Assembly (NCBI GenBank): GCA_007376535.1 | Contig: VMGK01000005.1 | Span: forward strand, 2,085 to 66,084 | DNA: 64,000 nt | Reading direction: 5' to 3' | Source: Candidatus Berkelbacteria bacterium Licking1014_7 | GTDB lineage: Bacteria > Patescibacteriota > UBA1384 > GWA2-35-9 > CG2-30-39-44 | Shown: positions 1-64,000 of the stretch, piece after piece | How positions within the stretch are numbered: position 1 is the first letter of the stretch | How the letters are laid out: each line of letters opens with the position of its first letter | The notes under the pieces: model-generated | The model's database searches: none | What the model was told of the DNA's origin: nothing | Seen by the model: the letters and a program-made list of their open reading frames with translations, nothing else | Made by a program: the position numbers and the translations under genes

Positions 1-2
1 TG

Positions 3-281
3 GTGGATAGCCGACGGACTGGCGACAGCGGCGGGACAAATAAAGACGAAAGCATTCCAGCCGGCGAGATGGTTTCAGTGGTAACGTTGGGCGCTTATAA
101 TTTTGTCAAAGTGGATGCCGGCAGTAAAGCGATTGCGGTCGGCGACTATTTGAAATCGTCCAGTAATCCGGGATACGCAACGCGGGCAGACCAGCCCAAG
201 CAGAGTTATACTTTTGGTCGCGCGCTCGGCGCTTGCCCTAAAAACACCACCTGCGAGATACCGGTTTTGATTTTAAGATAG
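3..281 (+). CDS. C-terminal fragment of an unidentified protein; the 5' end lies outside the window
   Basis: Open frame runs from the window edge to a stop at 281. No recognisable motif. Confidence 0.3.
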   Translation: MDSRRTGDSGGTNKDESIPAGEMVSVVTLGAYNFVKVDAGSKAIAVGDYLKSSSNPGYATRADQPKQSYTFGRALGACPKNTTCEIPVLILR

Positions 282-398
282 ACAACAAACTTCATTCTTA
301 AATCTGTAGAGCAATGATTATCAACCTGGCGCTTTTTGTGTTGTCAACCGTTGGCTTCGGCGTTCAGCAAATTTACGCCGGTGTCTGAGGTATAAATA

Positions 399-1004
399 AT
401 GTCTAAAACAATTCTTTTTGTTGACGGTTCGAATTTATACGGTGGTTTCACAGAGATATTAAAACCGGGAGAATATTTTGATTTTTCATCTTTTCTTAAG
501 ATTATGGAAAAAGATTTCAAAATAGATCAAGTAAATTTTTACGGCACCTATATGCGAATAGATAAAAGAAAATCAAAAGAAATTCATAAATTATCGGTTA
601 TGGCTCAGAAAGCGTTTTTTGACAGCGCCAAAAGAAATCCTAAGGTTAAATTTACCAAAGGGCATTTTTCGGGTTTTGGCAAAGAGAAAGCAGTGGATGT
701 GAAACTGGCGGTTGATATAGCAGTCGGCGCGGCGAGGAATGAATATAAGGAGGCGATTATAATGACAGGAGACGCTGATTTTATCTATGCGGTTCGGACC
801 GCAAAAAACGAAGGCAAACCAGTGCATTTGGCGGCGTTTTGCACTCGCTTTCCATACGGAATGTTTTTTTCCGCAGATCAAAAAATCGTTTATGATTTTG
901 GCAGATATTTTAAGAAACACATTTTGCCTAACCTGAAATTCAAGCCCAAGAACCTGATTATTAAAGAAATCAGCCCGAAAATTAAAATTAAAGTGATAAA
1001 ATGA
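399..1004 (+). CDS. NYN-domain (LabA-like, PIN-like) predicted RNA nuclease
   Basis: N-terminal FVDGSNLYG, with a downstream acidic cluster EKAVDVKLAVD and MTGDADF, both typical of NYN/LabA domains. Confidence 0.65.
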   Translation: MSKTILFVDGSNLYGGFTEILKPGEYFDFSSFLKIMEKDFKIDQVNFYGTYMRIDKRKSKEIHKLSVMAQKAFFDSAKRNPKVKFTKGHFSGFGKEKAVDVKLAVDIAVGAARNEYKEAIIMTGDADFIYAVRTAKNEGKPVHLAAFCTRFPYGMFFSADQKIVYDFGRYFKKHILPNLKFKPKNLIIKEISPKIKIKVIK

Positions 1005-1109
1005 AGAACCCGACACTTTGTGCCGGGTATGTTGTTTATAGTATAATAAATTAAATTAATGCTGTCAAGAGGGAGTTATCCACAGAAAATAATCTCAAAT
1101 GATAAAACT

Positions 1110-1284
1110 ATAATATCAATTTTCAAAATTATCTTGTTTGAAACATTGATAATTGAAACATTGTAAATTCAATGCCTGCCCGCCATAATTGCCTGAATGG
1201 AACACGAATGAATAATTCGAGTGGAATATCAAGCAATGAAGGTGGGAAAATTGAGAATTGAAAATTGAATTCAAGATTTTAAAC
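1110..1284 (+). repeat. About 170-bp repeat (core GAAACATTGTAAATTCAATGCCTGCCCGCCATAATTGCCTGAATGGAACACGAATGAATAATTCGAGTGGAATATCAAGCAAT...), copy 1, upstream of the LamG gene
   Basis: About 93% identical to 7170-7356, upstream of tyrS. Confidence 0.65.
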
Positions 1285-1338
1285 TTTACATTGTCATTTT
1301 GAGATTTGAATTTTGAGATTTGAATTTGAGATAGATTT

Positions 1339-2775
1339 ATGAAAAATTTCAACAAAAAACTCATTTTGTTCATTCTGGCGCTTTTTGTGTTGTCAACCGT
1401 TGGCTTCGGCGTCCAGCAAATTTACGCTTCGTTTTTGCGCGTTTCAAATTTGAATAAAGGTTTAGTCGGGCAGTGGGATTTGTCAAAAGAGAGTATGAAG
1501 TCGGCAACTGTTTTTGGGGACAGAACCCCTTACGGAAACAACGGCACTTCGGCAAACACTCCCACCCTTACCACTGACCAAAAAGGTCAGGCGAACAAGG
1601 CTTTGAGCTTTAATGGGACGAGTGATTATGTGGGAACTGGGACGAAAGTGTTATCTTCTTTCACTGCCATTACTGTAAGTGCTTGGGTTAAGTTTAATAC
1701 AACCGCAAATTATGACGGTTGGGTTAATCAGTGGGGGTCAGGCGTCTATAATGGATATGCTCATAGGATTTCAGATTCAGCCCCATATAAACAATACTTT
1801 GAGGTAAGTATAAACGATGAGAATCATGCTATTGGCGCTACGACTTTATCTACAGGAACTTGGTATCATCTTGTCGGGACGTGGACTAGCGGAGATAATG
1901 TTAGGGTTTATCTTAATGGAACATTAGATGGTACAAGCGCAACTGTGAAGACAGGAACTATTACGCCAAACAAAAATTTTGGAATAGGTTTCCTGCAATG
2001 GAGTGGAGCGAACCCTGCGAACTATCACAACGGCTCCATTAACGATGTGCGTATATACAATCGGGCGTTGACCCAAACCGAAATCACCCAACTTTACAAT
2101 CAATACGCTCCCAAACTCCAAGTCAACTCTTTAAGCAAAGGACTTGTCGGGCAGTGGAAACTCTCGCAGGCAAGCAAAAAAGGAACATTATACGGCGACT
2201 CCACCCCTTATTCCAACGACGGAACACCAGTAGGCACAACCCCCACCACCGACAGGCACGGACAAAGCAATATGGCTTTAAGTTTTAATGGGACGAGTGA
2301 TTGGGTGGATTTAGGAAATTTTTTAACGAATTGGCAACCACAAAGTATTTATACATTATCAGTTTGGTTTAAAACTACACTATCAGGTACAAACCAAGCA
2401 GTATTTGGTAATTTACAAAGTGGAGCACATGGCTATATTATTAGGATGCAAAATGAATCTATTTCTTATACTGTCTATGGTAGTGGAGTCAACGGAGTAT
2501 CTGCTTCAGCAAACTGGGTTAATATCCCAGATTCTAATTGGAATCATCTAGTCGTAATTGGAAATAATAAGGTTTTTAGTTTTTATCTAAATGGAAATCT
2601 CGTTCCAATAACTTCAAATAATTTAGTAGATGCTTCTTATACAGTGGGTGCTACACAAAGCACTAGAATAGGAGATGCATGGGTTTTTAAATTTACCGGC
2701 TCCATCTCCGATGTCCGCATTTACAATCGGGCGTTGAGCGCCGCTGAAATTTTGCAGTTGTATAATTTGTACTAA
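1339..2775 (+). CDS. Secreted protein with two LamG-like (concanavalin A-like lectin, Laminin_G_3) domains
   Basis: Signal peptide MKNFNKKLILFILALFVLSTVGFGVQQIYA. Two repeats of LVGQW.LS ... ALSFNGTSD.V ... DVRIYNRAL..EI.QLYN. Confidence 0.7.
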   Translation: MKNFNKKLILFILALFVLSTVGFGVQQIYASFLRVSNLNKGLVGQWDLSKESMKSATVFGDRTPYGNNGTSANTPTLTTDQKGQANKALSFNGTSDYVGTGTKVLSSFTAITVSAWVKFNTTANYDGWVNQWGSGVYNGYAHRISDSAPYKQYFEVSINDENHAIGATTLSTGTWYHLVGTWTSGDNVRVYLNGTLDGTSATVKTGTITPNKNFGIGFLQWSGANPANYHNGSINDVRIYNRALTQTEITQLYNQYAPKLQVNSLSKGLVGQWKLSQASKKGTLYGDSTPYSNDGTPVGTTPTTDRHGQSNMALSFNGTSDWVDLGNFLTNWQPQSIYTLSVWFKTTLSGTNQAVFGNLQSGAHGYIIRMQNESISYTVYGSGVNGVSASANWVNIPDSNWNHLVVIGNNKVFSFYLNGNLVPITSNNLVDASYTVGATQSTRIGDAWVFKFTGSISDVRIYNRALSAAEILQLYNLY

Positions 2776-2801
2776 TCCTCATCCTTTCACCTAACCCAAT
2801 T

Positions 2802-2840
2802 TTACGACACGGAGTGTCGTAAATCGTATTTTCATTTTTT
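2802..2840 (+). terminator. Putative rho-independent terminator of the LamG gene
   Basis: Perfect hairpin TTACGACAC-GGA-GTGTCGTAA followed by a T-rich tract. Confidence 0.5.
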
Positions 2841-2857
2841 AACGAGGCTCCATCTCC

Positions 2858-2895
2858 TTGACCCGTTAGTAGTGTTCCGCACTACTTTACGGGTC
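2858..2895 (+). repeat. 38-bp palindromic mini-insertion (CCCGTtAGTAGTG-TTCCG-CACTACTttACGGG core)
   Basis: Near-perfect inverted repeat sitting exactly between codons of the LamG remnant. Removing it restores the reading frame. Confidence 0.5.
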
Positions 2896-2911
2896 GATGT
2901 CCGCATCTACA

Positions 2912-3205
2912 CCCTGTGAAATTTGTAAATTTTTGAAGATAAGATGAAATTTTATTATACTTATATCCTTAAAAGTATAAAAGACAATAAATTGTATACT
3001 GGTTCAACAAAAAATTTACAAGAACGATTTGAGCAACATTGTAAGGGAAAAGTTTTTTCAACTAAGCATCGCAGACCATTAGAATTGATATACTATGAAG
3101 CTTGCTTAAATGAAAATGATGCTCGTCGCAGAGAAAGAGTATTCAAATCTTACAGAGGTAAAATGTTTATAAAAAGAAGGCTCAAATCGTATTTCACAGG
3201 GTAAA
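2912..3205 (+). mobile_element. 294-bp GIY-YIG nuclease cassette bounded by 11-bp perfect inverted repeats CCCTGTGAAAT / ATTTCACAGGG
   Basis: Inverted repeats at 2912-2922 and 3191-3201. The segment length is a multiple of 3 and removing it restores the LamG remnant frame precisely. Confidence 0.55.
2944..3204 (+). CDS. GIY-YIG domain nuclease (UPF0213/YhbQ-like small stand-alone GIY-YIG protein)
   Basis: YTYILKS...KLYTGSTKNLQERFEQH...RRPLELIYYE...RRRERVFKSYRG matches the GIY-YIG motifs (GIY, YIG, Arg and Glu core residues). Confidence 0.75.
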   Translation: MKFYYTYILKSIKDNKLYTGSTKNLQERFEQHCKGKVFSTKHRRPLELIYYEACLNENDARRRERVFKSYRGKMFIKRRLKSYFTG

Positions 3206-3316
3206 ATCGCGCCCTCATCGCCGCCGAAGTCCAACAACTCTACAATTCCTACTAATCCCATTATTCTCTTAAACTTTTATACTCTTACACTTTGAAACTT
3301 TACCCTTGTATACTAT

Positions 3317-3413
3317 GAACCCATTGCAAATCTCTCCAATCTACTACAATATGCCACATTTGGCTACAAAATACTCATCGTTCGTCATCGTCCGCCTTGG
3401 CGGATGCTTCCTC
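3317..3413 (+). mobile_element. MITE copy, 5' half only (terminal repeat GAACCCATTGCAAA), abutting and truncating the four-helix-bundle gene
   Basis: 97 bp nearly identical to 21725-21821 and 24893-24988. Confidence 0.6.
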
Positions 3414-3696
3414 TTCCGTCTCAGTGATGAGCAATCTCGCCGAGGGTTTTGAGCGCGGAACGCGCGAAGATCAAATTTATTTTTACTATATCGCCAAAGC
3501 ATCAGCCGGTGAAGTTCGTTGTCAGCTTTACATCGCGTATGACCAGAATTTCATTACAAAACAAGAATTAGACGATAACCTTACTCTTTGCAAAAAAACT
3601 TCCGCCACAATTTACCGCTTCATTGAGAGTGTAAAAGTTTCAGAGTATAAGGGTTTAAAGTTCAGAAAACCGATTAGAATTTTGGAAAAATTATGA
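3397..3696 (+). CDS. Four-helix-bundle protein (23S rRNA intervening-sequence protein family), N-terminally truncated. The first codons derive from the MITE
   Basis: SNLAEGFERGTREDQIYFYYIAKASAGEVRCQLYIA fits the IVS four-helix-bundle consensus. The usual N-terminal half is missing. Confidence 0.5.
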   Translation: MADASSSVSVMSNLAEGFERGTREDQIYFYYIAKASAGEVRCQLYIAYDQNFITKQELDDNLTLCKKTSATIYRFIESVKVSEYKGLKFRKPIRILEKL

Positions 3697-3796
3697 CAAA
3701 CCCAAATTACGGCACTTAATTCCTACCGAATATCGTGATAAGATATTAAAGAAAGGTAAAAACTCTTAAACAGGAAAAGGGGAAGGAGAGATAGAT

Positions 3797-6637
3797 CTAC
3801 TTGGTCTTGAAATTGTAAATAGAACTGGTGGCGGAGTTGGCGCTGCTGTCTTGCGAAACGATCTTAAAATAATATACGGTGGCGCTATTGAGATTGGCAA
3901 GCGTCAAAGAGTGGTTAGTAAATCCAGTTGTTTCTGTGACGGTTTTGGCATTAAGCGTGGTATTAATCAGTCCGTATTGGATATAACTTTGGCTAGGTTT
4001 GTCTGTTGTAAAACTAATTATGGCGGAGTTGGCAGTGGCTGAAACCAAGATATTGGAAATTTTAGGACCACTAGTATCAGGAGATACCAAAAATTTTATT
4101 TGTTTGTAAGCGGACGCCCCATTTTTATCAAAAGCAAAAGCGGTTAAAGTATGTTCTCCGACTGATAATCCATTCACATTGTAGGCGAGAGAGTAGGGGC
4201 TTGATGTGGCTTTGCCTATTTCAATATTATCAATTGAAAACGCCACTTCCCTGATTTCAAAATGCGCAGACGCAGATGCGGAAAAAACGGTTTCGCCTGT
4301 GGTCGTAGAATTTTCAGTCGGCGCAATTATTTCCATCACCGGCAATTTGTCTAACGAATTATACATATCGTCTTTTTCAGTCGGCGGCTGGTTGTCCATT
4401 CCTCGTTCAGCCGCCCACGCCAAAACCGGTCCCTCCCAGTTGCTGTTTTGCGGTTTTTCCGAGTGAATTTCTGTGTATAATTTTTCCTCAATTACTTCTT
4501 TAGGGGTAAATTCAGTGGCTAATTTACCATTTAATTTATTGATTTTAACCCGAATATGAATGTCGTCTTTTTTATCTGGCGCCTGCCAAGAGGTAAAAAT
4601 GTCCTTGATAATTTCCGGTGAATCAGCGGTAGGAAGTTTGTTGGATAATTTGTCAACTTCTATTTCGCGAATGCCCGACGGCTGATCAAAGCCCTTATTT
4701 TCTTTAGACAGCAGAAAACTTTTCATAAAAGCATTCCAAATCGGCGCGGCCACCACTGATCCGTCCGCGCCTTTTTTCATTCCGTCATTATTAGTATTTC
4801 CCACCCAGACAGCGGTTGAAATTTGCGGGGTATAACCCACAGTCCAGGCATCGTGAAACTCTTGAGTGGTGCCTGTCTTGACTGCCACTGTCTTGCCCGG
4901 AATGCTTAAATTATTGGTAAATCCAAAGACAGCGCCGCGGGCGTGATTGTCTGATAAAATATTGTTGATTTGGTAAGCGATTTGCGGATCAAGCACTGGT
5001 TTTGTTTCAAGATTTTCTGTCTTAAATTCTTCAAGTATTTTTCCGTTGTCGTCCTCGACTTTTAGTATGCCGGTGAGGGGCGCTTTTTTTCCTCCATTGG
5101 CAAAGACGCTAAAGGCGCCTGCCATTTCAATCGGTTTGACTTCGCCGCCGCCTAACACCAGAGAAAGTCCGTATCTGTCGGGTTGGGTTAAAGTGGTAAT
5201 TCCCAAATCCGCAGCGGTTTCCAGCGCTTTTTTAACGCCGACTAACCCCAATGTTTTGACTGCGGGAATGTTCAGAGAATTAGCCAGCGCCAAGCGCATT
5301 GAGACCGGACCGCGCTTGGAGCCGTCATAATTGTTGGGTACATAACCGCCGCCAAAATCAGTCGTAAGGTCAAAAAGAGTAAAAGCTGGGTTGTATTTAT
5401 CTTTGAAAGCAGTGGCGTAGACGATGGGCTTAAAAGACGAGCCCGGTTGGCGATTAGAAGTGGTGACATTTACCTGCCCATCAATGTCATCGTTAAAATA
5501 ATCGCGCGAGCCCACCATTGCCAGCACTTGTCCAGTGCTGGGGTCAATGGCGACCAGAGCGGCATTGTTGGCGCCATAGCGGTCTAATTTTTTACTGCCG
5601 GCTTCAATTGCGTCTAACGCTTTTTTTTGCGTATCAATATCTAATGTGGTGGTGACTTTCAGCCCGCCTTCTTCAACCATTTTTTCTCCATATTTTTCAG
5701 CCAGATATTCACGAATATAAAAAACAAAATGAGGAGCGATTAATGACTCGGACAGGGGGGTAAAGGTGATTTTGGCTTGCCGGGCTTTTTCCGCTTCATC
5801 TTTGGTGATATAGCCCAATTTTGCCATTTTTTCTAAAACCAGATCTTTTCGTTTGAGCAGTTTGTCTTTGTTAGCGCCATAAGGCGAGTAAAAAGTGGGC
5901 GCTTGCGGAAGCGCGGCAAGAGTGGCTGATTCTTCAAGTGTTAGATTTTTGGCGGGCTTGCCAAAATATTTACGGGACGCGGCTTCAATCCCATAAGCGG
6001 TTGAGCCATAAGGAATTTCATTTAAGTACATTTCTAAAATTTTGTCTTTGGAGTACATCATTTCCAATTCTAAAGACAGGATGAGTTCTTTAATTTTGCG
6101 CGAATAGGTTTTTTTCGGATTCAGAAGCGCGTTTTTGACATATTGTTGGGTAATGGTGGAGCCGCCTTGGGTAAAGCGCGATTTGCCAGTTAAGTTGTAA
6201 TAAATGGCGCGAAAAACGCCGGAAAAATCTAATCCGCGATGCTGATAAAAATCTTGGTCTTCAATGCTAACCGCAGCTTTTTTAACATAGTCGGGAATTT
6301 GGTCGGACGGAATAATCATCCGTTGTTTTTCGCCAGAAATAGCGTATAAAAGTTCGCCGTTTCGGTCAAGTATTTGGGTGGACTGCGCAGATTTTAGGGT
6401 TTTAAGTTTGGAAATGGCTGGCAGATCTTTGGAATACCAGACGAAAAGAACAACAATTGTCACAAAAAATCCCAGCGCCACTTTGCCGAAAAGTTTTAAC
6501 CAGCCCCTGAATCCTAATTTTTTGAGTTTGCGCCAGATCCTGTGGGGATTTCTAAGGTGGTTGATATGGCGCTTTATTCCGTGAGAAATTCCTAATGGGT
6601 TGAAAAGTCGTTTAATAAATTTCATGATAAAATTCAT
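3797..6637 (-). CDS. mrcA: Class A penicillin-binding protein (glycosyltransferase GT51 plus transpeptidase) with a C-terminal fibronectin-III/Ig-like extension
   Basis: EDQDFYQHRGLD and GGSTITQQ (GT51); SGSSFKP, SLN and KTGTT (transpeptidase). N-terminal TM anchor. Confidence 0.9.
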   Translation of the reverse strand: MNFIMKFIKRLFNPLGISHGIKRHINHLRNPHRIWRKLKKLGFRGWLKLFGKVALGFFVTIVVLFVWYSKDLPAISKLKTLKSAQSTQILDRNGELLYAISGEKQRMIIPSDQIPDYVKKAAVSIEDQDFYQHRGLDFSGVFRAIYYNLTGKSRFTQGGSTITQQYVKNALLNPKKTYSRKIKELILSLELEMMYSKDKILEMYLNEIPYGSTAYGIEAASRKYFGKPAKNLTLEESATLAALPQAPTFYSPYGANKDKLLKRKDLVLEKMAKLGYITKDEAEKARQAKITFTPLSESLIAPHFVFYIREYLAEKYGEKMVEEGGLKVTTTLDIDTQKKALDAIEAGSKKLDRYGANNAALVAIDPSTGQVLAMVGSRDYFNDDIDGQVNVTTSNRQPGSSFKPIVYATAFKDKYNPAFTLFDLTTDFGGGYVPNNYDGSKRGPVSMRLALANSLNIPAVKTLGLVGVKKALETAADLGITTLTQPDRYGLSLVLGGGEVKPIEMAGAFSVFANGGKKAPLTGILKVEDDNGKILEEFKTENLETKPVLDPQIAYQINNILSDNHARGAVFGFTNNLSIPGKTVAVKTGTTQEFHDAWTVGYTPQISTAVWVGNTNNDGMKKGADGSVVAAPIWNAFMKSFLLSKENKGFDQPSGIREIEVDKLSNKLPTADSPEIIKDIFTSWQAPDKKDDIHIRVKINKLNGKLATEFTPKEVIEEKLYTEIHSEKPQNSNWEGPVLAWAAERGMDNQPPTEKDDMYNSLDKLPVMEIIAPTENSTTTGETVFSASASAHFEIREVAFSIDNIEIGKATSSPYSLAYNVNGLSVGEHTLTAFAFDKNGASAYKQIKFLVSPDTSGPKISNILVSATANSAIISFTTDKPSQSYIQYGLINTTLNAKTVTETTGFTNHSLTLANLNSATVYYFKIVSQDSSANSATSSIYNFKTK

Positions 6638-6760
6638 ATTAAATTAAAATTAAGAATGCAGAATGAAGAAATTAAATTATAATTAAGAAATTTTTGATTT
6701 GCCTGCCCTGCCAGAATGAAATCTACCGCGCCCGCCAAAGTGAAATCTAATTTGAGAAGA

Positions 6761-6801
6761 CCTGCCCGCCATCGCTATCGCTCAGGCGATTAGCAGGCGG
6801 G
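6761..6801 (+). repeat. REP-like nested hairpin CCTGCCCGCCATCGCTATCGCTCAGGCGATTAGCAGGCGGG
   Basis: Homologous copies at 7067-7107, 31930-31970 and, inverted, 46944-46984. Confidence 0.6.
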
Positions 6802-7169
6802 GGAATTATCACCTAATTCTGGAAGAGATTGAATGCGGGCGGGGTTATTTCAATTCTTAATTCTTCATTTTTATTTCTTATTTTGCATTTGCATTATAGC
6901 ATAAAATGGATTACAATAAAATAAAATAAAGCAATCTCAAATCTCAAATTTCAAAACATTAAAAAGATTTAAGAATATAGAATAATCCTAATTATACGAC
7001 TGACGCAAAACTACCTTTTTATATTTTCTTGGATAATCGCTAAAAGCAATCTCAAAATCCAAATCTCCCGCCCGCCATCGCTAGCGCTCAGGCGCTTAGC
7101 GGGCAGGCAAATCTCAAAGTGTAATGCAATGTCTAAAATAAAGGGGATTAAACCGCATTTTCAAATATT

Positions 7170-7356
7170 CCATATCAATTTTCAATGACACAATTTTCAG
7201 ATATTCCTGTTTGTTACATTGAAACATTGTAAATTCAATGCCTGCCCGCCATAATTGCCTGAATGGAACACGAATGAATAATTCGAGTGGAATATCAAGC
7301 AATAAAGGTGGGTAAATTGAGAATTCTAAATTGTAAATTGAATTCAAAGTTTTAAG
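7170..7356 (+). repeat. Copy 2 of the same repeat, ending 7 nt before tyrS
   Basis: See 1110-1284. Confidence 0.65.
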
Positions 7357-7362
7357 AATAAT

Positions 7363-8553
7363 ATGAGTAAATTAACAGCGAAAATTAGCGATTTATTGAC
7401 CCGCGGAGTTTCAGAAATTATTGTTAAGCGCGATTTGGAAAAGCAACTTTTATCCGGGAAAAAATTAAGAATTAAACTTGGGCTTGATTCAAATATTCCT
7501 GATTTGCATTTGGGGCACGCAGTCAATCTGAGAAAATTGCGCGCGTTTCAGGACTTGGGGCATCAAGCGATTTTGATTCTGGGCGATTATACCGCCGCGA
7601 TTGGCGATCCGTCTGGACAAGATAAAACCAGACCGGCGGTTGATGTTTGCCAGACAAAAAAAAACGCGCGGGAATTTTTGAGGCAAGCCGGCAAAATTTT
7701 GGATAAAAATAAAACCGAGGCGCATTGTAATTCCGAGTGGTTTTCTAAAATGAGTTTTTTGGATGTTTTGAATTTGGCGTCCAAAATGACAGTTAAGCAT
7801 ATTTTGAGTCATGACACATTCAGACGAAGAATTAAAAAAGACCAGCCATTTTTTATGCACGAGTTGATGTATCCTTTGATGCAGGGTTATGATAGCGTGA
7901 TGGTGGCTGCTGATGTGGAGTTGGGCGCCAGCGAGCAGAAATTTAATTTGCTTTCTGGCAGGCGGTTGCAGAGGGCATTTGGGCAAAAAGAGCAAAATAT
8001 TTTGATGATGAGGTATTTGATTGGCACAGACGGAAAAGAAAAAATGTCTAAGACACTTGGTAATTTTATCTCTTTGCGCGACAGCGCCAGCGAGATGTAC
8101 GGAAAAATAATGTCAATTCCAGATGTATTGATGCGTGAGTATTTTGAATTATGCGCTGATTTGGAAGTTGGGGAAATTGACAAGTTGATGGTTTCAGCCA
8201 AAACAGAGCCCAAAAAAGTTAAAGAACGATTGGCTGGCGAGATTGTTAAAATGTATTATAGTGAAAAAGATGTTCAATTGGCAAAGCAAGAATTTGATAA
8301 TGTTTTTGGCGCGGTTAGCGGCGCTCCCAGCAAAATTCAGGAAGTTGGTCTGGGCGCAAAAAAAATTGTCTTACTGGGCGCGTTGGTGAAAACCGGTTTG
8401 GTTTTGTCGCGCTCCGAAGCGCGCAGATTAGTCGTCCAGGGCGGGGTGAAAATTGATCAGCAAAAAGTTGATGATGTCAATTTGATAATTGATTTGTCGC
8501 GTCCGAAAATTTTGCAAGTGGGAAAAAGGAAGTTTGTTAGGATTAAAAGTTGA
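7363..8553 (+). CDS. tyrS: Tyrosyl-tRNA synthetase
   Basis: HLGH (DLHLGHAV) and KMSKT (EKMSKTLGN) class I motifs, plus a C-terminal S4 domain. Confidence 0.9.
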   Translation: MSKLTAKISDLLTRGVSEIIVKRDLEKQLLSGKKLRIKLGLDSNIPDLHLGHAVNLRKLRAFQDLGHQAILILGDYTAAIGDPSGQDKTRPAVDVCQTKKNAREFLRQAGKILDKNKTEAHCNSEWFSKMSFLDVLNLASKMTVKHILSHDTFRRRIKKDQPFFMHELMYPLMQGYDSVMVAADVELGASEQKFNLLSGRRLQRAFGQKEQNILMMRYLIGTDGKEKMSKTLGNFISLRDSASEMYGKIMSIPDVLMREYFELCADLEVGEIDKLMVSAKTEPKKVKERLAGEIVKMYYSEKDVQLAKQEFDNVFGAVSGAPSKIQEVGLGAKKIVLLGALVKTGLVLSRSEARRLVVQGGVKIDQQKVDDVNLIIDLSRPKILQVGKRKFVRIKS

Positions 8554-8849
8554 TATTTTAAAATTGGAAGTGAAATGGCAATAAACCCAAGTAAAGAATG
8601 CCGAGGGCAAAGCCCGATGATTCTTTACTTATATTTTGAGGTATAATTGATTTTCAGCACGCCCGCCCACTTGCATTCAATCTCTTACAATATCCTGTCA
8701 AATCCTAAATTATACAATGTCAAAGTCCAAAATCCAAAGACCAAATCAAATCCTAATGATTCAATGTCAAAGTCCAAATTTTTTGACATTAAGATTTTGG
8801 ATTTTGGTATTCATTTGGCATTTGGAACAATTTGGATTTTGACATTTAT

Positions 8850-8927
8850 TTGCCTGCCCCGTAAAATTTCTTAATTGCCTGCCCCGTAATCCGCCTCAGG
8901 CGGATGTGCGGGGTAATTTAATTTCTT
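8850..8927 (+). repeat. 78-bp palindrome-containing repeat TTGCCTGCCCCGTAAAATTTCTTAATTGCCTGCCCCGTAATCCGCC..GGCGG...CGGGGTAATTTAATTTCTT
   Basis: Second copy at 33737-33815 (upstream of pilB). This copy is upstream of argS. Confidence 0.6.
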
Positions 8928-9104
8928 CTCCGTCAGCTGACGGACTTCATCCTTAATTCTTATTTAATTTTGTAATAAAAAAAATATGCCAAGCAGTGGT
9001 GGGTCAAAAACCCCGGATTTTAATCCATGCGTAGTTGATTGTATGTCTTTGTTTGTTGTAGGCATATTAATCATTGTAGGGATATTAAAAATAATTTTAT
9101 AGAG

Positions 9105-10703
9105 ATGGATTTAGTTAAAAAAGTTATAGATGGAGCAGTTTTAAGATTGTACAAGTTGCGATCGCAAAAATATTCCTTGGATTATAAAGAGCAATTTGGC
9201 GATTTGTCTACTAATCTTGCGTTTGTTTTGTCGTCGCAAATTAAAGATGCGCCACAAAAAATTGCGATCGCAATTAAACAAAAAATTGAAAAAGAAAAAT
9301 TTTTTGAAAAAGTTGAAATCGCTAACGCTGGATTTTTAAATTTCACTTTATCAGGCGACACGATAATGAAAATGCTTGAAAGCGAAAATTTTAATCATTC
9401 AAAAAAAAGCGATCGCAAAAAAATACAAATTGAATTTATTAGCGCTAATCCAACCGGACCGCTTACTCTTGGCAACGCGCGCAATGCTTTTACTGGCGAC
9501 GCGATCGCAAAAATTTTACGTTGGTCAGGACAAGATGTTCAGACCGAATATTATGTCAATGATATGGGGAATCAGATTGAGACGCTGGGGGAATCAGTAA
9601 TAAATTCAAAACTCAAAACGCAAATGTCAAAACCACCCCTAAAAAATCAAAAATTTTATGTTGGAGAATATATTGAAGAAATAGGCAAAAGGATTAACGG
9701 GAAAAATGTGCAACAAATAGGGGAGCGGGGAGCAAAAATTATTTTACAGGATTATATAAAACCGCTGATTAAAAAATTAAAAATACATTTTGATCGTTGG
9801 CAAAGTGAAAAAGCATTACATCAAAGGTACGACATTGAACAAGAGGTTGAAAAATTGCGATCGCAAAAATTTATCCAAGAAAAAGAAGGCGCGCTTTGGT
9901 TTTTGACTAAAAAATTTGGCGACGATAAAGATCGGGTGCTCAAGAAAAAAAATGGGCAGTGGACATATTTGGCGTCTGATCTTTTGTATTTGATTGACAG
10001 AAAAAAGAGGGGATTTGATAAAATTATCATTCTTTTAGGCGCTGATCATTCTGGTTATATCAAACGAATTTTGGCTTTGGGGCAGTCGTTGGGTTTTAAA
10101 AAAGATCAAATAAAAATTTTAATTTGTCAGTTGGCGCGGATTAAAAAAGGCGAGAAAAGTTTGAGAATGAGCAAACGCGCTGGCAATGTGATATACTTAG
10201 ACGAGTTAGTTGGTAAAGTCGGGCTGGATGCGAGCCGATATTTTTTCTTGGAAAAAAATCCTAACACTCATCTTGATTTTGACGGGCAAAAAGCGCTGAA
10301 AAGGGATTTGACCAATCCGGTTTATTATATTCAATATGGATATGTTAGAGCGCAAAGTATTTTGCGCAAATGTCAAATTTCAAATATCCCTGCCCCGAAG
10401 CAAGCGGGGAAATATCAAACAAATTTCAAATCCCAAATTCTAAATTCTCAAGAAAAGCGGTTGGCTTTGAAAATTTTAGCCTTACGCCCTGCCCTGTCCG
10501 ACATATCCCAGACTTTAGAGATTTACCGGTTGCCTCATTTGGCGCTGGATTTGACGCGCGCGTTTAGTAATTTTTACGAAAAAGAAAGAGTGATTGATGG
10601 CGAAACAGTAAATCCGCTGAATTTGTTGCTTACTCAAAAATTTTATACATCTATTGATTTGCTTTTAGACATGATGGGAATTTCCAAACCGGAAAAAATG
10701 TAA
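9105..10703 (+). CDS. argS: Arginyl-tRNA synthetase
   Basis: SANPTGPLTLGNARNAFTGDAIAKIL (HIGH region), MSKRAGN, C-terminal anticodon-binding region. Start placed at MDLVKK (9105) rather than the ORF-track 9039. Confidence 0.9.
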   Translation: MDLVKKVIDGAVLRLYKLRSQKYSLDYKEQFGDLSTNLAFVLSSQIKDAPQKIAIAIKQKIEKEKFFEKVEIANAGFLNFTLSGDTIMKMLESENFNHSKKSDRKKIQIEFISANPTGPLTLGNARNAFTGDAIAKILRWSGQDVQTEYYVNDMGNQIETLGESVINSKLKTQMSKPPLKNQKFYVGEYIEEIGKRINGKNVQQIGERGAKIILQDYIKPLIKKLKIHFDRWQSEKALHQRYDIEQEVEKLRSQKFIQEKEGALWFLTKKFGDDKDRVLKKKNGQWTYLASDLLYLIDRKKRGFDKIIILLGADHSGYIKRILALGQSLGFKKDQIKILICQLARIKKGEKSLRMSKRAGNVIYLDELVGKVGLDASRYFFLEKNPNTHLDFDGQKALKRDLTNPVYYIQYGYVRAQSILRKCQISNIPAPKQAGKYQTNFKSQILNSQEKRLALKILALRPALSDISQTLEIYRLPHLALDLTRAFSNFYEKERVIDGETVNPLNLLLTQKFYTSIDLLLDMMGISKPEKM

Positions 10704-10707
10704 GGAT

Positions 10708-10811
10708 CACGACTGACACAAAAACTTAAATGTTAGTCCTTTTATATTTTCTTGGATAATCGCTTCTCAGCACGCTCGTCGCCCCAGCACGGCTCCTCGC
10801 TCGTCCTCGCC
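10708..10811 (+). repeat. Copy of the ACGACTGAC..TTCTTGGATAATCGCTTCTCAGCACGCTCGTCGCC... repeat
   Basis: About 90% identical to 46098-46195. Supplies the predicted start of the TIGR00725-like gene. Confidence 0.6.
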
Positions 10812-11393
10812 TCGCTCGGTCGCCGCGGCGAAAAAAACAAGGATTATCTAAAGTATAAAATTGGGGTTTCAGGATCTGCCAAAGACAATTGCGCGCCCGG
10901 TGCGTTTAAGAAAGCGTATGAAGTTGGTCGTGAAGTGGCGCGCCAAGGCGCGATATTGGTCAACGGCGCGACAACTGGTATTCCGCAAAAAGCGGCCGAG
11001 GGCGCCAAACATGCCAACGGATTGGTGATTGGGATTTCGCCCGCGGTTTCTAAAAAAGAGCATTTGAGAAAATATAAACTACCGATTGATTATTGTGATT
11101 TGATTATGTATACCGGTATGGATTACGCGGGTAGAAATTTTTTGTTTATTCGCTCAACTGACGCCACAATTTATATTTGCGGACGGATCGGCACCTTAAA
11201 CGAATTTACCATTGCTTTTGAGGATAATAAACCAATTGGGATTTTAACCAATACTGGCGGCACAACCGAAGAAATTGCGGATTTGCTACGTGTGGCAAAG
11301 CGCGGAAAAGGCAAAATTGTCTGGGACGACGAGCCAAAACGATTAGTGGAAAAAGTGATAGAGATGATTAGGGAGAACGAGAATCATCATTAA
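10752..11393 (+). CDS. TIGR00725/LOG-like Rossmann-fold protein (SLOG superfamily)
   Basis: IGVSGSA, VNGATTGIP and ICGRIGTLNEF motifs. The annotated N-terminus (MDNRFSARSSPQHGSS...) is encoded by an interspersed repeat, so the true start is uncertain. Confidence 0.5.
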   Translation: MDNRFSARSSPQHGSSLVLASLGRRGEKNKDYLKYKIGVSGSAKDNCAPGAFKKAYEVGREVARQGAILVNGATTGIPQKAAEGAKHANGLVIGISPAVSKKEHLRKYKLPIDYCDLIMYTGMDYAGRNFLFIRSTDATIYICGRIGTLNEFTIAFEDNKPIGILTNTGGTTEEIADLLRVAKRGKGKIVWDDEPKRLVEKVIEMIRENENHH

Positions 11394-11474
11394 TAATCTC
11401 AAATCTCAAAATTGCTCCGCCATCTGGCGGAAGCTTTCGGGGAGATTTACTTTTTGCTTTTTAATATAGATTTT

Positions 11475-12827
11475 ATGACCATAAAATTCCTTGGCGCTAA
11501 TCGGGAAGTGACCGGGTCCTGTTATTTATTAGAAAACAAACAAAAATCAAAAATTCTAATTGATTGCGGATTTTTTCAAGGCGGAGATAAAAGTCAAGCG
11601 CGCAATCGGCAGAAATTTAATTTTAAGGTACAAGAGATTGATGCGGTTTGCATCACCCACGCGCATCTTGATCATATTGGCAGGTTGCCAAAATTGGTAA
11701 AAGATGGCTATCACAAAATGATTTACGCTATTGCGCCGACGATTGATTTGTCTCGGTTGGTGCTCGAAGACACGGTTAAAATCGCGCAAGAAGAATTTCG
11801 CCATACCGGCGAGCATAAGATTTTTGACGAATATGATGTGGTGCGAGTAATGGGATTATTTTCTGCGGCGGAATATAATAGGTTGTTTGAGCCAGCGCCT
11901 GGTTTTAAGGTTCGGTTTAGAAATGCCGGGCATATTTTGGGCTCGGCGTTTTTAGAAATTGAAGCCGATAATAAAAAGTATATTTTTTCCGGCGATCTGG
12001 GAAATCCTGATATGCCATTGCTTCTGAGCGCGAGCGCGCCGGCGCCAGCAGATGTTTTGGTGCTTGAGTCAACTTATGGATCTGTGGTGCATGAAAGAGG
12101 GGTTTCTCGTACCGTAGAATTGCAAGAAGCGATTGAGCAAACCATAAAAAATCGCGGCGTCTTGATGATTCCCGCTTTTGCTTTGGAGCGGACGCAAGAA
12201 ATACTTTTAGCCATCAATGGCCTAGTGGAAAACAAAAAAATTCCTCACGTGCCGGTTTTTTTGGATAGTCCGATGGCGATTTCTGCGACTGAAATATATA
12301 AACGATACGCAAAAACCCATTTTAGTCGAAAATCATTACAGGATTTGTTGGTTGATAGGGATTTATTTGATTTTGAAGGTTTTAAGTATTGCGATACAGT
12401 CGAGCAGTCAAAACAGATTAATCACACCCCGTCACCCAAAGTGATTATTGCTGGTTCGGGAATGATGGAGGGGGGCAGGATTTTGCATCACGCCAAAAGG
12501 TATTTATCCGATCCACGGTCAACTTTGCTTTTTGTTGGCTATCAGGTAGCCGGCACGCTCGGCAGACAACTTTTTGAAAAAGCCCGTCGTGTTTTTATCC
12601 ATGGCGAGCGGATAGCGGTGCACAGCCGAATTAAGTCCATCGGGGGATTGAGCGCGCACGCGGACAGTATTGATTTGGTAAAATTTGCTGAAAAAACGAA
12701 GACAAGTTTGCGAAAAATTTACCTGACGCACGGGGAGTTAGAACGGGCGCGAGGTCTCAGAAAAACTTTGTTAAAATCAGTTAAAGCAGAAATTGACATT
12801 CCAAAAATGGGAGAGATGGGGGAATAA
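11475..12827 (+). CDS. β-CASP family MBL-fold ribonuclease (RNase J / CPSF-like)
   Basis: HAHLDHIG (HxHxDH) plus downstream β-CASP and RNA-metabolising MBL C-terminal motifs. Start at MTIKFLGA. Confidence 0.8.
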   Translation: MTIKFLGANREVTGSCYLLENKQKSKILIDCGFFQGGDKSQARNRQKFNFKVQEIDAVCITHAHLDHIGRLPKLVKDGYHKMIYAIAPTIDLSRLVLEDTVKIAQEEFRHTGEHKIFDEYDVVRVMGLFSAAEYNRLFEPAPGFKVRFRNAGHILGSAFLEIEADNKKYIFSGDLGNPDMPLLLSASAPAPADVLVLESTYGSVVHERGVSRTVELQEAIEQTIKNRGVLMIPAFALERTQEILLAINGLVENKKIPHVPVFLDSPMAISATEIYKRYAKTHFSRKSLQDLLVDRDLFDFEGFKYCDTVEQSKQINHTPSPKVIIAGSGMMEGGRILHHAKRYLSDPRSTLLFVGYQVAGTLGRQLFEKARRVFIHGERIAVHSRIKSIGGLSAHADSIDLVKFAEKTKTSLRKIYLTHGELERARGLRKTLLKSVKAEIDIPKMGEMGE

Positions 12828-13111
12828 TCGCAAAATTCACATAAGATACAAGAAACAAGATACAAGATACAAACAATATTCAAAATTCAAAATCAAAACA
12901 ATTCAAAATCCAAAAATATTTTTGACTTAAGATGATAGAATATAGATTTAAGAATGTCCGCCATCTGGCGGATTAGAAGTTAGAATGCGGGGGGTTTTAT
13001 TCTTTATTCTACATTCTTGATTCATTCATAAATCTTGAATCTTACTTCTTGAATCTTTTTGAAAATTGTGTCATTGAAAATTCGTAATTAGAAATTTTAT
13101 TTCATCATTCC

Positions 13112-15382
13112 TCACAAATCCACCTCATAGCCATTTCCATCGGCTAAAATCCAGACCTTTTTACCTTTGTGATCCACTTGGAAACAAGTGGGTTTTTTGA
13201 TTGCGGGAGGAAAAAGATATTGTTTTAAGTAATTGCCGTCTTTGTCAAATTCTAAAACGCGCGCTTTGGTTTGGTCTAAAATATAAAGTGAAGAAATGGA
13301 TTCAGCTGTGTAGATATCAATCGGATTGGATAAATCATCAAACGTTTTGGGTAGATTTTTAAGTCGAAAATCAGTGGCCGCGCCCTTGCTAATTTTCAGG
13401 ACTTTATTTGGTAAAAGCGCGTAAATAGAATTGTCAATCGTAAGCGCGACTGCTTTTGACATCTGGTTTGCCAGCGCCGAGCCAGTGTAGGAGACCGGGT
13501 CTTGATAATTATTTTCGTTTTTGTTAAATTTCCAGATTTTCGCATCTTTTGCTGAAAACGCGTAAATATTGTCGGCAAAAATATCAAAATCAATCAGCGC
13601 GCCAGTTTTATTTTGAGGGAGATTAAGAGCGATTAGCCGTTCGTCCTCAGCATTGAAATTGTAAATTTCTCCGGCCTGAGTTAAAAGGTAAAAATGGCGA
13701 TCGTCAAATTTGATAAGGTCTTGCCATTTGCCAGCAATGGATGGAATTTCTTGCTTTTTACCAGATAAGATATTGATTTTTATAATTTTTTCATTTTCCA
13801 AAAGAAAGGCAGAGCCCTGAAAGGTGAACATTTTTTCACCTTTTAAGTCCGTGGCAAAGGGCGTCAAATTGAAATATCTTTTTGTCTGAGTGATTGAGTC
13901 GGCTTGATTGCTGGCTTGGCTGATAATTTTTTCCGCTTCGGTTTTGTACTCAGAGTTTTGAATTTTTTGCGCCAAATTTATCGCGTTTTCAAAAAGTTCA
14001 GTTGCAGTTTGCTTATCAGATAAAATTAAAGCGGATTTTCCTTCATCTAATTTTTTTTGCGCTTGGGATAGTGTCTCGGACTTTTGTTGGCTGGCAAGTT
14101 TTTGCGCTTGTTTTTTTCTTTGCACGCTGATAGAAACGATTAAAACGAAAATCAGTGTTACGGCGCATATCACAATCATTAACGGTCGTTTTTTGCTGGA
14201 TGAGTAATTTTTTCTAAAAAAATACCAAGCATTGTCGATTTTGATAATTACTTTTTTAATTGTTTGGTTGGCGGTTCTGACAATTTTTTTTGCGCTTGAT
14301 GTATGCTCATTTCTGTAATCATTGATGGTATAAATCGAGCGACCGATAAATGAATCGTTTTTGGTTGACGCGATTTCTGCCCCGTCCTTTTTAATTTTAA
14401 CTAAATTATCTCCAATAAATTTTTTGGCGCCGCCGCCGGTTTTTTGAATGATGGGTTTGGCTTTTTGAAAATATTCGCGCGATAATTGCCGAGAACGGTC
14501 TGACGCGGTTTTTAGAAATTTTTTACTTTGGGGAAGGTAGCGCGTTTTTGTCTTATTGATGCTGGCTTTGAGGTACTGATGGGTGTTTTGTCCGGTTTTC
14601 TTAACCCAGGGCAAAATATATTTTTTAGAAAATTTTATTGCTTGGCTCAACGCTGAGGCGGATTGTTTATCAACCGTCAGTTGAATATCTTGCACGGCTT
14701 GGTTTTCTACCGGGATTTCGACATTAAGAGTAAAAAAAGCGATCGCTTTGTCGCGCGTTTTTTTGAAGAAAGTAAAAATGTTTTCGCCTGCTTCAATAAA
14801 GTTTTGATTTGCGAAAAATTGCTTGACGATTTGCGAGGATAAGTGATTAAGCGCTTGAGAGTTGGCAAAAATTAATAAGTCGTTTGCATCAATGGAACCA
14901 GATGTGATATTAGAAAAGGTTTTAAGCGGATGGGGTCCGATAATTTGAATTTTTGAGTCAACAATTTCTGAAATTTTGTCATTGCGAATCAGCCAGGTCT
15001 TGATTTTTCCCGAGGTAGCAAGGTGTACTTGGTTTTGGATAGATAAGCAAAATATTGCGTTGAGGTTGCCGATCCAGCTGGTTTCGCCGTTTTGGCTGAT
15101 ATGCGCCAATGTTTCGTTAACTGACTTGAGCGCTTGTTCAAAATTCTGCAAATCAGAGGTGGATTCGCCAGAATAATAGGCGCGTTTTAGGGTATTAAGT
15201 ATGGTCTGTCCGATTTGGCGGTGGATTGAAGTGGCTTGCAAAATTTCTAACAAAACATAGATTTTGCCCATTTCCTGATGAATTTTGTCAGGCGATTCTA
15301 AAATTTGAGCCGTGATAAAACGCCCGGGAATTTGTCCAGAGTGTAAAATTTTGAGCGAGTTGAGGGTGAGGTTTTTGAGCAT
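13112..15382 (-). CDS. Large hypothetical membrane-anchored protein (single mid-protein TM, coiled coil, C-terminal β-propeller-like repeats)
   Basis: TM segment RPLMIVICAVTLIFVLIVSISV. Repetitive β-strand-rich C-terminus. No confident family. Confidence 0.45.
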   Translation of the reverse strand: MLKNLTLNSLKILHSGQIPGRFITAQILESPDKIHQEMGKIYVLLEILQATSIHRQIGQTILNTLKRAYYSGESTSDLQNFEQALKSVNETLAHISQNGETSWIGNLNAIFCLSIQNQVHLATSGKIKTWLIRNDKISEIVDSKIQIIGPHPLKTFSNITSGSIDANDLLIFANSQALNHLSSQIVKQFFANQNFIEAGENIFTFFKKTRDKAIAFFTLNVEIPVENQAVQDIQLTVDKQSASALSQAIKFSKKYILPWVKKTGQNTHQYLKASINKTKTRYLPQSKKFLKTASDRSRQLSREYFQKAKPIIQKTGGGAKKFIGDNLVKIKKDGAEIASTKNDSFIGRSIYTINDYRNEHTSSAKKIVRTANQTIKKVIIKIDNAWYFFRKNYSSSKKRPLMIVICAVTLIFVLIVSISVQRKKQAQKLASQQKSETLSQAQKKLDEGKSALILSDKQTATELFENAINLAQKIQNSEYKTEAEKIISQASNQADSITQTKRYFNLTPFATDLKGEKMFTFQGSAFLLENEKIIKINILSGKKQEIPSIAGKWQDLIKFDDRHFYLLTQAGEIYNFNAEDERLIALNLPQNKTGALIDFDIFADNIYAFSAKDAKIWKFNKNENNYQDPVSYTGSALANQMSKAVALTIDNSIYALLPNKVLKISKGAATDFRLKNLPKTFDDLSNPIDIYTAESISSLYILDQTKARVLEFDKDGNYLKQYLFPPAIKKPTCFQVDHKGKKVWILADGNGYEVDL

Positions 15383-15478
15383 AATAATCAAATCAAAAGT
15401 TATAAGTCCCCGAAGACAATGTGCTATCACTTGGCTTCAATCCTACGGATTGTAAAATTTTTGTAGCATTCATAGTTT

Positions 15479-16066
15479 TTATTTCTCCCAAATTATATGG
15501 CAGTTGATATTGTGTTTCTCATAATCTTTTAATACATCGGCGCAAAAATCCATCAACTCCTTATTTTTCTCGCTTTTGGCCAATTCATATAAACGAATAA
15601 ACATCTTTTTACCAGTTTCGGTCTGTTTGAGGTGTTTTTTAATAAAGTTGTGTTGAGCACATAAGGTCTGTCCATTTTCAACTATTGCTTTACCGCCTTC
15701 ATATCTTGATTTAATGTGATCAACTTGTAACTCAACTCCATCCTCTCTGCCTCGTCCACACAGGACACATTTATAGTCATCTCGTTTTAAGATAAATTCT
15801 TTTTGTTCAGGTGTAAAATCCTCTAAAATTCGTTGATTGACCATTTCGGGATCATATCTATATATTCCCTTATTTACTTTAACCAAAAAACCAACTTCGT
15901 GAAGATTTCTAATTGATCGCCAGGTATCTCTCGGTTTTTTATTATAAAGCCGCATGTACTTTGCTTCAACCCAATCAACAACTGGACCGTGTGGCATATC
16001 CTCTTTTGGATGTGCCTTGAAGTATTCAATAAGCAGGTCTCGTATTGATTTGTTTTTCTTTTTCAT
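15479..16066 (-). CDS. HNH endonuclease (probable restriction endonuclease partner of the adjacent methyltransferase)
   Basis: CVLCGRG...ELQVDHIKSRYEGG...NGQTLCAQHN (HNH with zinc-finger cysteines). Start at MKKKNK. Confidence 0.7.
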   Translation of the reverse strand: MKKKNKSIRDLLIEYFKAHPKEDMPHGPVVDWVEAKYMRLYNKKPRDTWRSIRNLHEVGFLVKVNKGIYRYDPEMVNQRILEDFTPEQKEFILKRDDYKCVLCGRGREDGVELQVDHIKSRYEGGKAIVENGQTLCAQHNFIKKHLKQTETGKKMFIRLYELAKSEKNKELMDFCADVLKDYEKHNINCHIIWEK

Positions 16067-16074
16067 AGTTATTA

Positions 16075-16914
16075 TTAAGTTAATAAATTTGGTTGATCTA
16101 TTTTTGCTTCTACCCGTAATCGCCTGATTGCTAAATCGCAATATTCTTTGTCAATATCAACACCAATTCCTTTTCTGTTGTGCAAATATGAAGCAATAAG
16201 CGTTGTTCCGCTACCCAAAAATGGGTCCAAAACTGTATCACCAATAAAACTAAATAATTTTATACATCGTCTCGGCAATTCAACCGGAAATGGCGCAGGA
16301 TGTCCGCCCGCCCCCTTTTTACTTTGGCCGGAGAATGTCCAAACACCATTTGTCCAATCCATAAATTCCTGCTTTGTAATGTCATTTTTCCTACTCCCGC
16401 CAGTTTTTTTCCAGCTGTCTTTATATAAAACTAAAATCAATTCAACAGGGGCAATGACATAAGGAGCTGAGGCAGACATATATGAACCCCAAGCGGTGCG
16501 GCGAGAAATATTTCCCTCGTTCCAGATAATCGTTGAGTGATATTTCCAGCCAATATCTTTTGCGATTTTTGTAATATCAGCGCCGACTGATTTTTGGCCA
16601 CCTTTATTTTTATCAAGAGGAATATTTAGCAAAAATCGTCCTTCCTTTTTTGCTAAATCAAAACATTTCTTAATCCATTTTTTGGTAAATTCTAAATAGT
16701 CTTCGTAAGTCAAATTGTCAGCGTGGGAATTGTAATGAATGTCAACATTATAAGGCGGTGAAGTAATAATTAGATCAACTGAATTTCCGGGTATGGCTGT
16801 AATCTTCAAAATATCGGCTTTGAAAATAGAAATTCCGTCTTTTTCAAAATATGGTTTTTGAGATTTCATCTCATCAATATTGCTAACTTGTTTTTCCGCC
16901 ATTATATTTTGCAT
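16075..16914 (-). CDS. β-class N4-cytosine/N6-adenine DNA methyltransferase
   Basis: Motif IV IITSPPYN near the N-terminus and motif I DPFLGSGTT near the C-terminus (N6_N4_Mtase order). Confidence 0.85.
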   Translation of the reverse strand: MQNIMAEKQVSNIDEMKSQKPYFEKDGISIFKADILKITAIPGNSVDLIITSPPYNVDIHYNSHADNLTYEDYLEFTKKWIKKCFDLAKKEGRFLLNIPLDKNKGGQKSVGADITKIAKDIGWKYHSTIIWNEGNISRRTAWGSYMSASAPYVIAPVELILVLYKDSWKKTGGSRKNDITKQEFMDWTNGVWTFSGQSKKGAGGHPAPFPVELPRRCIKLFSFIGDTVLDPFLGSGTTLIASYLHNRKGIGVDIDKEYCDLAIRRLRVEAKIDQPNLLT

Positions 16915-17204
16915 AAAATTTTTGTGATAAGCACAGCAACAGGGTTTATATCAATAGCAATTGATGGTCGTCCCATTACTTTTGATTCAACAAGCGTTGT
17001 GCCGCAACCACCAAATGGATCAACAATAGAATCACCCTCTCGCGTATATTTTTCCGCTAAGCGAGAGACAATTTGCGGAATAAACTTTGCGGGGTAGCGA
17101 TGATAGCCGTGCGTGATATACGTCGTGTCCTTCCTTGTTTTATCGGAAAAAGACCACGAATAATCAATTTTTGTCTTTGCGAGTAATGTTGTTATTTGTC
17201 TCAT
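16902..17204 (-). pseudogene. C-terminal fragment of an N6_N4 DNA methyltransferase (AdoMet-binding half only)
   Basis: HRYPAKFIPQIV...DSIVDPFGGCGTT...IAIDINP corresponds to the last ~100 aa of the N6_N4_Mtase domain. No DPPY motif. Confidence 0.5.
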
Positions 17205-17300
17205 AGCTTTTTTTTGTTAATTCCTCAATTTTCAAAATGTCTGAATTGGTCGCCTTTCGACTTGGCTCAAGGCGACTCTGAGATTGTCGTCTGGTCGTAA

Positions 17301-17313
17301 TTACTGAACGAAG
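17301..17313 (+). repeat. Left arm of a 13-bp inverted repeat TTACTGAACGAAG (partner at 18708-18720, next to tRNA-Pro)
   Basis: Exact 13-mer with extended 17/19 match. The two arms bracket the MTase fragment and the Bro-N gene. Confidence 0.5.
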
Positions 17314-17378
17314 CTCGAACCCCTTTCCTTTTTGCCCGCCCTCGCTTTCCGATTCCGATTTTACCGCCGCCGGAATCC

Positions 17379-17723
17379 TTATATCACTTGTAATTCCATC
17401 TGTAAATTTTTTCTCTCCGCTTTCCCCGTCTTAAACAAATTCGCTTTTTCATCCAATTCTTTTATTCTTCTTTCGGAAATTTTGACATACTTTTCGTTAG
17501 TATCAATTCCAATATTTTTTTCCCCTAACTTTTTTGCTGCCACAGCAGTTGTTCCGCTACCCATAAACGGATCAAAAACTAAATCACCCTTATTGCTTGC
17601 GGAAAGTAAAACTTGCTGAATTAACTTGAGCGGTTTTTGCGTTGGATGTGCTTTTATTCCATTTTCATCTCTTAATCTTTCTTGCCCTCTATACACACCA
17701 AAAACCCAATCAGTATCTTTCAT
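17379..17723 (-). CDS. Stand-alone C-terminal half of an N6_N4 DNA methyltransferase (HPTQKP...DPFMGSGTT)
   Basis: AHPTQKPLKLIQQVLLSASNKGDLVFDPFMGSGTTAVAAKKLGEKNIGIDTNEKY. The catalytic DPPY half is absent. 4-nt overlap with the upstream Bro-N gene. Confidence 0.5.
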   Translation of the reverse strand: MKDTDWVFGVYRGQERLRDENGIKAHPTQKPLKLIQQVLLSASNKGDLVFDPFMGSGTTAVAAKKLGEKNIGIDTNEKYVKISERRIKELDEKANLFKTGKAERKNLQMELQVI

Positions 17724-18562
17724 TTGTTATTCAAGTTTTTTCTTCTCTTTGCTTTCAGTAAATAATTTTTATTCGTCGGAACTTTTTTACCGCTTTTTCT
17801 TTCCAAATCTTTTCGTGCTTTGCCGGCTACACTTCCGCCTTCTTGCGCAACAATTTTATTTTCATTAAAACCTTGGGCATTTTTATTTTGAGCAATTTCC
17901 GTTGTTGACGCCTCTCCGAGCATTGAAAAAATTAACTCCAAATCATTCATATGATCTCGTAAATTCTCTCGCTTGAGTCCTTTGAATTTCTGATATTCGC
18001 TCGGCGTCATTCCAAAAGTTGCTTCGGAAATTTCAGCGGTTAAAATCGCGTATTCTTGGCCTTCCCTTACATCTCGTTTTTTCCATTCATTAGTCAGTGT
18101 TTCGCGAACTTCAATACCTCGCATCCTTTTTTCTATCCATGTATCAGAATATCCTTTGGCTTTATAAAGAGCTCGGGTTCTCTTAGTGGCTAACTCGGGG
18201 TCTTCAATTTCCTGTATTCTTTCATAGCCAACTCGAGCCAACCAACGTTTAAACGGTTCAGCTTTTGGCGACGGAATTGATTGAATAATGCGGAAAATGC
18301 CTTCCGTATTAGCGCTGGTTATCTTTCTTTTTTTGCCATCTTTAGCCACCATCTCAAGGAGGGGACAATTTGTCCCCCAGTAGACATTTAGCTCTTTGTC
18401 TCTCTTTCTCATCTTTTTTATATAATCTCTAACATCTACTGTATCGGTGAGCGCCCCAACTACATCCGCAACCGAAAACCACCATTCGTTTTTATGAATG
18501 ATTTTGCGAATTTCCTTTTTTTGGAAAATGGCAATTTTTGTAGTCGTAATTTTTCTGTTCAT
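17720..18562 (-). CDS. Bro-N domain protein (DinD / phage antirepressor-like)
   Basis: EWWFSVADVVGAL Bro-N signature. The C-terminal part resembles DNA-damage-inducible protein D. Confidence 0.55.
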   Translation of the reverse strand: MNRKITTTKIAIFQKKEIRKIIHKNEWWFSVADVVGALTDTVDVRDYIKKMRKRDKELNVYWGTNCPLLEMVAKDGKKRKITSANTEGIFRIIQSIPSPKAEPFKRWLARVGYERIQEIEDPELATKRTRALYKAKGYSDTWIEKRMRGIEVRETLTNEWKKRDVREGQEYAILTAEISEATFGMTPSEYQKFKGLKRENLRDHMNDLELIFSMLGEASTTEIAQNKNAQGFNENKIVAQEGGSVAGKARKDLERKSGKKVPTNKNYLLKAKRRKNLNNK

Positions 18563-18707
18563 AAAATTAAAATTTTAGTTTTTCTAACTCTAATCTCTTG
18601 TTGTAATAATTTATAATCTCATCATAATCTTTTACAACAAAACGATCTTCCAAAATTGAATAGGGTTCTCGCTCAAAATAGGTTCCCTCCAAAGGCGGGC
18701 AGGCGAT

Positions 18708-18720
18708 CTTCGTTCAGTAA
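18708..18720 (-). repeat. Right arm of the 13-bp inverted repeat TTACTGAACGAAG, immediately 3' of tRNA-Pro
   Basis: Reverse complement of 17301-17313. Confidence 0.5.
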
Positions 18721-18722
18721 AT

Positions 18723-18795
18723 TCGGGGTAGCCGGACTCGAACCGACGATCTTCGGACCCCCAGCCCGACGCTTTACCAACTAAGCTATACCCCG
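18723..18795 (-). tRNA. tRNA-Pro: tRNA-Pro (anticodon GGG)
   Basis: Cloverleaf read by hand: acceptor CGGGGTA/TACCCCG, D-loop AGTTGGTAA, anticodon loop CTGGGGG, T-loop GGTTCGAGTCC. No encoded CCA. Confidence 0.8.
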
Positions 18796-18912
18796 TTTGC
18801 ATCTCAAAAAACTCAAATTTCTTGCTTAATTTCATTATAACCTAAAATTTTGCGAAATCAAAAACCCGACCCTTCGACAAGCTCAGGGTCGGGAGTGATG
18901 AAAGATGAAATG

Positions 18913-20022
18913 TTATTGATGCAAGCCGTTACTGAGTTGTTGTCTAATGCGTAAAACCTCAGCGGCATCAATTGCGTCTTGGGTTGCTTCGGTTTCTATT
19001 CTGGCTAATTCAGTATCTACTAATGCGGTAGTGTCTGTGTTTCCCAGAGTAGATAATTCTTTAAGTAATTGTTTCGCCTCAGCGATTCTTGTATGAATTA
19101 CTTGTTTTGCATCTTCGGTTTGAGATAAACGCAATTCATGTTCTAATCTTACAATTTGACTTGTGATTTGTCTTTGCAATTTGCCAAATTGTTTTGTCAA
19201 ATCATCGTTGCCCAATTGTCTGCGCCATTTTCTGCTTTTTAATCTTCTGGTAATTCTGTAGTAAAGAAAGCCCAAGTCAAATGATTTGGTTGCGTCGAAA
19301 GACCGCTTGATGAGCGCGCTAACTAGTCGGAATGTTCTAAACAAGATATAAACAATGCCGTCATAAAGAGCGACGATTAATATTCCGGGAAGTGAAAAAA
19401 TCATTACGATAGTAGAACTGATTACAGATAATCCGTTCCAAAATTCGCGTAATCCGCATCCCACACGTAGATATAAACCCAAAATCAATCCGCCCAATGC
19501 CCAAATAGTCAAGGGAAGCGATTTCCAGTGGCTATGTTTAAGATATGTTGGCGGTTTTAGCTTTTGAACCTTTTTGATCATATCTTGGGCATTAGTTTTG
19601 CCCAGCGCTACTTTTTCAAATTCAGGCGATTGAAGGTAATCGGGATTAACATTTGCCAACACAAATTGTAGTGCAGCCAATTGTTTTTTGGGGTCTTTTT
19701 CATCCAAAAGGGCTTTGGTTTGCCTGCCTCGCTCAAAGGCAATAATCGTGTCCTTTGGAGAATTTTTGGGGATCTGAATACCAACGTATCCTTGCCAAAA
19801 AGCGTTATTGTCAACAGCGGTTTGATAGGTTTCATATTTTCGCGTGAATTCTTGTCTTGTGTCATAATTGTCTATGCCTTTCGAAGACGAACAAAGCAAC
19901 GGCAGCACAATTATACAAACAATTATTAGAACTGAAAATTGTCCAAAAAATTCTGTATATATGGCTTCAGAAAATTTTAGATAATTTTTTTCTTTTGTTC
20001 TTCCTTTTGTTCTCATTGTCAA
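18913..20022 (-). CDS. Hypothetical membrane protein (N-terminal TM, two central TMs, C-terminal coiled coil)
   Basis: Hydrophobic segments plus a heptad-rich C-terminus. No family recognised. Confidence 0.4.
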   Translation of the reverse strand: MTMRTKGRTKEKNYLKFSEAIYTEFFGQFSVLIIVCIIVLPLLCSSSKGIDNYDTRQEFTRKYETYQTAVDNNAFWQGYVGIQIPKNSPKDTIIAFERGRQTKALLDEKDPKKQLAALQFVLANVNPDYLQSPEFEKVALGKTNAQDMIKKVQKLKPPTYLKHSHWKSLPLTIWALGGLILGLYLRVGCGLREFWNGLSVISSTIVMIFSLPGILIVALYDGIVYILFRTFRLVSALIKRSFDATKSFDLGFLYYRITRRLKSRKWRRQLGNDDLTKQFGKLQRQITSQIVRLEHELRLSQTEDAKQVIHTRIAEAKQLLKELSTLGNTDTTALVDTELARIETEATQDAIDAAEVLRIRQQLSNGLHQ

Positions 20023-20119
20023 AGTGCCTCCTCTGTTTTTTTTGGATTAGACATATAAAATATACTATAAAACAAGACAGATGTCAACTCTTCGCACCTT
20101 TTTCATAATGTTTTCGGTA

Positions 20120-20752
20120 TTAGAATCCAATCTGTCCGTTGGTAATGAGTCCAAATAAAAAATTACTGGGAGTATAAATGATTGTTTCAAAAATCGGCAA
20201 GCCAAAATATGTAAGAAAGAGTAAAGCGATTAAAATCCAGAGTCCGTTTTGTGAAAAACGCCAATACATTTCTTCCGAAATAAACAAACGCAAAATTTTT
20301 GAACCGTCTAATGGCGGAATAGGCAAAAGGTTAAAAATCATTAAAATTAGATTGATAAAGGTTAAGAGAGAAAACAGGACTTGTAAATTGTCTGAAATGA
20401 TGTTGCCCGCAAATCGCAGTGTTAAGCCGAAAATTATTGCCAGTGCGAAATTTGTCAAAGGTCCGGCCAGACTAGATAGAAATTCATCGCGATGGGGGTG
20501 TTTGAAATTATGCGGATTAATCGGCACTGGCTTGCCCCAGCCAAAACCGAAAAAAAGCAAAAACAGGGTGCCGATTAGATCTAAATGCGCCAGCGGATTG
20601 AGTGTGGTTCTGCCAAATTTTTGCGCGGTGTCGTCGCCTAATTTGAGCGCGCTAAAAGCGTGCGCCGCTTCATGAAAAGAAATGGCGACTATCAGCGCGA
20701 TTAAAAAACTCAAAAAAAGTATGGGGTTGGTAAAGAGTGTTTGAAAAAGCAT
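20120..20752 (-). CDS. Site-2 protease family zinc metalloprotease (peptidase M50)
   Basis: HEAAHAF (HExxH) in a TM helix and a downstream LDG motif (PPLDGSKIL). Confidence 0.8.
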   Translation of the reverse strand: MLFQTLFTNPILFLSFLIALIVAISFHEAAHAFSALKLGDDTAQKFGRTTLNPLAHLDLIGTLFLLFFGFGWGKPVPINPHNFKHPHRDEFLSSLAGPLTNFALAIIFGLTLRFAGNIISDNLQVLFSLLTFINLILMIFNLLPIPPLDGSKILRLFISEEMYWRFSQNGLWILIALLFLTYFGLPIFETIIYTPSNFLFGLITNGQIGF

Positions 20753-20848
20753 AATTAGAAATTGAAAATTGAGAAAATTGACTTTTTAGTGTCAAATATG
20801 TTATGATATTATCATAATCAAGATAGAATAACAATAAATTTTTCAATT

Positions 20849-21067
20849 ATGATTCGTTTAAGAATTCCAAAACAAGTTTGCGCAATTTGCAATAAGGGTT
20901 CGGTTATCGGTTATAATCGCCCGAAATCTTTGCATCGGACTAAAAAAGTTGTCAATCCAAATTTGCAAAAAATGAAATTTGACGGCAAAATCCAAAGTTT
21001 GGTTTGCACCGGTTGTATGAGAACGATGAAGAAGAAATCAGACCCACTGCGAAATAATTTTTTGTAG
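20849..21067 (+). CDS. rpmB: 50S ribosomal protein L28
   Basis: CAICNKG...GYNRPKSLHRTKKVVNPNLQK matches the L28 family. Confidence 0.75.
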   Translation: MIRLRIPKQVCAICNKGSVIGYNRPKSLHRTKKVVNPNLQKMKFDGKIQSLVCTGCMRTMKKKSDPLRNNFL

Positions 21068-21279
21068 CGTCCCGACAAAATGTCGGGATGAGCGAAAACA
21101 ATGAGGGGCGACGAAGCGTTGTGGGTCTGTCAACAAATATGCTTTTGTAACGAAAATTGACAAATTTGTAACGAAAATTCTTAAAAGCGACGATGTTTAT
21201 CAGTTTATGATAAGCAGAGGAGCTTTTGAGGATTTGCAGTCAAAGTTGTCAATTTGCAGTCAAAATGATATTTGTTGGC

Positions 21280-21374
21280 AGACCCATTAATGGAATATAG
21301 CGTAAGGAGCCCTGAATTGTTTGCAGCCAAAATTACTATGTTGTAGTAGAAAAGGTTATTTTGCAGTGGGTCTA
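21280..21374 (-). mobile_element. Short (about 95 bp) inverted copy of the MITE
   Basis: GACCCATTAATGG ... TTGCAGCCAAAATTACTATGTTGTAGTAG ... TTGCAGTGGGTC. Its internal core is the reverse complement of the 21725 copy. Confidence 0.45.
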
Positions 21375-21659
21375 GTATAGTTTCTCCCTAAATTTTTTCT
21401 CAAAACATTCTGCGCATAGGACTGAGGCAGGGTCGCGCGGAGCAAATGGCACTTTATCTACTGATTCGCATTGAGAGCATTTGATTTGCGCTTCCAGTTC
21501 GCCTTTTTCCATTTTATCGCGAAATGATTTTCTGCACTCTGGACAACGAGATGGCGGATTTTTTAGACCTTTTTTATCAAAAAACTTTTGCTCGCCGATG
21601 GACCAGACGAAATCTTTGGCGCAATCGCGACAACTGATTTTTTTATCTTTATATTCCAT
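21372..21659 (-). CDS. Small zinc-ribbon protein (four CxxC pairs)
   Basis: CRDC...CPEC...CSQC...CAEC. Confidence 0.5.
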   Translation of the reverse strand: MEYKDKKISCRDCAKDFVWSIGEQKFFDKKGLKNPPSRCPECRKSFRDKMEKGELEAQIKCSQCESVDKVPFAPRDPASVLCAECFEKKFREKLY

Positions 21660-21724
21660 AAATTAAATTCTATCAGATAAATAAAAATTGTCAAAAATTG
21701 TTGGTTCTGCTATGATGGTTATAA

Positions 21725-21877
21725 GAACCCATGGCAAATCTCTCCAATCTACTACAATATGCCACATTTGGCTACAAAATGCTCATCGTTCGTCATCGTC
21801 CGCCTTGGCGGATGCTTCCTCACGTTTCGTATTTTTCGCTCAAATGTGATCATATTTCGCTACGATTGAGAGTTTTG
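21725..21877 (+). mobile_element. Complete MITE (153 bp) with 14-bp terminal inverted repeats GAACCCATgGCAAA / TTTGCAATGGGTTC
   Basis: Terminal inverted repeats with a single mismatch. Internal CCGCCTTGGCGG hairpin. Homologous copies at 3317, 24893, 29093, 29291 and others. Confidence 0.7.
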
Positions 21878-21904
21878 CAATGGGTTCTATGGGAGAATTC
21901 AAAT

Positions 21905-22627
21905 ATGCTTAATTTTCTGAGAGAAGAAATATACTCGTATCTGTTGATTGGCGATGAGAAAAATATTTTTGAAAATCTGATTCAGGCGCTCAGGCAAAAA
22001 GGAGTGAAGCAATACCAGATTCTGGATATATTGGATAGAGAGAAATCAATCATAACCATTGGTTGCGTCAGAAAGTTGAGAAAACAAATCAGCCAAAAGC
22101 CGTTTGACCAAAAAGATGTCTGGTATTTACTAATGAGGGCAAGTTGGCTTAAACATCCGGGCGGAATCGCAACACAAAACAGTTTGTTAAAAATTATTGA
22201 AGAGCCGCCCAAGTTTTTAAAAATTTTAATTGTTTGTCAGGATCCGAGGTTGATTTTGCCAACGATTGTGTCTCGTTGCGCGCGCGTTAGAATTGCCAAT
22301 GTCGGCCAGACCGCTATTTCCGTTGGCGAAAAAAATATTGATTTAAGGGATTTGGCAAACAAAAAATATTTTGAGATTTTTCAGTTTTCTCAAAAATTTG
22401 CCACAGATGAAAATTTGGCGGAAAAAATTGATAATTGGATAAAAGAATTTGGTAAGGGGTTGACAAAAGAAAGCGGGCGGGTTATGACAAAGAAAAGGCA
22501 AAGAATTCTAAAAGCGCTTTTGAAGGCAAAGGAGCATTTAGTAGAAACGAATGTAAACCGCAGATTGCTTTTGGATAATTTATTTTTAAAGATTAAAGAA
22601 TCTGACAGATTAAGATCCGTACAATAA
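21905..22627 (+). CDS. holB: DNA polymerase III delta' subunit-like (clamp-loader AAA+ with degenerate P-loop)
   Basis: LLKIIEEPP and TIVSRC sensor motifs. Start moved to MLNFL, downstream of the MITE. Confidence 0.6.
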   Translation: MLNFLREEIYSYLLIGDEKNIFENLIQALRQKGVKQYQILDILDREKSIITIGCVRKLRKQISQKPFDQKDVWYLLMRASWLKHPGGIATQNSLLKIIEEPPKFLKILIVCQDPRLILPTIVSRCARVRIANVGQTAISVGEKNIDLRDLANKKYFEIFQFSQKFATDENLAEKIDNWIKEFGKGLTKESGRVMTKKRQRILKALLKAKEHLVETNVNRRLLLDNLFLKIKESDRLRSVQ

Positions 22628-22630
22628 AAA

Positions 22631-23245
22631 ATGACATTTGAAATTATTATCATCTTGGCGGTAGCAATTATTTTTGTTATTTTGGTGCGTAAAATGCCTG
22701 ATGAGAGCGCGCAAAATTTAATAAAATCAGTTAAACCAAAATGGGGTTTTAGTTTGCCGAGCATAAAATTTGATTTGCCGAAAATGCCCAGATTTTCCAG
22801 TTTATCCCGCTTAGCGGGGTTAATAAAAAAAGAGCGCTCTAAGCAAAATTTTGATCCGTTTGAAGAAGAAAAGGAAAATTTGCCAGACGAGCAGAAAAAG
22901 GAATTTGACATTGAGAAATTAAAACAGGCAGATGATTGGTTGGCAGAAGGGAAAATGGACGAGGCGGAAAAAATGTATGTGCAACTTGGCGCTGAATTTC
23001 CCGGAGAACTGAGGATTTTCAATCGTTTGGGCGTGGTATATTTGAAACAGAAAAATTTTGCCGACGCGCGCGACAGTTTTTTGCAGGCGTTGAAAATTGA
23101 TGACACTCAGGCCAGCCGGCATTATAATTTGGCAATGGCATATTTGGGAATGGGGACGCGGGAAAAAGCCAGAGTATGTTTTAAGAAAGCGATTGAGATA
23201 GATCCCGGGCGAGAAAAATATCAAAAAGCGCTGGAAAAAATATAA
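22631..23245 (+). CDS. TPR-repeat protein with N-terminal TM anchor
   Basis: N-terminal hydrophobic helix and three TPR-like repeats (A..Y..G.....A...F..A). Confidence 0.6.
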   Translation: MTFEIIIILAVAIIFVILVRKMPDESAQNLIKSVKPKWGFSLPSIKFDLPKMPRFSSLSRLAGLIKKERSKQNFDPFEEEKENLPDEQKKEFDIEKLKQADDWLAEGKMDEAEKMYVQLGAEFPGELRIFNRLGVVYLKQKNFADARDSFLQALKIDDTQASRHYNLAMAYLGMGTREKARVCFKKAIEIDPGREKYQKALEKI

Positions 23246-23409
23246 GAGCCTGTCTGATAACTACTCTTGAAGCGAGAACGAGATTATTTTAGGCGAAAAA
23301 TGTGAATTGCGAGGAAAGATAGCCAAAGCTACCTTGACGAGTAATTCGCATTTTGCAGCCAAAATAAGTTATTCGCAGCTATCAGATGTAGTTATTAGAC
23401 AGGCTCTGA
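23246..23409 (-). mobile_element. MITE-family variant with 19-bp terminal inverted repeats AGAGCCTGTCTGATAACTAC / GTAGTTATTAGACAGGCTCT
   Basis: The inverted repeats flank 164 bp whose core (TTTTGCAGCCAAAAT...) matches the MITE in inverse orientation. Confidence 0.5.
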
Positions 23410-23540
23410 GGGGAATAGTTCTAAGTATCGGTTTGTTATGGGTTTGGGTGGTGATTTTGTTTTGACAGAGGAAATTTTTTAGAGTAAAATACAATTAACG
23501 CCTCCTTGCGATAGTTTTGCCTGCCCGCCAGTCGCCGAGC

Positions 23541-23616
23541 GCCGAAGTAGCTCAGTGGTTAGAGCAACTGTTTTGTAAACAGTAGGTCGTGGGTTCGAAT
23601 CCCACTTTCGGCTCCA
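23541..23616 (+). tRNA. tRNA-Thr: tRNA-Thr (anticodon TGT), CCA encoded
   Basis: GCCGAAG acceptor, anticodon loop TTTGTAA, T-loop GGTTCGAATCC, 3' CCA. Confidence 0.85.
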
Positions 23617-23843
23617 GGCAATCGGCAGGCGGGTAAACTGCCAAGGTTCCGGTTCAAGCCCGGTGGTGGGCTTAGGCGATAGCAGGCGGGTAAACTATTG
23701 GCGTCAGTTAGATTCTGACAGGGGGCTTACTCTGGCGGATTGGGGTAAACAGCCGCAGGTTTCCCGCCTGATTTTGGCAAGAAACCGATGATAAAATAAT
23801 TTTTTCATTTTTCATTTTGATTTTTAATTTGTATATAGTATAT

Positions 23844-23930
23844 GCTAGGGTTCCAGAGTGGTCAAATGGACCTGACTGTAAATCAGGTGGCTTTGTGCCT
23901 TCGGGGGTTCGAATCCCTCCCCTAGCACCA
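23844..23930 (+). tRNA. tRNA-Tyr: tRNA-Tyr (anticodon GTA), long variable arm, CCA encoded
   Basis: Acceptor GCTAGGG/CCCTAGC, anticodon loop CTGTAAA, type II variable arm, GGTTCGAATCC. Confidence 0.85.
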
Positions 23931-24012
23931 ATCGCTTCGCAGTGGAAATCCGAAATTTGAAATTTGAAGTTTAGTATATGCTATATTCGAACCGTATTAT
24001 TTTTTTTGCAAT

Positions 24013-24084
<72 letters not shown>

Positions 24085-24215
24085 AAGTAAAAATTAATTT
24101 TTCGAAATTCAAGTATTGTAATTTGAGATTTACCTATTCCGTTTTCGTAAAATGCGAAATTTCGGGATTTCTGATTTCGTGCTTTGGATTTCGAATTTAC
24201 TCCGTAGGAGTTGTT

Positions 24216-24401
24216 GTGCCAAAAAATAAAAAAAGACCATCAATTTATTTGAAATGCGAAAAGTGCAAAAGTTTGAATTATTTGTCAGTTCGCAGTGTCA
24301 TTAATACTCCGGAAAAATTGGAATTGAAAAAATTCTGCAAAAAATGCCGGGCGCACACTTTGCATAAAGAAGCGAAAATTTCCAAGCCCCGTAAGAAATA
24401 A
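24216..24401 (+). CDS. rpmG: 50S ribosomal protein L33
   Basis: CEKC...TPEKLELKKFCKKC...HKEAKI matches L33. GTG start 5 nt after TAGGAG. Confidence 0.8.
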   Translation: MPKNKKRPSIYLKCEKCKSLNYLSVRSVINTPEKLELKKFCKKCRAHTLHKEAKISKPRKK

Positions 24402-24553
24402 ACCGAAAAGATTGAGTTAAGCAAGATGTATATTGCAATCGCGAGAATATAACCAATCAAGCCAAGAGAACAAATTTCTAACGGGGCAAGGCGAAGAAGT
24501 AAGAATCACCAATATTGTTTGTATCTTGTAATTTGGAATTTATGAAAAACTAC

Positions 24554-24627
24554 GGGGGCGTGGGTTAGTGGTAAACTATCGGTCTCCAAAACCGATGCCG
24601 GAGGTTCGATTCCTCCCGCCCCTGCCA
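24554..24627 (+). tRNA. tRNA-Trp: tRNA-Trp (anticodon CCA), CCA encoded
   Basis: Acceptor GGGGGCG/CGCCCCT (G-U closing pair), anticodon loop CTCCAAA, GGTTCGATTCC. Confidence 0.8.
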
Positions 24628-24892
24628 GTTGGTAAAAGAAGAGTTTGGCTCGGTCGCCACAGGCGACCTCGCCAGCCGATTTTTGGTTCAAAATCAAATT
24701 TTTTGCCTTTGTCCCCCACTAAATTTTAGTGGGGGACGCCAGAAGCGGGTTTTTCCTTAAAGTCCGCACAAAGCTTGGCTTGACCCGAGACGATTTAGTG
24801 AGAAAGTCAGCCGTCCAACACACAACCCTTACAAAAATTGAGAGTAATGTGATGAGAGTAATGTGATTAAAAAACCGTCGGTTATTACTCTG

Positions 24893-24988
24893 AACCCATT
24901 GCAAATCTCTCCAATCTACTACAATATGCCACATTTGGCTACAAAATACTCATCGTTCGTCATCGTCCGCCTTGGCGGATGCTTCCTC
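24893..24988 (+). mobile_element. MITE copy (5' half) between tRNA-Trp and the methyltransferase gene
   Basis: About 97% identical to 3317-3413. Confidence 0.6.
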
Positions 24989-25006
24989 AGACTTGATTAA
25001 ATAAAT

Positions 25007-26011
25007 ATGGAAACAAAATCAAAAAATCGAGCATCAAGAAATAGAACCATAACTTTAGATAATGGCGAGATTTCTCGCTTGAGAAAGAAACTTGTCAAAA
25101 TAGATAAGCCGGTTTCTATTTCGGATATTGAGAATAAAACTATCAATCAAGATATTTTTCAGATTTTGGATTTTTTGCCAGATAATTTTGTTAATTTAGT
25201 TTTTGTAGACCCACCTTATAACTTAAACAAAACTTTTAACTTAACTGCTTTTAAGGCAATGGAGTCCGAAAAGTATGAGGAGTGGTTAGATTCGTGGGTT
25301 CAAAAAATAATCCGTTTATTAAAACCAAATGCATCGGTTTATATTTGTGGTGATTGGAAATCATCGGGAGCAATTTTTAATGTGGTAAAAAAATATTTTC
25401 AAATTCAAAATAGAATAACTTTTGAAAGAGAAAAAGGGCGGGGCGCAAAATCAAATTGGAAAAATTGCTCGGAAGATATTTGGTTTTGTACATTTTCAGA
25501 CAAGTATAACTTTGATGTTGATGCGGTAAAAATGACAAGGAAAGTTATTGCTCCATACAAAGACGAAAACGGAAATCCGAAAGATTGGGAAATAACGGAA
25601 AATGGAAATTATCGCATAACCCATCCCTCTAATATTTGGACCGACATTACAATTCCCTTTTGGTCTATGCCAGAAAATACTGACCACCCGACACAAAAAC
25701 CAGAAAAATTGGTTGCCAAAGTTATTTTGGCCAGTTCAAAACCAAATGATATTGTTTTTGATCCGTTTCTTGGTTCAGGCACAACATCTGTTGTGGCAAA
25801 AAAACTTGGTCGTAAATATGTTGGTATTGATATAGATGAATTATATTGTTGTTTGGCAGAAAAACGGCTTGAGATGGTTGATAATGACAAGACAATTCAG
25901 GGATATTCTGACGGAGTTTTTTGGGAAAGGAATACATTAAACGAACAAAATAATGGTAAAAATAAAAAGTCGGAAAATAATCATAATTTACTTTTTGATA
26001 AACTATTATAA
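25007..26011 (+). CDS. β-class N4C/N6A DNA methyltransferase (full length)
   Basis: VFVDPPYNL (motif IV) then HPTQKP...DPFLGSGTT (motif I). Confidence 0.85.
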   Translation: METKSKNRASRNRTITLDNGEISRLRKKLVKIDKPVSISDIENKTINQDIFQILDFLPDNFVNLVFVDPPYNLNKTFNLTAFKAMESEKYEEWLDSWVQKIIRLLKPNASVYICGDWKSSGAIFNVVKKYFQIQNRITFEREKGRGAKSNWKNCSEDIWFCTFSDKYNFDVDAVKMTRKVIAPYKDENGNPKDWEITENGNYRITHPSNIWTDITIPFWSMPENTDHPTQKPEKLVAKVILASSKPNDIVFDPFLGSGTTSVVAKKLGRKYVGIDIDELYCCLAEKRLEMVDNDKTIQGYSDGVFWERNTLNEQNNGKNKKSENNHNLLFDKLL

Positions 26012-26013
26012 AT

Positions 26014-26673
26014 ATGAAAAGTCAAATATTTTACGCAGATGAGTATAAAAAATTAGAAAAGAAAATCACCGAGTTTCTTAATTCTCAAACTGATTTTTTA
26101 TCTCCACGCACAATCGACAGCCCTCGAGCTGTCGGCGACGCAATACAGGATTTATTGGCAGATAATTTTGGTAAAATTCTAGGCGATTTAAGCTCAAATT
26201 ATTCTTCGGATTTTGCCAGACGCGCCATGGCGGATTTAGCCTTTAATGACAAAGATGGGTTTTATTATGTTGTTGATGTAAAAACCCATAGATTAGATTC
26301 AAGTTTCAATATGCCAAATCTTACATCAGTTGAAAGATTGGCAAGATTTTATGAAGATGATAAAAATTATTTCATAGTATTAAAAACCGATTATAAAATT
26401 CAAAAAACAAAAATAATTATAGACAAAGTTAATTTCGTTCCGATTGAATTTTTGGGCTGGGATTGTTTGACGCTTGGTGCTCTCGGTTGGGGGCAAATAC
26501 AAATCGCTAATTCAAATAATGTTAGTATAGTTGCTAAAAACAGCAGAAAAAAGTGGATGTTGGAATTATGTGATTCTCTTTTTGAATTTTATCCAAGAGA
26601 GATTGGAAAAATAAACGACAGAATTTTATATTTCAAGCGTGTTAGAAAATACTGGGAAGGTAAAAAGGGATAA
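26014..26673 (+). CDS. Putative type II restriction endonuclease (PD-(D/E)xK)
   Basis: Begins 3 nt after the methyltransferase stop. D...VDVK arrangement (DLAFNDKDGFYYVVDVKTH) fits PD-(D/E)xK. No other homology recognisable. Confidence 0.5.
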   Translation: MKSQIFYADEYKKLEKKITEFLNSQTDFLSPRTIDSPRAVGDAIQDLLADNFGKILGDLSSNYSSDFARRAMADLAFNDKDGFYYVVDVKTHRLDSSFNMPNLTSVERLARFYEDDKNYFIVLKTDYKIQKTKIIIDKVNFVPIEFLGWDCLTLGALGWGQIQIANSNNVSIVAKNSRKKWMLELCDSLFEFYPREIGKINDRILYFKRVRKYWEGKKG

Positions 26674-27127
26674 TGAAGAATTCGCCGCCCCTTCGATCCA
26701 TTCAACGAGTTCAGGGTCGCACTGAGGAAATCGAAGGGCGATAAACTCAGGGCAGTTTTGGGCGAAATCTGTTCGGATTTTGTTCAAACAGACACCGCCA
26801 TATCTTGTTTTCAGGGAGGTGGAGGCAATGCGATTTAGCAGTAGAAGTTCTTTAACAAGAAGGCAAAGACGAAATAGAAAATTGAGCCGAACAAGGACAA
26901 ATAAGAGATTGAGACAAATGAGCAGCGGCGATTATTACATCTTATATTGTGTATTAAAACAAGCCAAGCGGGAAGAAGAACGAAAATGAAATGGCTGGTA
27001 GTAGTGTGCGATCCTAATCTTTATTGTGGTTGCTTCGGAATCAGTATCTCAATGTTTGGCGTCTAAATATGCCCCAAATGTTAAGCCGCCGATCGCATCT
27101 TTGATGTTTTAGGGCAGGTCAATTATA

Positions 27128-27161
27128 GCGGTAAAAAGAAATACTTTTTCCGCTTTTTTTT
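27128..27161 (+). terminator. Hairpin plus T-run (GCGGTAAAAAG-AAATA-CTTTTTCCGC TTTTTTTT)
   Basis: 10-bp stem followed by eight T residues. Confidence 0.4.
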
Positions 27162-27226
27162 ATTTCAACAATTTCAACAATGTTTCGATGTGACGACTAA
27201 TTCCAGAATTTAGTGCAACTTTGGTT

Positions 27227-28030
27227 TTATTTTTTGATAAATTTCTGCGCAAGTTTGGCGATAACGGCGCTGGAATCATTTTTTTCAAAAGCGCGCAGGA
27301 TTTCGATCGGTATAGCAAAAATTACAGTGTTTGATTGATCTGACGAAAGATCGTTTAAGGTATTTAAAGTTCTAAGATGCAGGGCGCCGGTTGATGATGA
27401 CAATGTTTGCGCCGCCTTGGCTAAATTTTTTGAGGCGATCACTTCACCTTCTGCTTTGGTGATAACCGCGCGTTTTTCTCGTTCTGCCTCTGCTTGTTTG
27501 GCAATCACCCGTTGCATTTCTTGCGGAAGGGAAACATCTTTCAGGTCAACATTTTCCACAGTGATGCCCCAAGGATCAGTGAGTTTGTCAACAATGGTCT
27601 TAATCTGATTAGACACATCGTCGCGTTTGGAAAGCAAAGTGTCCAGATCAACTGAGCCAACAATATTTCGCATCGTGGTTTGGGCTATCTGCGAGATAGC
27701 GTAGTAAAAATTTTCCACTTCAAGTACAGCTTTCGACACATCAGCAACTTTGTAGTAAATGACCGCGTTGATTTTGACTGAAATATTATCGCGCGTGATG
27801 GCTTCTTGGTCTGGCACATCCACTGCTTTGACACGAATATCCACTTTGATTAGCGATTCAATGATTGGCAAAATTAGTCGCCAGCCCGGATTAATAATAT
27901 TGACAAATTTTCCCAGCCGAAATTTGACACCGCGTTCAAATTGGTTAATTTGGCGAATACTAACCAGGATTATGATTAAAATTACAATCGCTATAACTGA
28001 AAGGATGAGAGTGTCTAAAAAAAAGTTCAT
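27227..28030 (-). CDS. SPFH/band-7 (stomatin/prohibitin-like) membrane protein
   Basis: N-terminal TM then the characteristic RGVKFRLGKF...DLK..SLP and coiled-coil EAEREKRA region. Confidence 0.8.
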   Translation of the reverse strand: MNFFLDTLILSVIAIVILIIILVSIRQINQFERGVKFRLGKFVNIINPGWRLILPIIESLIKVDIRVKAVDVPDQEAITRDNISVKINAVIYYKVADVSKAVLEVENFYYAISQIAQTTMRNIVGSVDLDTLLSKRDDVSNQIKTIVDKLTDPWGITVENVDLKDVSLPQEMQRVIAKQAEAEREKRAVITKAEGEVIASKNLAKAAQTLSSSTGALHLRTLNTLNDLSSDQSNTVIFAIPIEILRAFEKNDSSAVIAKLAQKFIKK

Positions 28031-28155
28031 AATTTTTTTTGTTTATTTTTGTTTATTTATGATATTATACAAAGAAATTGAGAAAGATGTCAAGGGATCC
28101 AATTTTGTGATGATTTTTAGAGGACTTTGTGATATATTTGTGATATAATACAATT

Positions 28156-28461
28156 ATGCAGAAAGAAAAAAATAAATTTCCCAAATTCTTAAAACGATAT
28201 TTTTGGGACACGGATTTTTCATTGCTTGATAGGCAAAAAAACCAAAAATATATTATTGAGCGGATTTTGGATTGGGGCGATGAACAGGGTATTGAATGGT
28301 TGTTTCAGACCTATTCAAGCCAAGAAATTAAAGCGGTGGTATTAACATCGCGAGAATTATTTAAGAAAAGCATTAATTTTTGGGGAATCATTTTAGAGTT
28401 AGGAGAAAAATGGAGGAAAGAGGCATTAGCGAAAAGACAAAACAAAATTTGGAATTATTAG
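28156..28461 (+). CDS. Small hypothetical protein upstream of and overlapping the AbiEii-like gene (possible antitoxin partner)
   Basis: 101-aa ORF with a 52-nt overlap with the downstream gene. No recognisable domain. Confidence 0.35.
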   Translation: MQKEKNKFPKFLKRYFWDTDFSLLDRQKNQKYIIERILDWGDEQGIEWLFQTYSSQEIKAVVLTSRELFKKSINFWGIILELGEKWRKEALAKRQNKIWNY

Positions 28462-29051
28462 CCAAAACACATTTTATTGGACAATTTTATTTAGCCGGCG
28501 GAACGGCTTGCGGTTTGTATTTTGGGCACAGAATTTCTTATGATTTAGATTTTTTTTCCGAGCGAAAATTTAACGCGCAGAAAATCAGAGATGAGTTAGA
28601 AAAAATGGGCGAACTCAAAATAGACATTATTGACGAAAATACTTTTTTGGGTTTTTTGAATAAAGTAAAGATAAGTTTTTTTTATTATAAATATCCGCTG
28701 ATTGGCGAGACGCAGGTCTATAGAGGGGTGAGGATTGTTTCAAAAAAGGACTTGCAGGCAATGAAAATTGACGCTTTGCAGTCGCGCGGCACAAAAAGGG
28801 ACTTTATTGATTTGTATACGATTTTGCAAGCAGATAATTATTCTATAAAAAACGCATTAGATAATTTTAAGGAAAAATACCAAAAGGCAAATTATAATAT
28901 GGAGCATATTTTGATGAGTTTGGTATATTTTGAAGACGCGGATAGGGATAATCGTCTCAATATGTTGGTATCATACGACTGGGAAAAAATAAAAAATTAT
29001 TTTATTGAGGACGTTAAAGCATACGAAAAAAATAGATTAAAAATCGATTAA
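28410..29051 (+). CDS. AbiEii/AbiGii-family nucleotidyltransferase (DUF1814-like) toxin candidate
   Basis: LAGGTACGLYFGHRISYDLDFF resembles the GG(T/S)AL...R.S.DIDF motif of AbiEii toxins. AGGAG RBS 4 nt upstream. Confidence 0.5.
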   Translation: MEERGISEKTKQNLELLAKTHFIGQFYLAGGTACGLYFGHRISYDLDFFSERKFNAQKIRDELEKMGELKIDIIDENTFLGFLNKVKISFFYYKYPLIGETQVYRGVRIVSKKDLQAMKIDALQSRGTKRDFIDLYTILQADNYSIKNALDNFKEKYQKANYNMEHILMSLVYFEDADRDNRLNMLVSYDWEKIKNYFIEDVKAYEKNRLKID

Positions 29052-29092
29052 ACAGGCTCTAAGGAGGGAAATTGGCGCGGCATTATCCCTTA

Positions 29093-29290
29093 GAACCCAT
29101 TTCAAAAATCCATATATTGCACATCCATCGTCTGGCTGAATGGGCAGCTGCAACAGCAGATATTCTGGCTGCAAAGATTAGAATAATTCGTCAACAGAGC
29201 TTCTGGCTATGCTTCCTCATTATTCTAACTTTTCGCTCATAATCTCTACTGTTTCGCTCCTCAATCAACCAGACGATGGATGTGGGTTCT
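29093..29290 (+). mobile_element. Complete MITE copy (about 198 bp)
   Basis: Begins GAACCCATTTCAAA and ends GGATGTGGGTTC. Confidence 0.55.
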
Positions 29291-29424
29291 TTTATCTGCT
29301 ATTTTGGCTGCAAACAATTCAGAGCTCGTCAGTGTCCGCCAAGGCGGATGCCTTCTCGCTCTTCATTGTTTTCGCTCAAAATATCAAATAAAATTATCAA
29401 AAGAGAGTTTTATAATGGGTTCCT
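29291..29424 (+). mobile_element. Second, 5'-truncated MITE copy in tandem. Its 3' terminal repeat TTTTATAATGGGTTC contains the ATG of the downstream gene
   Basis: TTTTGGCTGCAAA ... TCCGCCAAGGCGGATGC ... TTTCGCTCAAA ... ATAATGGGTTC. Confidence 0.55.
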
Positions 29425-31862
29425 ACAATTCGTTTGAGAATTTTATTCATAAAATAAAAAGGCGAACTTATTTATCGTTATTTTTGTCGGTTTTGGTGGT
29501 GGTTGGTTTTGGCGCGGGATTGATTTTTTGGTCTAAAAATGTTTCACGCGGGGCGACTACTTTAAGTGGAACTATCAATGGCTTACGGACAATTAGCGGA
29601 GACGCGGTGATCAAGACCAACCAAACAGTCACTCACGATCAGGGAAATACTACCGGAGGAACAGGATTGGGAGTGAATGTGAGTGGCACTTTAACCTTGG
29701 AAGCCGGCGCCAAAATTGATGTGAGCGGGAAGGGATATAAGGGGGGATATATTTTTTTTAGCATGAATAATATAGGTGGTTATTATTATACAGCTTTATT
29801 TCCGGCTAAGGGAAGCAAGGATGGCAACGCTCCTCAACAGCAAAATCAAGCTGGTGCCGGCGGAGACTGGGAAAATGGCGGGGCAGGCGGCGGCACAGGA
29901 TATAGAACGGCAAATAGACTGGGCGTTGGCGGCGGCGGCGGCGGCGCGTTTGGCTATGGCTCAGGCGGAAAAACCAACCATTCTTCGGCAAGCCCTGGAT
30001 GTTATGGCGGCGGCGGCGCGGGCTGGAAAGGCAAGGGCGGGGCAGGCGTTTGTTCTGGATCGGCGGTTAACGGTGCAGTAAGCGCCAGCATAAATTTTTC
30101 TAATGACAGTTGGTATAATAACGAGATTCTTTTTGGCGCTGGCGGCGCCAGCGGATTTACCATTACGCAGGATAACTCGGAGGGTGATGGCGGCAACAGT
30201 GAATGCGTCAAAGGCGGCAATGGCGGAGGGGCGGTAAAAATAAAAGCCAAAAAATTAAAAATTGAATCCGGGGCAAGCATATCGGCGGCAGGAAAATCGG
30301 GCGGAAAAATGTGCGATCTGGCTTATAGAGTAAAGTGGTTAACTTTTGGACAATTTACTTTGGGAGCGGCTGGGGGAGGCGGAACAATTTATATTGAGGT
30401 TGACGAATTGGAATTGCCTAGCGGTAATGATTATAATTTTGATGTTTCAGGCGGCGATGGTTGGGGGGCGCTGAGCGGGTCGATGTGGGCATCTTCCGGA
30501 GCAGGAGGCGGAGGGATAGTTGTAATTAGAATCGCAGGGGGAGGAAAAATAAAAATCGGGAATAATTATGTAGATAACTTTGCGACGGTTTACGCCAGAG
30601 CAGATTCCAACAAAGGCATGCTTCGCAATATCATAAACGATGTTTATATTTTAACCCAGAAAATACCTGATAGTGCTTGGGGGGGAGACGGCAAAGAAAT
30701 TTTTGCCGGCAATCCGACCATTCCCGGTGGTTCCACCACCTGCGACACATCAAAAATTAAATTGACTGATCCGTCGTTTTCCAGCCAACCGGCGGCGAAT
30801 TCTCATTACCAGCGCGGTGATACTTTTTCCTATAAGGCGCAATATATTAGTCAAGACAGCGGTTCAAATTGTTCTGGCAAGTATCAATTATATTTCCAGA
30901 CCGCTTTATCAAATGATTTAGAATTTATTGGTGGCAGTAAATTGACTCCCGGAAATTTAGATCCAACAATAGGTGGCGGTTTATTTTCAACTCAACATTG
31001 GGAAGTAAATTCAGCCGGTTCTTACACTGGTGATATTAAGATAAAAATAAAAGATAATGCTTGCAATCAGGCAGGCGGCGGCGTTGAGAACAAAATTCAA
31101 ATTTATCAAAAATACGATAATGGTGTGCTGATGGCGCCATCATCAGGAAATCCAGTTTACTCTAATGCGAATATAATTGTTGATTGTCCGGGCGTGGCGA
31201 TTTCCGGCAATGTTGGCGCAAGCAGTATAACTACGCCCGATCTAAAAATTATCGGTAATTCAGTGGTGGCGATTACGGGTTCCTCGTCAGCCACGCTTGA
31301 TTCACAAGTAGTAAATTTATCTGGTTATACCCATTCAATCAATTTTTCCGACATAAATACAAATTTTGAAGCGCTAAAAACCCGGCGGGCAATTAAGCCG
31401 AATCCTTGGACAAATAATTTTAATTTGAATAAGTACAATAAACCCGAAGGTGGAGTGTGGAAAGAACATCCTACCCCTATGAATAGAACTTTTCTGCAAG
31501 GGTCGCGAGGCACGATATTTCATACTGGCGATTTGACAATAGATGGAATTTCTTGGCAAGGCGCGACGGCTGGTGTTTTGGGCATCGTGGTGAAAGATGG
31601 TAATGTGATGATCAAAGATTTAAATTTAAAAAATGTGGCGATTTACGCGTACGACACCGGTGGCGCGGAAGACGGAAAAATCACTTTTGGCACGGGCGCA
31701 ACGGACGAAACATTAGACATGACCGGTTCGTTTGTCGCTAAAAGCATTGAAATTAAAAGTAAGAAGGGTAATATTAAACATTCGGACGGATTAGATAAAA
31801 ATCCTCCGCCCGGATTTTCTAACTTGCAGTCGCAAATAAAAATTTTAGAAAAAGCGCGGTAG
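29415..31862 (+). CDS. Large glycine-rich secreted/surface protein (N-terminal signal anchor, predicted β-helix/adhesin-like)
   Basis: TM segment LSLFLSVLVVVGFGAGLIFW followed by long GGxGGxG tracts and NxxG repeats. Confidence 0.55.
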   Translation: MGSYNSFENFIHKIKRRTYLSLFLSVLVVVGFGAGLIFWSKNVSRGATTLSGTINGLRTISGDAVIKTNQTVTHDQGNTTGGTGLGVNVSGTLTLEAGAKIDVSGKGYKGGYIFFSMNNIGGYYYTALFPAKGSKDGNAPQQQNQAGAGGDWENGGAGGGTGYRTANRLGVGGGGGGAFGYGSGGKTNHSSASPGCYGGGGAGWKGKGGAGVCSGSAVNGAVSASINFSNDSWYNNEILFGAGGASGFTITQDNSEGDGGNSECVKGGNGGGAVKIKAKKLKIESGASISAAGKSGGKMCDLAYRVKWLTFGQFTLGAAGGGGTIYIEVDELELPSGNDYNFDVSGGDGWGALSGSMWASSGAGGGGIVVIRIAGGGKIKIGNNYVDNFATVYARADSNKGMLRNIINDVYILTQKIPDSAWGGDGKEIFAGNPTIPGGSTTCDTSKIKLTDPSFSSQPAANSHYQRGDTFSYKAQYISQDSGSNCSGKYQLYFQTALSNDLEFIGGSKLTPGNLDPTIGGGLFSTQHWEVNSAGSYTGDIKIKIKDNACNQAGGGVENKIQIYQKYDNGVLMAPSSGNPVYSNANIIVDCPGVAISGNVGASSITTPDLKIIGNSVVAITGSSSATLDSQVVNLSGYTHSINFSDINTNFEALKTRRAIKPNPWTNNFNLNKYNKPEGGVWKEHPTPMNRTFLQGSRGTIFHTGDLTIDGISWQGATAGVLGIVVKDGNVMIKDLNLKNVAIYAYDTGGAEDGKITFGTGATDETLDMTGSFVAKSIEIKSKKGNIKHSDGLDKNPPPGFSNLQSQIKILEKAR

Positions 31863-32121
31863 TCAAATATAAATCAAAAAGCAAATCCGCCAGCTGGCGG
31901 ATTAATCTCAAATCTCAAAATTCAAATCTCCCGTCCGCCATCGCTATCGCTCAGGCGATTAGCGGGCAGGCAAAATGACAATCCAAAATTCAAAACTCTA
32001 AATCCTAAATTCTAAATTCTAAGAAAATTATGTTCCCCATTTTCAACAACATCAATCACCAAAAATTTGACAAGCAAAACGGTTAGGTTGTATAATAGAG
32101 TTAATCAAAAGGAGAGGGAAA

Positions 32122-32685
32122 ATGGATCAAATAATCAGACCGCAAAATAGCGAGCGACCGGTAAGCTCGGCAGAAATTAAGAATACAATTCGCCTAAAAA
32201 ATCTGGCGACGGTTTTTGGTATTATTTCAATTTCCGTAATTATTTTATCGGCGCTTTCGTTCTTTATTGTCTGGCAAAAAAACAGCCAAATTTCATCAAT
32301 TCAAGATACCATCGATACCAAAAATCAGGGCTTGGACGTCTCGTATAAAACCATTATTTCTCAGCAGGAAACCCTCAAAAAACAAATTGCGGTTTTATCT
32401 GAGCAGGATACATCGTCAATTGATTACACCCAAGAATTGTGGGAAGAATTGTCTAAATCAGCAGTTAAAAATGTTCGATTGGTCGGTCTCACATTTGACA
32501 ATAAAACCATTTCTTTAGAAGGGCAAGCGGGAAGTTTTTCTGACATCGCGCGCCAGTTGGTGGCGTGGCGCCAGGCGACTAATTTTTCCAATGTGGAACT
32601 GGCATCTATCACTACTGCGGATAATGGACAAAAACAATTTGGCGCCCAGTTAAGCTTTAAGGTCACCCAAAAATCAAACGACTAA
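32122..32685 (+). CDS. pilN: PilN-like type IV pilus assembly protein (bitopic, coiled coil)
   Basis: Single TM after about 30 residues, coiled coil, position upstream of a PilO-like gene and pilB. Confidence 0.45.
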   Translation: MDQIIRPQNSERPVSSAEIKNTIRLKNLATVFGIISISVIILSALSFFIVWQKNSQISSIQDTIDTKNQGLDVSYKTIISQQETLKKQIAVLSEQDTSSIDYTQELWEELSKSAVKNVRLVGLTFDNKTISLEGQAGSFSDIARQLVAWRQATNFSNVELASITTADNGQKQFGAQLSFKVTQKSND

Positions 32686-32697
32686 TCCCCAAAATCA

Positions 32698-33351
32698 ATG
32701 ACCAGCGCGTACGAACAAAATCGTCAAAATTCGTCTTTAATTTTTCTTGAGGTGATTATTATAATCGCCGGATTGTATTTTGGCGTGTGGTGGCAGATGA
32801 ATAAAAACCGCGTCTTATCGCAAAATTTAAGCAGTAAACAGCAGGAATTCGCGATAGTAAAAGACAAAGAGGCGAAATTAGAAACATTAAAGCGGGAATT
32901 TTCCACGCGCAAATCAGAACTGCAAAATTTTAATATCGCGGCGCCTGAGATGTCAGAAATTCCCGAAGCGCTGATGATGATTGAGGCGATTGTGAGTCGC
33001 TCTGGCGCTGATTTGACGAATTTAACTCCCCAGAAACCCACTGGCGGCCAGGTTGAAATTGATTTGTGTCTGGCGTCAAATTATGAGCAGATGAAAACAT
33101 TTTTTACTATTTTGAAAAATAATTTAAGACCAGTGTCAGTTGATTCAATTAAGGTTTTAGCCAGTCAAGATGCCAGCGCCGCGCAAGCCAAATCGCTGTC
33201 TGTGTCAGTAAAATTAAAAATGCCTTATATGGTCAAAAATAACGACAAGACCTCTGATGGTTCAAGTAATAACCCGAGCGATAACTTAAGTAATAATCCC
33301 GGCGCCGGTCCAAGCGACGGGCAAACCATAAATAACACACAAAACGAATGA
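32698..33351 (+). CDS. pilO: PilO-like type IV pilus assembly protein
   Basis: N-terminal TM, coiled coil, position in the pilus operon. Confidence 0.45.
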   Translation: MTSAYEQNRQNSSLIFLEVIIIIAGLYFGVWWQMNKNRVLSQNLSSKQQEFAIVKDKEAKLETLKREFSTRKSELQNFNIAAPEMSEIPEALMMIEAIVSRSGADLTNLTPQKPTGGQVEIDLCLASNYEQMKTFFTILKNNLRPVSVDSIKVLASQDASAAQAKSLSVSVKLKMPYMVKNNDKTSDGSSNNPSDNLSNNPGAGPSDGQTINNTQNE

Positions 33352-33596
33352 TGATAAAATACAATAATTTTTTAATTGGGATGGGTATTTCTATAGTTCT
33401 GATAATTCTTTATATTTTTTTGTTAGTGTCGGGCAGGTCTGTAAGCGATAAAATCCAAGTTCAATCCGATATGTTAAATCCGCAGGAATTTCAAAATGGT
33501 CTCAACATCATCAGTAAAAAAGAAAAAAACGGGGATTTGCCAGTCAATACCAATGACGAATTACTGCAAAGAAGCGATCCGTTTGAAGGATTGTAG
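33348..33596 (+). CDS. Small membrane protein in the pilus operon (PilP-like?)
   Basis: N-terminal TM. Translationally coupled to the upstream gene. Confidence 0.3.
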   Translation: MMIKYNNFLIGMGISIVLIILYIFLLVSGRSVSDKIQVQSDMLNPQEFQNGLNIISKKEKNGDLPVNTNDELLQRSDPFEGL

Positions 33597-33736
33597 GATA
33601 GAAATTCAAATCTCAAATCTCAAATCTCAAAGCCACAGCGTAAAACTTAAAACCATTTTAAATTATCTAAGTTTTTACATTTGAGTTGTGGTTTTGAGTT
33701 TTACGTTTTAACATTTATGATTAAATTAATGTCATT

Positions 33737-33815
33737 TTGCCTGCCCCGTAAAATTTCTTAATTGCCTGCCCCGTAATCCCGCCAAGGCGGGATCTTCGGG
33801 GTAATTTAATTTCTT
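33737..33815 (+). repeat. Second copy of the 78-bp repeat
   Basis: See 8850-8927. Confidence 0.6.
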
Positions 33816-33861
33816 AATTTTTCATTCTTAATTCTTATTTATTATATTGGAGGGAAATTAG

Positions 33862-36093
33862 ATGGTTAATATTATTAAGTCACGCGACAAGAGAGATATT
33901 TTGGATGTCTTGCGCTCTAAAAATATTATTGATGAGTTAACCTACAATTTTATTAGCAAAAACTTTAGCACTAATGAAACGCGCATTCAGGCGCTGGAAA
34001 AAAAGAATATTGTTTCGCAGGAGGATTTATCCAAAGCCGCGGCGGAAATTTTTAATCTTCCGTTTGTCCATATTCAGGGAAAAAAGTTGGATTTTGAGGT
34101 ATTGAATTTAATTCCGTTTGAAATTTGTCAAAAATATAAAATTGTTTGTCTTGAAAAAAAGGGCAATGCCTATCAAATCGCTGTTGCCAGACCGTATCGT
34201 TTGGGCGGCAAAAAATCAGGACTATTGCACAACATTGAAAAAGAAAGATCAGTGGAGTTTCATTTGTCTGCCAGCACTGAGCCAGATGTTGATTGGGCTT
34301 TAAAGATTTATGAAAATTTTTTGTCTGAGCGGGCGGAAAAAAATACTCAGACCAACCTACCGTCCGCTCGGACTGATAAAGTGAAAATTTCTAATTTGCC
34401 TAGGGCTAAATTAGACGGACGATTTGATTTATTGGAAACAATCAGAAAAATTCCGCTGGAAATTATCAGACGTTATAAAATCGCGCTTTTTGAAATTTCA
34501 GATGAAAATATTTTTAAGATCGCCATGCTGGATTCGTTTGATCCGCGCGCCAGAGAAATTATCAATTTCATCAGTCAAAAAAACGGGGTGAAAGTTGAGC
34601 AGTATCAAATTGAGTCAAGGGATTTGGATTGGGTTTTGCAAAATTACAATTCTGCCGCGGCCGTTCAGCCAAGCGCGTCTAAAAACATTGAATCAGAAAA
34701 ATTAGCGCCGGATCAAGGCGCGCCCGACTCATCATCGTCAAAGGAAGTGATTGAAAAAAACGGTATGTTCACTATTCCTGAGGAAGCGATTGCCAAGCCC
34801 GGTTTATCCGGCGGCGAGGTGGACTTGGCTCAGGCAGACAAAACGGGCGCGATCAATCAAGATGAGATTGAAACGGATTTAGATACTTTTCTGGGGAAAC
34901 TGGTTACTAATGCCAAAGAATTGACGCAGATTATTGTGGAAGGTTTTGTGCCTAAAATGGTGGCGGGAATTTTGTCTTTGGGTATTAGTTTGCGCGCCTC
35001 TGATGTTCATCTGGAAGCCACCAGAAAGGGTTTGCGTCTAAGATATCGGGTTGATGGCGATTTGTTGGATTTTATTTATATGCCGATTGCTTTGCATCCG
35101 CCGATTATTTCCAGAATAAAAATTTTATCCGGTCTCAAAATTGATGAGCAGAGAATTCCCCAAGACGGCCGGTATAATGCCAAAGTCCAAAATCACGAAA
35201 TTGATGTTCGGGTTTCGTCATATCCGACAATTCATGGCGAAAAAATCGCCATGCGTCTTTTAGATAAGACCGCCAGCCAGTACAGTTTAGAGGATTTGGG
35301 GTTGACAGGCGCGCCGCTGGAAAAAATTAATCAAGAGATTATCAAGCCCTGGGGAGTGGTGATCATTACCGGTCCGACTGGTTCAGGTAAAAGCACGACT
35401 TTATACGCGATATTGAATGCAATTTCAAGTCCCAAAATCAATATCGTCACTTTGGAAGATCCGGTTGAGTATGATATTCCCGGGGTAAATCAAGCGCAAA
35501 TTAAGCCCAAAATCGGTTTTTCTTTTGCCGAAGGGCTAAGATCGATTTTGCGTCAGGATCCCAATGTGATAATGGTGGGCGAGGTGCGGGATTCTGAAAC
35601 AGCCAATCTGGTCACGCATGCGGCTTTAACCGGTCATTTGGTGCTTACCACTTTGCATACCAATGACGCGTCGTCCGCCCTGCCGCGATTAACCAATATG
35701 AAGGTTGAGCCGTATCTGATTACCAGCGCGATCAATGTAATTATTGCCCAGCGACTGATTAGAAAATTATGTCAGAAATGCAAACAGCCAATTAAAGTTC
35801 CCGCGCCGGTCCTAGAGTCAGAAGGGGTAAAAGACGTTAACGAGATGAAATTTTTTGGTCCGGGCAAAGGTTGCGGTGAATGCCGCAATGGTTATAAAGG
35901 CAGGATTGGAATTTTTGAAATTTTGGTGATGACTGACGCGATTGAGAAATTGGCGATAAATCACGCCCCGGTGTCGGAAATTTTGAAGCAGGCGATACAA
36001 GACGGAATGGTATCGTTAAAAGAAGACGGGATTGCCAAAGCCAAGCAGGGGATGGTGTCTTTGTCTGATATTTTGCAAGCAGTGAATGAGTGA
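33862..36093 (+). CDS. pilB: Type IV pilus assembly ATPase PilB (GspE family)
   Basis: GPTGSGKSTT Walker A, C-terminal tetracysteine CQKC...CGEC, N-terminal GSPII_E domains. Confidence 0.9.
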   Translation: MVNIIKSRDKRDILDVLRSKNIIDELTYNFISKNFSTNETRIQALEKKNIVSQEDLSKAAAEIFNLPFVHIQGKKLDFEVLNLIPFEICQKYKIVCLEKKGNAYQIAVARPYRLGGKKSGLLHNIEKERSVEFHLSASTEPDVDWALKIYENFLSERAEKNTQTNLPSARTDKVKISNLPRAKLDGRFDLLETIRKIPLEIIRRYKIALFEISDENIFKIAMLDSFDPRAREIINFISQKNGVKVEQYQIESRDLDWVLQNYNSAAAVQPSASKNIESEKLAPDQGAPDSSSSKEVIEKNGMFTIPEEAIAKPGLSGGEVDLAQADKTGAINQDEIETDLDTFLGKLVTNAKELTQIIVEGFVPKMVAGILSLGISLRASDVHLEATRKGLRLRYRVDGDLLDFIYMPIALHPPIISRIKILSGLKIDEQRIPQDGRYNAKVQNHEIDVRVSSYPTIHGEKIAMRLLDKTASQYSLEDLGLTGAPLEKINQEIIKPWGVVIITGPTGSGKSTTLYAILNAISSPKINIVTLEDPVEYDIPGVNQAQIKPKIGFSFAEGLRSILRQDPNVIMVGEVRDSETANLVTHAALTGHLVLTTLHTNDASSALPRLTNMKVEPYLITSAINVIIAQRLIRKLCQKCKQPIKVPAPVLESEGVKDVNEMKFFGPGKGCGECRNGYKGRIGIFEILVMTDAIEKLAINHAPVSEILKQAIQDGMVSLKEDGIAKAKQGMVSLSDILQAVNE

Positions 36094-36272
36094 TAGAAAT
36101 TGAAAATTGAAAATTGATGTGGAATGTTTGAAAATTGTGTTATTGAAAATTGATTGAAAATTGAAAATTGAAAATTGAAAATTTCTATATAGATAGTTTT
36201 AAGTTTTACGCTGTGGCTTGGATATTTTACATTTTACTTTTCAGATATAAAATATGTTATAATGAATTCATT

Positions 36273-37340
36273 ATGCAGATAATTAATGAAAAATTAGTTC
36301 AGTTTATTGATGAGGCGTTGAGATTTCAGGCATCGGATATTTTACTGATGACGGGCGTTTTCCCCAGTATTCGGATAAATGGCAATCTGCGCGCCATCTC
36401 AAACACCACTGCGCTTGCTCAAGGCGAGATGGACGATATTTTGAAAAGTATTTTATCTGATGAGACCTATCAGAAGTTTTTGAAAGACAAAGAAGCTGAT
36501 TTTTCATTTTCTCATCCGAAGGTGCGATTTCGGGGCAATGCCTATATGCAACGGGGAAAACCGGCGGTCTCTTTGCGTATTATTCCCCGGCAGATTCCTA
36601 ATTTTCAACAACTCGGCTTGCCGCCGATTGTTGAGAAAATCGCTTCGCACTCGCAGGGTTTTGTGTTAGTGACCGGTCCGACCGGGCATGGAAAGTCAAC
36701 CACTTTGGCTTCAATTATTGAGCATATTAACCAAAATCAAGCCAGTCATATTATCACGATTGAGGATCCAGTTGAATTTGAATTCGTTAATCAAAAAAGT
36801 ATTATTTCCCAGAGGCAAGTGGGGGTTGATACCGAAAGTTTTTCCCGGGCGTTAAAATCAGTGCTGCGCGAAGATCCCAATGTGATTTTAATCGGCGAGA
36901 TGCGCGATTTAGAATCAGTCAAATCAGCGCTTACCATAGCGGAAACCGGGCATTTGGTCTTGTCCACACTCCACACCAACAGCGCCAGTCAGTCAATTGA
37001 TAGAATAATTGATATTTTTCCGTCAGGCGAGCAACAGCAGGTTCGCCAGCAGTTAGCTTCTACCTTACTGGGTGTTTTTTCTCAACGTCTCTTGCCGCGC
37101 GCCAGTGGCAAAGGCAGGATTTTAGCCAGTGAGGTTTTAATCACAAATTCCGCGACAAGGAGTTTGATTCGGGAAGGCAAAGTTCATCAAATAGACAATG
37201 TCATATCCACTTCTGCGGCAGAGGGGATGATAAATTTGGACAAGGTTTTGGCAGAATTGGTTTCGCAAGGGGAAATTACTTTGGAGACCGCCCTGTCGTG
37301 GGCGGTTGACGCCAACACAGTCAAGCAATTAGTTTATTAG
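36273..37340 (+). CDS. pilT: Type IV pilus retraction ATPase PilT
   Basis: GPTGHGKSTT, Walker B IGEMRD, AHLV-type C-terminus. Start at MQIINEKL. Confidence 0.9.
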   Translation: MQIINEKLVQFIDEALRFQASDILLMTGVFPSIRINGNLRAISNTTALAQGEMDDILKSILSDETYQKFLKDKEADFSFSHPKVRFRGNAYMQRGKPAVSLRIIPRQIPNFQQLGLPPIVEKIASHSQGFVLVTGPTGHGKSTTLASIIEHINQNQASHIITIEDPVEFEFVNQKSIISQRQVGVDTESFSRALKSVLREDPNVILIGEMRDLESVKSALTIAETGHLVLSTLHTNSASQSIDRIIDIFPSGEQQQVRQQLASTLLGVFSQRLLPRASGKGRILASEVLITNSATRSLIREGKVHQIDNVISTSAAEGMINLDKVLAELVSQGEITLETALSWAVDANTVKQLVY

Positions 37341-37388
37341 TGTGTTACAAGAGGGCGCAGACAGAGGATCATTTTATGAAGAAAAATT

Positions 37389-38447
37389 ATGAAGAAAAAA
37401 GATTTTATTTTACTTAAAAAGGTTTCAACGGAAGAAAAAGCGTTTTTTTCCAAGCAATTAGCCGTAATGATCGGCGCTGGTTTGCAATTGGCAGGCGCGG
37501 TTAATATCTTAAAAAATCAGACCAGAAATCAATATTTTAAGCAGGTTTTAACCAAAATTTACGATGATTTGGAGCAAGGCAAGAAATTTTCCGAGGCGCT
37601 GGCAAATTATCCCAATGTTTTCAATCGCGTCTACATAAACATTGTATTTTCCGGTGAAAATTCTGGTAAATTAGACAAAGTGCTGGCAGAGTTAGGCGAT
37701 CAATTAACGCAAGAAAATGATTTTACTTCCCGTCTGCGCGGCGCAATGATATATCCGATGATTATTTTGATGGCGTTGATTGGGGTGGCGATTTTTACAT
37801 CAGTTAAACTCATTCCAAGTTTACAGCAAATGTTTTCTGAGGCAAAATCCGAATTGCCGTGGACAACGAAAATTGTATTTGGGTTTTCAAATTTTTTGAT
37901 TCATAGTTGGCTGTGGGTAATTTTGATAATTGTGGCGGGAGTGGTTTTGGTTATGTATTTTTTGCGCACCGCGCCCGGAGAAATGTTGCTTCACCAAATT
38001 CTGCTGAAAGAGCCGTTTGGTCTATTTAAAAAAATTTATCTCTTGCGTTTTACCCGTACGCTCGGATCTTTGCTTTCTTCCGGCGTGCCGATTATTGACG
38101 CGTTGAATATCACTTCCGAAGTGGTGGGCAATGATGTTTATCGCGAGGAATTGCAATTTTTTGCCAATGAACTTGAAAGAGGCGCTCCCTTGTCTGTGCC
38201 GGTCTCGCGCAGCAAATTGTTTCCGTATTTTATTTCGCAAATGATTATTGTGGGCGAGAAGACCGGGCAGACCGATAAAATTTTAGTTAATTTAGCCGAA
38301 AATTTTTACAAAGAAACCACTTATCAGATTGATAATTTTGCTAAGACCTTTGAACCGGTTATAATATTAATAATTGGAATGGGTGTGGCGCTGTTGGTTT
38401 TCGCGGTGATTATGCCGATTTACCAATTCGCCCAATTTGTGGGATAA
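37389..38447 (+). CDS. pilC: Type IV pilus platform protein PilC (GspF family)
   Basis: Duplicated T2SSF domains with three TM segments. Confidence 0.85.
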   Translation: MKKKDFILLKKVSTEEKAFFSKQLAVMIGAGLQLAGAVNILKNQTRNQYFKQVLTKIYDDLEQGKKFSEALANYPNVFNRVYINIVFSGENSGKLDKVLAELGDQLTQENDFTSRLRGAMIYPMIILMALIGVAIFTSVKLIPSLQQMFSEAKSELPWTTKIVFGFSNFLIHSWLWVILIIVAGVVLVMYFLRTAPGEMLLHQILLKEPFGLFKKIYLLRFTRTLGSLLSSGVPIIDALNITSEVVGNDVYREELQFFANELERGAPLSVPVSRSKLFPYFISQMIIVGEKTGQTDKILVNLAENFYKETTYQIDNFAKTFEPVIILIIGMGVALLVFAVIMPIYQFAQFVG

Positions 38448-38730
38448 TAGTTTAAAGTGAAATTTTCAATTTTCAATTTTCAATTTTCAATGAATTCTCA
38501 ATGTTCAGATTGAATGAATTAAATCAAACAGCCCCGAAGATAAATTTCAAAGTCCAAATTTCAAATATCAAAACATTAAAAAGATTAATGAAACCCCCGA
38601 CATTCTAACTTTTAATCCGCCAGTGGGCGGATGGCGGACATTCTTAAATCTAACATCTTAAATTTTAAATCTGTAAAACTTTTACTTTTTGCTGTTTGCA
38701 TTTTGGATTTTGACATTTACTCAAGGGATT

Positions 38731-38767
38731 CCTTCAAAATATAGTATATATTAAAATATAAAGTAAA
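38731..38767 (+). promoter_or_regulatory. Promoter-like 37-bp repeat CCTTCAAAATATAGTATATATTAAAATATAAAGTAAA upstream of the 841-aa gene
   Basis: Near-identical copy at 41432-41469, upstream of pilA. Contains TATAAT-like hexamers. Confidence 0.45.
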
Positions 38768-38815
38768 GAATTTGCGGAAAAAAACCGCAAGTAAAAAATT
38801 AAGAAAGGAGAAAAT

Positions 38816-41341
38816 ATGAAAAAGATAAAGTTAGGCAAAATTAGAAAGTTCTTTTCGGAGTGGTCGCGCAAGAAAGCAATACTATTTGCGGGCGGTGTCG
38901 CGCTCATTATTCTGGCTGGCGCAGCCGGTTATGTGGTCTATAAGCAAAGGGCCGGCGCGGATGTGCTTAAGCAATTTGAAGATGCGAAAATAAATATTGA
39001 AGCCTCGGCTGATTATTTCCCGATATTTAATCCCCCAATAGTTTCCATAAAACCAAATGCTCCGGCTGAAGTTAACACTGATGTGTATATAAAAGGAGGT
39101 CAGAAGGTTGCCGACCTTAATGCGCTCACATTCTCATGGGAAGAAACTTCTGGCGCTGAATTGTTAACTGGAAAAGATTTTGGAAAAACCCTTGATATCA
39201 CCTCCACTGGCGATGGAAAAATAAAAATTTCAGTCAAAGATTCGCTTAAAAACAGCATTAAGGGAAGAATATACACCTTTATTAAAGTAACAATCGCCAA
39301 ATCAAACACAACGGCTAAAACCCAAATCACCGAATTGCCAGTTATTATCAATCCTACAACACCTGCCTGGAATCAATTTGAGATTACTGTCAGATCCAGT
39401 GACGGCGGCATCACCGCTTACAAGGCCTGGGATACTGACGGCAAATTAATTCCATTGAATAAGCCGCCGGTCACGAATGATTATGCTAATTCTAGCGTTG
39501 GGGGGTGGAGATACGCTGATTATTATATTCTCAGATATAAATTTTTTTCTCCTGAATATGGAGATATTATTACTCCGTTTACTGAAATAAGATACTGTTT
39601 CGGCTTTAATTGGTGTGGTCGACCATGGCAATTTTCTGATGGCGAAAATGGACTAACCACGACAATACCCGACTATGGTCACGCAATAAATAATAACTAC
39701 TTGAATGGAATATTTACTACACCAATGTCAGCTTTTATAGTAACCGGCTTCGGATCGTTTCAATCAGGCTATATATCAGGTGGATGGTACCCTATACTTC
39801 GTAAAACGATCAAAATAGCGCCTGATTCCATAGAGTGGACGGTAAATAGTGATAAAATAAAAATTGCCAAAGGAGATAAATCACCCATTGTTTATCTATA
39901 TAATCTTGTCTCCGATAAACCAGATGATTATAAAATTAAACTTAATGCCAAAATTGATATAGGCGGAAAAAAAATTCTTCTTCAATCATCTGATTTCAGA
40001 TACAGTGGTACCTATACCTCTTTCCAAATATTTTCTCCCTCCGCCGCATCTTCCACACCCACCACCACCCCCACCACCAGCACCGTCACTTCGGCTGAAG
40101 AAATCAAAGCCCGCGACACCCAAAGAAAAGCTGACATAACCTCTATCCAGCAAGCATTGGAAAAATATTATCAAGCCAAGGGAACTTATCCGGATGCCAC
40201 AGGAGCCGCAGCGCCCAATGGTTCGTGGACTAACAGCGCCGATGATAGTTGGGATAAATTGACTGACGAGTTGAAACCCTATTTGTCCAATCTTCCCGAA
40301 GATCCGTCCAATACCGCCAATACCAGCAATGCCAATTGGACCGGTGTAGGCGAAGGAGATGCCTATAGTTACTCATATTTTTCAAAAGGTAATGGCAAAG
40401 ATAGTACCTGCCAATGGTATATGTTGGTTTATAGAATGGAAGACAAAGCCAACTCAGCCGGCATAACAAAAGGAGCAACCGCTTGCGATGCTAAAAAATA
40501 TAATTATGTTGGCAAAGACAGTTCGGTTGTGACAGTTGGCAATATGATTAAAAAATCTACCTCCACCACCACAACTCCGACTACCACTCCAACTGCTACT
40601 CCTGATCCTAAAATAGACCAGCAACGTCTCAAAGACATAGAAACCATTAAATCAGCCCTTGAGAAATACAAAACCGCCAAAGGGAGTTATCCGAGTACAA
40701 AAGGAGCTTCAAAACCGAATGGCAGCTGGTCAAGCAGCAACGATGACAGCTGGGCAAAGTTGGAAAAAGAACTTAAGCCCTATCTTGCGGCTGGAGTATT
40801 GCCCAAAGACCCGGTCAATACCAGTGGCGGTTGGGCGTTTTGGGGCAACACCTACACATACAGCTATTTCTCCGAGGGTTACGGCAAATCGTCTTCCTGC
40901 CAATGGTATATGCTGGTTTATCGGCTTGACGACGTTAAACTCAAAACCAGTCCGGGAGTAAAAGCGTGCAGTGGAACAAATTTCCAATACGGCAATGGAG
41001 CGATTACCGAGGGCAAAGTTGTCAACATAACTTCAACGACCACCACTCCGACCGTTAAAATCAACCAGGCCAACTTAACTCAATATACAACAGGAACATG
41101 GATTAGAAAAACCTATTACAAACTTGAAGCCAAGTGGACTGGCAGTGATAAAGAAGATGGAACCAATCTGACTTACCGCTATAAAGTAGATAATGGCAAA
41201 TGGAGCGCTTGGTCAAAAACCACATCTGCCACTATTAAAGCACTGAATGGCGTCAAACACTCTCTTACCGTAGAAGTCAAAGACAGCCAAGGGGCTGTCG
41301 GACAGGCAACTGCTTCCGCTTCATCTAAGGATTTTGACTAA
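38816..41341 (+). CDS. Large (841 aa) membrane-anchored protein with two tandem pilin/pseudopilin-like globular domains and Thr/Pro linkers
   Basis: Two repeats of RKADITSIQQALEKYYQAKGTYP ... CQWYMLVYR, matching the post-helix region of the pilA gene here. No prepilin leader. Confidence 0.6.
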   Translation: MKKIKLGKIRKFFSEWSRKKAILFAGGVALIILAGAAGYVVYKQRAGADVLKQFEDAKINIEASADYFPIFNPPIVSIKPNAPAEVNTDVYIKGGQKVADLNALTFSWEETSGAELLTGKDFGKTLDITSTGDGKIKISVKDSLKNSIKGRIYTFIKVTIAKSNTTAKTQITELPVIINPTTPAWNQFEITVRSSDGGITAYKAWDTDGKLIPLNKPPVTNDYANSSVGGWRYADYYILRYKFFSPEYGDIITPFTEIRYCFGFNWCGRPWQFSDGENGLTTTIPDYGHAINNNYLNGIFTTPMSAFIVTGFGSFQSGYISGGWYPILRKTIKIAPDSIEWTVNSDKIKIAKGDKSPIVYLYNLVSDKPDDYKIKLNAKIDIGGKKILLQSSDFRYSGTYTSFQIFSPSAASSTPTTTPTTSTVTSAEEIKARDTQRKADITSIQQALEKYYQAKGTYPDATGAAAPNGSWTNSADDSWDKLTDELKPYLSNLPEDPSNTANTSNANWTGVGEGDAYSYSYFSKGNGKDSTCQWYMLVYRMEDKANSAGITKGATACDAKKYNYVGKDSSVVTVGNMIKKSTSTTTTPTTTPTATPDPKIDQQRLKDIETIKSALEKYKTAKGSYPSTKGASKPNGSWSSSNDDSWAKLEKELKPYLAAGVLPKDPVNTSGGWAFWGNTYTYSYFSEGYGKSSSCQWYMLVYRLDDVKLKTSPGVKACSGTNFQYGNGAITEGKVVNITSTTTTPTVKINQANLTQYTTGTWIRKTYYKLEAKWTGSDKEDGTNLTYRYKVDNGKWSAWSKTTSATIKALNGVKHSLTVEVKDSQGAVGQATASASSKDFD

Positions 41342-41431
41342 TTTTAGAATAGTCCTTGATGGCACATTGGCATTTTCATTCTCTGTTATTCTGAGCCCCG
41401 CTATCTAACGGGATAAACTCCGCCGAAGGAT

Positions 41432-41469
41432 CCTTCCAAAATATAGTATATATTAAAATATAAAGTAAA
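41432..41469 (+). promoter_or_regulatory. Second copy of the promoter-like repeat, upstream of pilA
   Basis: See 38731-38767. Confidence 0.45.
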
Positions 41470-41741
41470 AATAATTATCCCCCGTCATTCAATCTCTTGC
41501 AATATTCTGACCCGTCTTGCCGACGAGGCAGGTTGCAGGTATTTGCAAGTAGATTTTCCGCCAGAGGCGCCCGCCTGCCGGACGGGCAGGGATCTGCCTT
41601 TGGCACGACATTTCGGGGGACTTTCTGAACTTGCTTTCTGCTGCGCCCTACCGAAGCACGCACTGTGAGTACACTATGTAATAGGTTTCACAGTAAGTGC
41701 GAAGGAGGGTTGGGAAACGCAATTCAGGAGCGGGAGAAAAT

Positions 41742-42185
41742 ATGTTAGAAAAAGCAAAAAGGGAAGTAAAAAGAGGATTTTCGCTCATTGAGCTTTTGGT
41801 CGTGATTGCCGTCATCGGCATTTTAGCCGGGATTTTGCTGATTGGCTTTAACAGCGCGCGTATCAAAGCGCGCGACGCCGACAGGAAAAGCGAGTTGGTG
41901 CAACTTAAAACATTGGTAGATATTTATATGACCGATAATACCAATGCGCCCGCCGGCACCGACATCAATGTTTCAGCGATAAACAATGATAATCCTGTGG
42001 GTGTATTTCCGGATTATAAAGCCGGTTTGGCAACTGGTCCCAACGGAACTGAAGATGAGTATAAATATACTGCCAGCGGGACCGATTTTACTCTTGGCGC
42101 AAAACTTGAGATTGCTCCAAGCAGTACGCCTAAACCATGCCCCACCGCTTTTGGCGCAACTTATAATTACTGCCTCGGCAATTAA
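41742..42185 (+). CDS. pilA: Type IV major pilin
   Basis: Class III leader MLEKAKREVKRG|FSLIELLVVIAVIGILAGI (G-1, F+1, E+5). Confidence 0.8.
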   Translation: MLEKAKREVKRGFSLIELLVVIAVIGILAGILLIGFNSARIKARDADRKSELVQLKTLVDIYMTDNTNAPAGTDINVSAINNDNPVGVFPDYKAGLATGPNGTEDEYKYTASGTDFTLGAKLEIAPSSTPKPCPTAFGATYNYCLGN

Positions 42186-42944
42186 TTGATGTTTGCAGAT
42201 TTAATCATAATTTTTATTTTTGGCTTAGGGCTGGGGTCGTTTGCCGGGGTGATTATTTGTCGCAGAAAAACCCCTTTTCTGATAGTTGCCAAACCCAGCC
42301 ACTGCGATTATTGTAAGCGCAAACTGGGATTTTTGGATTTAATCCCAGTGGTAAGTTTTGTCTTGCAAAAAGGAAAATGCCATTATTGTTGCAAAAAGAT
42401 CAGTTGGTTTTATCCGGGCGTTGAAATTTTATCTGGTATGGCTTTTGCCATAAATTGGTATTTTTTCAAATCGCAAAATCAAGATATCTCGCATTTGGTT
42501 TTGTCTAATGCGCTGATTTTTATTTTAATCATTATTGCGTTTATTGATTTTAAGCAGATGATTGTGCCTGATTCGTTAGTGCTGATTATTTTGTTGATCG
42601 CGCTTGTCAAAATGTTTTTGGGAAAGACCTACCTGGCAGGTTTTGAGGGATTGGCGCTGGCAGGCGGTTTTTTAGCAGTATTGGCTATCGCTGGCAGGGG
42701 CAATTGGATGGGTTGGGGCGATGTGAAATTAGCCGGCGCGCTCGGCATATTTTTGGGATTTTCTGGTTCGCTGGCAATGATTTTTAACGCCTTTATCATC
42801 GGCGCTTTAGTGTCAGTATTTTTATTGATAATCAAAGATAAAAAACTCAAAGATCATATTCCTTTTGCTCCTTTTATTGTGATCGGCGCTTTTTTGGCGC
42901 TATGGTTAGACCAGATAATATCAAATTATGTTTTATGGTTTTAA
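42186..42944 (+). CDS. pilD: Prepilin peptidase PilD (A24 family)
   Basis: N-terminal CDYC...CHYC zinc motif and conserved Asp-containing TM helices. Confidence 0.85.
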   Translation: MMFADLIIIFIFGLGLGSFAGVIICRRKTPFLIVAKPSHCDYCKRKLGFLDLIPVVSFVLQKGKCHYCCKKISWFYPGVEILSGMAFAINWYFFKSQNQDISHLVLSNALIFILIIIAFIDFKQMIVPDSLVLIILLIALVKMFLGKTYLAGFEGLALAGGFLAVLAIAGRGNWMGWGDVKLAGALGIFLGFSGSLAMIFNAFIIGALVSVFLLIIKDKKLKDHIPFAPFIVIGAFLALWLDQIISNYVLWF

Positions 42945-43437
42945 GAATGAGAAAGGTTTGTCTCTAATTGAGTTGGTTATTTCTATTTCAATCATCAGTA
43001 TTTTAACAGTGGCGGGCGTGATTTCTTTGAGCAAGACCAAGACATATCAAAATGTGGATATTGCCACAGGTGAATTGAAAGTCACGATTATAAAAGCCAA
43101 AAATTATGCGCAAAATCCGCCGGAAAAATACCAAGGATTGGATTATAAACAATATGGCGTAAAGATTGACAAAACAAATAATAAATATTGGTTAGTGGCT
43201 AAAAAAAGCGATGGCGGCAACACAGATTTAATAGAATATAATTTGCCAGATAAAGTTATTTTTGGCAACATAAATTTGAAAAAAAACACCGCTGTGCTTT
43301 CCGAAATTATTTTTGATATTGAAAGCCGAGCCAAAATTACTAACTTAGGTGAAGACGGGACCATTGAGATAAAAAATAATGTAGACACAAAGACCATAAT
43401 TATAAAATATCCGTATGGATCAGTTGAAGCGCGGTAA
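42928..43437 (+). CDS. Minor pilin / pseudopilin
   Basis: Leader ...NEKG|LSLIELVISISI. Confidence 0.6.
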   Translation: MFYGFKNEKGLSLIELVISISIISILTVAGVISLSKTKTYQNVDIATGELKVTIIKAKNYAQNPPEKYQGLDYKQYGVKIDKTNNKYWLVAKKSDGGNTDLIEYNLPDKVIFGNINLKKNTAVLSEIIFDIESRAKITNLGEDGTIEIKNNVDTKTIIIKYPYGSVEAR

Positions 43438-43837
43438 AAAATGGGGTTTTTCGCTGATTGAAGTGGTCATTGCCACCGGAATTTTAGCGATGAGCGTGTC
43501 GTCAATTATGTCATTGGCAATTTATACGCAAAAAAACACTCAATTTTTGTTAGAAAAGACCTACGCGACCATTCAAGCGTCAAATGGAATTGAGATGGTT
43601 CGGGTTCAGCGCGATCAGAATGTTAGTGATTCAAATTCAGCCACCGATTGGAATAACGGTTCTAATGACACAGCCAATTTTTCAAGCGATTCGTTTAATT
43701 TTTCAGGCAAAACATTTACCCGAACGATTATTTTTAAGACAGATGGAAAAATTACCAGCGCGGTCGCTTGGGGCGCTGGCGGTAGTAATAAAATTACTCT
43801 TGTTGCTCAATTAACTGATTGGAAATTTGAAAGATGA
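43415..43837 (+). CDS. Minor pilin / pseudopilin
   Basis: Leader ...KKWG|FSLIEVVIATGI. Confidence 0.65.
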   Translation: MDQLKRGKKWGFSLIEVVIATGILAMSVSSIMSLAIYTQKNTQFLLEKTYATIQASNGIEMVRVQRDQNVSDSNSATDWNNGSNDTANFSSDSFNFSGKTFTRTIIFKTDGKITSAVAWGAGGSNKITLVAQLTDWKFER

Positions 43838-44304
43838 AAAACACTAATCGTAAAACCGGATTTAGTTTGATTGAAATTGTGATTGCCACTGGTATTTTTG
43901 CTTTTGCCTTGGTCGCGGGTTTGTCGTCCTACCAAAGTTTTAATCGGACCTATAAAGCCACTCAGGCGAAAAGAGAAGCGACCCAGACCCTGCAATTTAT
44001 TTACGAAACCATTTCTCGCGAGGTCTGGTCTGCGGATAAAATTGTATTTGATGTTGCTAATACTAAAAAAGCCACGATCGGCAGTGTTGTTTTGGAGTAT
44101 AAAAATAATGAAATTCAAATAGGAGCCGTACGGCTAAATGATTCGGCAAAAGTTAAAATTGATGATTTTACTTTGTGTCCAGATAAAAATAGCGTAAGAA
44201 TCGACGACTGCACAACGGATAGAAATTTGGTGGTTCAATTTCAAATGGATTTTTCAGGCCGGCAAGAAACCATAAAATTTGTTAATACTTTGCGAAAATT
44301 ATGA
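43834..44304 (+). CDS. Minor pilin / pseudopilin
   Basis: Leader ...RKTG|FSLIEIVIATGI. Confidence 0.65.
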   Translation: MKNTNRKTGFSLIEIVIATGIFAFALVAGLSSYQSFNRTYKATQAKREATQTLQFIYETISREVWSADKIVFDVANTKKATIGSVVLEYKNNEIQIGAVRLNDSAKVKIDDFTLCPDKNSVRIDDCTTDRNLVVQFQMDFSGRQETIKFVNTLRKL

Positions 44305-45062
44305 CATTTAAGAAAATTAAATCAGGAAAGTCGCAATCAGGCAGCGCTTTGATGACGGTTTTGGTGGTGGTGTCAATAATGACCATCGTTTCGCTTTCTG
44401 GCTCAAAAATTTTAATGATGCAGTTTGAAAATATTCGCAATTTTGCCTCGTCGCGCGCCGCGTTTTATCTGGCAGAATCAGGCATAGAGCAAGGTCTTTA
44501 CGATTTTAGAAGAGATCGTCGGGAAGAGAAGAGTGATCAAAAGATTTCTTTGGGGGCGATTGATGGCAAGAATTTTGATTTTAATTATTCGTCAATTTTT
44601 TGGGTGAATGAAGTTGCAGATGTGAATGTGGGTCAAGATAATGTTTGGGATCAGGAAGTAAGTACCGGAGAATTACAAAATTTGCAATATAAATGGGCTT
44701 GGTTGGCAGGTGTCAATAATGATAACCGTCGGGCGCAGATTTTACATTATACAGATAGCGGAGAAGCAATTTCCGGCGCGGTGGTGGTGGCAGCTCCGGC
44801 GCCGTCTGCTTTTCAATCTATTCCTTTTGATACTCAAACCAAAAAATTTCGCTTTCTAATGTTTGGGGCAGGGATAAAAGATTTTAACTTAAAGTGTAGC
44901 GTTACAACATCAAAGTGTTTGGCTGATACACAAAATACCATTACCAGTAAGGCGTCTTATGGCGGGATTTCGCGAAAATTAGAAGTAAAAGTTGATCGCC
45001 AGACCGGCGCGTTAATAAGTTTGTTTGACTATACTTTGTATAGTGTTGGCGAAATTAAATAA
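44301..45062 (+). CDS. PilX-like minor pilin / pilus assembly protein
   Basis: N-terminal SGSALMTVLVVVSIMTIV helix typical of the PilX N-domain. Confidence 0.45.
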   Translation: MTFKKIKSGKSQSGSALMTVLVVVSIMTIVSLSGSKILMMQFENIRNFASSRAAFYLAESGIEQGLYDFRRDRREEKSDQKISLGAIDGKNFDFNYSSIFWVNEVADVNVGQDNVWDQEVSTGELQNLQYKWAWLAGVNNDNRRAQILHYTDSGEAISGAVVVAAPAPSAFQSIPFDTQTKKFRFLMFGAGIKDFNLKCSVTTSKCLADTQNTITSKASYGGISRKLEVKVDRQTGALISLFDYTLYSVGEIK

Positions 45063-45149
45063 ACAATCTGGGCTCGCAATAACCAAAATAAAAAAATTTG
45101 ACAATTTTTTGTTTTTGTGTAATAATGGAATAGACTTCTTCCGGAATAA

Positions 45150-45300
45150 TTTTTCGTAGCGAAACGCAGTAATTTTGAGCGAAAATTGTGAAGAACGAGG
45201 AAAGGTATATGGAATATCCATTGACGAGTTATGAACAATTTGCAGCCAAAATTACAAGTTGTAGTAGAAAAGGTTATTGTGGAAGAAGTCTAACAAAAAA
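45150..45300 (-). mobile_element. Degenerate inverted MITE copy downstream of the pilus operon
   Basis: TTTGCAGCCAAAATTACAAGTTGTAGTAG and GCGAAAATTGTGAAGAACGAGGAAAG match the MITE core in reverse. Confidence 0.4.
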
Positions 45301-45469
45301 TAATCCGTAGACAGCAAGCGAGGTTCAGATTTCTGATTTTGGAAGAAGTCTAGTAAGTCTTGCCGAGGAAATATTGTTAAATTGTTTTTAACCTTGAATT
45401 TCGTAATTCAAGGTATTTAATCAATATTTACCAACTGCGGAAACCGCAGTTTTTTAAAACGGGAACAAT

Positions 45470-45994
45470 ATGAAACTTTCAAAAGAACAGAAAAAACAGT
45501 TTGTAAAAAAATTAGCCAAAAAGGTTAATCAGGCAAAGGCGGTGATAATTCTCGGATTTAAGGGCACTGGTATGAGCCAGATGACTATTTTGCGCCAGGC
45601 GCTTCGGGAAAAAGACATTGAGATGTTTGTGGTAAAAAATAGTTTGCTTGAACGCGCGTTTCGCGATCAAGGCGCCTATTTGCCGCCAGAAATTTTAAAA
45701 CAACCGTTGGCGATTGTGATTGGTCTGACTGATGAAGTTGAACCAGCCAGGCAAATCGTGGAAATTGGTAAAGAAGTTGAGACCATCAAGCCATTATCAG
45801 GAATTTTTGAAGGTCAAATAGTGGACGAGCAATATATTCGAGAATTGGCGCAGTTGCCCAGTAAAGATGAAATTAGAGCAAAATTAGTTAGCGCGATTAA
45901 AGGTCCGATTACCAGCATGCATAATGTTTTGCGATACAATTTAGCGGGTTTGATTGAAATTTTGAAACAGAAAAGTCAGATGGCTAAATTCTAA
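45470..45994 (+). CDS. rplJ: 50S ribosomal protein L10
   Basis: Conserved L10 N-terminus (K.V.ELA.K....AVIILGFKG.GMSQMTILRQALR). Confidence 0.85.
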   Translation: MKLSKEQKKQFVKKLAKKVNQAKAVIILGFKGTGMSQMTILRQALREKDIEMFVVKNSLLERAFRDQGAYLPPEILKQPLAIVIGLTDEVEPARQIVEIGKEVETIKPLSGIFEGQIVDEQYIRELAQLPSKDEIRAKLVSAIKGPITSMHNVLRYNLAGLIEILKQKSQMAKF

Positions 45995-46097
45995 ACTCTT
46001 CAGCCAGAGGCTGATCCGCCTTTGGCGGACAATGTTTCAATGTTTATTGCATTAAATCAAAAATCAAACAGCAAAAAGCAAAAACAAATATCAAAAT

Positions 46098-46195
46098 TAC
46101 GACTTACGCAAAATTCGGCTTTATGTTATATTTTCTTGGATAATCGCTTCTCAGCACGCTCGTCGCCCCAGCGTGGCTCCTCGCTCGTCCTCGCC
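46098..46195 (+). repeat. Interspersed repeat family (ACGACTtACgCAAAA ... TTCTTGGATAATCGCTTCTCAGCACGCTCGTCGCCCCAGC..GGCTCCTCGCTCGTCCTCGCC) in the rplJ-rplL spacer
   Basis: Copies at 10708-10811 and, truncated, at 6996-7041. Confidence 0.6.
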
Positions 46196-46402
46196 TATAG
46201 ATTTTCCGCCAGAGGCGGATCTGCCTTTGGCATGACACTTTGACGGGCAGGCATTTTGATTTATCATTTTTGATATTTGATTTATTATTGTGTTATTAGA
46301 AAATATTATACGAAATTACGAAAATTAAAATAATTTTAACTTTGGGTTGTCATTTTGCATTTTGAGATTTGCATTTTGCATTTGACGACCGAAGGGAGGA
46401 AC

Positions 46403-46849
46403 ATGTCAGAAGAAAAGCGAACAAAAACCGAAACAAGCAAGGAGGAGAAAAAAGAAAAGTTAGCGGCTTTTTCAGAAATTGTGGAAAAGATTGAGAAGTT
46501 GTCTGTCAAGGACTTGGCTGATTTTGTTAAAGGATTAGAAGATCGTTGGGGTGTGCAAGCAGTTGCAACTGTTTCTGCTGGCGCTGGAGCCACTGCGCCC
46601 GCGCAGCCAGGCGCGCCCGCGGACGCGGATGAAAAAGCCGAATATACTATTCATTTGGCAGATAGCGGCAGTCAAAAAATCGCAGTGATTAAAACGATTC
46701 GCGAAATCCGTAATGACCTTGGACTCAAAGAAGCCAAGGATTTGGCAGATGGCGCGCCCAAAGATATTAAAGAAAATGTGCCCAAAGAAGAAGCGGAAGA
46801 AGCCAAGAAAAAGCTGGAAATAGCAGGTGCTAAGGTTGAATTGAAATAG
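46403..46849 (+). CDS. rplL: 50S ribosomal protein L7/L12
   Basis: Alanine-rich hinge and C-terminal KIAVIKTIREI...GLKEAKDLAD...KEEAEE.KKKLE.AGA.VELK. Confidence 0.9.
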   Translation: MSEEKRTKTETSKEEKKEKLAAFSEIVEKIEKLSVKDLADFVKGLEDRWGVQAVATVSAGAGATAPAQPGAPADADEKAEYTIHLADSGSQKIAVIKTIREIRNDLGLKEAKDLADGAPKDIKENVPKEEAEEAKKKLEIAGAKVELK

Positions 46850-47044
46850 ATTTCAATTCAACCAGAATTTCAATGTTAGATGCTATATTTTAGAATATTA
46901 AAATGATATTCAAATTTTTAGAAATAAATTTTAAATTTTACATTGTCATTTTGCCTGCCCGCTAATCGCCTGAGCGATAGCGATGGCGGGCGGGAGATTT
47001 GTGTCTTACATTTTGAGATTGAGGCAATTTCTATCAAATCAAAT

Positions 47045-48088
47045 ATGAAAATGCTAAAATCTAAAGTAGACCAATTAAGATTAATCCATGGCACTGTCCA
47101 ATTGCCTTGCTTTATTCCTTGCGCCACGCGCGGGGTTTTGCGCGGGATTTCTTGGGATGAGTTAAGCAAAATTGGCTATAATATGATTTTGGTAAATGCT
47201 TACTATATGTATTTGTTCCCGGGATTAGAAACAATCAAAAAACTGGGCGGTTTGCATCAGTTTATTGGTTGGCAGGGCGCGATTTTATGCGACAGCGGCG
47301 GCTTTCAGGTTTTTTCGCTAAAGCCAAAGATAGGGGATAGGGGAGTTAGATTTAAATCGCATATTGATGGCAGCGAGCATTTTTTTACGCCAGAGTTGGT
47401 TTGGCTGTCTAACGAGGTTTTAGGCGCTGACATTGCGATGCCATTAGACGATTGTCCGCCGGGCGAGGCGGATAAAAAAAGAGTTGAGCAGGCGGTTAAT
47501 AGAACTCATAATTGGCTTTTAAGAACTATTAACGCCAAAGAAAAAAGCCCTGCCAGAAAAACCGAACAAATACCGAAACTATTCGGAATTGCGCAGGGCG
47601 GAATATATCAGGATTTAAGAGAAAAATCAGTAAAATTTGTGGTAGATTTGTATAAAAGAAAAATGATTGACGGAATTGCCATCGGCGGCGTGGCAGTAGG
47701 CGAACAAAAGGCGAACATCAGGCAAGTTATTCGTTATGTAAGCAAGTGGTTGCCCAAAGACGCGCCCAAATATCTGATGGGGATTGGCGAGCCAGAAGAT
47801 ATAATATTTGCAGTTAGACACGGTTTTAATATGTTTGATTGCGTTTTGCCGACACGAATGGGGAGACATGGGGTCGCTTATCAGCGACAAATTTCAAAAT
47901 CCAAATTACAAATTCCAAATATTAAATACGAAAAATTGGATCTCAGGAAAAGTAAATTTAAAACTGATAAAAAGTGGGGATATTTGAGTTATTTATTGCG
48001 GATTGGCGATATGCAGGGCGCTCGGTTGGCGAGTTTAGAAAACTTGCGAGTGTACTATAGTTTAATGCAGAAATTGCGAAAAAAATAA
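47045..48088 (+). CDS. tgt: Queuine tRNA-ribosyltransferase
   Basis: DSGGFQ, GIGEPEDI and LPTRMGRHG motifs. Start at MKMLK. The canonical C-terminal CxCxxC...H zinc site is not evident. Confidence 0.8.
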   Translation: MKMLKSKVDQLRLIHGTVQLPCFIPCATRGVLRGISWDELSKIGYNMILVNAYYMYLFPGLETIKKLGGLHQFIGWQGAILCDSGGFQVFSLKPKIGDRGVRFKSHIDGSEHFFTPELVWLSNEVLGADIAMPLDDCPPGEADKKRVEQAVNRTHNWLLRTINAKEKSPARKTEQIPKLFGIAQGGIYQDLREKSVKFVVDLYKRKMIDGIAIGGVAVGEQKANIRQVIRYVSKWLPKDAPKYLMGIGEPEDIIFAVRHGFNMFDCVLPTRMGRHGVAYQRQISKSKLQIPNIKYEKLDLRKSKFKTDKKWGYLSYLLRIGDMQGARLASLENLRVYYSLMQKLRKK

Positions 48089-48354
48089 TCAGAATTGTTA
48101 TTGCGAACAGATTCATCTTAATGTCATTTATGTTTAGTATATATTAAGTTTTTATGTGGATTGTGGCGTCTATTCGTCTAACTGATTAAAATTAAAATCT
48201 TTAACATTTTAGTGCGATCGCATCAGTTTGTTAAAGATTCCAATAAATTTAATTGAGGAATAGCGCGCAAAAAAATAGCATGCCTTGACATTTGTCAGGG
48301 TTTTATAGTATATTGTTGATGATTTAATAAAAGCACATTGACAAGGAGGTAGAC

Positions 48355-48579
48355 GTGATGGATGTGGAGGTGCCGAAAGAGACAATTAGCACGTTATGTA
48401 GAACGATAGCCGAGTTATTTCAGAAGAATAGGGAATTGAATCTTAGTTTGAGGCGAGAAAAAGCCGAAAAGCAAGTGCTACGAGAGCAACTGTGGGCGAA
48501 GAAAATAGAAACTGGCCAAGACGAACTTTTGGAATATTTGGCAAAACAGATTGACAAGGAGGAAGGACGCGATGGGTAG
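48355..48579 (+). CDS. Small coiled-coil hypothetical protein
   Basis: Heptad-rich ORF in a compositionally distinct segment. Weak evidence only. Confidence 0.3.
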   Translation: MMDVEVPKETISTLCRTIAELFQKNRELNLSLRREKAEKQVLREQLWAKKIETGQDELLEYLAKQIDKEEGRDG

Positions 48580-48808
48580 AGAGGAAGAGCCATATAAAAC
48601 AATTGATGAGTTGCTTAATGATATTAGTGAGTTGAAATCGAGTTTAAAACGAGTAACAACCGAAAAACGAGCATCGGAAAAATCGTTGCTATCGGCGCAA
48701 GCAAGAATTATAGAATTGGAAGAGCAATTGCAAAAAACGCAGGCAATAATTGGTGCCCGTGAAAGAAAATCCAAGAAAGTACTAAATGAACTTAAGGTAG
48801 CACTCTAG
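48551..48808 (+). CDS. Small coiled-coil hypothetical protein
   Basis: Overlaps the upstream ORF. Heptad-rich. Confidence 0.3.
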   Translation: MTRRKDAMGREEEPYKTIDELLNDISELKSSLKRVTTEKRASEKSLLSAQARIIELEEQLQKTQAIIGARERKSKKVLNELKVAL

Positions 48809-49417
48809 ATAACATGAGAGGATGGACTAACCGAATCTGAGGTAGTAGACAACCTTATAGAGATTTTAACAGGAAAAGAGGAAGAAGAAAGAGTGATAGC
48901 AAGAATACCGGAACCTGCAGCAGAAGCGCTAATTGAAGATTTAGGTTTGCCAGATGGAGGTCTGAAATGACATTAAAAGCAGTCCGGGCAGATGAAATCA
49001 CCAGGCCCAAAAAGCCAAAATCCGAAAAACCGCTAACTTGCTGAGAGGTAGAACATACTTTATATTATGATTTGACCATTGAGGATTGTGATAATGTAGG
49101 GTTGCATCAGCATTTATCCAGATGTCCAGGTTGTTTGAAAATGTTGCTTCAATTGCGGGCGGACAGATTACTACATCGCGGGAGAGTAGAAAAACCTGAA
49201 TACGTTTGATCGTTATTTCAATAGCAGTTATTTCGTGGGGCGGGAGCGTTCAAAGACGTCTCGCCTTTTTTTATATTGTGAATGAGTGTGGTATAATGTA
49301 ATTAAATCAAAAGTCAAAAGTCAAAAATTAAAAATCAAAATGGCCCCGAACAATCCCGGCGGTAGCGGGATATACGGGGCAGGCAAATTTCAAAATGTAA
49401 AAAATGTAAAAAAAATT

Positions 49418-49846
49418 ATGGCGCAAGCAATATTAGATAAATCAGGGGGTAAAGAGAGTAAAGACGGCGCAAATTCAGTAACAGAACGGGAAAATGTAAC
49501 CGGTGCAACCGACGCGCAAGGTGAAAAAATAACCACAGCAACAGAAGCGAATTTATCGCAAACAGAAACAATAGTAGATAAAGATGTGACAGAAACACCA
49601 GTAATCGCTGGAAAAACCGAAACCGCGTCAGCGCCTGACGCAACAGTTGAAGTGGGCAATTTGCCAGAAGCGCCAAGCCAAAGCCAACCCGGCGCAGAAG
49701 AAAAAGTGATATTGACAGATACAACGGTCTATCCGGGTAGTAAGGAAAATTTAGCGGATGCTCATATTGCAGATGATTTTGTAAAAAGATTGTTAGCATT
49801 AAAAGAAGCCAACGAAAATCAAGGAGATGGGACAGAACAAGTTTAA
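49418..49846 (+). CDS. Acidic Thr/Glu-rich low-complexity protein preceding the first VirD4-like ATPase
   Basis: ORF-track start at 49286 runs through AT-rich tandem repeats and a REP hairpin. First plausible ATG is at 49418. Confidence 0.35.
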   Translation: MAQAILDKSGGKESKDGANSVTERENVTGATDAQGEKITTATEANLSQTETIVDKDVTETPVIAGKTETASAPDATVEVGNLPEAPSQSQPGAEEKVILTDTTVYPGSKENLADAHIADDFVKRLLALKEANENQGDGTEQV

Positions 49847-49980
49847 TCTCAAATCTCAAAATTCAAAATGACAATGTAAAATTCAAAATGATTTTGCATT
49901 TTGGATTATATTAAGCGATTTTTTCCCGCACTGCGATACGGGCGGGAATGCCAAGGCGGGGGAGTGTTAACAAAATTAAG

Positions 49981-52461
49981 ATGATTTTTATAATAATTTT
50001 CGGGATATTGATCTTGGTCTTTGGTATAGGACTGATAATTTTTAGTTTGCAAAAAGAAGCGGCGCGCAAAAAACGGATTTTATCAACAGTTACTTTGCAA
50101 ATTACTGTTCCCAAAGAATCAACCCGCCGCGACGATCAAGACACTAGCAACGAACCAAAGGATTTTCGCGAGGCGATCGCGCCGACCGATCAATTTTTTT
50201 CTTCGCTTTCCTCGCTTTTTAACCGCGACTTTCGCCGCCAAATACTATCTGATCAAGATTATTTATCATTTGAAATTGTCTCGTATAAAAATGAAATTTC
50301 TTTTTACATTGCCTGCCCTAAGGATTTGATGAGTTTGGTTGAAAAACAGGTCAATTCGTATTATCCTTATGCTAATATTGAGCGGGTGCGCGGTCATAAT
50401 ATTTTTGCCATTGGCAATGGCAAGGTTTCAGCCAGTAACATTAAACTAGTCAAAAGATTTATTTTCCCAATAAAAACCTATCGCTATTTGGATTCTGATC
50501 CATTGAACAATTTGACTAACGCGCTTTCTAAAATGGGACAAAACGCGTCCGGCGCAATTCAGTTTTTGATTAAACCGATTTCAAATAACTGGCGGATGGC
50601 GCCAACGTCTGCCGCCAAGCAAGTGATGGAAGGAAAAAATACTTATATGTATTCAAAATGGTGGCAAAAGGCGCTGAGTAATTTTTGGGAAGGAACTTCA
50701 AAAAGCGCTTCGCGCGCCGCCACACTGCCCGGTCAAACCATGCAAACCGACAGCCAAGGCAATCAGATGTATCGCCACACCCCGGCGCAGGAAGAATTGA
50801 TGAAAGCGTTTAATGAAAAAGCCGCTAAGCCCGGTTTTGCGGTTGAAGCGCGGGTGGTGGCAGTTGCGCAGGATGAACAATCTGTTAAAATGCTTAAAAA
50901 TAATATTGTGAGCGCCTTTGCTCAATTTAACGCGCCGGCGTGGAATAGTTTCAGAACCTCTTCGGCTGAGCAAAAGCAAATTATTTTGGACTATATTACT
51001 CGTAATTTTAATAAGGGAAATGTGCTCAATTCTGAGGAGGTGGCGTCGCTTTGGCATTTGCCAAATAAATTTATCCAGACGCCGAATATCAAATGGTTGC
51101 AATCGCGCACTTTGCCCGCGCCCACCAATTTGCCAGAACAGGGTGTAGTGATAGGAAAAAGCGTTTATCGCGGCGAGGAAAAGTTGATTCGTTTTAAGGA
51201 CGATGATCGACGCCGTCATTTGTTTATGATTGGTAAAACCGGTGTTGGTAAAACCACTTTATTTGAAAATATGATTATGCAAGACATTTCTCAGGGCAAA
51301 GGGGTTTGTTTTGTTGATCCATTGGGCGATGCGATTGAATCAATTCTGCAAAAAATTCCCACTCATCGCGCCCGCGATGTGATTGTTTTTGATCCGTCTG
51401 ACACTGATTATCCGCTGGGACTTAATTTGCTTAATTGGGAAAAACCAGAAGAAAAGGATTTTTTAGTGTCTGAATGGTTGGAAATTTTCTACAAACTTTT
51501 TGATCCGGGTCGCACTGGTATAGTGGGACCGCAGTTTGAGCATTGGGGGAGAAATGCCGCGCTTTCAGTTATGAGTTTGCCTGAAGGCGGGACTTTGATT
51601 GATATTCCCCGCATGTTCACTGATGATGATTTTCGGGACAGAGTGATTGCGAATGTAAAAGATCCGGTCGTTCTGGCTTTCTGGCAAAAGCAATTAGTGA
51701 AAACCGCTGATTTTCATAAGTCAGAAATGTTTAATTATTTTATTTCTAAATTTGGACGGTTTATGACCAATGATTTGATGCGTAATATTATCGGTCAGGC
51801 GCGATCTACGTTTAATTTTCGACAGGTGATGGATGAGGGGAAGATTTTACTGATTAATTTGTCAAAGGGAAAAATCGGCGAGATGAATTCCAATCTTTTA
51901 GGTATGATTTTAGTGTCAAAAATTCAGGCGGGGGCATTCTCGCGCGCAGACATTAGCGAAGAAAACCGACGGGATTTTTACCTTTATGTTGACGAGTTTC
52001 AAAATTTTACCACTGATACATTTGCGACAATTTTGTCTGAAGCCAGAAAATACCGCTTAAATTTGAATATTACCAATCAGTACATTGCTCAATTAACAGA
52101 GAAAATTCGCGACGCGGTGATTGGCAATGCCGGCACATTGGTGGTCTATCGGATTGGCGCGGCTGACGGTGAATTTATGTCAAAAGAATTTCCCGGGGCA
52201 ACGATTGACGATATGGTTAATTTAGATAGATTTAAGACATATGTTAAATTGTTGATTGATTTGACGCCTTCAAAACCGTTTTCTATGCTGGGCATAAAAA
52301 CGAATTATCCTTCAAATCCACAAATGTCAGAGTGGATAAAACAGAATAGCCGGGCGCTTCACAGCCGGGCAAAGACGCAAGTTGAAAAAGAAATCGGCGG
52401 ACGCGGCGGCTTGACTGCGCCGCCGGCGCCCGAGCCAACCGAGGCGCTTCGCCAAACGTAG
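49981..52461 (+). CDS. Membrane-anchored VirD4/TraG-like (type IV coupling-protein-like, FtsK/HerA superfamily) P-loop ATPase, paralog 1
   Basis: N-terminal TM; Walker A FMIGKTGVGKTT; Walker B FYLYVDEFQNF; ARKYRLNL and TNQYIAQL (Arg-finger and sensor-like). Start could also be 49948. Confidence 0.65.
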   Translation: MIFIIIFGILILVFGIGLIIFSLQKEAARKKRILSTVTLQITVPKESTRRDDQDTSNEPKDFREAIAPTDQFFSSLSSLFNRDFRRQILSDQDYLSFEIVSYKNEISFYIACPKDLMSLVEKQVNSYYPYANIERVRGHNIFAIGNGKVSASNIKLVKRFIFPIKTYRYLDSDPLNNLTNALSKMGQNASGAIQFLIKPISNNWRMAPTSAAKQVMEGKNTYMYSKWWQKALSNFWEGTSKSASRAATLPGQTMQTDSQGNQMYRHTPAQEELMKAFNEKAAKPGFAVEARVVAVAQDEQSVKMLKNNIVSAFAQFNAPAWNSFRTSSAEQKQIILDYITRNFNKGNVLNSEEVASLWHLPNKFIQTPNIKWLQSRTLPAPTNLPEQGVVIGKSVYRGEEKLIRFKDDDRRRHLFMIGKTGVGKTTLFENMIMQDISQGKGVCFVDPLGDAIESILQKIPTHRARDVIVFDPSDTDYPLGLNLLNWEKPEEKDFLVSEWLEIFYKLFDPGRTGIVGPQFEHWGRNAALSVMSLPEGGTLIDIPRMFTDDDFRDRVIANVKDPVVLAFWQKQLVKTADFHKSEMFNYFISKFGRFMTNDLMRNIIGQARSTFNFRQVMDEGKILLINLSKGKIGEMNSNLLGMILVSKIQAGAFSRADISEENRRDFYLYVDEFQNFTTDTFATILSEARKYRLNLNITNQYIAQLTEKIRDAVIGNAGTLVVYRIGAADGEFMSKEFPGATIDDMVNLDRFKTYVKLLIDLTPSKPFSMLGIKTNYPSNPQMSEWIKQNSRALHSRAKTQVEKEIGGRGGLTAPPAPEPTEALRQT

Positions 52462-52641
52462 ATAAATCAAATATCAAAAATTAAAAATCAAAATGACATA
52501 TCAAAAATTAAAAATATTTTTACATTTTAATATTTGTTTTTGATATTTGATATTTGATATTTGATTTATTAATAATAGGGAAAATAATTTCCACCATTGT
52601 TGATTAAAAATAATACAACAAAAACCTAAAATAATAATTTT

Positions 52642-53169
52642 ATGAAAAGTTTAGACGAAAAAGAACAAAAGTTGGCGCAAGAGTTTGAAAAAATGTTTTC
52701 TCATTTGGACTGCGCCATCTCGGCATTATCTGATTTGAAATCCGAGCTTTTTGAAATATACCAAAGTGAATTTTCTGTTCCGTCGGGCGCTAAACCAATT
52801 GATCAAAAAAATTTTATCGGTGTTTTTGACGGCAGATGCTTGAAGAGCGCGGATAAATTATTTCCGGTGCCAGAAAATTATATTTCAAAATCAAAAATTG
52901 TTGAGGGCGATAAATTAAAACTTACAATTGAGGCAGACGGAAGTTTTATTTTCAAACAGATTGACAGAGTAGAAAGAAAGAAACAAATAGGAAAAATTAT
53001 CGAAATTTCTGGAAAATATATGGCGCAAGTTAAAAAACGGCTTTATAAGGTTTTGCCTGCTGGCGTAAAATTTCATAAACCGTTGGTTGGCGATTTTGTG
53101 ACCATTGTTTTGCCGCGCGAGGGCGAAGCCAAGTGGGCGGTGATTGAAAATAAAATCGATAAAAATTAA
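52642..53169 (+). CDS. Hypothetical protein immediately upstream of the second ATPase (3-nt spacing)
   Basis: 175-aa ORF with the stop 2 nt before the next start. Possible OB-fold-like C-terminus. No confident family. Confidence 0.45.
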   Translation: MKSLDEKEQKLAQEFEKMFSHLDCAISALSDLKSELFEIYQSEFSVPSGAKPIDQKNFIGVFDGRCLKSADKLFPVPENYISKSKIVEGDKLKLTIEADGSFIFKQIDRVERKKQIGKIIEISGKYMAQVKKRLYKVLPAGVKFHKPLVGDFVTIVLPREGEAKWAVIENKIDKN

Positions 53170-53171
53170 AT

Positions 53172-56096
53172 ATGTTAGCCATAATAATTTTATTGGGTTG
53201 CATTTTGCTGGCGATAATCATCGGGATAATTTTGCTGATTATAAGAATGCAAAAAGAGGAGAATAATCTGGAAAATTTTGTTGACGAGCAATATGTTTTA
53301 CTCGAGATTCTGGTGCCCAGAAATAATGAAAAAGGACCTCCTCACTCTGAAAGTATGTTTGCCGCCTTGCATGGAATTTTTGATCCCGGCAAGAATTATC
53401 AAGATCATATTAGTTTTGAAATTACCTCAAAAAATAAATATATTTTATTTTATTGTTGGGCGCCAGAACGACTAAAGGACTTTGTTGAAGGGCAGATTTA
53501 CGCGCAGTATCCCACAGTTGAAATTCGCGAGGCGCCAGAGGATTATTCGCTAAATTTAAATGCTAACTTAAAATTTGCCGGCACTACTTTAGAGTTAAAT
53601 AAAAGTGATGTTTTCCCGATAAAAACCTTTCCCAATTTTGAAGTTGATCCGCTGGCGTCGATTACCAGTGTTTTGTCAAAGGTCTCTGGCGATCAGCAGG
53701 TTTGGATTCAACTATTGGTCCGTCCGGTTTCAGATGATTGGCGACAAAAGGGCATTAGTTATGTGCGAGCGATAAAAGCCGGAGAAAGTGTTGAAAAACC
53801 ATCGCTTTCTTCACGGATTATCTTGGGGGCGTTTGATTTTACTAAGGAAGTGGTTAAAACCGCTACTACTGTGACTCCCCAAGAATCAGGAGCAGGGGAG
53901 AGTGAGCCGCCCAAACTTTCCGGACCTGAGGAAGAAGCGCTGAGCGCCATTGAGCAAAAGGTGGTTAAACTTGGTTTTGAAGCAAAAATCAGAATAGTTG
54001 CTTCGGCTGAAAACGAGGTGCAAGCGCGCAGTAAATTGCAAAATGCGGTCTCGGCGTTTAAGCAATTTAACGCGACTAACATTAATGGTTTTGTTGCCAA
54101 AGAGATTTTGACTAATCAGGATATTTTAGAAAAATATCAGCAAAGATCTTTTCAGAAAGATGGCTATATTTTAAATATTGAAGAATTGGCGTCAATTTTC
54201 CATTTGCCGCATATTACTGTGGAAACGCCGTCAATTGCTTGGGCAGGCGCTAAAAAGGGAGAGCCGCCCAGCAATTTGCCGATTGCGGGCACAGTTGACG
54301 ATATTGATTTGACTCTATTTGGCCGGACAAATTTTAGGCATTTTAATCAAAAATTTGGGATTAAATCGCGCGACCGGCGCTTGCACTTTTACGCGATTGG
54401 CAAAACCGGCACCGGAAAAACAACGATGTTGGAAAATATGATTATTGATGATATAGAAGAGGGGAGAGGGCTGGCGGTAGTGGATCCGCATGGAGATTTG
54501 ATTGAGCATATTTTAAATTTCATACCCGAAAAAAGAATCCAAGATGTGATATATTTTGCTCCGCACGATAGGCAATTTCCGATTGGATTTAATATTTTAG
54601 AGAAAGTTGATGATGATTTGAAATCAATTGTTGCTTCTGGCGTGGTCGGGGTTTTCAAAAAAATTTTTGGCGAGTCCTGGGGTCCCCGATTAGAGTATAT
54701 ACTAAGAAATACGGTTTTATCGCTTTTGGACTTGGATGATGCCACTATGCTGGGAATAACCCGGGTTTTGGTTGATAAGGCCTATCGAAAAAAAATGGTA
54801 GATAAAATCAAGGATCCGGTAATTAAGGATTTCTGGGTGAGTGAATATGAGCAATACGATGCAAAATTTCGCACTGAGGCAGTCGCGCCCATTCAAAATA
54901 AGGTTGGTCAGTTTTTGTCTACTTCTACCATTCGCAATATTGTTGGACAGTCAAAATCAACCATTGACATTCGTGAAATAATGGACAATAAGCGAATTTT
55001 TTTGATTGATTTGGCAGTCGGTAAAGTCGGGGAGGATGTGTCGTCTCTTCTTGGCGCGATGATGATTACAAAAATCCAGTTGGCTGCGATGCAAAGAGCC
55101 AATGTTCCAGAAGATGAGCGGATAGATTTTTATCTTTATGTGGACGAGTTTCAAAATTTTGCGACTGAAAGCTTTGCGACAATTTTATCCGAAGCGCGCA
55201 AATATCATTTGAATTTGATAATGACCAATCAATATATTGCCCAGATGCCAGAAGTGGTGCGCGACGCGGTTTTTGGCAACATTGGTTCTTTGGTGAGTTT
55301 TCGGGTTGGCGCAACTGACGCGGATTTTTTACAGAAAGAGTTTGAACCGGTTTTTGACGCTAATGATTTGGTAAATATGGATAATTATGATATCTATGTA
55401 AAAATGGCGATTGACGGTGTTACTTCAAATGCATTTTCAGCGCAGACCCTGCCGCCTAAAACCAAAAGATTTGGACACCGCGATCAAATTATTGATTTTT
55501 CACGCCATCGCTACAGCCAGAGTAGGGAAGAGATAGAGGAAAAAATTCAGCAATGGTCAAATGCGCTCGCTCAAGAAAATATTGAAACCCACAAAAAAGA
55601 TACGGTTATCGGGCAGGAAAGATCCGAAAAAATTAAGAACTTAGGGTATCGTAAAATTAAAAGTTTAACGGGAAATGATTGGTATGTTAGAGAAAATCAA
55701 AAATCAAAAATCAGAAATCAAATAGAAAATGTCAGTCAAGATAAAGCTCCATTTGCAAAAATCCCCGAAAGCTTGCGCCATCCGCCCCTGGCGGAAGCGG
55801 AGCAATACGGGGCAGGCACCCGATTAGATAACTTTGTATCTAACGGGGCAGGCAAAAATCAAATAGAATTAGAATCAAAATCTAAAGATGAGAGTAATCA
55901 TAGCAGTGATGATAGTAGTGCAACAGAATCAAAATATCAGGATGTTAGCCAAGATAAAAACGAGCCAGCCAAACCCAAAATTCCCCCCAGATATAGTATA
56001 TACTCTAAAAAACCAAAGAATTATGCGAAAGTTGACAAAAGTTTTTTTGATTTGAATAGGTTCAATAAAAAAGAGGATACTAAAAGTCGCCGGTGA
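53172..56096 (+). CDS. Membrane-anchored VirD4/TraG-like P-loop ATPase, paralog 2, with a C-terminal low-complexity tail
   Basis: N-terminal TM; Walker A FYAIGKTGTGKTT; Walker B FYLYVDEFQNF; ARKYHLNL and TNQYIAQM. Collinear with paralog 1 over about 750 aa. Confidence 0.65.
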   Translation: MLAIIILLGCILLAIIIGIILLIIRMQKEENNLENFVDEQYVLLEILVPRNNEKGPPHSESMFAALHGIFDPGKNYQDHISFEITSKNKYILFYCWAPERLKDFVEGQIYAQYPTVEIREAPEDYSLNLNANLKFAGTTLELNKSDVFPIKTFPNFEVDPLASITSVLSKVSGDQQVWIQLLVRPVSDDWRQKGISYVRAIKAGESVEKPSLSSRIILGAFDFTKEVVKTATTVTPQESGAGESEPPKLSGPEEEALSAIEQKVVKLGFEAKIRIVASAENEVQARSKLQNAVSAFKQFNATNINGFVAKEILTNQDILEKYQQRSFQKDGYILNIEELASIFHLPHITVETPSIAWAGAKKGEPPSNLPIAGTVDDIDLTLFGRTNFRHFNQKFGIKSRDRRLHFYAIGKTGTGKTTMLENMIIDDIEEGRGLAVVDPHGDLIEHILNFIPEKRIQDVIYFAPHDRQFPIGFNILEKVDDDLKSIVASGVVGVFKKIFGESWGPRLEYILRNTVLSLLDLDDATMLGITRVLVDKAYRKKMVDKIKDPVIKDFWVSEYEQYDAKFRTEAVAPIQNKVGQFLSTSTIRNIVGQSKSTIDIREIMDNKRIFLIDLAVGKVGEDVSSLLGAMMITKIQLAAMQRANVPEDERIDFYLYVDEFQNFATESFATILSEARKYHLNLIMTNQYIAQMPEVVRDAVFGNIGSLVSFRVGATDADFLQKEFEPVFDANDLVNMDNYDIYVKMAIDGVTSNAFSAQTLPPKTKRFGHRDQIIDFSRHRYSQSREEIEEKIQQWSNALAQENIETHKKDTVIGQERSEKIKNLGYRKIKSLTGNDWYVRENQKSKIRNQIENVSQDKAPFAKIPESLRHPPLAEAEQYGAGTRLDNFVSNGAGKNQIELESKSKDESNHSSDDSSATESKYQDVSQDKNEPAKPKIPPRYSIYSKKPKNYAKVDKSFFDLNRFNKKEDTKSRR

Positions 56097-56468
56097 AGAA
56101 TCTTCTGATGAGTCAGAAGAAACCGGATTTTAAGCGGGGGAGTGGTTTTCGGGGGAGTGGTCAAATTTAGACCATAAATAATAAACAATAGATAATAATG
56201 TCGGGAGCGCGGAAGGACTGAGCAGGGCAAAATGCAATTTTTAAAAATTTTGAACTAATAATTTTTTTAATAAAAAAAATTATAAAAAAAATCAGAAAAC
56301 GTGTCTAACCTCAAAATGTCGTAAAATATACATTGTGCGACGATATATTAAAAACATCAGGGAACGCATCCGTTACAATATTCCGTTACAATATTTCGTC
56401 CTCGCCTTCCCGAACATCCTCGCTATCGCTCGGATTACGGGACAAGCGCTCTCGGCTGCCTGCCCCGT

Positions 56469-56882
56469 TTATAATTGTTTCTCTCTAATCTCTTCCTCAA
56501 TTCTCTTTTTGCCCAATATATTAGATAATAGCCAATATCTGATAGTTCCGATGTTGGCGAAAATTCTCAATGTAAAGACGATTATCACCGCCAAATATAA
56601 ATCCAAACTCAATTTGTCTCCCAAGTAAGTAATAGCGACAGCCAGTATCATATTAAAAATTAAACCAGAGACAAAAATTGAATGATTATATTTATGTTGC
56701 AAGTCCGCGCGCATCGCGCCGAATATTGAGTCCAGTATGCCTAAGATTCCAATGGCGGTATAGCGCGTAAATTCAATCGGTATTTCGTAAGGCAGCCACA
56801 CGCCCAGCGCAATTCCGATTATAAGACCAAATAATGCAAACCACATAAATGCTCCTTTCGTCGCATAAATTCCAAATTCCAA
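56469..56882 (-). CDS. Small basic protein (DUF1290/Sbp-like)
   Basis: Two TM helices and ILDSIFGAMRA ... YLGDKLSLDLYLA, as in Sbp/YlxX. Confidence 0.55.
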   Translation of the reverse strand: MEFGIYATKGAFMWFALFGLIIGIALGVWLPYEIPIEFTRYTAIGILGILDSIFGAMRADLQHKYNHSIFVSGLIFNMILAVAITYLGDKLSLDLYLAVIIVFTLRIFANIGTIRYWLLSNILGKKRIEEEIREKQL

Positions 56883-57110
56883 ATTTCAAATCTTTAATTT
56901 GAAAATTAGAATTTTTAAATTGTTTATAATTTGTTACTTATGATTTGTTATTTATTTGACTTTCGTGGTCAAATTAACAGGCTAAAACGCTCAAAATTGC
57001 GCTCTCAAGCGTTTTTTACATTATAGCCGACTCTTTGTATATCCGCAAGCGTTTTTTAATAATTTTTAATTTTTCAAATATTCTAAAATCTAAAATCCAG
57101 TTTCTAAATT

Positions 57111-58004
57111 CTATTTTCTATGCCAGAAAACTAAAATGGGAGTGGCAATAAAAATTGACGAATATGTGCCAGTAATCATGCCAATCAGCATGGCTACAAT
57201 AAATGGCTGAATGGTATTTCCGCCCAAAGTTAACATTACTATCAATACCAAAATAATTGTTAGCGAGGTATTAAGCGATCTGCCCATTGTTTGAACTAAA
57301 CTGTAATTAGCGACCGATTCAATATCGAGACCTGAATAGGGTGAATTGCTGTGAAAATTTTCCCGAATTCTGTCAAAAACAACGATGGTGTCGTGAACGC
57401 TGAAGCCCAAAATTGTAAGCAGAGCGGTGATAAACATTGAATCAATTTCATAACCCCAAAAATGACTCAGGATGCTAAAAGCGCCCAAGACAATCAGTAG
57501 ATCGTGCACTAACGCGATTATCGCGCTTATACCAAATTTCCAGGGCGATAAAAATTTAGGCAGGCGGCGAAACGCCAAAGCAATATAAAAAATTATGGCA
57601 AACATTGCTAAAATTATGGCAAAAATTGATTTTTGGCGCAAATTCTGCGAAACTGTTGGTCCGACTGTTTCAAATCTTCTTTCCTCGCTCTCCCCTACTT
57701 TGTTTTTAATGGCATTAATTATTTCATTTTTTTTGTTTTCGTCTATTTCTTTCATTTTCAAAACCCAACCCCCCTCCCCTATTTGGTATATACTTAGGTT
57801 TTCTATATTTTTGTCGGCAAGGGCTTGTTTAATTTTGTCATTGGAAAAATTAGTGTTTTGTTTGGTTTCAATTTCAATAATTGATCCGCCGACAAAATCA
57901 ATTCCCAGACGCAATTTGAAAATCAACAGAGAAATAATCCCAGTCAAAATTATTATTCCGGATATCGCTAAATACCAAATTTTTTTTCTACCGAGAAGAT
58001 TCAT
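57111..58004 (-). CDS. secF: Protein translocase subunit SecF
   Basis: GIDFVGGS and six-TM SecF architecture. 4-nt overlap with secD. Confidence 0.85.
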   Translation of the reverse strand: MNLLGRKKIWYLAISGIIILTGIISLLIFKLRLGIDFVGGSIIEIETKQNTNFSNDKIKQALADKNIENLSIYQIGEGGWVLKMKEIDENKKNEIINAIKNKVGESEERRFETVGPTVSQNLRQKSIFAIILAMFAIIFYIALAFRRLPKFLSPWKFGISAIIALVHDLLIVLGAFSILSHFWGYEIDSMFITALLTILGFSVHDTIVVFDRIRENFHSNSPYSGLDIESVANYSLVQTMGRSLNTSLTIILVLIVMLTLGGNTIQPFIVAMLIGMITGTYSSIFIATPILVFWHRK

Positions 58005-59290
58005 TTTTTTAATTTTTCTTTCAAAATCAGCAACATCAAAGTTTTTGAAATAGTAATGGCGGAAAACATTGAAACCAAAATTCCGATTAAAAGGGTGATG
58101 GCAAATCCTCGCACTAATCCGGTGCTTAACCAGATTAAAATTATGGCGGTGATAATTGAAGCCATATTTGAGTCGCGAATCGACAGCCAGGCGCGATCAA
58201 AGCCAGTTTCAATTGCCTCTTGGAGTGAATTCCCTTGTTTTAATTCTTCTTTGGTTCTTTCAAAAATTAAGATATTGGCGTCCACTGCCGCGCCGATTGA
58301 TAAAATAAAGCCGGCAATTCCAGAAAGTGTCAGGGTGATGGGAATCAATTTGAAAATCGCCAGCACAATTAAAGTATAAATAATGAGGGCAATGCCGGCA
58401 ATTAGTCCTGACAAGCGATAATAAAAAACCATATATACAAACACAACTAATAGCCCGATAATGCCAGCGATTAAACTTTTTTGAATTGATTCATTGCCAA
58501 GCGTGGCGCCAATGCTTCGCTCTGACACGACTTTGAGCGGCACTGGCAAAGCGCCGGAGTTGAGTTGCAATGCTAATTCGCGCGCGCCTTTTAAGGTAAA
58601 TTCACCAGTAATTACCGCGTCGCCAGCGCTAATTTCATTTTGCACAGTTGGCGCTGAAACGAGCGCGCCGTCTAACACGATCGCGACTGGTTTTCCAATA
58701 TTTCTGGCAGTTATTTCGCCAAACCGTCTTGCGCCTTCAGCATTAAATTTTAAGGAAATTTGTGGTTTATTATTGATTGATTGACTGTTAGCGCCAGAAA
58801 ATGTTACATCGGCTTTTGCCAGATGCGCGCCGGTCAGACCGGTTAAATTCCAGCCCGGAGCGCTGCCGTCTCCCCCGCCTTGACTCGGGTCTATCACTTG
58901 TTCTTCAAAAGTAAGTTCAGCGGTCTTGCCGATCGTGTCCAACGCTTCTTTGGGATTTTTTATTCCCGCTAATTCGACACTAATACCTTTTTTGTCGCCA
59001 TAAGATGTTTCGCGAATCGTTGGTTCGGATACGCCCAAACCATTGACTCGTTTTTCAATTACATTGATCGCGCCGGCCAGCGCTTGTTTTTGGTTGGCGG
59101 TCTCAATTTTAGAAAAGTCCGCTTCATATTCAATATGCACTCCGCCGGCCAGATCTAAGCCCTGGACAATATCAAGTTTTTTGTCAATAAACCAAAATTT
59201 TAAGTTTGGTCCAGATGGCATATCAATTAGAATCGCCAGCGCCAAAATTATTAGAATTAGGCACAACTTAGTAATAATATTTTTTTTCAT
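58001..59290 (-). CDS. secD: Protein translocase subunit SecD
   Basis: LGLDLAGG, a periplasmic domain, then the C-terminal six-TM bundle. Confidence 0.85.
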   Translation of the reverse strand: MKKNIITKLCLILIILALAILIDMPSGPNLKFWFIDKKLDIVQGLDLAGGVHIEYEADFSKIETANQKQALAGAINVIEKRVNGLGVSEPTIRETSYGDKKGISVELAGIKNPKEALDTIGKTAELTFEEQVIDPSQGGGDGSAPGWNLTGLTGAHLAKADVTFSGANSQSINNKPQISLKFNAEGARRFGEITARNIGKPVAIVLDGALVSAPTVQNEISAGDAVITGEFTLKGARELALQLNSGALPVPLKVVSERSIGATLGNESIQKSLIAGIIGLLVVFVYMVFYYRLSGLIAGIALIIYTLIVLAIFKLIPITLTLSGIAGFILSIGAAVDANILIFERTKEELKQGNSLQEAIETGFDRAWLSIRDSNMASIITAIILIWLSTGLVRGFAITLLIGILVSMFSAITISKTLMLLILKEKLKK

Positions 59291-59307
59291 AGTGAAAGCG
59301 CGGTTGA

Positions 59308-60387
59308 TTATAAATATTTATTAGTTTTATTTTTCTTTAGGATTTCAATTATCTTTTTTACTTCTTGCGAAGCGTGTTGATTGATAACCAAAATAGCGTC
59401 TGGCGTATCAATGATGGCAATGTCTTTTAGCCCAACCGTGGCAATCATTTTTTTGTGTCCCAGCACAAAAATATTTTCGTCATTATGCCCGATGTGGTGT
59501 CCTTGGGAGATATTGGTAACGCCAAGTTTTTTGGACAGGATATCATAGACCGATTTCCAACTGCCGACATCTGACCAATCCAAATCAGATGGGATCACGA
59601 GCATTTTATCTAATTTTTCCACAATGGCTGTGTCAATCGGTTCGTTAGGCATTTTTTCAAACAATCGATTAATTTTTTTTGGCTCATTTGTGGCGCGTAT
59701 TTTATTTAAGATATTATAAATTTTTGGTGAGTGCTTTTTGTATTTATTAAGTATTTGAGAAGCGCTAAAAATAAAATAAGATCCGTTCCAAAGGTATTCT
59801 AATGACTCAAAATATTTTTGCGCGGTTTCTTTATCTGGTTTTTCAACAAATTTTTCTATTCGAAAAATGATTTGTCCAGAAATTTTTTCAAATTCTTCGC
59901 CGATTTTAATATATCCATAGCCGGTTTCAGGATAAGTTGGTTTGAGTCCGATTGTCATTAAAAACTGCGGGTGTTTTTCAATTATTTTGAAGGCGAGTTT
60001 TAAATCAATGACAAAATTTTTCTCTTTTTGGATTTCATGATCTGAGGCAATGGTGGCTAAGATTGCTTGCGGATTTTTTTGATAAATTCGCAGGGTTGAT
60101 AGACCGATGGCTGGCGCGGTATTTTTTGCGACTGGTTCAACAATATAATTTTTTAGAAGAATTTGTGGCAGTTGTTGGCGTCCTAACGGAATAAGTTTTT
60201 TCCCAATGCTTAAAAAAATATTTTGCTGAGGAACAACTTTTGCCACACGCGCATAGGTCTTTTGGATAAGAGTTTTTCTACCGGTAAATTTCTGAAATTG
60301 TTTGGGGGTTTTTTGCCGCGAAAGCGGCCAAAGTCGGGTGCCTGACCCGCCTGCCATAATGACCGCGTAAAAATTTTGTTTTGACAT
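59308..60387 (-). CDS. manC: Mannose-1-phosphate guanylyltransferase (GDP-mannose pyrophosphorylase)
   Basis: AVIMAGGSGTRLWPLSR nucleotidyltransferase signature. Confidence 0.8.
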   Translation of the reverse strand: MSKQNFYAVIMAGGSGTRLWPLSRQKTPKQFQKFTGRKTLIQKTYARVAKVVPQQNIFLSIGKKLIPLGRQQLPQILLKNYIVEPVAKNTAPAIGLSTLRIYQKNPQAILATIASDHEIQKEKNFVIDLKLAFKIIEKHPQFLMTIGLKPTYPETGYGYIKIGEEFEKISGQIIFRIEKFVEKPDKETAQKYFESLEYLWNGSYFIFSASQILNKYKKHSPKIYNILNKIRATNEPKKINRLFEKMPNEPIDTAIVEKLDKMLVIPSDLDWSDVGSWKSVYDILSKKLGVTNISQGHHIGHNDENIFVLGHKKMIATVGLKDIAIIDTPDAILVINQHASQEVKKIIEILKKNKTNKYL

Positions 60388-60464
60388 AATGTTTAGTTTA
60401 ATTTTTTTAGAGTAAAGTTTGATTTTATGAGAACATTATATCAGTTTCAGCTTAAAACGCAAAA

Positions 60465-61151
60465 TTAAAATTTTAAAGATGCGAGATAGTGCAAAATTTT
60501 CCTTAAATCGTCAGAGAGCGGATCTTTGATACTGATGGTTTGTTCTATGGCGAGATGAGTAAAGCCCAAATAAACTGAATGTAAAAATTGTCGGTGTAAT
60601 CCAATTTGACGGCTAATTTTTTTAGATAATTTTGTGTTGTAGACCGGGTCGCCTAAAATCGGAAAGCCAATATTTGATAAGTGAATTCTGATTTGATGGG
60701 TTCGGCCGGTGGCGATTTTTACTTCAAGCAGAGATAGCGGATTTTTTTGAAAATTGTAAGAGCGAATTTTTTTGTACTCGCTTTTTGACCAGCGCCACTT
60801 CCCCCTATTTTGTCCCACTGGAATGTTGGAAAAAATAAACGGTTTTTTGCGCTGCGGATCGCGCGCTAAATATCCTTCAATGATGCCCTTTTCCGGGGTG
60901 TTGCCAATCACTAATGCTTGGTATTTTTTGATAATTTTTCTGGTTTTGAATTGGGCTTGAAGCGCTTTGAGAACTTTTTCGTTTTTTGCCAAAAGTAAAA
61001 TTCCAGAAGTGTTTTTATCCAAGCGATGGGCGGGAAATATTTGATTGGCGATTTTTTGCTTTTTGAGATCATTCGCGATATCACAAGTTTCAATTCCGGC
61101 TGGTTTGGATAGAGCGAGTATATCTTGATCTTGATAAATAATTTTAATCAT
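60465..61151 (-). CDS. RluA-family pseudouridine synthase
   Basis: HRLDKNTSGILLLAKN catalytic-Asp motif. Confidence 0.85.
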   Translation of the reverse strand: MIKIIYQDQDILALSKPAGIETCDIANDLKKQKIANQIFPAHRLDKNTSGILLLAKNEKVLKALQAQFKTRKIIKKYQALVIGNTPEKGIIEGYLARDPQRKKPFIFSNIPVGQNRGKWRWSKSEYKKIRSYNFQKNPLSLLEVKIATGRTHQIRIHLSNIGFPILGDPVYNTKLSKKISRQIGLHRQFLHSVYLGFTHLAIEQTISIKDPLSDDLRKILHYLASLKF

Positions 61152-61164
61152 AAGTATATTTTAT

Positions 61165-61640
61165 CCCCACACCTTTCCAGAATACCTCTCAGTTTGCTGC
61201 GAGGATGAATGGACATTATAAATTCTTTCGGCGGGGTTTAATACCTCGCCGAAAGGTGTGGGGATTTATCGCTAGACCGGCTGCGGCCTAATGGTGAGAT
61301 AAAGAAAAAGGCGCCCATCGCGCTGACTTTCCAGCGGGCCGGGTATGCTGGTTGGTCGGGGGTGCGCGAGGGGCGCCACGGGCACTACTTTTTCTGCTTT
61401 CGGAACGGAATCCGAACACAGCAGAGTGGGTTAAAGTAGCGCCCGGAGATGGGTGGAGCGTCTGGGGTTGTGCCCTAAGGGGCAGCACACACGGAAAGGA
61501 GAGGGTCCCGAGAGGGTCCCCCCAGACGCTCCGAAAATGAAAGAAGGGAAGGGGGCGGGCTGCAGTCGGAAGAGGAGTCCCTGCAACCCACCCAGAAGAC
61601 GGGAGGGTAGTGGGGAAAGGAGAACCCGCGCCCATCCGTC
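61165..61640. ncRNA. GC-rich (roughly 60-65% by eye) island with no credible ORF. Candidate structured RNA of unknown class
   Basis: Sharp local GC rise against an AT-rich background. Tandem GAGAGGGTCCC, a GCGCCCATC direct repeat, and a long-range hairpin CCCCACACCTTTC ... GAAAGGTGTGGGG at 61167-61265. Strand not determined. Confidence 0.4.
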
Positions 61641-61719
61641 CTTTCGTAAAGACAATCTAATCTTATCATACAATTGCTTTGCTTGTCAAGTTCCGAAAGG
61701 TCGCCAGACCGTGGACAAA

Positions 61720-62847
61720 TTAAATCAATTTGTCTTTGTCGTTTTTGGACTCTTCTAACATTTCCAATCCTTTGATTTGCGGGAAATTCGGTCCAGCAAT
61801 GCCGGTAATGCCACCATAGATATTAAACAATGATTTGAACATTTTATTGAGCTGAACTTCTCTTCGCTTCCATTGTGTTTCAAAAGCCACTTTTTCTTTG
61901 ATGATTTGCTCTTGCATTCCAAAATACGATTCTGCGATCGCTTCCATTTGCTGAGTGAACTCGTGGCTGTTCAGATATTCATATAATTCTTCGGCAGTGC
62001 TGGCACTTTGAGCTGAAATTGCCTTTTGTTTGGCGCCTTCCAGCAAGATATTACGCAAAAATGTTGCTAAGGCAATAAAATATTTTGGCGTGGTCACCCA
62101 AACTTTGTTAATAGGGATAATTTCCTTTGGAGCGTCTTTGGGTAAAACCATACTGACTAGCCCTGCGAACCTTGCTTTTTCCACGCGCTGATCGGAGCGT
62201 AATTTGTCAATCCATTTATTTTCCCAGTTTTTAGTCCGTTTGTTTTCCCATATAATTTTTCCAGCTATATTGCCCATTGGGGTTTTAACCAATTGAACCA
62301 AATCCGCGCCCCGTACGCCCTTTTTTACTTCTAAAATTTCGTCTTGGGGGAAAACGTTTCTCAGTGAATTTTCCAAATCCAATTCCAAAATTTCGCCTTG
62401 GGCTTGCTCAGAACCTTGTTCTGCTTTCCGTTTAAGTTCTTCGGCTACTTTTTTAAGATCAGCAATTTGTTTGTCTTTTTCTAAATTTTTTAGTCGATTT
62501 TCTTCGTTAATTTTTTGCGCTAAATTTTCTTTGGCTTTTTCTATTTCGTCAAAAATTTGTTTTTGACTTTTCAGTTCTCTTTCTTCGTCTTTTTCTCGTA
62601 GTAAGCGCAAACTTTTATTCAATTCTAAAAGTTGATTGCCAAGTTCACGGTTTCGCTTTTTTAATTCTTCTGCCTCATTTTCTTTATCTTTAATTTTCAA
62701 TTCCTGTTCCGCTAAAATTTTCTCGCGCAATTTTTGTTCAAAATTTTTTTCGATTTCCTGTTTTTGCTCCTCGCGAATTTGATCCGTAAGCGCTTCGCTC
62801 AGTTCAATTTCTTTTTGGCAATAGGGGCATTTGATAGTATTTATCAT
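61720..62847 (-). CDS. DUF2130-like coiled-coil protein with N-terminal CxxC zinc ribbon
   Basis: CPYC, a long EQK-rich coiled coil, and a conserved C-terminal globular domain. Confidence 0.5.
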   Translation of the reverse strand: MINTIKCPYCQKEIELSEALTDQIREEQKQEIEKNFEQKLREKILAEQELKIKDKENEAEELKKRNRELGNQLLELNKSLRLLREKDEERELKSQKQIFDEIEKAKENLAQKINEENRLKNLEKDKQIADLKKVAEELKRKAEQGSEQAQGEILELDLENSLRNVFPQDEILEVKKGVRGADLVQLVKTPMGNIAGKIIWENKRTKNWENKWIDKLRSDQRVEKARFAGLVSMVLPKDAPKEIIPINKVWVTTPKYFIALATFLRNILLEGAKQKAISAQSASTAEELYEYLNSHEFTQQMEAIAESYFGMQEQIIKEKVAFETQWKRREVQLNKMFKSLFNIYGGITGIAGPNFPQIKGLEMLEESKNDKDKLI

Positions 62848-63049
62848 AGTTCAAATATAACAAATTATTGTCTAAAAAACAAATCTCAAAAAGCAAAAGT
62901 TTTTTGACTTAAGATTTTTGATACTACGTTTCTCGGTTACTGCAACGATGCCCGTATCGTCTGACGTCTGACGTATTACGAAATTCATTCTAAAATCATA
63001 AATCCATATTCTTAAATCTTTTTAATGTTTTGAATTTTGAGATTTGAGA

Positions 63050-64000
63050 TTAGTTCTCAAAAAATGCGCACCACTGACAAGGTTTGCCCGGGGTTTCGCG
63101 ATGATCAAATTTTAGCGCTTGGATATTTTGCCAGACATCAATAATTTGTTTTTTGAAATCCTTCATTTCATTTTTGTCAAACGAAAAAATATGTTTGGCA
63201 AAACGATAATTTTCGTCCAAAAATTCAATTGCGGTCTCCCCTATTTTCCATTTGGTAAAAAAACGGTGATCCAATTCTCCCAAAAGCCAATAAAATTGCA
63301 GTTGCAATAAATAGTTGCGATCGCGTTTTTTTGTCAACCCCATTATTTCATTCCTGCTTTTGGCTTGCCCGGTTTTATAGTCAATCACCCGGACTAAATT
63401 TTTTCTTTTATCCAACCATTCAATTTTGTCAATTTTGCCAGTTAACGGTATACTGCCAAAGCGCACATTGTGAGGTCTGAAATTAAATTCAGTCCAAAGC
63501 GGTTTTTGAAAATTGTTTTTATTCCAAGACGGCGAATACCTCGGAGCTTGCTCCGAGTCCCGCCCCTTGGCGGGATCAAATGGCGGAACAAACGAATACC
63601 CCGCAGCTTGCTGCGTGGGTCGTTTATATTTTTCAAAATAATTGCTTAGCAATTTTTTACCCGCTTGTAAAAATTCAATCTTCTCTTTTTTTGATAAAAT
63701 TTCTTTTTCAATCGCCCGATCAAAATATTTTATCAAATCGTTTGCTTCGGGCAAGTAATTATTTTTTATATAATCGCGAAAAAATTCTTCTAATGCTTTG
63801 TGTATGGCTGTTCCATAACTTTGCGCCGCTGACTTGATTTGCGGCAGGCGAATAATGTTTTTTAGCAAATAGTCGCGCGGACATTTTAGATAAGTGGTAA
63901 AACCGGTCGGGCTCAGCGGTTGATTTTTGACAATATTTTTTAGCCAAGTTTTTTCCGCGCGCGGAAAATTAATTATCGCGGTGGCGCTTAATTCATCTAC
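63050..64000 (-). CDS. PD-(D/E)xK (RecB/AddB/Cas4-like) nuclease domain protein; the 5' end lies outside the window
   Basis: TYLKCPRDY ... IDYKTGQ ... QLQFY ... CQWC. The frame is open to the window edge. Confidence 0.5.
   Translation of the reverse strand, partial: VDELSATAIINFPRAEKTWLKNIVKNQPLSPTGFTTYLKCPRDYLLKNIIRLPQIKSAAQSYGTAIHKALEEFFRDYIKNNYLPEANDLIKYFDRAIEKEILSKKEKIEFLQAGKKLLSNYFEKYKRPTQQAAGYSFVPPFDPAKGRDSEQAPRYSPSWNKNNFQKPLWTEFNFRPHNVRFGSIPLTGKIDKIEWLDKRKNLVRVIDYKTGQAKSRNEIMGLTKKRDRNYLLQLQFYWLLGELDHRFFTKWKIGETAIEFLDENYRFAKHIFSFDKNEMKDFKKQIIDVWQNIQALKFDHRETPGKPCQWCAFFEN

Follow-up and report, generated by a model that had tools for sequence, protein, structure and literature searches.

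The classical paradigm of an embedded gene is PrrC, which lies inside the EcoprrI Type I restriction-modification (R-M) locus. R-M systems are also said to be mobile in their own right, Kobayashi and co-workers having reportedly described their allelic replacement and their insertion into, or replacement of, other genes. In phages, genes can be split by free-standing endonuclease cassettes, as in T4 mobA/gene 39-60 and Aeh1 mobE/nrdA, where the two halves are both kept and come together again as an active enzyme. HNH restriction enzymes include R.KpnI, R.Hpy99I and R.PacI. Among Type II R-M systems with an HNH nuclease, the annotated pair nearest to the one described below is carried by plasmid pCALNI01 of Calditerrivibrio nitroreducens and consists of a site-specific DNA-methyltransferase (WP_013447291) and an HNH endonuclease (WP_013447292). 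The PDC candidates are predictions of Payne et al. 2024 (bioRxiv 10.1101/2024.01.29.577857), who applied "guilt-by-embedding" to the loci of BREX, DISARM and Type I R-M systems.

The locus presented here comes from the genome of an uncultured Berkelbacteria and was studied within a window of 64,000 nt, the whole stretch of DNA that was analysed. Positions 15431-18722 of this window are probably a small composite defence island of two unrelated mobile modules, and not a single integrating or inverting element. These modules would have accumulated by recombination between tRNA-Pro and the next conserved gene. Like tRNA-linked genomic islands, the region lies directly 3' of a tRNA gene, is missing at the orthologous site and has defence cargo; unlike them, it has neither an integrase nor a duplicated tRNA 3' end, is only 3.3 kb long and combines two modules with independent histories. 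As with mobile R-M units and the phage cassettes, arrival appears to have left 5' or 3' pieces of the invaded genes as separate ORFs, but in contrast to the phage split genes the complementary catalytic half is absent from this locus.

Results and discussion

An insertion 3' of tRNA-Pro

ORF calls and a tRNA search placed every feature listed in the initial annotation where it had been reported. The features of the region are as follows (loci are referred to by L numbers).

13112-15430, minus strand: flanking conserved gene, an ORF of 772 aa, directly after tRNA-Pro in relatives
15479-17204: module 1, the M279 methyltransferase and HNH nuclease pair plus a 100-codon stump
15479-16066, minus strand: HNH endonuclease, 195 aa (PF01844, E=2.6e-7)
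16075-16914, minus strand: M279, an intact beta-class DNA methyltransferase (motif IV TSPPY, motif I DPFLGSGTT)
16818-16934, minus strand: 117-nt tract across the stump 1/M279 junction, with 1 mismatch relative to L175
16902-17204, minus strand: stump 1, the first 100 codons (5' stump) of a permuted N6_N4 methyltransferase gene (N6_N4_Mtase model positions 139-218)
17301-17313: arm B of a 13-bp inverted repeat, in the 174 nt that separate the modules
17331-17341: degenerate copy of TTTGCCTGCCC, a repeat motif of the genome, adjoining arm B
17379-18562: module 2, the Bro-N gene and the M2 stump
17379-17723, minus strand: stump 2, 3' stump (114 codons) of the CcrM/HinfI-type beta-class methyltransferase M2 (N6_N4_Mtase model positions 149-220)
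17720-18562, minus strand: Bro-N / DinD-like gene, 280 aa (Pfam Bro-N, E=2.7e-13)
18708-18720: arm A of the inverted repeat, 2 nt past the tRNA 3' end and within the 160-nt spacer that precedes Bro-N
18723-18795, minus strand: tRNA-Pro(GGG) (ARAGORN; Rfam tRNA, 66 bits), the native gene at the site, 3' of which the island begins
18913-20022, minus strand: membrane / coiled-coil ORF of 369 aa, beyond tRNA-Pro as seen from the island

The same tRNA-Pro(GGG) is found at the same syntenic position in L177-L180, where the island is missing. In L177/L178 and L179/L180, a peptidase M50 gene, the tRNA and a 761-aa or 737-aa ortholog of the 772-aa gene (47% identical to it) are contiguous, with just 18 or 145 nt between the tRNA and the ortholog. 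As these three genes adjoin in relatives, 15431-18722 is a real insertion 3' of the tRNA. The 369-aa ORF is also missing from the orthologous loci and therefore represents a second, separate insertion. The true start of the 772-aa ORF is probably Met17, at about 15382. The defence character that the initial annotation attributed to the island is borne out by its content, an R-M pair and a PDC-S13 candidate gene.

A methyltransferase and HNH nuclease pair

M279 matches positions 1-220 of the 221 of the Pfam N6_N4_Mtase model (PF01555, E=5e-47), in keeping with its initial description as a complete β-class methyltransferase, and PADLOC assigns it to MTase_II PDLC03353 (E=1.7e-96). Both its catalytic motif (D/S)PP(Y/F) and its AdoMet-binding motif FxGxG are complete, and its closest matches among solved structures are 2zie and N4-cytosine methyltransferases. 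The HNH gene follows 8 nt after the M279 stop codon. Its assignment as a nuclease stands (see the PF01844 match listed above), with weak PADLOC matches to REase_II; the protein combines a conserved N-terminal region of ~80 residues with the core CxxC...DH...N...CxxHN, and CxxC...DHI...N...CxxHN is invariant across three homologs.

Homologs of M279 that are ~61% identical and paired with the same nuclease occur in L176 (a phage contig) and L181, and the pair is found at ~61% identity on the Deferribacterota plasmid pCALNI01. On both the phage contig and the plasmid, the adjoining HNH partners are 58-62% identical, so that the pair has stayed together in replicons unrelated to each other; the 100-aa ORF is missing beside the pair in both. 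Module 1 is thus predicted to be a Type II R-M pair, with the HNH protein as the likely restriction partner of M279. M279 would mark host DNA, the modification probably being m4C or m6A, and the downstream nuclease would cut unmarked incoming DNA; the pair is probably active. In common with other HNH Type II R-M systems, a compact beta-class N6_N4 methyltransferase is followed by a small HNH nuclease and the unit is horizontally mobile. The pair differs from them in having no characterised homolog, in being preceded by a translationally coupled 100-codon stump of another methyltransferase, and in the conserved ~80-aa N-terminal region of the nuclease.

The 100-aa ORF had been described as a methyltransferase C-terminal fragment. 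Full-length relatives, 429-441 aa long and 60-70% identical, align with it through their N-termini, and it is a piece of a permuted methyltransferase of about 430-440 aa, of which it represents the N-terminal quarter; its match falls in the C-terminal part of the Pfam model only because that model follows beta-class motif order. The ORF ends in ...DINPVAVLITK/ILCKI*, its stop codon overlapping the second ATG of the M279 gene (TAATG), and tblastn with the missing part did not find the remainder of the parent gene in the window. The M279/HNH pair would have landed inside the ~430-aa permuted methyltransferase gene, or replaced its 3' three-quarters, and the first 100 codons of the resident gene would persist as an upstream ORF coupled to the translation of M279. 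L175 has stump 1, the same junction and M279, with unrelated DNA upstream. Between the window and L175, dN/dS of stump 1 is 0.054 at dS 0.87, equal to that of the adjacent intact methyltransferase. The flanks of the 117-nt junction tract differ by ~12% from L175; the tract contains a promoter-like TTATCA-18-TATAAT and gave no significant RNA fold on either strand.

The Bro-N gene and cassette replacement in related operons

The initial Bro-N/DinD-like assignment of the second module's main gene holds. In PADLOC the protein is a full-length match to PDC-S13 (E=6.8e-118, profile positions 4-275 of 286), and it also matches phrog_15286 (E=1e-97). It is therefore a candidate defence gene of the PDC-S13 family; a literature search found no paper naming this family. 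Over window positions 18547-17880 it is ~80% identical at the nucleotide level to L004-L006. PDC-S13 members lie between an HNH_2 gene and a methyltransferase gene in L005, L013, L100 and L103-105, and a homolog lies between cas4 and cas1 in L183 (plasmid pACLO). In other CPR genomes the operon consists of a controller, a PF09520 nuclease, HNH_2, Bro-N or KilA-N, and a truncated methyltransferase, the KilA-N gene that takes the same slot being PDC-S22 in PADLOC. Just the tail of this operon is kept in the window. Homologs elsewhere are solitary and embedded; the window copy adjoins an R-M pair.

As in embedded-gene systems, the Bro-N gene is a PDC-S13 member that related CPR loci carry within an R-M operon, and a homolog is located inside a cas operon. 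The differences are that the host operon is Type II-like (a PF09520 nuclease and two methyltransferases), that embedding destroyed methyltransferase genes instead of taking place between intact ones, and that the window retains nothing of the host operon but a 114-codon tail. This tail, stump 2, corresponds to M2 residues ~156-258 and holds motifs X and I-III only. The model positions it matches and its own ATG, which overlaps the Bro-N stop codon (ATGA), agree with its earlier description as a separately initiated C-terminal half. The Bro-N gene would have truncated a CcrM/HinfI-type methyltransferase gene, leaving its last ~100 codons behind it; by tblastn, the N-terminal half of M2 is not in the window.

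Full-length M2 parents of 257-265 aa occur in L029, L096, L097, L107 and L110-112, and an unbiased DNA-level scan found full-length M2 in about 10 of 18 loci. The truncation point differs among loci (residues 34, 58, 106, 118 and 156). How such truncations arise can be seen in L104 and L107, which come from near-identical strains (flanks 99.8-99.9%). They differ by a clean swap of a Dam-like methyltransferase plus M2 codons 1-107 for HNH_2 plus Bro-N, with both endpoints inside genes (the PF09520 nuclease and M2) and no terminal repeats evident, and the M2 stump of L104 is identical in sequence to its full-length counterpart in L107. This strain-level allelic swap with endpoints inside the flanking genes resembles the behaviour of mobile R-M units. 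The truncated-methyltransferase operon goes back to an intact R-M operon in which a cassette was replaced. Its PF09520 nuclease is intact and constrained, yet no complete methyltransferase lies beside it.

Scars or working parts

Since cassette arrival would have truncated two different methyltransferase genes, the two AdoMet-binding halves are probably recombination scars of these genes, and they are not paralogs of M279; as scars they would have no role of their own. The initial annotation had proposed decayed paralogs. The stumps come from two other methyltransferase families, neither of them that of M279, and no sign of decay is seen in loci with the same truncation. Nor can a methyltransferase be reconstituted from this locus, as the complementary catalytic half (motifs IV-VIII) is absent: a tblastn search with the segments that the two parent families have and the stumps lack found no such half as a separate ORF in the window, its sole matches being the intact M279 and, at 25007-26011, an unrelated methyltransferase of 334 aa.

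Both stumps look to be under selective constraint, with dN/dS of about 0.05 between loci that have the same truncation, which is unexpected for pure scars.

We would give a low but not negligible probability to the alternative that stand-alone AdoMet-binding stumps are kept by selection in CPR defence loci as small working proteins, invasion having created a component and not a scar. Such proteins may be AdoMet sensors, assembly partners, or accessory or regulatory subunits; the partners of the 100-aa ORF may be the neighbouring methyltransferase and nuclease, and those of the 114-aa family the Bro-N/KilA-N and HNH_2 proteins. The low dN/dS of the 100-aa ORF across an identical junction, given above, points this way, as do the same-junction M2 stumps (pN/pS 0.03-0.07 among L095, L099 and L100, and 0.05 between L007 and L011), whose Bro-N, KilA-N and HNH_2 neighbours co-diverge with them. 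Truncated and full-length M2 are equally constrained (0.16 and 0.15, respectively); the reading frame is intact in 13 of 13 truncated copies, in loci where neighbouring genes carry frameshifts; HPTQKP and DPFMGSGTT are invariant in all 35 M2 sequences; and the ATGA and TAATG overlaps couple translation to the upstream or downstream gene. However, cassette swaps by homologous recombination can renew a stump from a functional full-length gene, as the identity of the L104 stump to the L107 gene illustrates, and such renewal mimics purifying selection. The 117-nt identical tract likewise hints at recent recombination at the junction of stump 1. Bro-N/PDC-S13 homologs and the methyltransferase-HNH pair are both found elsewhere without a stump, and fragments with two or three strands of a Rossmann-type fold are not expected to fold alone. 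Moreover, the window's own 114-aa copy looks relaxed, being the most deviant of the 35 at conserved columns (7/56) and having a pN/pS of 0.36 relative to its nearest relatives, against 0.03-0.15 for other pairs. Selection for function and repeated recombinational renewal would both account for the constraint.

The inverted repeat and the question of a single element

As initially noted, the 13-mer TTACTGAACGAAG occurs exactly twice in the window, in inverted orientation, at the two arms listed above; the match extends to 16/17 positions, or 19/22 ungapped. Both arms are non-coding, A lying 145 nt upstream of Bro-N and B 65 nt downstream of the stump 2 stop codon. The sequence after the tRNA in L177 and L179 is unrelated to arm A, arm B is not present in L175, which has the same downstream module, and the 13-mer was found in 0 of the 178 other loci fetched, including more than 20 related Bro-N/M2 loci. 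Of distinct inverted pairs that are at least 13 nt long and separated by 200-2000 nt, 15 occur in the window, where Markov simulations give 6.0 +/- 2.4. The repeat is probably a coincidence, within what chance would produce.

As a single unit with defined ends, the integrated element first suggested would target the 3' end of tRNA-Pro, the 13-bp repeats being its own termini or those of a nested Bro-N cassette. It would account for an island lying directly 3' of the tRNA and missing from orthologous loci, for arms that bracket exactly the Bro-N gene and the M2 stump, with arm A beginning 2 nt past the tRNA, and for a GC skew of the island genes that is unlike that of the same-strand neighbour gene. 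We nevertheless consider it very improbable. Neither the ORFs of the island nor the genes called in the surrounding 17.7-kb locus (L001) include an integrase, transposase or recombinase, no second match to the tRNA 3' 22-mer or 15-mer was found in the whole window with up to 3 mismatches allowed, and no target-site duplication was found outside the arms. The two modules differ in history and in their neighbours elsewhere, the 13-mer is statistically unremarkable and missing from the related Bro-N/M2 loci, and the sole observed move of a Bro-N cassette (L104 vs L107) left endpoints within genes and no evident terminal repeats. On this evidence a single integrative element at tRNA-Pro is largely refuted.

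A DNA inversion by which the expression or specificity of the methyltransferase is switched, as in shufflons and phase-variable R-M systems, is scarcely credible: it could draw on the exact repeat, with arms 1.4 kb apart, and on the motif-I coding region, of which three copies (59 nt, 69-73% identical) lie in direct orientation within 1.4 kb, but an invertase is absent, both assemblies of the genome have the repeat-flanked segment in the same orientation, the repeat is within chance expectation, and inversion between arms that lie in non-coding spacers would fuse no reading frames. The suggestion of an invertible element is thus unsupported, the arms being unremarkable and unconserved, and so is that of spare cassettes for a specificity switch, as both half-ORFs carry AdoMet-binding motifs only (X and I-III) and no alternative target-recognition domains.

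Conclusion

What at first suggested an exotic switch or an invertible element in this genome resolves as a fairly ordinary patchwork of one R-M pair, one candidate defence gene and two gene stumps. If the stumps were functional, they would represent a new class of small defence-associated proteins. The related loci clearly illustrate, from nature, how one defence cassette takes the place of another within an R-M operon, by a route seen in the L104 and L107 strains, namely recombination within the flanking nuclease and methyltransferase genes, and it is because of such replacement that methyltransferase fragments are so frequent in CPR metagenomes.

Gene content of the island and its position at tRNA-Pro

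The island lying 3' of tRNA-Pro(GGG) is best interpreted, from sequence comparisons, as a composite: a probably active restriction-modification (R-M) pair, an embedded-type candidate defence gene, two methyltransferase stumps and an inverted repeat that is incidental to them. The two stumps would have been left by the insertion or replacement of cassettes in two different methyltransferase genes. All open reading frames (ORFs) and the tRNA lie where the initial annotation had placed them, their domains are borne out by Pfam, and the tRNA was the sole RNA family match in an Rfam search:

15479-16066, minus strand, HNH nuclease (Pfam)
16075-16914, minus strand, complete N6_N4 methyltransferase, M279 (Pfam)
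16902-17204, minus strand, 100-aa ORF matching just the last third of the N6_N4 Pfam model
17379-17723, minus strand, 114-aa ORF matching just the last third of the N6_N4 Pfam model
17720-18562, minus strand, Bro-N protein (Pfam)
18723-18795, minus strand (as the island genes), tRNA-Pro(GGG)

Comparison with related genomes, which the initial annotation had proposed as a check, reveals a real insertion at tRNA-Pro, as the orthologous loci of relatives (L177-L180) are without the island. Orthologs of the 772-aa flanking protein, at 47% identity and below, are found on contigs ordered TPR, DNA polymerase III delta', zf protein, peptidase M50, tRNA-Pro(GGG), ortholog, beta-CASP nuclease, with a gap from tRNA to ortholog of just 18 nt (L177) or 145 nt (L179). 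In the window this backbone has two interruptions, the five-gene block on the 3' side of the tRNA (approximately 15431-18722) and a 369-aa membrane/coiled-coil ORF 5' of it (18913-20022, minus strand, between peptidase M50 and tRNA-Pro), which is absent from all four loci and has no Pfam or PHROG match. A scan of GTDB genomes with the 772-aa flank gave one match, at 27% identity, which is uninformative. The idea of an integrated island is thus upheld by its location but not by any integrative machinery: neither the island ORFs nor the called genes in the surrounding 17.7-kb locus (L001) include an integrase or recombinase, and the tRNA 3' end is not repeated anywhere in the window with up to 3 mismatches allowed.

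The inverted repeat

The 13-mer TTACTGAACGAAG does occur in exactly two copies, inverted, at 18708-18720 (arm A) and 17301-17313 (arm B). The invertible element that had been proposed on this basis is contradicted wherever it could be tested, the arms being non-coding and absent from related loci and such a pair being unremarkable in the window. The match between the arms grows to 16/17 at most, with no added homology to the tRNA or its trailer, and a local alignment stopping at 17 nt rules out arm B as a decayed tRNA copy. None of the 178 other fetched loci contains the 13-mer, including more than 20 with a Bro-N/methyltransferase-stump pair; the sequence following the tRNA in orthologous loci is unrelated to arm A, and arm B is missing from a 1.1-kb JGI contig (L175) that has the adjacent downstream module in common with the window.

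The window has 15 distinct inverted pairs with arms of 13 nt or more and a spacing of 200-2000 nt, against 6.0 +/- 2.4 in first-order Markov simulations. Both arms lie in non-coding spacers next to degenerate copies of a motif, TTTGCCTGCCC, which is repeated across the intergenic regions of this genome (16 copies with at most 1 mismatch in the window, versus 1.6 expected) and forms part of two or more REP-like hairpin repeats, intergenic and each about 50 nt long:

Examples of copies: 6698, 7101 (minus), 8849, 8874, 23516, 31964 (minus), 33736, 33761, 46950, 49377 (minus), 55846 (minus)
Degenerate copies: 17331 and 18695 (minus)

These REP-like repeats probably account for the general excess of inverted repeats in the window, and the 13-bp repeat is best seen as nothing special and incidental to the island.

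The M279/HNH pair and the truncated gene upstream of it

M279 is complete (279 aa, motifs TSPPY and DPFLGSGTT) and matches the PADLOC Type II methyltransferase model with E=1.7e-96, its nearest solved structures being TTHA0409 (2zie) and N4-cytosine methyltransferases. The 195-aa HNH protein has weak PADLOC matches to Type II nucleases, and its single-sequence structure model (pLDDT 37) is too low in confidence to use. The decisive point for reading these genes as an R-M pair is that they are conserved together elsewhere. A phage contig (L176) carries a methyltransferase 61% identical to M279 with an overlapping HNH gene 58% identical, and the same pair is found on plasmid pCALNI01 of Calditerrivibrio nitroreducens, annotated as a site-specific DNA-methyltransferase and an HNH endonuclease. 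All three HNH proteins keep the CxxC...DH...N...CxxHN core and the first ~80 residues, and the 100-aa ORF is missing beside the pair in both other locations. M279 and the HNH protein therefore probably constitute an active Type II R-M pair. Scans of viral contigs with the HNH protein and with the tract spanning the junction of M279 and the 100-aa ORF gave no matches for either.

Within 25007-26673, just downstream of a tRNA cluster (23541-24627), the plus strand encodes another beta-class methyltransferase of 334 aa, which has a complete PF01555 domain and resembles adenine methyltransferases. A 219-aa ORF without family match starts 2 nt past it in the same interval, and the two may form a second R-M pair.

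By its alignments, the 100-aa ORF represents the first quarter of a methyltransferase with permuted motifs, motif I standing at the front and SPPY towards the end. HMMER identified full-length relatives (429-441 aa, 60-70% identical) whose residues ~14-113 align with it, and the entire architecture is visible in relatives on viral contigs; the remainder of the gene is not in the window. Its C-terminus reads ...DINPVAVLITK/ILCKI, and the stop codon overlaps the second ATG of M279 (TAATG). A programmed frameshift joining the two was considered and set aside, as the frames are compatible but nothing else speaks in its favour. L175 shares this ORF, its junction with M279 and the beginning of the methyltransferase gene, but the DNA further upstream is unrelated, so that the three-gene block is a unit with its own history. 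Across the junction, a 117-nt tract (16818-16934) has a single mismatch to L175 whereas the flanking coding sequence is ~12% different. This tract contains a promoter-like TTATCA-18-TATAAT and encodes the N-terminal 32 residues of M279, which are not conserved in distant homologs. It has no significant RNA structure, and neither it nor the spacers folded better than shuffled sequences (z = 0.58, -1.04, 0.19, 0.14). Its conservation suggests either recent recombination (gene conversion) or a nucleotide-level or regulatory element.

Another truncated member of the permuted family, a 161-aa stump in locus L019, is followed by a 341-aa protein without Pfam or PADLOC match (L019:5502-6527), in which an EVE/PUA-like N-terminus and a possible PD-(D/E)xK motif can be discerned by eye, and then by a second methyltransferase ORF starting at motif I.

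The M2 stump, Bro-N and related operons

The 114-aa ORF matches residues ~156-258 of M2, a CcrM/HinfI-type beta-class methyltransferase of 257-265 aa, and homology to other M2 stumps begins ~10 nt ahead of its ATG; the N-terminal half of M2 is not in the window. About 10 of its 18 close relatives (66-77% identical) in an unbiased DNA-level scan are full-length. The operons carrying M2 take the following forms, PF09520 being named RE_TdeIII in Pfam-A and labelled HinfI in precomputed tables:

Forms of M2 operons
Intact form 1 (L107): controller, PF09520 nuclease, Dam-like D12 methyltransferase, M2
Intact form 2 (L029, L110): controller, M1, 287-aa nuclease, M2
Derived form: controller, PF09520 nuclease, HNH_2, Bro-N (PDC-S13) or KilA-N (PDC-S22), 5'-truncated M2

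M2 is truncated at residue 34, 58, 106, 118 or 156 across derived operons, and just the tail end of one is present in the window. The Bro-N gene there (~80% nucleotide identity to L004-L006) encodes a protein with a full-length match to PADLOC family PDC-S13 (E=6.8e-118) and a match to phrog_15286. PDC systems are predictions from genes that lie inside BREX, DISARM and Type I R-M loci (Payne et al. 2024, bioRxiv 10.1101/2024.01.29.577857), and an embedded-type candidate defence gene is the best-supported reading of its sequence. On plasmids, Bro-N homologs are solitary genes, located between cas4 and cas1, beside DUF4942, or beside a nucleotidyltransferase/DUF86 pair. The cas-embedded homolog (L183:4995-5891, Arcobacter cloacae plasmid pACLO) is 48% identical and lies in a type I-B CRISPR-Cas operon.

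Two strains 99.8-99.9% identical over 3 kb and 7.4 kb of flank (L104 and L107) capture one exchange. The nuclease 3' end, the Dam-like methyltransferase and M2 codons 1-107 of L107 (5289-6824) are cleanly swapped in L104 (3087-4677) for a nuclease 3' end, HNH_2 and Bro-N, with no terminal repeats evident at the endpoints. Such cassettes therefore move through recombination within flanking genes. In L104 Bro-N is frameshifted, the PF09520 nuclease is intact and no complete methyltransferase is left in the operon. An intron- or intein-like break in M2 is ruled out, as the resident N-terminal part and the stump overlap by ~20 homologous residues in locus L011. The slot after M2 stumps holds a different defence-type gene in each of five loci (L005, L007, L011, L013, L025): SduA_C/Shedu, SLFN_AlbA_2, a membrane protein with a ThsB-like TIR, HARE-HTH and an Eco57I-like Type IIG enzyme. 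M2-stump operons thus appear to be cassette hotspots in CPR genomes. Our literature search found no paper that deals with Bro-N beside truncated methyltransferases, or with methyltransferase fragments in CPR.

Scars or functional remnants

The initial annotation had offered decayed paralogs or spare cassettes of a specificity switch as explanations for the stumps. The latter fails on every point open to testing, and the former is rejected since neither stump is a paralog of M279, the common part being a 59-nt motif-I region of 69-73% identity. Stand-alone families of conserved halves were also considered, as first protein searches gave just short relatives, but full-length parents proved abundant in a DNA-level metagenome scan and exhaustive HMMER searches. 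Word-indexed protein searches with 100-114-aa queries return almost only short proteins, and such length distributions reflect retrieval bias rather than biology.

Whether the stumps have an independent function or are scars is a question on which the evidence is divided. By our own Nei-Gojobori script, used for all dN/dS values, the 100-aa ORF has an omega of 0.054 between the window and L175, which share its junction (dN 0.047, dS 0.87), and the adjacent intact methyltransferase one of 0.050 at dS 0.92. Same-junction M2 stumps have pN/pS of 0.03-0.07 (L095, L099, L100) and 0.05 (L007, L011), with Bro-N, KilA-N and HNH_2 co-diverging with them at similar pS. Overall constraint is alike in truncated (0.16) and full-length (0.15) M2 copies, and an open frame is kept in 13 of 13 truncated copies. 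Against independent function, the partner genes are found elsewhere without stumps, and recombination can mimic selection: the stump regions of L104 and L107 are identical, so a stump may be the resident's own, recently functional sequence. The near-identical 117-nt tract likewise bears against it, in view of the recent recombination or nucleotide-level element that it suggests. The window's own M2 stump, moreover, looks relaxed: among 35 copies it deviates most at conserved columns, and its pN/pS is 0.36 versus its nearest relatives.

The island adds a further case to known categories: R-M pairs with an HNH nuclease, PDC-S13 genes and defence hotspots beside tRNA genes. What is of modest interest lies mostly outside the window: a swap that removes both methyltransferases yet spares the PF09520 nuclease, and stumps that are apparently constrained.

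Follow-up and report, generated by a model that had tools for sequence, protein, structure and literature searches.

A probable MITE family of CPR/Patescibacteria that folds as a long imperfect hairpin and occurs within 23S rRNA genes

Introduction

Prokaryotic MITEs are defined by their size, terminal repeats, direct repeats, A/T targets and stem-loop transcripts (PMC10969869). The ERIC (or IRU) elements of Enterobacteriaceae and the Correia elements (NEMIS/CREE) of Neisseria, for which subtypes, nested copies, co-transcription with neighbours and an influence on adjacent genes have been described (PMC10969869, PMC3184786), come closest to the family described here. Like it, they are intergenic, non-coding repeats that measure about 100-200 bp, carry terminal inverted repeats and form a long imperfect hairpin, and a transposase has been identified in neither of them. 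The sequences are unrelated, however, and while ERIC and Correia elements are confined to a genus or family, the present family spans a superphylum and is absent from Rfam and from plasmid and phage collections. Correia elements duplicate the short A/T target TA, whereas here 3 bp are duplicated; moreover, the termini of the CPR family vary around a fixed core, and a strong internal promoter was not detected in it. The pneumococcal BOX, RUP and SPRITE repeats show similar clustering, mutual insertion of small intergenic repeats and a modular look (PMC10969869), but are unrelated in sequence, host range and architecture. REPINs are likewise abundant intergenic hairpin repeats of about 100 nt that are maintained over long times, yet they are REP doublets without target duplication, accompanied by a single-copy RAYT, whereas the CPR copies show duplications and no RAYT-like gene was seen next to them. 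A 3-bp, A/T-rich duplication, for which TTA and TAA are common here, is presumably also typical of IS5 (IS1031/ISL2) and of the PIF/Harbinger 'Tourist-like' MITEs, as are termini of the form GAG/GGG...CTGTT (GAGCCTGTTT in several of our subfamilies); the CPR triplets are broader, with TAT, ATT and AAT as common as TTA/TAA, and neither an IS5-like nor a Harbinger-like transposase turned up in the window or at the loci listed.

The genomes of CPR/Patescibacteria are tiny and streamlined, and mobile DNA is generally considered scarce in them. In this study, we characterize a repeat family found in 64 kb of such a genome, the whole stretch of which is referred to as the window, and follow it through other members of this superphylum. 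The proteins encoded in the window are identical to those of a Candidatus Berkelbacteria MAG (TSC93202.1, on a contig of 69,141 nt).

Results

Searching the window with the covariance model R1, run without filters, yields nine copies or fragments of the family, of which A, D, G, H and I are full and B, C, E and F are fragments. The repeats do not arise by chance: with up to two mismatches, GAACCCATTGCAAA matches six times in the window against 1.34 expected, a count reached in none of 100 shuffles, and a core pattern of three motifs (TGGCTRCAAA, 10-13 nt, TCGTCA, 25-50 nt, TTTTCGC) matches five times against none expected. A first-pass annotation had already listed a reference element and seven related copies. 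Every one of the seven is present at about the position it had been assigned, with the ends of copies D and E now mended to 29289 and 29422; a full minus-strand copy, I, had been overlooked.

The reference element, copy A (21725-21887, plus strand; 146.6 bits with R1), is complete and has inverted termini, as had been described, but it does not end at 21877 with a length of 153 bp: because its right repeat TTTGCAATGGGTTC spans 21874-21887, it measures 163 bp. Its terminal repeats, GAACCCATGGCAAATCTCTC and GAGAGTTTTGCAATGGGTTC, are flanked by the triplets TAA and TAT. Between them lie the motifs TCTACTACAA (21748-21757) and TTTGGCTACAAA (21767-21778), TCGTCA (21790-21795), the apical hairpin TCCGCCTTGGCGGA (21799-21812), CTTCCTC (21815-21821) and the motifs TTTTCGCTCAAA (21833-21844) and TTTCGCTACGA (21855-21865).

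Copies B (3317-3413) and C (24892-24988), both on the plus strand, comprise 97 nt of the 5' part and stop at the same base behind CTTCCTC, directly 3' of GCTTCCTC in copy B. Copy B is 95-99% identical to the same stretch of copies A and C, and the mutual identity of 95-99% among all three is a sign of recent activity. Copy B is fused to a four-helix gene of the 23S_rRNA_IVP family, which lacks profile positions 1-37. While both half copies thus exist as first reported, they are truncations and not a natural half form. In a second assembly of the same organism (ENA, locus L001; 100% identical over 11.7 kb), copy C is full-length, and compared with it the window lacks 104 nt, namely the 3' half of the copy and 39 nt of its flank; nor was a half element of this kind seen at the 113 GTDB and 10 JGI loci listed, which speaks against the half element as a mobile unit of its own. 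A cargo-carrying element built around the four-helix gene was likewise rejected, as the right half is absent downstream. The truncation of B and C reflects either one-sided deletions from a fixed internal site or errors in MAG assembly.

Two further plus-strand copies abut each other. Copy D (29093-29289) has a full core, scoring 115.6 bits over 29117-29287, and terminal repeats CACATCCATCGTCTGG and CCAGACGATGGATGTG (29120-29285) that are enclosed by GAACCCA...GGGTTC. Copy E (29290-29422; 74.9 bits over model positions 32-148) has no left terminal repeat of its own; the pairing partner of its right terminal repeat, GAGAGTTTTATAATGGGTTC, is the outer left piece at 29093-29119. Either copy D is nested in an element that continues as E, or its left terminal repeat has received a 20-nt insertion. 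As noticed at first reading, the ATG (29415) of an 815-aa ORF lies inside the right terminal repeat of copy E.

The remaining copies are on the minus strand. Copy F (21280-21373) is a 5' fragment that extends from its left terminal repeat AGACCCACTGCAAAATAACC through TTTGGCTGCAAA and runs into copy I, with which it has the hexamer GGGTCT (21280-21285) in common. Copy I (21123-21285; 103.6 bits) is a full, diverged element with the repeats GGGTCTGCCAACAAATAT and ATATTTGTTGACAGACCC; its left arm contains two copies of TTTGACTGCAAAT and its right arm two of TTTTCGTTACAAA. Copy G (23246-23406; 134.7 bits), full and with the terminal repeat GAGCCTGTCT, lies directly 3' of the TAA stop of a TPR gene (23243-23245). 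From there, tRNA-Thr follows after 135 nt, and a counterpart of copy G with 84% identity exists in another Patescibacteria MAG (L071). Copy H (45132-45291; 150.9 bits), also full and with the terminal repeat AGACTTCTTCC, is located between a PilX-like gene and the L10 leader (RF00557, 45287-45428) and has counterparts of 87-88% identity in a Saccharibacteria-labelled MAG (L035, L060, L108). The 14-bp GAACCCA terminus, which had been taken for a hallmark of the family, is found in A, B and C and in degenerate form in D and E, i.e. in five of the nine window copies; G, H, F and I combine the same core with other termini (GAGCCTGTCT, AGACTTCTTCC, AGACCCACTGC and GGGTCTGCCAAC, respectively). The window hosts at least four subfamilies, which are 68-82% identical to one another.

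What is common to all these copies? Full elements measure about 160-165 bp, or about 185-205 bp in a second form whose left arm has an additional branch of 25-45 nt. The terminal inverted repeats of 16-20 bp usually start with G[A/G]RCC, with GGYYC at the other end, and terminal stems of 16-24 nt are seen in about 95 copies among the matches listed. The terminal repeat is followed, in 5' to 3' direction, by TCTACTGCAA, a variable stretch, TTTGGCTGCAAA, about 11 variable nucleotides, CTCGTCA, a short variable apical hairpin, CTTCCTC, about 10 variable nucleotides, TTTTCGCTCAAA, another variable stretch, TTTCGnnACGAAA and the other terminal repeat. Each arm carries two degenerate subterminal motifs of about 12 nt (...CTGCAAA on the left, TTTTCG...AAA on the right), and the left motifs correspond to the right ones as degenerate inverted repeats, with differences at fixed positions. 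As these motifs are doubled on each arm of copy I, the conserved loops can be understood as two subterminal motif copies per arm. The interior of the element is more conserved than its termini, the reverse of a textbook MITE; this is partly built in, because the scan that collected the copies demanded three core motifs, although CTTCCTC and the two outer motifs are conserved as well and were absent from the scan pattern. With a size below 500 bp, the elements have no coding capacity: the apical region changes in length by single nucleotides, and therefore a reading frame is not conserved. A small minus-strand ORF behind GAGGAAG was considered and dismissed, as the hairpin length is not a multiple of three and the spacing to the start codon is not fixed.

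The constraint to fold into a long imperfect hairpin extends over the entire element. In a MAFFT alignment of 69 distinct short-form copies (four of the window, 65 of other genomes), RNAalifold predicts a single rod-like hairpin; it has 47 pairs, and compensatory double changes are seen in 40 of them. Standard pairs occupy 89.3% of the cells, as compared to 63.6% with shuffled partners (reached in 0 of 500 shuffles), and pairing drops to 33-46% when the partner is slid by 1-3 columns; the covariation score is 0.646 versus 0.18. Consensus helix 1 alone comprises 18 pairs, paired in 89% of cells, and fixed asymmetric internal loops break up the covarying stems. Against shuffles, copy A folds with z = -6.3 as DNA and with -7.8 and -7.4 as RNA of either strand. 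Among 3229 cells, G:U accounts for 88 (2.7%) and A:C for 145 (4.5%); wobble pairs are not in excess, and intermediates are rare. This pairing looks Watson-Crick and DNA-like rather than RNA-like, which is suggestive only, because the copies are not independent. The same dependence applies to strand asymmetry, where the signals are ambiguous, with the minus strand preferred in the terminal stem and stem 3 and the plus strand in the apical hairpin.

That the family is of the mobile, non-autonomous MITE type, as first proposed, is supported by target duplications, empty sites and nested copies. Comparing the 3 nt before the first paired base with the 3 nt after the last, we find identical flanks in 24 of 62 copies among the matches listed, against 5.3 expected by shuffling. 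The duplicated triplets consist of A and T only, namely TAT (12), TTA (10), TAA (7/3), ATT and AAT. The other 38 copies, including all window copies and both rRNA insertions described below, do not have a perfect duplication; the flanks of G and H match at two of three positions. An empty site is provided by ftsZ: the copy at L065, flanked by TAA on both sides, precedes the ftsZ promoter, and at L010 (FtsZ 84% identical) the orthologous spacer is empty. In addition to D/E and F/I, a tandem pair at L005 provides an example of abutting or nested copies. Several MAGs contain near-identical copies across many short contigs, and assemblies break inside copies at L001, L047, L090 and L098.

A partner enzyme did not emerge. 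With Pfam and NCBIfam, no transposase, in agreement with the first-pass annotation, and no integrase was found among the larger ORFs of the window, where the ORFs at 18913-20022, 26014-26673 and 29415-31862 have no family match and that at 13112-15430 has weak, sub-threshold NCBIfam matches only. Extending the search to the 113 GTDB loci listed (about 0.8 Mb) and 10 JGI loci yielded neither a cognate transposase nor a long autonomous form. Clustering of 1089 flanking ORFs revealed no recurrent family and no multi-copy ORF, the maximum being a glycosyltransferase at 7 of 113 listed loci. Pairs of inverted repeats spaced by 0.5-3.5 kb proved to be MITE copies around ordinary genes (L028, L053, L074, L094), and the two IS481/rve-type elements at L049 and L054, the only insertion sequences seen, were rejected as partners, their termini being unrelated to those of the MITE.

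Several window copies do abut or overlap gene starts, as had been observed, and it had been suggested that the element supplies promoters or targets the 5' ends of genes. We evaluated 95 copies from about 90 genomes among the matches listed. Their left end faces the end of a co-directional gene in 41 cases and the start of a diverging gene in 38, their right end a gene start in 41 and the end of a converging gene in 35; between co-directional genes, 22 copies lie in sense and 18 in antisense orientation, and 13 are in divergent and 12 in convergent settings. Orientation thus being random, and stops being approached as often as starts, neither promoter supply nor 5'-end targeting is supported. 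A start or stop codon is located within 15 nt of half of all element ends, and many AGACC-type copies end in ...GAGGTCT/TAT/G, with an ATG directly after the duplicated triplet. Insertion at A/T triplets accounts better for such close contact, as these triplets abound at stops (TAA) and immediately ahead of ATG (TATG) in the very short spacers of CPR genomes. As for promoters, copy A itself holds one weak sigma-70-like match (9/12) at 21731-21758, and a better promoter-like site lies upstream of it, at 21688-21716; the region as a whole contains 35 such sites against 25.3 in shuffled sequence (sd 5.6), which is not clearly above expectation. Most likely, holB starts at the ATG at 21905 behind its own GGGAG, outside copy A.

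How widely is the family distributed? The core pattern, all three motifs being required, was run against one genome per GTDB species and returned at least 113 loci, of which about 105 among the matches listed are true copies; about six are chance matches without the other features (L002, L016, L027, L031, L079, with L036 doubtful). The hosts listed include Saccharibacteria/Saccharimonadales, Parcubacteria/Paceibacterota, Moraniibacteriota, Berkelbacteria, Minisyncoccia, Peregrini- and Peribacteria as well as Kaiser-, Falkow-, Uhr-, Kuenen-, Magasanik-, Shapiro-, Campbell- and Taylorbacteria, and several genomes have four to seven copies among the matches listed. A few host MAGs are labelled Bdellovibrionales or Gammaproteobacteria, labels that are not to be trusted. 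A pattern for the left half only retrieved ten further copies from JGI metagenomes, all of them complete MITEs, and an R1 search of the fetched loci added only few, slightly deviant copies. No match was obtained with the core pattern in the 2.9 million viral contigs of IMG/VR, with copy H by blastn in PLSDB plasmids and GenBank phages, or with any copy in Rfam 15, be it at the gathering threshold or at E up to 10, and the searchable literature held nothing relevant on MITEs of CPR or Saccharibacteria, nor on the motif strings. The family is thus neither restricted to the window nor a set of leaders of paralogous genes, the readings that would have spoken against the first-pass annotation: it occurs in more than 100 other genomes, next to unrelated housekeeping genes, with no neighbour conserved. 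While G and H reach 84-88% identity with copies of other CPR lineages, the housekeeping proteins shared with these are 27-61% identical, which calls for either recurrent horizontal transfer or selection acting on the entire sequence. This likeness across phyla points to DNA exchange within the CPR or to selection on the element.

Two copies, L044 4025-4188 and L067 2292-2460, reside inside bacterial LSU rRNA genes as identified by Rfam, both antisense to the orientation used here. In direct alignment, the 23S genes of L102, L067 and L076 contain no insertion at the L044 site. The L044 insertion maps to the loop of a small hairpin, CCGGAGAAUGUUAUCACGGGAG, at about nt 925-935 of E. coli rrlH, which excludes helix 45 as its site; as its flanks map to adjacent positions of the E. 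coli 23S rRNA, the site appears to be empty there too. The L067 insertion lies just 5' of about nt 1585-1600 of E. coli rrlH. In both, a long stem-loop made by the terminal inverted repeats takes the place of a 23S hairpin tip or variable region; among the matches listed, these are the only two of about 105 copies with this architecture.

Discussion

What kind of element is this? Its copies are small and non-coding, have terminal repeats and target duplications, occupy A/T targets between genes in multiple copies and are polymorphic for presence and absence. We consider it probable that they constitute a non-autonomous DNA transposon (MITE) specific to CPR/Patescibacteria. As such, this is a new MITE family, closest in kind to ERIC and Correia elements, and it is unusual in its CPR-wide spread, in the fixed asymmetric loops amid covarying stems and in doubling as an rRNA intervening sequence. 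Its insertion occurs at A/T-only triplets with a 3-bp duplication, in either orientation and within short spacers, often exactly at stop or start codons, and also beside or within other copies. Judging from the duplications, a DDE-type transposase acting in trans would move the element by staggered cuts of 3 bp; this enzyme may be IS5/IS1031- or PIF/Harbinger-like, and the conserved loops may serve as putative binding sites for the transposase or a host factor. The Watson-Crick-only covariation could then reflect a requirement at the DNA level or homogenisation of the arms. Effects on genes, such as hairpins in 5' UTRs, a GAGG or AGG at the element end placed before an ATG and RNase III-type removal from 23S rRNA, would be by-products rather than the purpose of the element.

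Cut-and-paste of duplex DNA needs no covariation of internal stems, a point that weighs against the MITE reading, as do the failure to find a cognate transposase in the window and at the loci listed, the better conservation of the interior, the 38 of 62 copies with imperfect flanks and the high identity of copies across CPR phyla. Could the repeats instead represent a structure-constrained hairpin module spread across the CPR, with loops that are read by a CPR-specific protein as folded DNA or RNA, and not a simple deletion derivative of an IS? We regard this as unlikely. If true, it would be either a hairpin-dependent transposition system of a new type or a module that has been domesticated, such as an RNase III entry site or a generator of rRNA intervening sequences; it would spread by exchange within the CPR and be the direct source of part of the abundant CPR rRNA insertions. 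Recognition of a folded strand, as in attC sites and IS608 ends, would in itself fit the Watson-Crick-only covariation and the fixed asymmetric bulges, and no DDE transposase was found in the window and at the listed loci, in line with a hairpin-dependent single-strand DNA element akin to REPINs with their RAYT (HUH) or to palindromes derived from IS200/IS605. But neither REPINs nor IS200/IS605 elements duplicate their target or have terminal inverted repeats that reach the very ends, whereas 3-bp duplications are enriched here, and no RAYT-like or TnpA-like gene recurs in 0.8 Mb of flanks, as judged by clustering only; this makes such an origin quite improbable.

Transcription offers another starting point. 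The copies in 23S rRNA genes and 5' UTRs are certainly transcribed, covariation is strong and accompanied by conserved unpaired motifs, RNA folds reach z of about -7.5, and CTTCCTC is nearly invariant though outside the search pattern. A structured non-coding RNA, cis-regulatory or small, in which the hairpin and an exposed, anti-Shine-Dalgarno-like CUUCCUC act and which is multi-copy incidentally, would account for these features. It would not account for the target duplications, empty sites, nested copies and truncated fragments, for the unbiased orientation to flanking genes or for a gene context that is not conserved; neither strand shows the wobble excess of an RNA, and Rfam remains silent even at the relaxed E-value, so that we give this explanation little credence. 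Imperfect hairpins with unpaired bases also characterize integron-like attC and other site-specific recombination sites between gene cassettes, and several window copies precede cassette-like genes (a methyltransferase, the neighbourhood of an AbiEii toxin, the four-helix bundle protein). With ends of the form G[A/G]RCC...GGYYC in place of RYYYAAC/GTTRRRY boxes, the integrase missing from the window, and copies in both orientations with 3-bp duplications beside housekeeping and rRNA genes, a recombination site is extremely unlikely.

Returning to the MITE interpretation, the copies inside 23S rRNA genes link the family to the intervening sequences (IVS) of Salmonella, Leptospira, Coxiella and Campylobacter, in which the tip of a helix is likewise replaced by a long stem-loop with inverted termini. 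Such IVS are cut out by RNase III, and a suspicion of long standing derives them from transposition events (PMC4990558). By analogy, the 23S copies described here may be removed by RNase III as well. Classical IVS occupy helices 9, 25 and 45, however, and not the sites around nt 925-935 and 1585-1600, and in contrast to them the MITE has no S23p ORF and is mostly found outside rRNA. The copies inside rRNA genes also agree with the richness of CPR 23S genes in insertions, 77% of them carrying at least 100 nt (PMC9297842).

For the genomics of these bacteria, the family calls for care in annotation, since start codons may lie inside repeats, as with the 815-aa ORF, an ORF that runs from 21731 into holB and the truncated four-helix gene; it breaks assemblies, and contig ends of CPR MAGs often fall in copies. 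The covariance model R1 can be used for a census of its members. A single repeat family is common to most major CPR lineages, with nine copies in the 64 kb studied here. Furthermore, as members of the same family bear the hallmarks of a transposon between genes and occupy loops of 23S rRNA, the transposition origin of 23S intervening sequences has now become testable.

Genes and RNA elements next to MITE copies

What lies beside the MITE, the non-coding hairpin element of about 160 bp, at its insertion sites? Region 2944-3696 of the window holds a GIY-YIG-like ORF, then the truncated copy B and the 23S_rRNA_IVP gene, which encodes a four-helix protein. The ORF (2944-3204, 86 aa), for which a weak N-terminal match to a GIY-YIG 'group I intron endonuclease' is recorded, lies just 5' of both the truncated copy and the four-helix gene, and the latter is without its N-terminal third. 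At copy H, the ribosomal protein L10 leader (RF00557, 45287-45428, 46.6 bits) starts within the final few bases of the element, which therefore lies directly 5' of the rplJ leader or just touches it. An rRNA gene is also occupied: the 23S rRNA gene of one retrieved locus (L044, 2675-7611) is enlarged to 4.9 kb; a MITE copy and a group I intron (RF00028, 6112-6408) both lie within it.

Inverted MITE pairs, an insertion sequence and a possible island

In four of the loci retrieved from other genomes (L028, L053, L074 and L094), inverted MITE copies enclose segments of 1.5-2.7 kb, and the genes between them are ordinary ones: a glutamate dehydrogenase, a TauE-like exporter, a methyltransferase and a pyruvate kinase fragment. 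Such pairs, together with the enclosed genes, resemble a composite transposon, the likeness being one of layout, in which inverted copies bound a gene segment. An IS481/rve-type insertion sequence of 908 bp with terminal repeats TCAATACCTTGGAATCA is present in another MITE-bearing locus (L054, 6239-7146); it is unrelated to the MITE and, judging by ORF and spacer coordinates, appears to be missing from the orthologous spacer of a related MAG (L092).

Within the window, the gene cluster at 15479-20022 has the appearance of a restriction-modification or mobile island, now decayed, that is located at a tRNA. It comprises an HNH endonuclease (15479-16141), an N6/N4 DNA methylase (16075-16914), methylase fragments at 16902-17204 and 17379-17723, a Bro-N protein (17720-18562), tRNA-Pro (18723-18795) and, last, an ORF of 369 aa (18913-20022) that matched no family.

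Repeats and assembly breaks

The window carries a second repeat family, unrelated to the MITE, a GC-rich hairpin CCCGCCCGCCATCGCTAGCGCTCAGGCGCTTAGCGGGCAGG between runs of AAATCTC-type heptamers, whose copies (6742-6805, 7048-7111, 31904-31995 on the plus strand and 46929-47020 on the minus strand) are 88-96% identical. Heptamer-like tandem units (AAATCTC, GAAAATT, TTTGATA) also form short runs in many intergenic spacers, for example at 1246-1329, 33602-33664, 36095-36192, 38459-38502, 52461-52571 and 56863-56917, and these runs give rise to many direct and inverted repeat families in the window that are spurious.

The same organism is represented in ENA by an independent contig (L001) that begins within copy C, its positions 1-176 corresponding to 24918-24989 of the window, and has 104 nt there that the window lacks. 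Five MAG contigs (L047, L059, L068, L090 and L098) likewise start or end inside a MITE copy; MITE repeats therefore fragment CPR assemblies.

Follow-up and report, generated by a model that had tools for sequence, protein, structure and literature searches.

A horizontally acquired cassette of a β-class methyltransferase and a predicted SwaI/HincII-like restriction endonuclease in Candidatus Berkelbacteria bacterium Licking1014_7

Two adjoining genes lie shortly after a tRNA-Trp gene in the 64,000-nt stretch of Candidatus Berkelbacteria bacterium Licking1014_7 DNA examined here (the window), raising the question of what they encode, whether they act as one system, and how they came to this position. 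Both open reading frames are present on the forward strand at the coordinates reported for them in a preliminary description (Table 1) and encode proteins of 334 aa (M) and 219 aa (R). The tRNA-Trp and the MITE placed ahead of the pair in that description are also real, the latter as a left-arm fragment. Between the tRNA and the start of M lie 379 nt, and rpmG (L33) lies at about 24216–24401. Only 2 nt (TAA-AT-ATG) separate M from R, and co-transcription with translational coupling is probable. A scan around the cassette for sigma-70-type promoters and terminators gave nothing convincing and nothing above shuffled background, and no promoter-like site upstream of M was better than that background.

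Table 1. Positions of the features at the locus, numbered from the first nucleotide of the window
Feature	Position	Strand	Basis
tRNA-Trp (cca)	24554–24627	+	ARAGORN; Rfam RF00005, 66 bits
Variable island	24628–29429	.	Comparison with syntenic relative L091
HTH gene remnant	24729–24866	+	Alignment with intact L001 HTH gene; hmmsearch
14-bp tandem duplication	24839–24866	+	Repeat search
MITE fragment	24892–24988	+	Identity to other copies; TIR match
Last five HTH codons (DLIK*)	24990–25004	+	Match to L001 and L007
M gene, β-class DNA methyltransferase	25007–26011	+	PF01555; PADLOC; solved-structure matches
R gene, predicted PD-(D/E)xK type IIP restriction endonuclease	26014–26673	+	Profile, AF2, Foldseek, linkage
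Band 7/SPFH gene	27227–28030	-	Pfam
DUF6922+AbiEii toxin-antitoxin	28156–29051		Pfam
Diverged MITE	~29260–29422		

The first gene had been read as a β-class methyltransferase, and the order of its motifs agrees with a β-class N6/N4 DNA methyltransferase, motif IV (FVDPPYNL, containing DPPY, at about residues 66–73) preceding motif I (FDPFLGSGTT, of the form FxGxG, at about residues 250–259), as read from the translation. M matched PF01555 (N6_N4_Mtase) with 150 bits against a cutoff of 26.7, residues 62–286 spanning profile positions 1–221 of 221, and scored 229 bits against PADLOC MTase_II. It also matched NCBIfam adenine methyltransferase models, including PRK11524 (E. coli YhdJ) at 149 bits, under the equivalog cutoff of 292. 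The nearest solved structures are adenine methyltransferases, namely 9c3u/8urk, MboIIA (96 bits), CcrM (83 bits), and RsrI (76 bits), compared with 41–53 bits for N4C enzymes. M shares the PF01555 domain and motif order with M.MboIIA, CcrM, M.RsrI, and YhdJ, at 75–125 bits to solved structures, but its scores fall under equivalog cutoffs, so no named enzyme is its ortholog. Both the DPPY motif and the better match to adenine methyltransferases favor N6-adenine over N4C, and N6-adenine is probably the target base of M.

The second gene, proposed to encode a PD-(D/E)xK restriction endonuclease, is supported in that role by homology of its family profile to HincII, a high-confidence structural model of SwaI/HincII/EcoRV type, and an invariable linkage to the methyltransferase. 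Alone, R reached 14.7 bits against the Pfam HincII family PF09226 (gathering cutoff 23.7; E = 0.019), with the single sequence matching the HincII catalytic segment only, and it matched no restriction endonuclease model in NCBIfam or PADLOC. Members of the R family matched PF09226 at E ≤ 0.01 in 12 of 66 cases, the best at 5e-4; with R itself under the gathering score, we therefore place it outside the curated family, as a distant relative. Searched against the PDB, a profile of the 66 R-family sequences recovered HincII with E = 1.1e-7 over HincII residues 103–254 and SwaI with E = 2e-3 over residues 5–215 (full length). Databases name the relatives of R only as "hypothetical protein."

An AF2 model of R (pLDDT 96.1, pTM 0.90) was then used for a Foldseek search. 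SwaI was the top match (TM 0.72, E = 7e-9), with 38 HincII chains at TM up to 0.69, followed by EcoRV at ~0.5, and on this model the fold of R is, at a Foldseek probability of 1.00, of the SwaI/HincII/EcoRV type. These three enzymes are a recognized structural group of homodimeric blunt cutters, R.SwaI being a homodimeric type IIP PD-(D/E)xK enzyme (PMC5415892). By likeness of the modeled fold, R is probably a homodimeric cutter leaving blunt ends at the center of its site. Residues D74, D88-V-K90, and P101-N102 of R align with D114, D127-V-K129, and P140-N141 of HincII, so that D74, D88, K90, and N102 stand for the catalytic D114, D127, and K129 and the DNA-contacting N141. These four residues are invariant throughout the close R subfamily; some distant family members have N and I at D74 and K90. 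Neither M nor R is truncated, and each retains its catalytic and family-invariant residues in full. We infer that both are enzymatically active.

Comparison with the individual enzymes places R near each of them by a different measure. R.SwaI (ATTT^AAAT; Staphylococcus warneri; PDB 5tgq/5tgx) is the best full-length structural match, with 224 aligned columns between the 219 aa of R and the 226 aa of SwaI, but sequence identity is only 10–12% and the profile E-value is marginal. No sign of an 8-bp AT-only target was seen for R, and depletion of TTTAAA in the window and host flanks did not exceed that of many other palindromes. R.HincII/HindII (GTY^RAC; PF09226; PDB 1kc6 and others) is the closest by sequence, and beyond the catalytic core it has C-terminal QIQ and RxxW motifs in common with the R family. 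Against this, identity is 15–19%, R is ~40 residues shorter and lacks the large insertion of HincII, and the intercalating Q138 is replaced by Asn. The window contains 42 GTYRAC and 10 GTTAAC sites, with no sign of avoidance, so HincII specificity cannot be assumed for R. R.EcoRV (GAT^ATC) belongs to the same structural group but is far more distant (Foldseek E ~1e-3), with about 10% identity and no sequence-level match. An attempt to read the recognition site from avoidance was abandoned: for all 4- and 6-bp palindromes, pooled over the host flanks of 80 loci (603 kb), no single outlier emerged from the Markov observed/expected ratios, which were 0.45–0.65 at many sites, and palindrome counts within 74 cassettes did not indicate a target site.

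Related loci were surveyed with a 12-sequence R alignment, and in 80 of 80 genome loci, from many phyla, a homologous M lay directly upstream of R on the same strand, as it did in six metagenome contexts with unrelated neighbors. The M-R junction across phyla is either a 2-nt gap or a 4-nt overlap. Purifying selection on M and R is strong, with dN/dS of 0.04–0.05 for M and 0.05–0.07 for R at dS of about 1.0–1.3, measured against copies from one MAG of Caldisericia (L001) and one of Shapirobacteria (L007). Cassette proteins are 89–90% identical to those two copies, and relatives of the cassette occur in at least 488 species of many phyla, the R family comprising 4566 clusters at 90% identity. 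GC content of the cassette was lower than that of the host locus in all six comparisons made. Given the ~90% identity in other phyla, the lower GC, and the absence of the pair from the syntenic relative L091, the cassette is mobile and horizontally acquired, and its earlier reading as an insertion is upheld. Annotated plasmids and phages held no relative of R, and of the 2.9 million viral contigs searched in IMG/VR just 4 carry the R gene.

The pair had also been called complete, which is correct for M and R, both intact, but not for the cassette from which they derive. The ancestral cassette is a three-gene unit, HTH-M-R, and its HTH gene is broken here. What is left is 45 codons and a premature stop, aligning with the HTH gene that L001 retains intact (68 aa); hmmsearch against the HTH profile gave E = 3.5e-19, and the match to Pfam HTH_3/HTH_19 is sub-threshold and truncated (positions 3–41 of 55). 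A perfect 14-bp tandem duplication, TGAGAGTAATGTGA in two copies (100% identical, spacing 14), shifts the HTH frame into the stop codon and is missing from the L001 gene. The MITE fragment, consisting of the left TIR and central GC hairpin, replaces the 3′ third of the gene. Beyond it the tail of the gene remains, corresponding to "...DELMK*" in L001 and "...DLMG*" in L007, and a conserved junction, TAAATATG, links the HTH end to M in all three. Past the end of the tRNA, the sequences upstream in the window and in L001 are not clearly conserved. We also infer that the pair is expressed, at a locus with disruptions in both the HTH gene and the sequence ahead of it.

The MITE fragment stops 18 nt short of the start codon of M and has a TIR match at 24892–24911. 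It is 99% identical to 3311–3413 and 95% identical to the left part of a full copy at 21725–21887, which is 163 nt long with 20-nt TIRs and folds as a hairpin (z = -7.8). Four copies or fragments are present in the window, where five TIR matches were found against 0.01 expected by chance. Insertion of the cassette into a MITE was considered and rejected, as the missing right half was sought downstream of the pair and is not present.

Across the related loci, intact HTH_3 genes (46–47 bits) precede M in L001, L004, and L032, and remnants are found in L011, L021, L022, and L033 as well as in the window. The gene is wholly missing in about 65 of 71 evaluable loci, with M-R intact in many, which argues that the pair functions without it. 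Intact ancestral HTH proteins are 68–72 aa and of XRE/Cro type, and from family, position, and orientation they would act as controllers. In type II systems regulated by a C protein, the classical C gene usually comes ahead of R and controls it, with M often transcribed separately. Like the PvuII, AhdI, and Esp1396I systems, the ancestral cassette has a small XRE/Cro-type HTH gene heading the operon in the same orientation, here ending 2 nt before the next gene. Unlike them, it is ordered HTH-M-R; most relatives can dispense with the HTH gene, and in the window it is destroyed.

To place the insertion, the window was compared with L091, the only syntenic relative found; an exact look-up of the window L33 for sister genomes returned no record. 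L091 has the same tRNA order, Thr-Tyr-Thr-L33-Trp, and its tRNA-Trp is separated by 0.8 kb, holding one unrelated 172-aa gene, from a 779-aa gene orthologous to window positions 29430–31856. Apart from the island, the order after tRNA-Trp is the same in both, with the large 779/860-aa protein followed by type IV pilus genes. Two parts of the preliminary description thus need revision. The insertion is not inside the tRNA cluster but is a 4.8-kb composite island, more than the pair alone, following the cluster's final tRNA. Neither is secE-nusG the expected neighbor of tRNA-Trp, as L091 has one small gene and then the type IV pilus region at this point, and secE-nusG was found nowhere in the window; assignment of 32122–33351 as nusG/rplA was rejected, these ORFs being PilN/PilO. 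The island (GC 0.361 vs 0.393 for the window) comprises the HTH remnant-M-R cassette, a 553-nt gap, the Band 7/SPFH gene, DUF6922+AbiEii, and the diverged MITE, with genes assigned by Pfam. An Rfam search of the whole window returned tRNAs and an L10 leader only, with no match in the 553-nt gap after R. A type IV pilus cluster is encoded next to the island, and a second island in the window, 3′ of tRNA-Pro, carries a phage-type Bro-N gene.

We then considered whether tRNA genes are preferred neighbors of the cassette. A tRNA was adjacent in 5 of the first 6 loci, and an invariable association was rejected when only 7 of 79 loci in an unbiased survey had one. Within the closest clade, 6 of 22 cassettes are within 500 nt of a tRNA or tmRNA gene compared with ~6% expected (P about 0.001–0.002), and the adjacent genes vary (Trp, Ser, Ala, Val, Arg, and tmRNA). 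ORFs within 24.6–29.4 kb are the HTH remnant, M, R, Band 7, DUF6922, and AbiEii only, with no integrase or recombinase. Allowing up to three mismatches, the window contains a single copy of the 25 nt that end tRNA-Trp, and neither flanking direct repeats nor a duplicated tRNA 3′ end was found in the window or at five other loci.

The pair is very probably a horizontally acquired type IIP restriction-modification cassette of the SwaI/HincII/EcoRV group that has lost its HTH gene. M would shield a short, probably palindromic site in host DNA, and an R homodimer would cut unmethylated copies of the same site mid-way, probably leaving blunt ends. The cassette originally had its HTH gene upstream, which the 14-bp duplication and the MITE fragment have inactivated here while leaving M-R intact, and it lies within an island of defense and addiction-type modules directly 3′ of tRNA-Trp. 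That R is instead some other PD-(D/E)xK nuclease, a resolvase or repair enzyme beside a solitary methyltransferase, is highly improbable. Hjc resolvases share the fold and gave weak partial Foldseek matches (TM ~0.3, E ~5e-4), and the database names are uninformative, yet full-length structural matches were to type IIP enzymes only, the profile match to HincII extends past the catalytic core to QIQ and R-x-x-W, and linkage to one methyltransferase family at every genome locus, with the 2-nt gap or 4-nt overlap, is the signature of a restriction-modification pair. A decaying system, with R unexpressed or inactive after HTH loss and MITE insertion and M a de facto orphan, seems quite unlikely to us. 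It would fit the clear destruction of the HTH gene, the recurrence of that loss in relatives, the background-level promoter scan upstream of M, and the substitutions at D74 and K90 in distant family members. Weighing against decay are two full-length ORFs with their catalytic and family-invariant residues kept, the many loci that do without HTH, and the low dN/dS of R against two relatives, a ratio that averages the whole divergence and would be compatible with very recent inactivation.

Delivery is a separate matter, and the cassette reading is compatible with arrival of the island through a tRNA-targeting integrase in a now-decayed integrative element or prophage. The position directly 3′ of tRNA-Trp, the second island 3′ of tRNA-Pro with its Bro-N gene, and the closest-clade enrichment near tRNA and tmRNA genes all speak for such a route, which we nevertheless rate as a minority possibility: the island has no integrase or recombinase, no duplicated tRNA end or direct repeat flanks it or the five other loci, the variety of adjacent tRNAs is a misfit with one site-specific integrase, and R is nearly absent from viral contigs and was not found in annotated phages and plasmids. 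A more specific account of HTH-M-R, in which an R subfamily with an uncatalogued site spread across phyla to the 3′ sides of tRNA and tmRNA genes without integrase or att site and later shed its HTH gene, is in our judgment unlikely; such spread might have relied on conserved tRNA sequence for one-sided homology once DNA had been taken up, in a genome that encodes the neighboring type IV pilus cluster.

As a type II restriction-modification cassette, the system is routine in kind. The R family escapes Pfam, NCBIfam, and PADLOC models, and its value lies in a confident functional assignment, as a SwaI/HincII-like restriction endonuclease that invariably accompanies one β-class methyltransferase, for a large family of "hypothetical proteins." For enzymology, this family is a candidate source of new blunt-cutting specificity. 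For the CPR/Patescibacteria, the locus shows active cross-phylum exchange of defense cassettes, two defense islands in a genome of very small size, each placed 3′ of a tRNA gene, and a cassette regulator that has been lost repeatedly.

The gene pair beside tRNA-Trp is a real type IIP restriction-modification (R-M) cassette with a SwaI/HincII-like endonuclease. Both open reading frames (ORFs), the methyltransferase gene M and the endonuclease gene ORF2 (R), were found at exactly the positions given in the preliminary description. They are separated by a two-base spacer (TAA-AT-ATG) and preceded on the 5′ side by tRNA-Thr, tRNA-Tyr, tRNA-Thr, rpmG, and tRNA-Trp. M matched the whole of the Pfam N6_N4_Mtase profile (150 bits, cutoff 26.7) and PADLOC type II methyltransferase models at up to 229 bits, and also matched NCBIfam adenine-methyltransferase models, with scores under the equivalog cutoffs. 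DPPY (motif IV) lies N-terminal to FxGSGTT (motif I), the beta-class permutation, and this order, together with the Pfam match, bears out the earlier assignment to that class. As the nearest solved structures are adenine enzymes (9c3u/8urk, 125 bits; MboIIA, 96; CcrM, 83; RsrI, 76) and N4-cytosine enzymes score lower (41–53 bits), N6-adenine is the likely target base of M.

Searched as a single sequence, ORF2 gave only sub-threshold matches, to Pfam HincII (E = 0.019) and PDB 1kc6 (E = 0.089), both sitting precisely on the HincII catalytic segment; NCBIfam and PADLOC yielded no match. Relatives of ORF2 number 4566 at E ≤ 1e-3 in a 90%-cluster database and 457 in a 50%-representative library. 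The profile of A3, a 66-sequence alignment of the family, matched HincII (E = 1.1e-7, residues 103–254) and SwaI (E = 2e-3, full SwaI length), and 12 of the 66 members individually matched PF09226. An AlphaFold2 model of ORF2, with A3 as the alignment, reached a pLDDT of 96.1 and a pTM of 0.90, and Foldseek against the PDB placed SwaI at the top (TM 0.72, E = 7e-9), followed by 38 HincII chains (TM up to 0.69) and then EcoRV. The SwaI structure paper groups these three by structure, as type IIP homodimers that encircle a palindrome and cut centrally to leave blunt ends (PMC5415892). In the alignment, HincII D114, D127-V-K129, and P140-N141 (numbering cross-checked against PDB entry names Q138F and N141A) correspond to ORF2 D74, D88-V-K90, and P101-N102, which are invariant across its close subfamily. 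Profile match, fold, and aligned catalytic residues together uphold the PD-(D/E)xK endonuclease first proposed from sequence alone, and a check for clear homology to a non-nuclease family found none. In a subset of distant A3 members (e.g., P0163, P0177, P0201, P0219, and P0225), Asn stands at the position of D74, the first catalytic Asp, and Ile at that of the catalytic Lys, K90; these proteins may be inactive or have an altered mechanism.

In six metagenome or metagenome-assembled genome (MAG) contexts with completely different neighbors, a homologous PF01555 gene precedes the R homolog, the two lying 2 nt apart or overlapping by 4 nt. When a single genome was scanned for each GTDB species, at least 488 species proved to carry an ORF2 relative, and a homologous M (54–89% identity) lies directly upstream of R on the same strand at 80 of 80 retrieved loci, some copies being cut by contig ends. 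Against the cassettes of a Caldisericia MAG (locus L001) and a Shapirobacteria MAG (L007), dN/dS was 0.04–0.05 for M and 0.05–0.07 for R (dS about 1.0–1.3), low values which argue that both have been kept as functional genes. No promoter-like or terminator-like site around the cassette exceeded shuffled background in our scan, and its expression is therefore assumed. GTYRAC and GTTAAC were not avoided in the window, and palindrome statistics pooled across 603 kb of host-flanking sequence gave no single outlier. Separately, several 4-bp palindromes are strongly depleted across the window (observed/expected: GGCC, 0.15; CTAG, 0.33; TCGA, 0.34; CATG, 0.39; AGCT, 0.41), which suggests that this DNA has long been exposed to several 4-bp restriction systems with no relation to the M-R pair.

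The preliminary description placed the pair as an insertion where secE-nusG would normally follow. The insertion stands: a syntenic relative (L091; TPR ortholog 50% identical) without the cassette keeps the window's gene order on both flanks, with TyrRS, M50, holB, TPR, tRNA-Thr/Tyr/Thr, L33, and tRNA-Trp on one side and a 779/860-aa protein and PilN through PilB on the other. The stretch from tRNA-Trp to the large protein is 0.8 kb in L091, where it contains a single unrelated gene (172 aa), and 4.8 kb in the window, where it holds the HTH remnant, M and R, a gap of 553 nt, a Band 7/SPFH gene, a DUF6922 and AbiEii toxin-antitoxin pair, and a diverged MITE. The R-M pair is therefore part of an island that is lineage-specific and lies 3′ of tRNA-Trp. 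The supposed normal neighbor does not stand, the ancestral one being the pilus cluster. The scanned ORFs of the window included neither secE-nusG nor rplK-rplA, so the usual secE-nusG-rplKAJL block appears to be split in this genome; rplJ-rplL lies directly 3′ of the pilus genes (45.3–46.8 kb), accompanied by an L10 leader (Rfam RF00557, 46.6 bits). We found no integrase within the island and no duplicated tRNA 3′ end bounding it. The gap between the R and Band 7 stops is unusually long for non-coding CPR sequence; it has no convincing ORF and no Rfam match, and a 53-aa minus-strand ORF there has no Pfam match.

A second window-specific island lies directly 3′ of tRNA-Pro, a gene that in L091 is directly abutted by the ortholog of window 13112–15430. 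The window also carries a 369-aa ORF between the M50 peptidase gene and tRNA-Pro; L091 has only ~115 nt there, which makes the ORF another lineage-specific gene next to this tRNA.

Features of the window, including the cassette and the tRNA-side islands
Feature	Position	Strand	Remarks
tRNA-Pro-side island	15479-18562	minus	
HNH endonuclease	15479-16141	minus	tRNA-Pro-side island
PF01555 methyltransferase	16075-16914	minus	tRNA-Pro-side island
C-terminal methyltransferase fragment	17379-17723	minus	tRNA-Pro-side island
Bro-N protein	17720-18562	minus	tRNA-Pro-side island
tRNA-Pro	18723-18795		
369-aa ORF	18913-20022	minus	no Pfam match
rpmG	about 24216-24401		
tRNA-Trp	24554-24627		
tRNA-Trp-side island	24628-29429		
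HTH remnant	24729-24866		first ~45 residues, then stop
Tandem duplication	24839-24866		perfect, 14 bp
MITE fragment	24892-24988		97 nt, in place of next HTH gene part
Surviving HTH 3′ end	24990-25004		last five codons only
M	25007-26011	+	334 aa
ORF2 (R)	26014-26673	+	219 aa
Gap	26674-27226		553 nt
Band 7/SPFH gene	27227-28030		absent at this position in L091
DUF6922 + AbiEii pair	28156-29051		type IV toxin-antitoxin/abortive infection; absent at this position in L091
Type IV pilus cluster (long)	32122-45062		PilN/O, PilB, PilT, PilC, prepilin peptidase, several pilins
rplJ-rplL	45287-46849		
MITE family copies	21725-21887; 3317-3413; 24892-24988; ~29260-29422		
CCCGCCCGCCATCGCT...AGCGGGCAGG repeats	7048-7111; 31911-31974; 46950-47001 (inverted); 6742-6805		

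In L001, M is preceded, at a distance of 2 nt, by an HTH_3 (XRE/Cro) gene encoding 68 aa, and the junction of the two (TAAATATG) is identical to that joining M to R; the HTH gene is also intact in L004 and L032. In the window, homologous HTH sequence is present, yet destroyed: the reading frame is stopped by the tandem duplication, and a MITE fragment follows. L011, L021, L022, and L033 likewise carry remnants, and the HTH gene is missing from most other relatives. We infer a putative controller-type regulator that would be dispensable after the system is established. The MITE family is about 163 nt long, with terminal inverted repeats of 20 nt and, at its center, a GC hairpin (fold z = −7.8). 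Of its four members, one is a full copy, another is full but diverged, and two are identical fragments that retain only the left arm; three of the members lie no more than ~20 nt from a start codon (holB, 21906; M, 25007; the 860-aa gene, ~29415–29430). Another repeat family, CCCGCCCGCCATCGCT...AGCGGGCAGG, consists of short, GC-rich palindromes scattered between genes, with 94–96% identity between copies, and is unrelated to the MITE beside the cassette.

The window cassette shares 89–90% protein and about 83% DNA identity with the L001 and L007 copies, and copies at 60–80% identity occur in Chloroflexota, Planctomycetota, Elusimicrobia, Proteobacteria, Cyanobacteria, and others. Cassette GC was below host-locus GC in all six comparisons (0.323 versus 0.393 in the window). 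The cassette was not found in the annotated plasmids and phages searched, and among 2.9 million viral contigs just 4 carried it. Close relatives often lie 0–300 nt from a tRNA or tmRNA gene (L001, L005, L011, L020, L022, L031, L032, L033, L048, and L004), the adjoining genes being Ser-gga, Ser-cga, Val, Arg, Ala, and tmRNA. These loci showed no integrase and no att repeat, and the differing tRNA identities make a single site-specific integrase unlikely. Adjacency as a rule, suggested by five of the first six loci, was dropped, as an unbiased survey shows enrichment only: a tRNA lies within 500 nt at 7 of 79 loci overall (expected ~2%, P = 0.0014), 6 of 22 in the closest clade (~6%, P = 0.002), and 1 of 57 among more distant loci (~0.4%, P = 0.21).

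Overall, the cassette was acquired horizontally into a tRNA-adjacent defense island, and its putative regulator gene decayed. The ORF2 subfamily is uncharacterized and very widespread, and the main value of these results lies in the annotation of this family, a possibly new specificity, and the tRNA-side island pattern.

Follow-up and report, generated by a model that had tools for sequence, protein, structure and literature searches.

Few defence and toxin–antitoxin systems are as abundant as those with nucleotidyltransferase (NTase) toxins of the DUF1814 class, such as AbiE and MenT. The control of these toxins by unrelated antitoxins is an active question. The roles can also be exchanged, as in the type VII systems MNT/HepT, where the NTase acts as the antitoxin. 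In the Mycobacterium tuberculosis toxin MenT1, the catalytic set is made up of R37/T39/D41/D43 and K137/D149/D152, with T39 contributing to full NTase activity (PMC11375011). DUF1814 toxins are neutralised by antitoxins with no relation to one another, which bind them and induce auto-phosphorylation of a Ser or Thr located two residues before the catalytic Asp; the effect has been reported for three structurally unrelated antitoxin families, and for the antitoxins MenA1, MenA3 and AbiEi (PMC11375011; bioRxiv 10.64898/2026.01.19.700257). MenA1, which has no DNA-binding domain and does not autoregulate, also blocks the phosphorylation-deficient MenT1 T39A through binding alone. Since MenT4 is not phosphorylated by MenA4, and MenT2 has no detectable toxicity, membership of the DUF1814 class guarantees neither toxicity nor phosphorylation.

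The gene pair described here comes from a contig of Candidatus Berkelbacteria bacterium Licking1014_7, of which a stretch of 64,000 nucleotides (the window) was analysed. Its two genes, CEN89_206 and CEN89_207, both carry the annotation “hypothetical protein.” The context within the window is chromosomal, with a tRNA, DNA polymerase III delta' and pilus genes as neighbours. The upstream gene, ORF-A (28156..28461, forward strand; ATG 28156, TAG 28459-28461), encodes a 101-aa protein of the DUF6922 family, the proposed antitoxin. The downstream gene, ORF-B (28410..29051, same strand; ATG 28410, TAA 29049-29051), encodes a 213-aa short NTase of the DUF1814/AbiEii/MenT type, the proposed toxin. 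Neither is a chance ORF, both matching Pfam profiles. They share the 52 nucleotides from 28410 to 28461 on the forward strand, exactly as the preliminary description had it, and the reading frame of ORF-B is shifted by two bases relative to that of ORF-A ((28410-28156) mod 3 = 2). This dual-coding segment holds residues 85-101 of ORF-A (from within codon 85) and its stop, together with residues 1-17 of ORF-B and the first base of codon 18. Within ORF-A, an AGGAG at 28401..28405 (forward strand), 4 nt ahead of ATG 28410, reads as the ribosome-binding site of ORF-B. A mechanical list of ORFs had placed the start of ORF-B at TTG 28380 (223 aa); this was rejected in favour of ATG 28410 because homologues begin there (the aligned Met is an invariant M1 in 20 homologues and is present in at least 90% of a 111-sequence alignment) and the AGGAG spacing fits. 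Ahead of the ORF-A start the sequence holds no Shine-Dalgarno sequence, and possible -10 elements, TATAAT (28144-28149) and TACAAT (28149-28154), lie directly 5' of it on the forward strand (28144..28154; low confidence). The transcript of ORF-A may possibly be leaderless, a suggestion made with equally low confidence. A consensus promoter scan lists TTGTGA-16-TACAAT, ending at 28154 with 9/12 matches, but promoter-like sites are no more numerous in the region than in shuffles.

ORF-B was first taken for an AbiEii/DUF1814-type protein on the strength of a GG(T/S)A...DLDFF signature, which is indeed present at residues 30-49 (GGTACGLYFGHRISYDLDFF). An HMM search bears this out: Pfam AbiEii/DUF1814 (PF08843) is matched with 54.6 bits (E 1.9e-14; curated cut-off 22.5), and twelve AbiEii models of PADLOC are matched weakly (E 4e-8 to 9e-3), while NCBIfam and PHROGs gave no meaningful match for either ORF. 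NTase motif I (28488..28556, forward strand; residues 27-49, YLAGGTACGLYFGHRISYDLDFF) has the form GG-x13-DLD and satisfies the pol-beta consensus hG[GS]-x9-13-Dh[DE]h, with A29-G30-G31, 13 residues, then D45-L-D47-F. Motif III (K...R) and the DUF1814-specific motif IV (DxxD) follow at 28761..28814 on the forward strand (residues 118-135, MKIDALQSRGTKRDFIDL). G30, G31, H40, R41, S43, D45 and D47 in motif I, and K119, R126, D131 and D134 in motifs III and IV, are invariant in 111 homologues. By motif, R41/S43/D45/D47 correspond to R37/T39/D41/D43 of MenT1, and the spacings of 12 and 15 residues from K119 to the two Asp are those of MenT1 K137/D149/D152. As for motif II, which supplies a third metal-binding carboxylate from the beta-strand that follows, sequence alignments reveal no invariant acidic residue between positions 50 and 110, where T78, G81, K87 and S89 are the invariant or nearly invariant positions. 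Judged by these motifs, ORF-B is a nucleotidyltransferase whose predicted catalytic residues are intact. Among them S43 deserves attention: within R41-I-S43-Y-D45 it sits two residues before the first catalytic Asp, and it is thereby the putative phospho-acceptor, positionally equivalent by motif, rather than by superposition, to MenT1 T39, MenT3 S78 and AbiEii T65.

The AlphaFold2 (AF2) model of ORF-B (pLDDT 95, pTM 0.90) has a fold closest to that of solved DUF1814 toxins. Its top Foldseek matches in the PDB are JHP933 (E 1e-6, TM about 0.55), MenT1 (4e-5) and MenT4 (7e-4), and it also resembles CCA-adding enzymes and ANT(2''). The tie to the MenT and JHP933 structures comes from this fold comparison, since searches of the PDB by sequence, with single sequence and with profile, gave no matches, MenT1 included. 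Relatives of the NTase are encoded in at least 525 species-representative genomes, mostly of CPR bacteria, Chloroflexi, Aminicenantes, Omnitrophota and similar uncultured groups.

ORF-A matches Pfam DUF6922 (PF21956) over all of its 52 profile positions (62.8 bits, E 2e-17, cut-off 27). The function of this family is recorded as unknown in its Pfam entry, and it is mentioned in no paper that we found. Relatives of ORF-A form at least 1224 clusters at 50% identity. Conserved are FWDxD (16-20), ERILxxGD (35-42), W48, NFW (74-76) and a C-terminal tail ending in KIWNY. The AF2 model (pLDDT 81) is all-helical, with six helices, and basic, and neither a fold search nor single-sequence and profile searches of the PDB found a solved homologue. 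No AbiEi or wHTH match appeared in Pfam, PADLOC or NCBIfam, which agrees with the initial view that the partner is no canonical AbiEi. The further suggestion of a “reduced or novel partner” survives in its second half: the partner is novel, and it belongs to the separate family DUF6922 rather than being a reduced AbiEi. The DUF6922 domain stands alone in ORF-A, where no DNA-binding domain was found, but a minority of relatives carry HTH_3, HTH_17, HTH_26 or HTH_11 fused N-terminally to it; in an HTH_3-DUF6922 fusion the NTase still follows downstream, with the 52-nt overlap. Apparent N-terminal extensions in some Chloroflexi loci, seen as long stop-to-stop ORFs, are low-complexity read-through with a Met just ahead of the domain, and they were not counted as fusions. 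The connection of DUF6922 with DUF1814 NTases, like its two length forms and its fusions to HTH domains, is established in the present analysis.

Across many uncultured bacterial lineages, the small protein and the NTase are almost always found together. From the NTase side, 80 loci of species-representative genomes were sampled, of which 79 were testable, one (L061) being cut by a contig end; an intact DUF6922 ORF lies directly upstream on the same strand in 78 of these 79. The sole exception (L062) is an in-frame deletion fusion, and its NTase reads DLS instead of DLD. From the DUF6922 side, among 76 testable metagenome loci, an NTase lies directly downstream in 66 and is absent from the other 10, four of which are followed by only 310-440 nt of sequence, and one of which retains a C-terminal NTase remnant. 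Several of these 10 adjoin ORFs that look, from their translations, to be of housekeeping type. Elsewhere DUF6922 is joined in one protein to an NTase whose catalytic N-terminus is gone (P0202, P0205), and several NTase remnants or truncations sit beside an intact DUF6922, while no intact NTase lacking DUF6922 was found among the loci examined, small as these numbers are. Such an asymmetry, with DUF6922 sometimes alone and the intact NTase never, is as expected if the NTase is a toxin. The two partners have also diversified together (Mantel r 0.72, p 0.001, n = 133), although the pairs share descent, and this p-value, like the other p-values and counts given here, makes the independent events look more numerous than they are. 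In the neighbourhoods of the 80 loci, no third gene accompanies the pair in a conserved way; what adjoins it most often is an MNT/HepT toxin–antitoxin module, in 7/80. The distribution is patchy across very distant phyla, and the flanking genes vary. Relatives of the pair are absent from the IMG/VR, PLSDB (plasmid) and GenBank phage collections searched, so that nothing links the module to mobile elements or to phage defence, a role that could at most be presumed.

The explanation that we favour, with a probability of roughly 0.6, is that the two genes make up a toxin–antitoxin module belonging to the DUF1814 (AbiEii/MenT) class, in which DUF6922 is the antitoxin, binding the NTase and perhaps triggering auto-phosphorylation of Ser43. 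By analogy with MenT1, MenT3 and AbiEii, we infer that ORF-B would be toxic, adding nucleotides to the 3' ends of tRNAs and so halting translation. ORF-A would be translated first, the two genes being translationally coupled through their overlap, and it would then bind the NTase directly, near the active site, and neutralise it. As with MenA1, MenA3 and AbiEi, it may do so by pushing the invariant Ser43 toward the bound NTP, in which case the toxin would phosphorylate and silence itself. Because the stand-alone form has no DNA-binding domain, ORF-A probably does not autoregulate its transcription, in the manner of MenA1.

Would binding suffice, with no phosphorylation at all? A classical type II pair, acting by stoichiometric sequestration alone and conserving Ser43 only for catalysis, is unlikely. 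The inhibition of MenT1 T39A by MenA1 and the lack of MenT4 phosphorylation by MenA4 are precedents for it; a toxin whose ribosome-binding site and start lie within the antitoxin gene fits stoichiometric control; and the contribution of MenT1 T39 to NTase activity could alone explain the conservation of the residue. Yet three unrelated antitoxin families are reported to induce phosphorylation at this very position, and R-x-S-x-D is invariant here. The two mechanisms cannot be told apart by sequence. It is very unlikely that the NTase is non-toxic and serves housekeeping RNA modification or repair, with DUF6922 as its nucleic-acid-binding accessory or specificity subunit (bringing the enzyme to a tRNA or another RNA, for example) or as the transcription factor of the operon. 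Patchy distribution over distant phyla, variable flanks and adjacent toxin–antitoxin modules are unlike housekeeping genes, and decayed NTases are found beside intact DUF6922 with no reverse case among the loci examined, whereas an accessory would go first, or both together; that relatives have added HTH domains of four different families argues, moreover, that DUF6922 supplies no DNA binding itself. What speaks for such a subunit is the resemblance of the ORF-B model to CCA-adding enzymes and ANT(2''), the chromosomal setting among tRNA, DNA polymerase III delta' and pilus genes, the precedent of MenT2, and the strongly basic character of DUF6922 proteins, whose median pI of 9.8 is atypical for nucleic-acid-mimic antitoxins and thus leaves room for a nucleic-acid-binding role. 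Finally, the polarity might be reversed, the NTase acting as antitoxin by nucleotidylylating a toxic DUF6922 and so silencing it, as the MNT/HepT precedent and the MNT/HepT modules adjoining some pairs could suggest. This is hardly credible: a toxic DUF6922 would be lethal in the 10/76 loci where it has no NTase, or beside degraded NTases; ORF-B groups by HMM and by fold with DUF1814 toxins and not with MNT; and DUF6922 is both the upstream gene and the one that is fused to HTH domains, two traits typical of antitoxins.

The gene overlap raises a question of its own, namely whether it and the conserved ORF-A tail simply follow from shared descent and from constraint acting on the N-terminus of the NTase, the tail being functionless. 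The N-terminal motif TKxNLxLL of ORF-B is, in fact, conserved with or without the overlap; the embedded toxin start, ATG-T, accounts for the Cys that is conserved in the tail of DUF6922; and short-form DUF6922 partners have no such C-terminal tail, which therefore cannot be central to the mechanism. We nevertheless consider a functionless tail quite unlikely. The overlap measures exactly 52 nt in 97 of 133 unique related pairs, and in it the codon for Leu14 of ORF-B is YTG followed by G, giving Trp in ORF-A, in 88/92 overlapping pairs versus 0/18 non-overlapping ones (Fisher p about 4e-17). With a mean protein divergence among pairs of about 56-60%, synonymous sites should be randomised; that this codon has been kept shows selection on the Trp of the ORF-A tail. 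Codon 17 of ORF-B, furthermore, nearly always ends in TA, which holds the ORF-A stop in place. A programmed -1 frameshift yielding an ORF-A/ORF-B fusion protein was considered and rejected, no slippery heptamer being conserved in the overlap across loci. A bolder form of the toxin–antitoxin reading would make DUF6922 the fourth, structurally new and by far most widespread class of “small” DUF1814 antitoxin, with a type VII-like Ser43 trigger and a dual-coded Trp tail, preserved within the same 52-nt overlap in many phyla, that inserts at the active site, the module being concentrated in CPR/Patescibacteria and other uncultured lineages; taken as a whole it is tentative, and we regard it as doubtful.

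A role for DUF6922 would annotate more than 1000 protein clusters, and would add an independent antitoxin fold with which to test the generality of antitoxin-induced auto-phosphorylation. The pair would also offer a clean natural case of a deeply conserved dual-coding gene overlap. Moreover, defence-finding tools define AbiE as AbiEi plus AbiEii, so that DUF6922–NTase pairs are probably missed by them. In the present case no PADLOC model matches ORF-A, and PADLOC would not be expected to call the locus AbiE.

How, then, does the pair compare with the known systems? It was initially put forward as a candidate abortive-infection or type IV toxin–antitoxin pair. The constant pairing, the overlap and the HTH-fused relatives are toxin–antitoxin signatures. 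The locus is AbiE-like or MenAT-like rather than a member of AbiE, since it fails the definition by AbiEi and AbiEii together; and the label “type IV” is outdated even for AbiE, AbiEi being reported to bind AbiEii and to induce its auto-phosphorylation (bioRxiv 10.64898/2026.01.19.700257). With AbiE (Lactococcus, Streptococcus agalactiae), MenAT3 and MenAT4 it shares a toxin in PF08843 with NTase motifs I, III and IV, and an antitoxin gene placed upstream in a bicistronic operon. However, AbiEi, MenA3 and MenA4 belong to COG5340 and combine a wHTH at the N-terminus with a neutralising domain at the C-terminus, neither of which is found in ORF-A, and ORF-B falls about 90 residues short of MenT4 or toxins of AbiEii size, in addition to its weak PADLOC AbiEii scores. 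MNT/HepT differs, ORF-B matching AbiEii and not the minimal NTases PF01909/PF18765, and ORF-A having no HEPN match. JHP933 of Helicobacter pylori (PDB 4O8S, 4OK0), likewise a DUF1814 NTase that is short and stands alone, matches the ORF-B model best in structure, although their sequence identity is only 16-19%. MenAT1 (Rv0078B/Rv0078A) shares a toxin that is a short DUF1814 NTase (about 190-210 aa), MenT1 being one of the top structural matches of ORF-B, with the catalytic set R-x-[ST]-x-D-x-D ... K-x11-D-x2-D, as well as a small upstream antitoxin devoid of a DNA-binding domain. Yet by sequence ORF-B does not match MenT1 significantly, and MenA1 is a 68-aa two-helix “V” for which only 21 homologues were found, whereas ORF-A has 101 aa and six helices and matches no PDB chain, even though the MenA1 structure (8AN5) was in the library searched. 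Given its near-constant pairing with the NTase, DUF6922 is in all likelihood an antitoxin of a type not described before, directed against a toxin of known type.

The two genes, both annotated as hypothetical in this CPR bacterium, lie in different frames of the forward strand. ORF-A (28156-28461) encodes 101 amino acids and ORF-B (28410-29051) encodes 213, and the 52-nt overlap claimed in the preliminary description is indeed present. The TTG at 28380, listed as the start of ORF-B, was rejected: the first Met of the homologues aligns with ATG 28410, which is preceded by an AGGAG 4 nt upstream, and both features point to the 213-aa form as the real one. There is no Shine-Dalgarno sequence ahead of ORF-A. 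Its transcript could be leaderless, given the -10-like hexamers immediately 5′ of its ATG, but this reading is weak since promoter-like sites around the gene are no more frequent than in shuffled sequence.

ORF-B is a DUF1814 (AbiEii/MenT) nucleotidyltransferase (NTase), as had been suspected. It scores 54.6 bits against the Pfam AbiEii profile (cut-off 22.5), twelve PADLOC AbiEii models match it weakly, and the model built from a 111-homologue alignment (pLDDT 95, pTM 0.90) finds its closest solved structures in JHP933, MenT1, and MenT4, with CCA-adding enzymes and ANT(2″) coming next. Sequence searches of the PDB gave no match, so the subfamily is a remote one. The positions invariant among the 111 homologues (G30, G31, H40, R41, S43, D45, D47, K119, R126, D131, and D134) are all retained in ORF-B itself. 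MenT1 residues R37/T39/D41/D43/K137/D149/D152 correspond to members of this set (PMC11375011), with identical K+12 and K+15 spacings. By position, S43 is thus the equivalent of the phospho-acceptor residue, which is T39 in MenT1, S78 in MenT3, and T65 in AbiEii (PMC11375011; bioRxiv 10.64898/2026.01.19.700257).

The upstream partner had been described as reduced or novel, and it is the second term that holds: ORF-A is not a shrunken AbiEi but a member of DUF6922 (PF21956), whose whole Pfam profile it spans with 62.8 bits. It has no match in PADLOC, NCBIfam, or PHROGs, and no mention of the family was found in the searchable literature. An exhaustive HMMER search gathered its relatives into 1224 clusters at 50% identity, most of them 75–125 aa long, with conserved FWDxD, ER(I/L)LExGD, W48, and SRxLSxKSxNFW; longer forms add a basic tail ending in IW-x-Y. 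The AF2 model of ORF-A shows six helices and a lower-confidence tail (pLDDT 81, pTM 0.73). In the alignment of closer relatives, DUF6922 is uniformly basic (median pI 9.8), whereas the NTase partners are near neutral (7.7); such strong basicity is unusual for an antitoxin. One 186-aa protein (P0132) carries a tandem pair of DUF6922 domains.

Antitoxins are usually built from a swappable DNA-binding domain ahead of a constant one. Some DUF6922 relatives have just this architecture, with HTH_3, HTH_17, HTH_26, or HTH_11 at the N-terminal side, and DUF6922 is therefore plausibly the toxin-neutralizing portion. Downstream of the HTH_3 fusion lies the same NTase, again with a 52-nt overlap. ORF-A itself has no HTH domain, for which MenA1, an antitoxin devoid of transcriptional autoregulation, provides a precedent.

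How the two families keep company was assessed from both sides. Scanning one genome per species yielded at least 525 NTase relatives, from which 80 loci were kept; they represent many CPR lineages as well as Chloroflexi/Anaerolineae, Aminicenantes/Acidobacteriota, Omnitrophota, Atribacteria, Cloacimonadota, WOR-3, and other groups, with one Pacearchaeota contig in addition. An intact DUF6922 ORF lies directly 5′ of the NTase on the same strand in 78 of them. One of the two exceptions is cut by a contig end. The other, L062 (Candidatus Atribacteria 4572_76, 1824-2549), has an in-frame deletion at an A-run that joins DUF6922 residues 1–42 to an NTase beginning near its residue 9; there, DLS replaces the catalytic DLD and K the conserved G39, so that its product is probably a dead toxin. 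On the DUF6922 side, 80 metagenome loci were collected, 76 with downstream room, and an NTase adjoins in 66. Among the other 10, four have just 310–440 nt downstream, several adjoin what we read from their translations as housekeeping-type ORFs, and one retains a C-terminal NTase remnant. In P0202 and P0205, DUF6922 is fused to an NTase lacking the catalytic N-terminus. These two proteins and L147 (2747-2944), where DUF6922 is joined to, or precedes, no more than a C-terminal half or terminal piece of the NTase and the catalytic GG...DLD part is gone, resemble toxins that have decayed next to intact partners. Thus DUF6922 does occur alone, but no intact NTase without it was seen in the loci examined. 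The two proteins have also diversified together (Mantel r 0.72, p 0.001, n = 133).

The overlap is exactly 52 nt in 97 of 133 unique pairs. Most others involve a short DUF6922 form of about 80 aa that terminates past the NFW helix and either overlaps the NTase by 8 nt or is separated from it by a few bases; the tail is therefore not essential to the family. Its conserved Cys is a by-product of the ATG-T embedded at the toxin start. The tail Trp, by contrast, is under selection of its own, as its codon pattern shows. In 88/92 overlapping pairs and 0/18 non-overlapping ones, the codon for NTase Leu14 is CTG or TTG with a G after it, a combination that yields Trp in the DUF6922 frame (Fisher p about 4e-17, a value inflated by shared descent); even so, a protein divergence of about 56–60% should scramble synonymous sites. 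The stop stays in place because NTase codon 17 nearly always has TA as its last two bases. Frameshifting is not proposed, as no slippery site is conserved in the overlap. We read the arrangement as translational coupling, with the C-terminus of the long form being functional as well.

No third gene is conserved with the pair across the 80 loci. The most frequent neighbor is an MNT/HepT toxin–antitoxin module (7/80; MNT being Polbeta/NTP_transf_2 and HepT a HEPN protein, in L018, L021, L046, L050, L056, L059, and L071), which suggests small toxin–antitoxin islands. L059 (Patescibacteria) carries two full pairs about 2 kb apart (about 600-1500 and 2700-3612), and L014 (about 2137) and L054 (about 1532) have an additional, more divergent AbiEii-like ORF 5′ of the pair. 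In L003-L005 (Levybacteria; 1963-2334 and 7065-7493), the flanks hold several T4SS-pilin genes, along with genes whose 23S_rRNA_IVP and bAvd domains resemble those of the accessory genes of diversity-generating retroelements.

Upstream in the window lie a tRNA-Pro (18723-18795) and four clustered tRNA genes (Thr-Tyr-Thr-Trp, 23541-24627), then an N6/N4 DNA methylase (PF01555, 150 bits) followed after 2 nt by a 219-aa ORF without Pfam or PHROG match (25007-26673). This unit, about 1.5 kb from the pair, may be a type II restriction-modification system with an unclassified endonuclease. A minus-strand SPFH/Band-7 gene (27227-28030) is preceded by a perfect TTGACA-18-TATAAT consensus (28064-28093, minus strand), divergent from ORF-A. 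Directly downstream of the pair, before the pilus genes pilN/pilO/T2SSE, a glycine-rich 860-aa ORF without Pfam match (29280-31862) may encode a surface or pilus-associated protein. The window shows no prophage or plasmid signs, and no relatives of the pair occur in IMG/VR, PLSDB, or GenBank phages; a role in phage defense is therefore unsupported.

If it acts as MenT1, MenT3, and AbiEii do, ORF-B would attach nucleotides to the 3′ ends of tRNAs and so block translation, while ORF-A would neutralize it through direct binding. The loss asymmetry is what one expects of a toxic NTase and a protective DUF6922; together with the patchy distribution, it fits poorly with a reversed polarity, in which DUF6922 would be the toxic member, and with a housekeeping accessory role. 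As to how neutralization might proceed, the unrelated antitoxins MenA1, MenA3, and AbiEi are reported to induce auto-phosphorylation of their toxins at the Ser/Thr equivalent to S43 (PMC11375011; bioRxiv 10.64898/2026.01.19.700257). With these three precedents and an invariant S43, ORF-A-induced auto-phosphorylation of ORF-B at that residue would be the favored outcome, although simple sequestration of ORF-B by ORF-A is a serious rival.

Varied antitoxins were already to be expected for DUF1814 toxins. DUF6922 is a large, uncharacterized family concentrated in uncultured lineages, and its dual-coding overlap with the NTase is unusually well conserved. Since the partner of ORF-B is not an AbiEi, the locus falls outside AbiE; nor does its antitoxin candidate show homology to that of MenAT1. 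The pair is most likely a new variation on the DUF1814 toxin–antitoxin theme.
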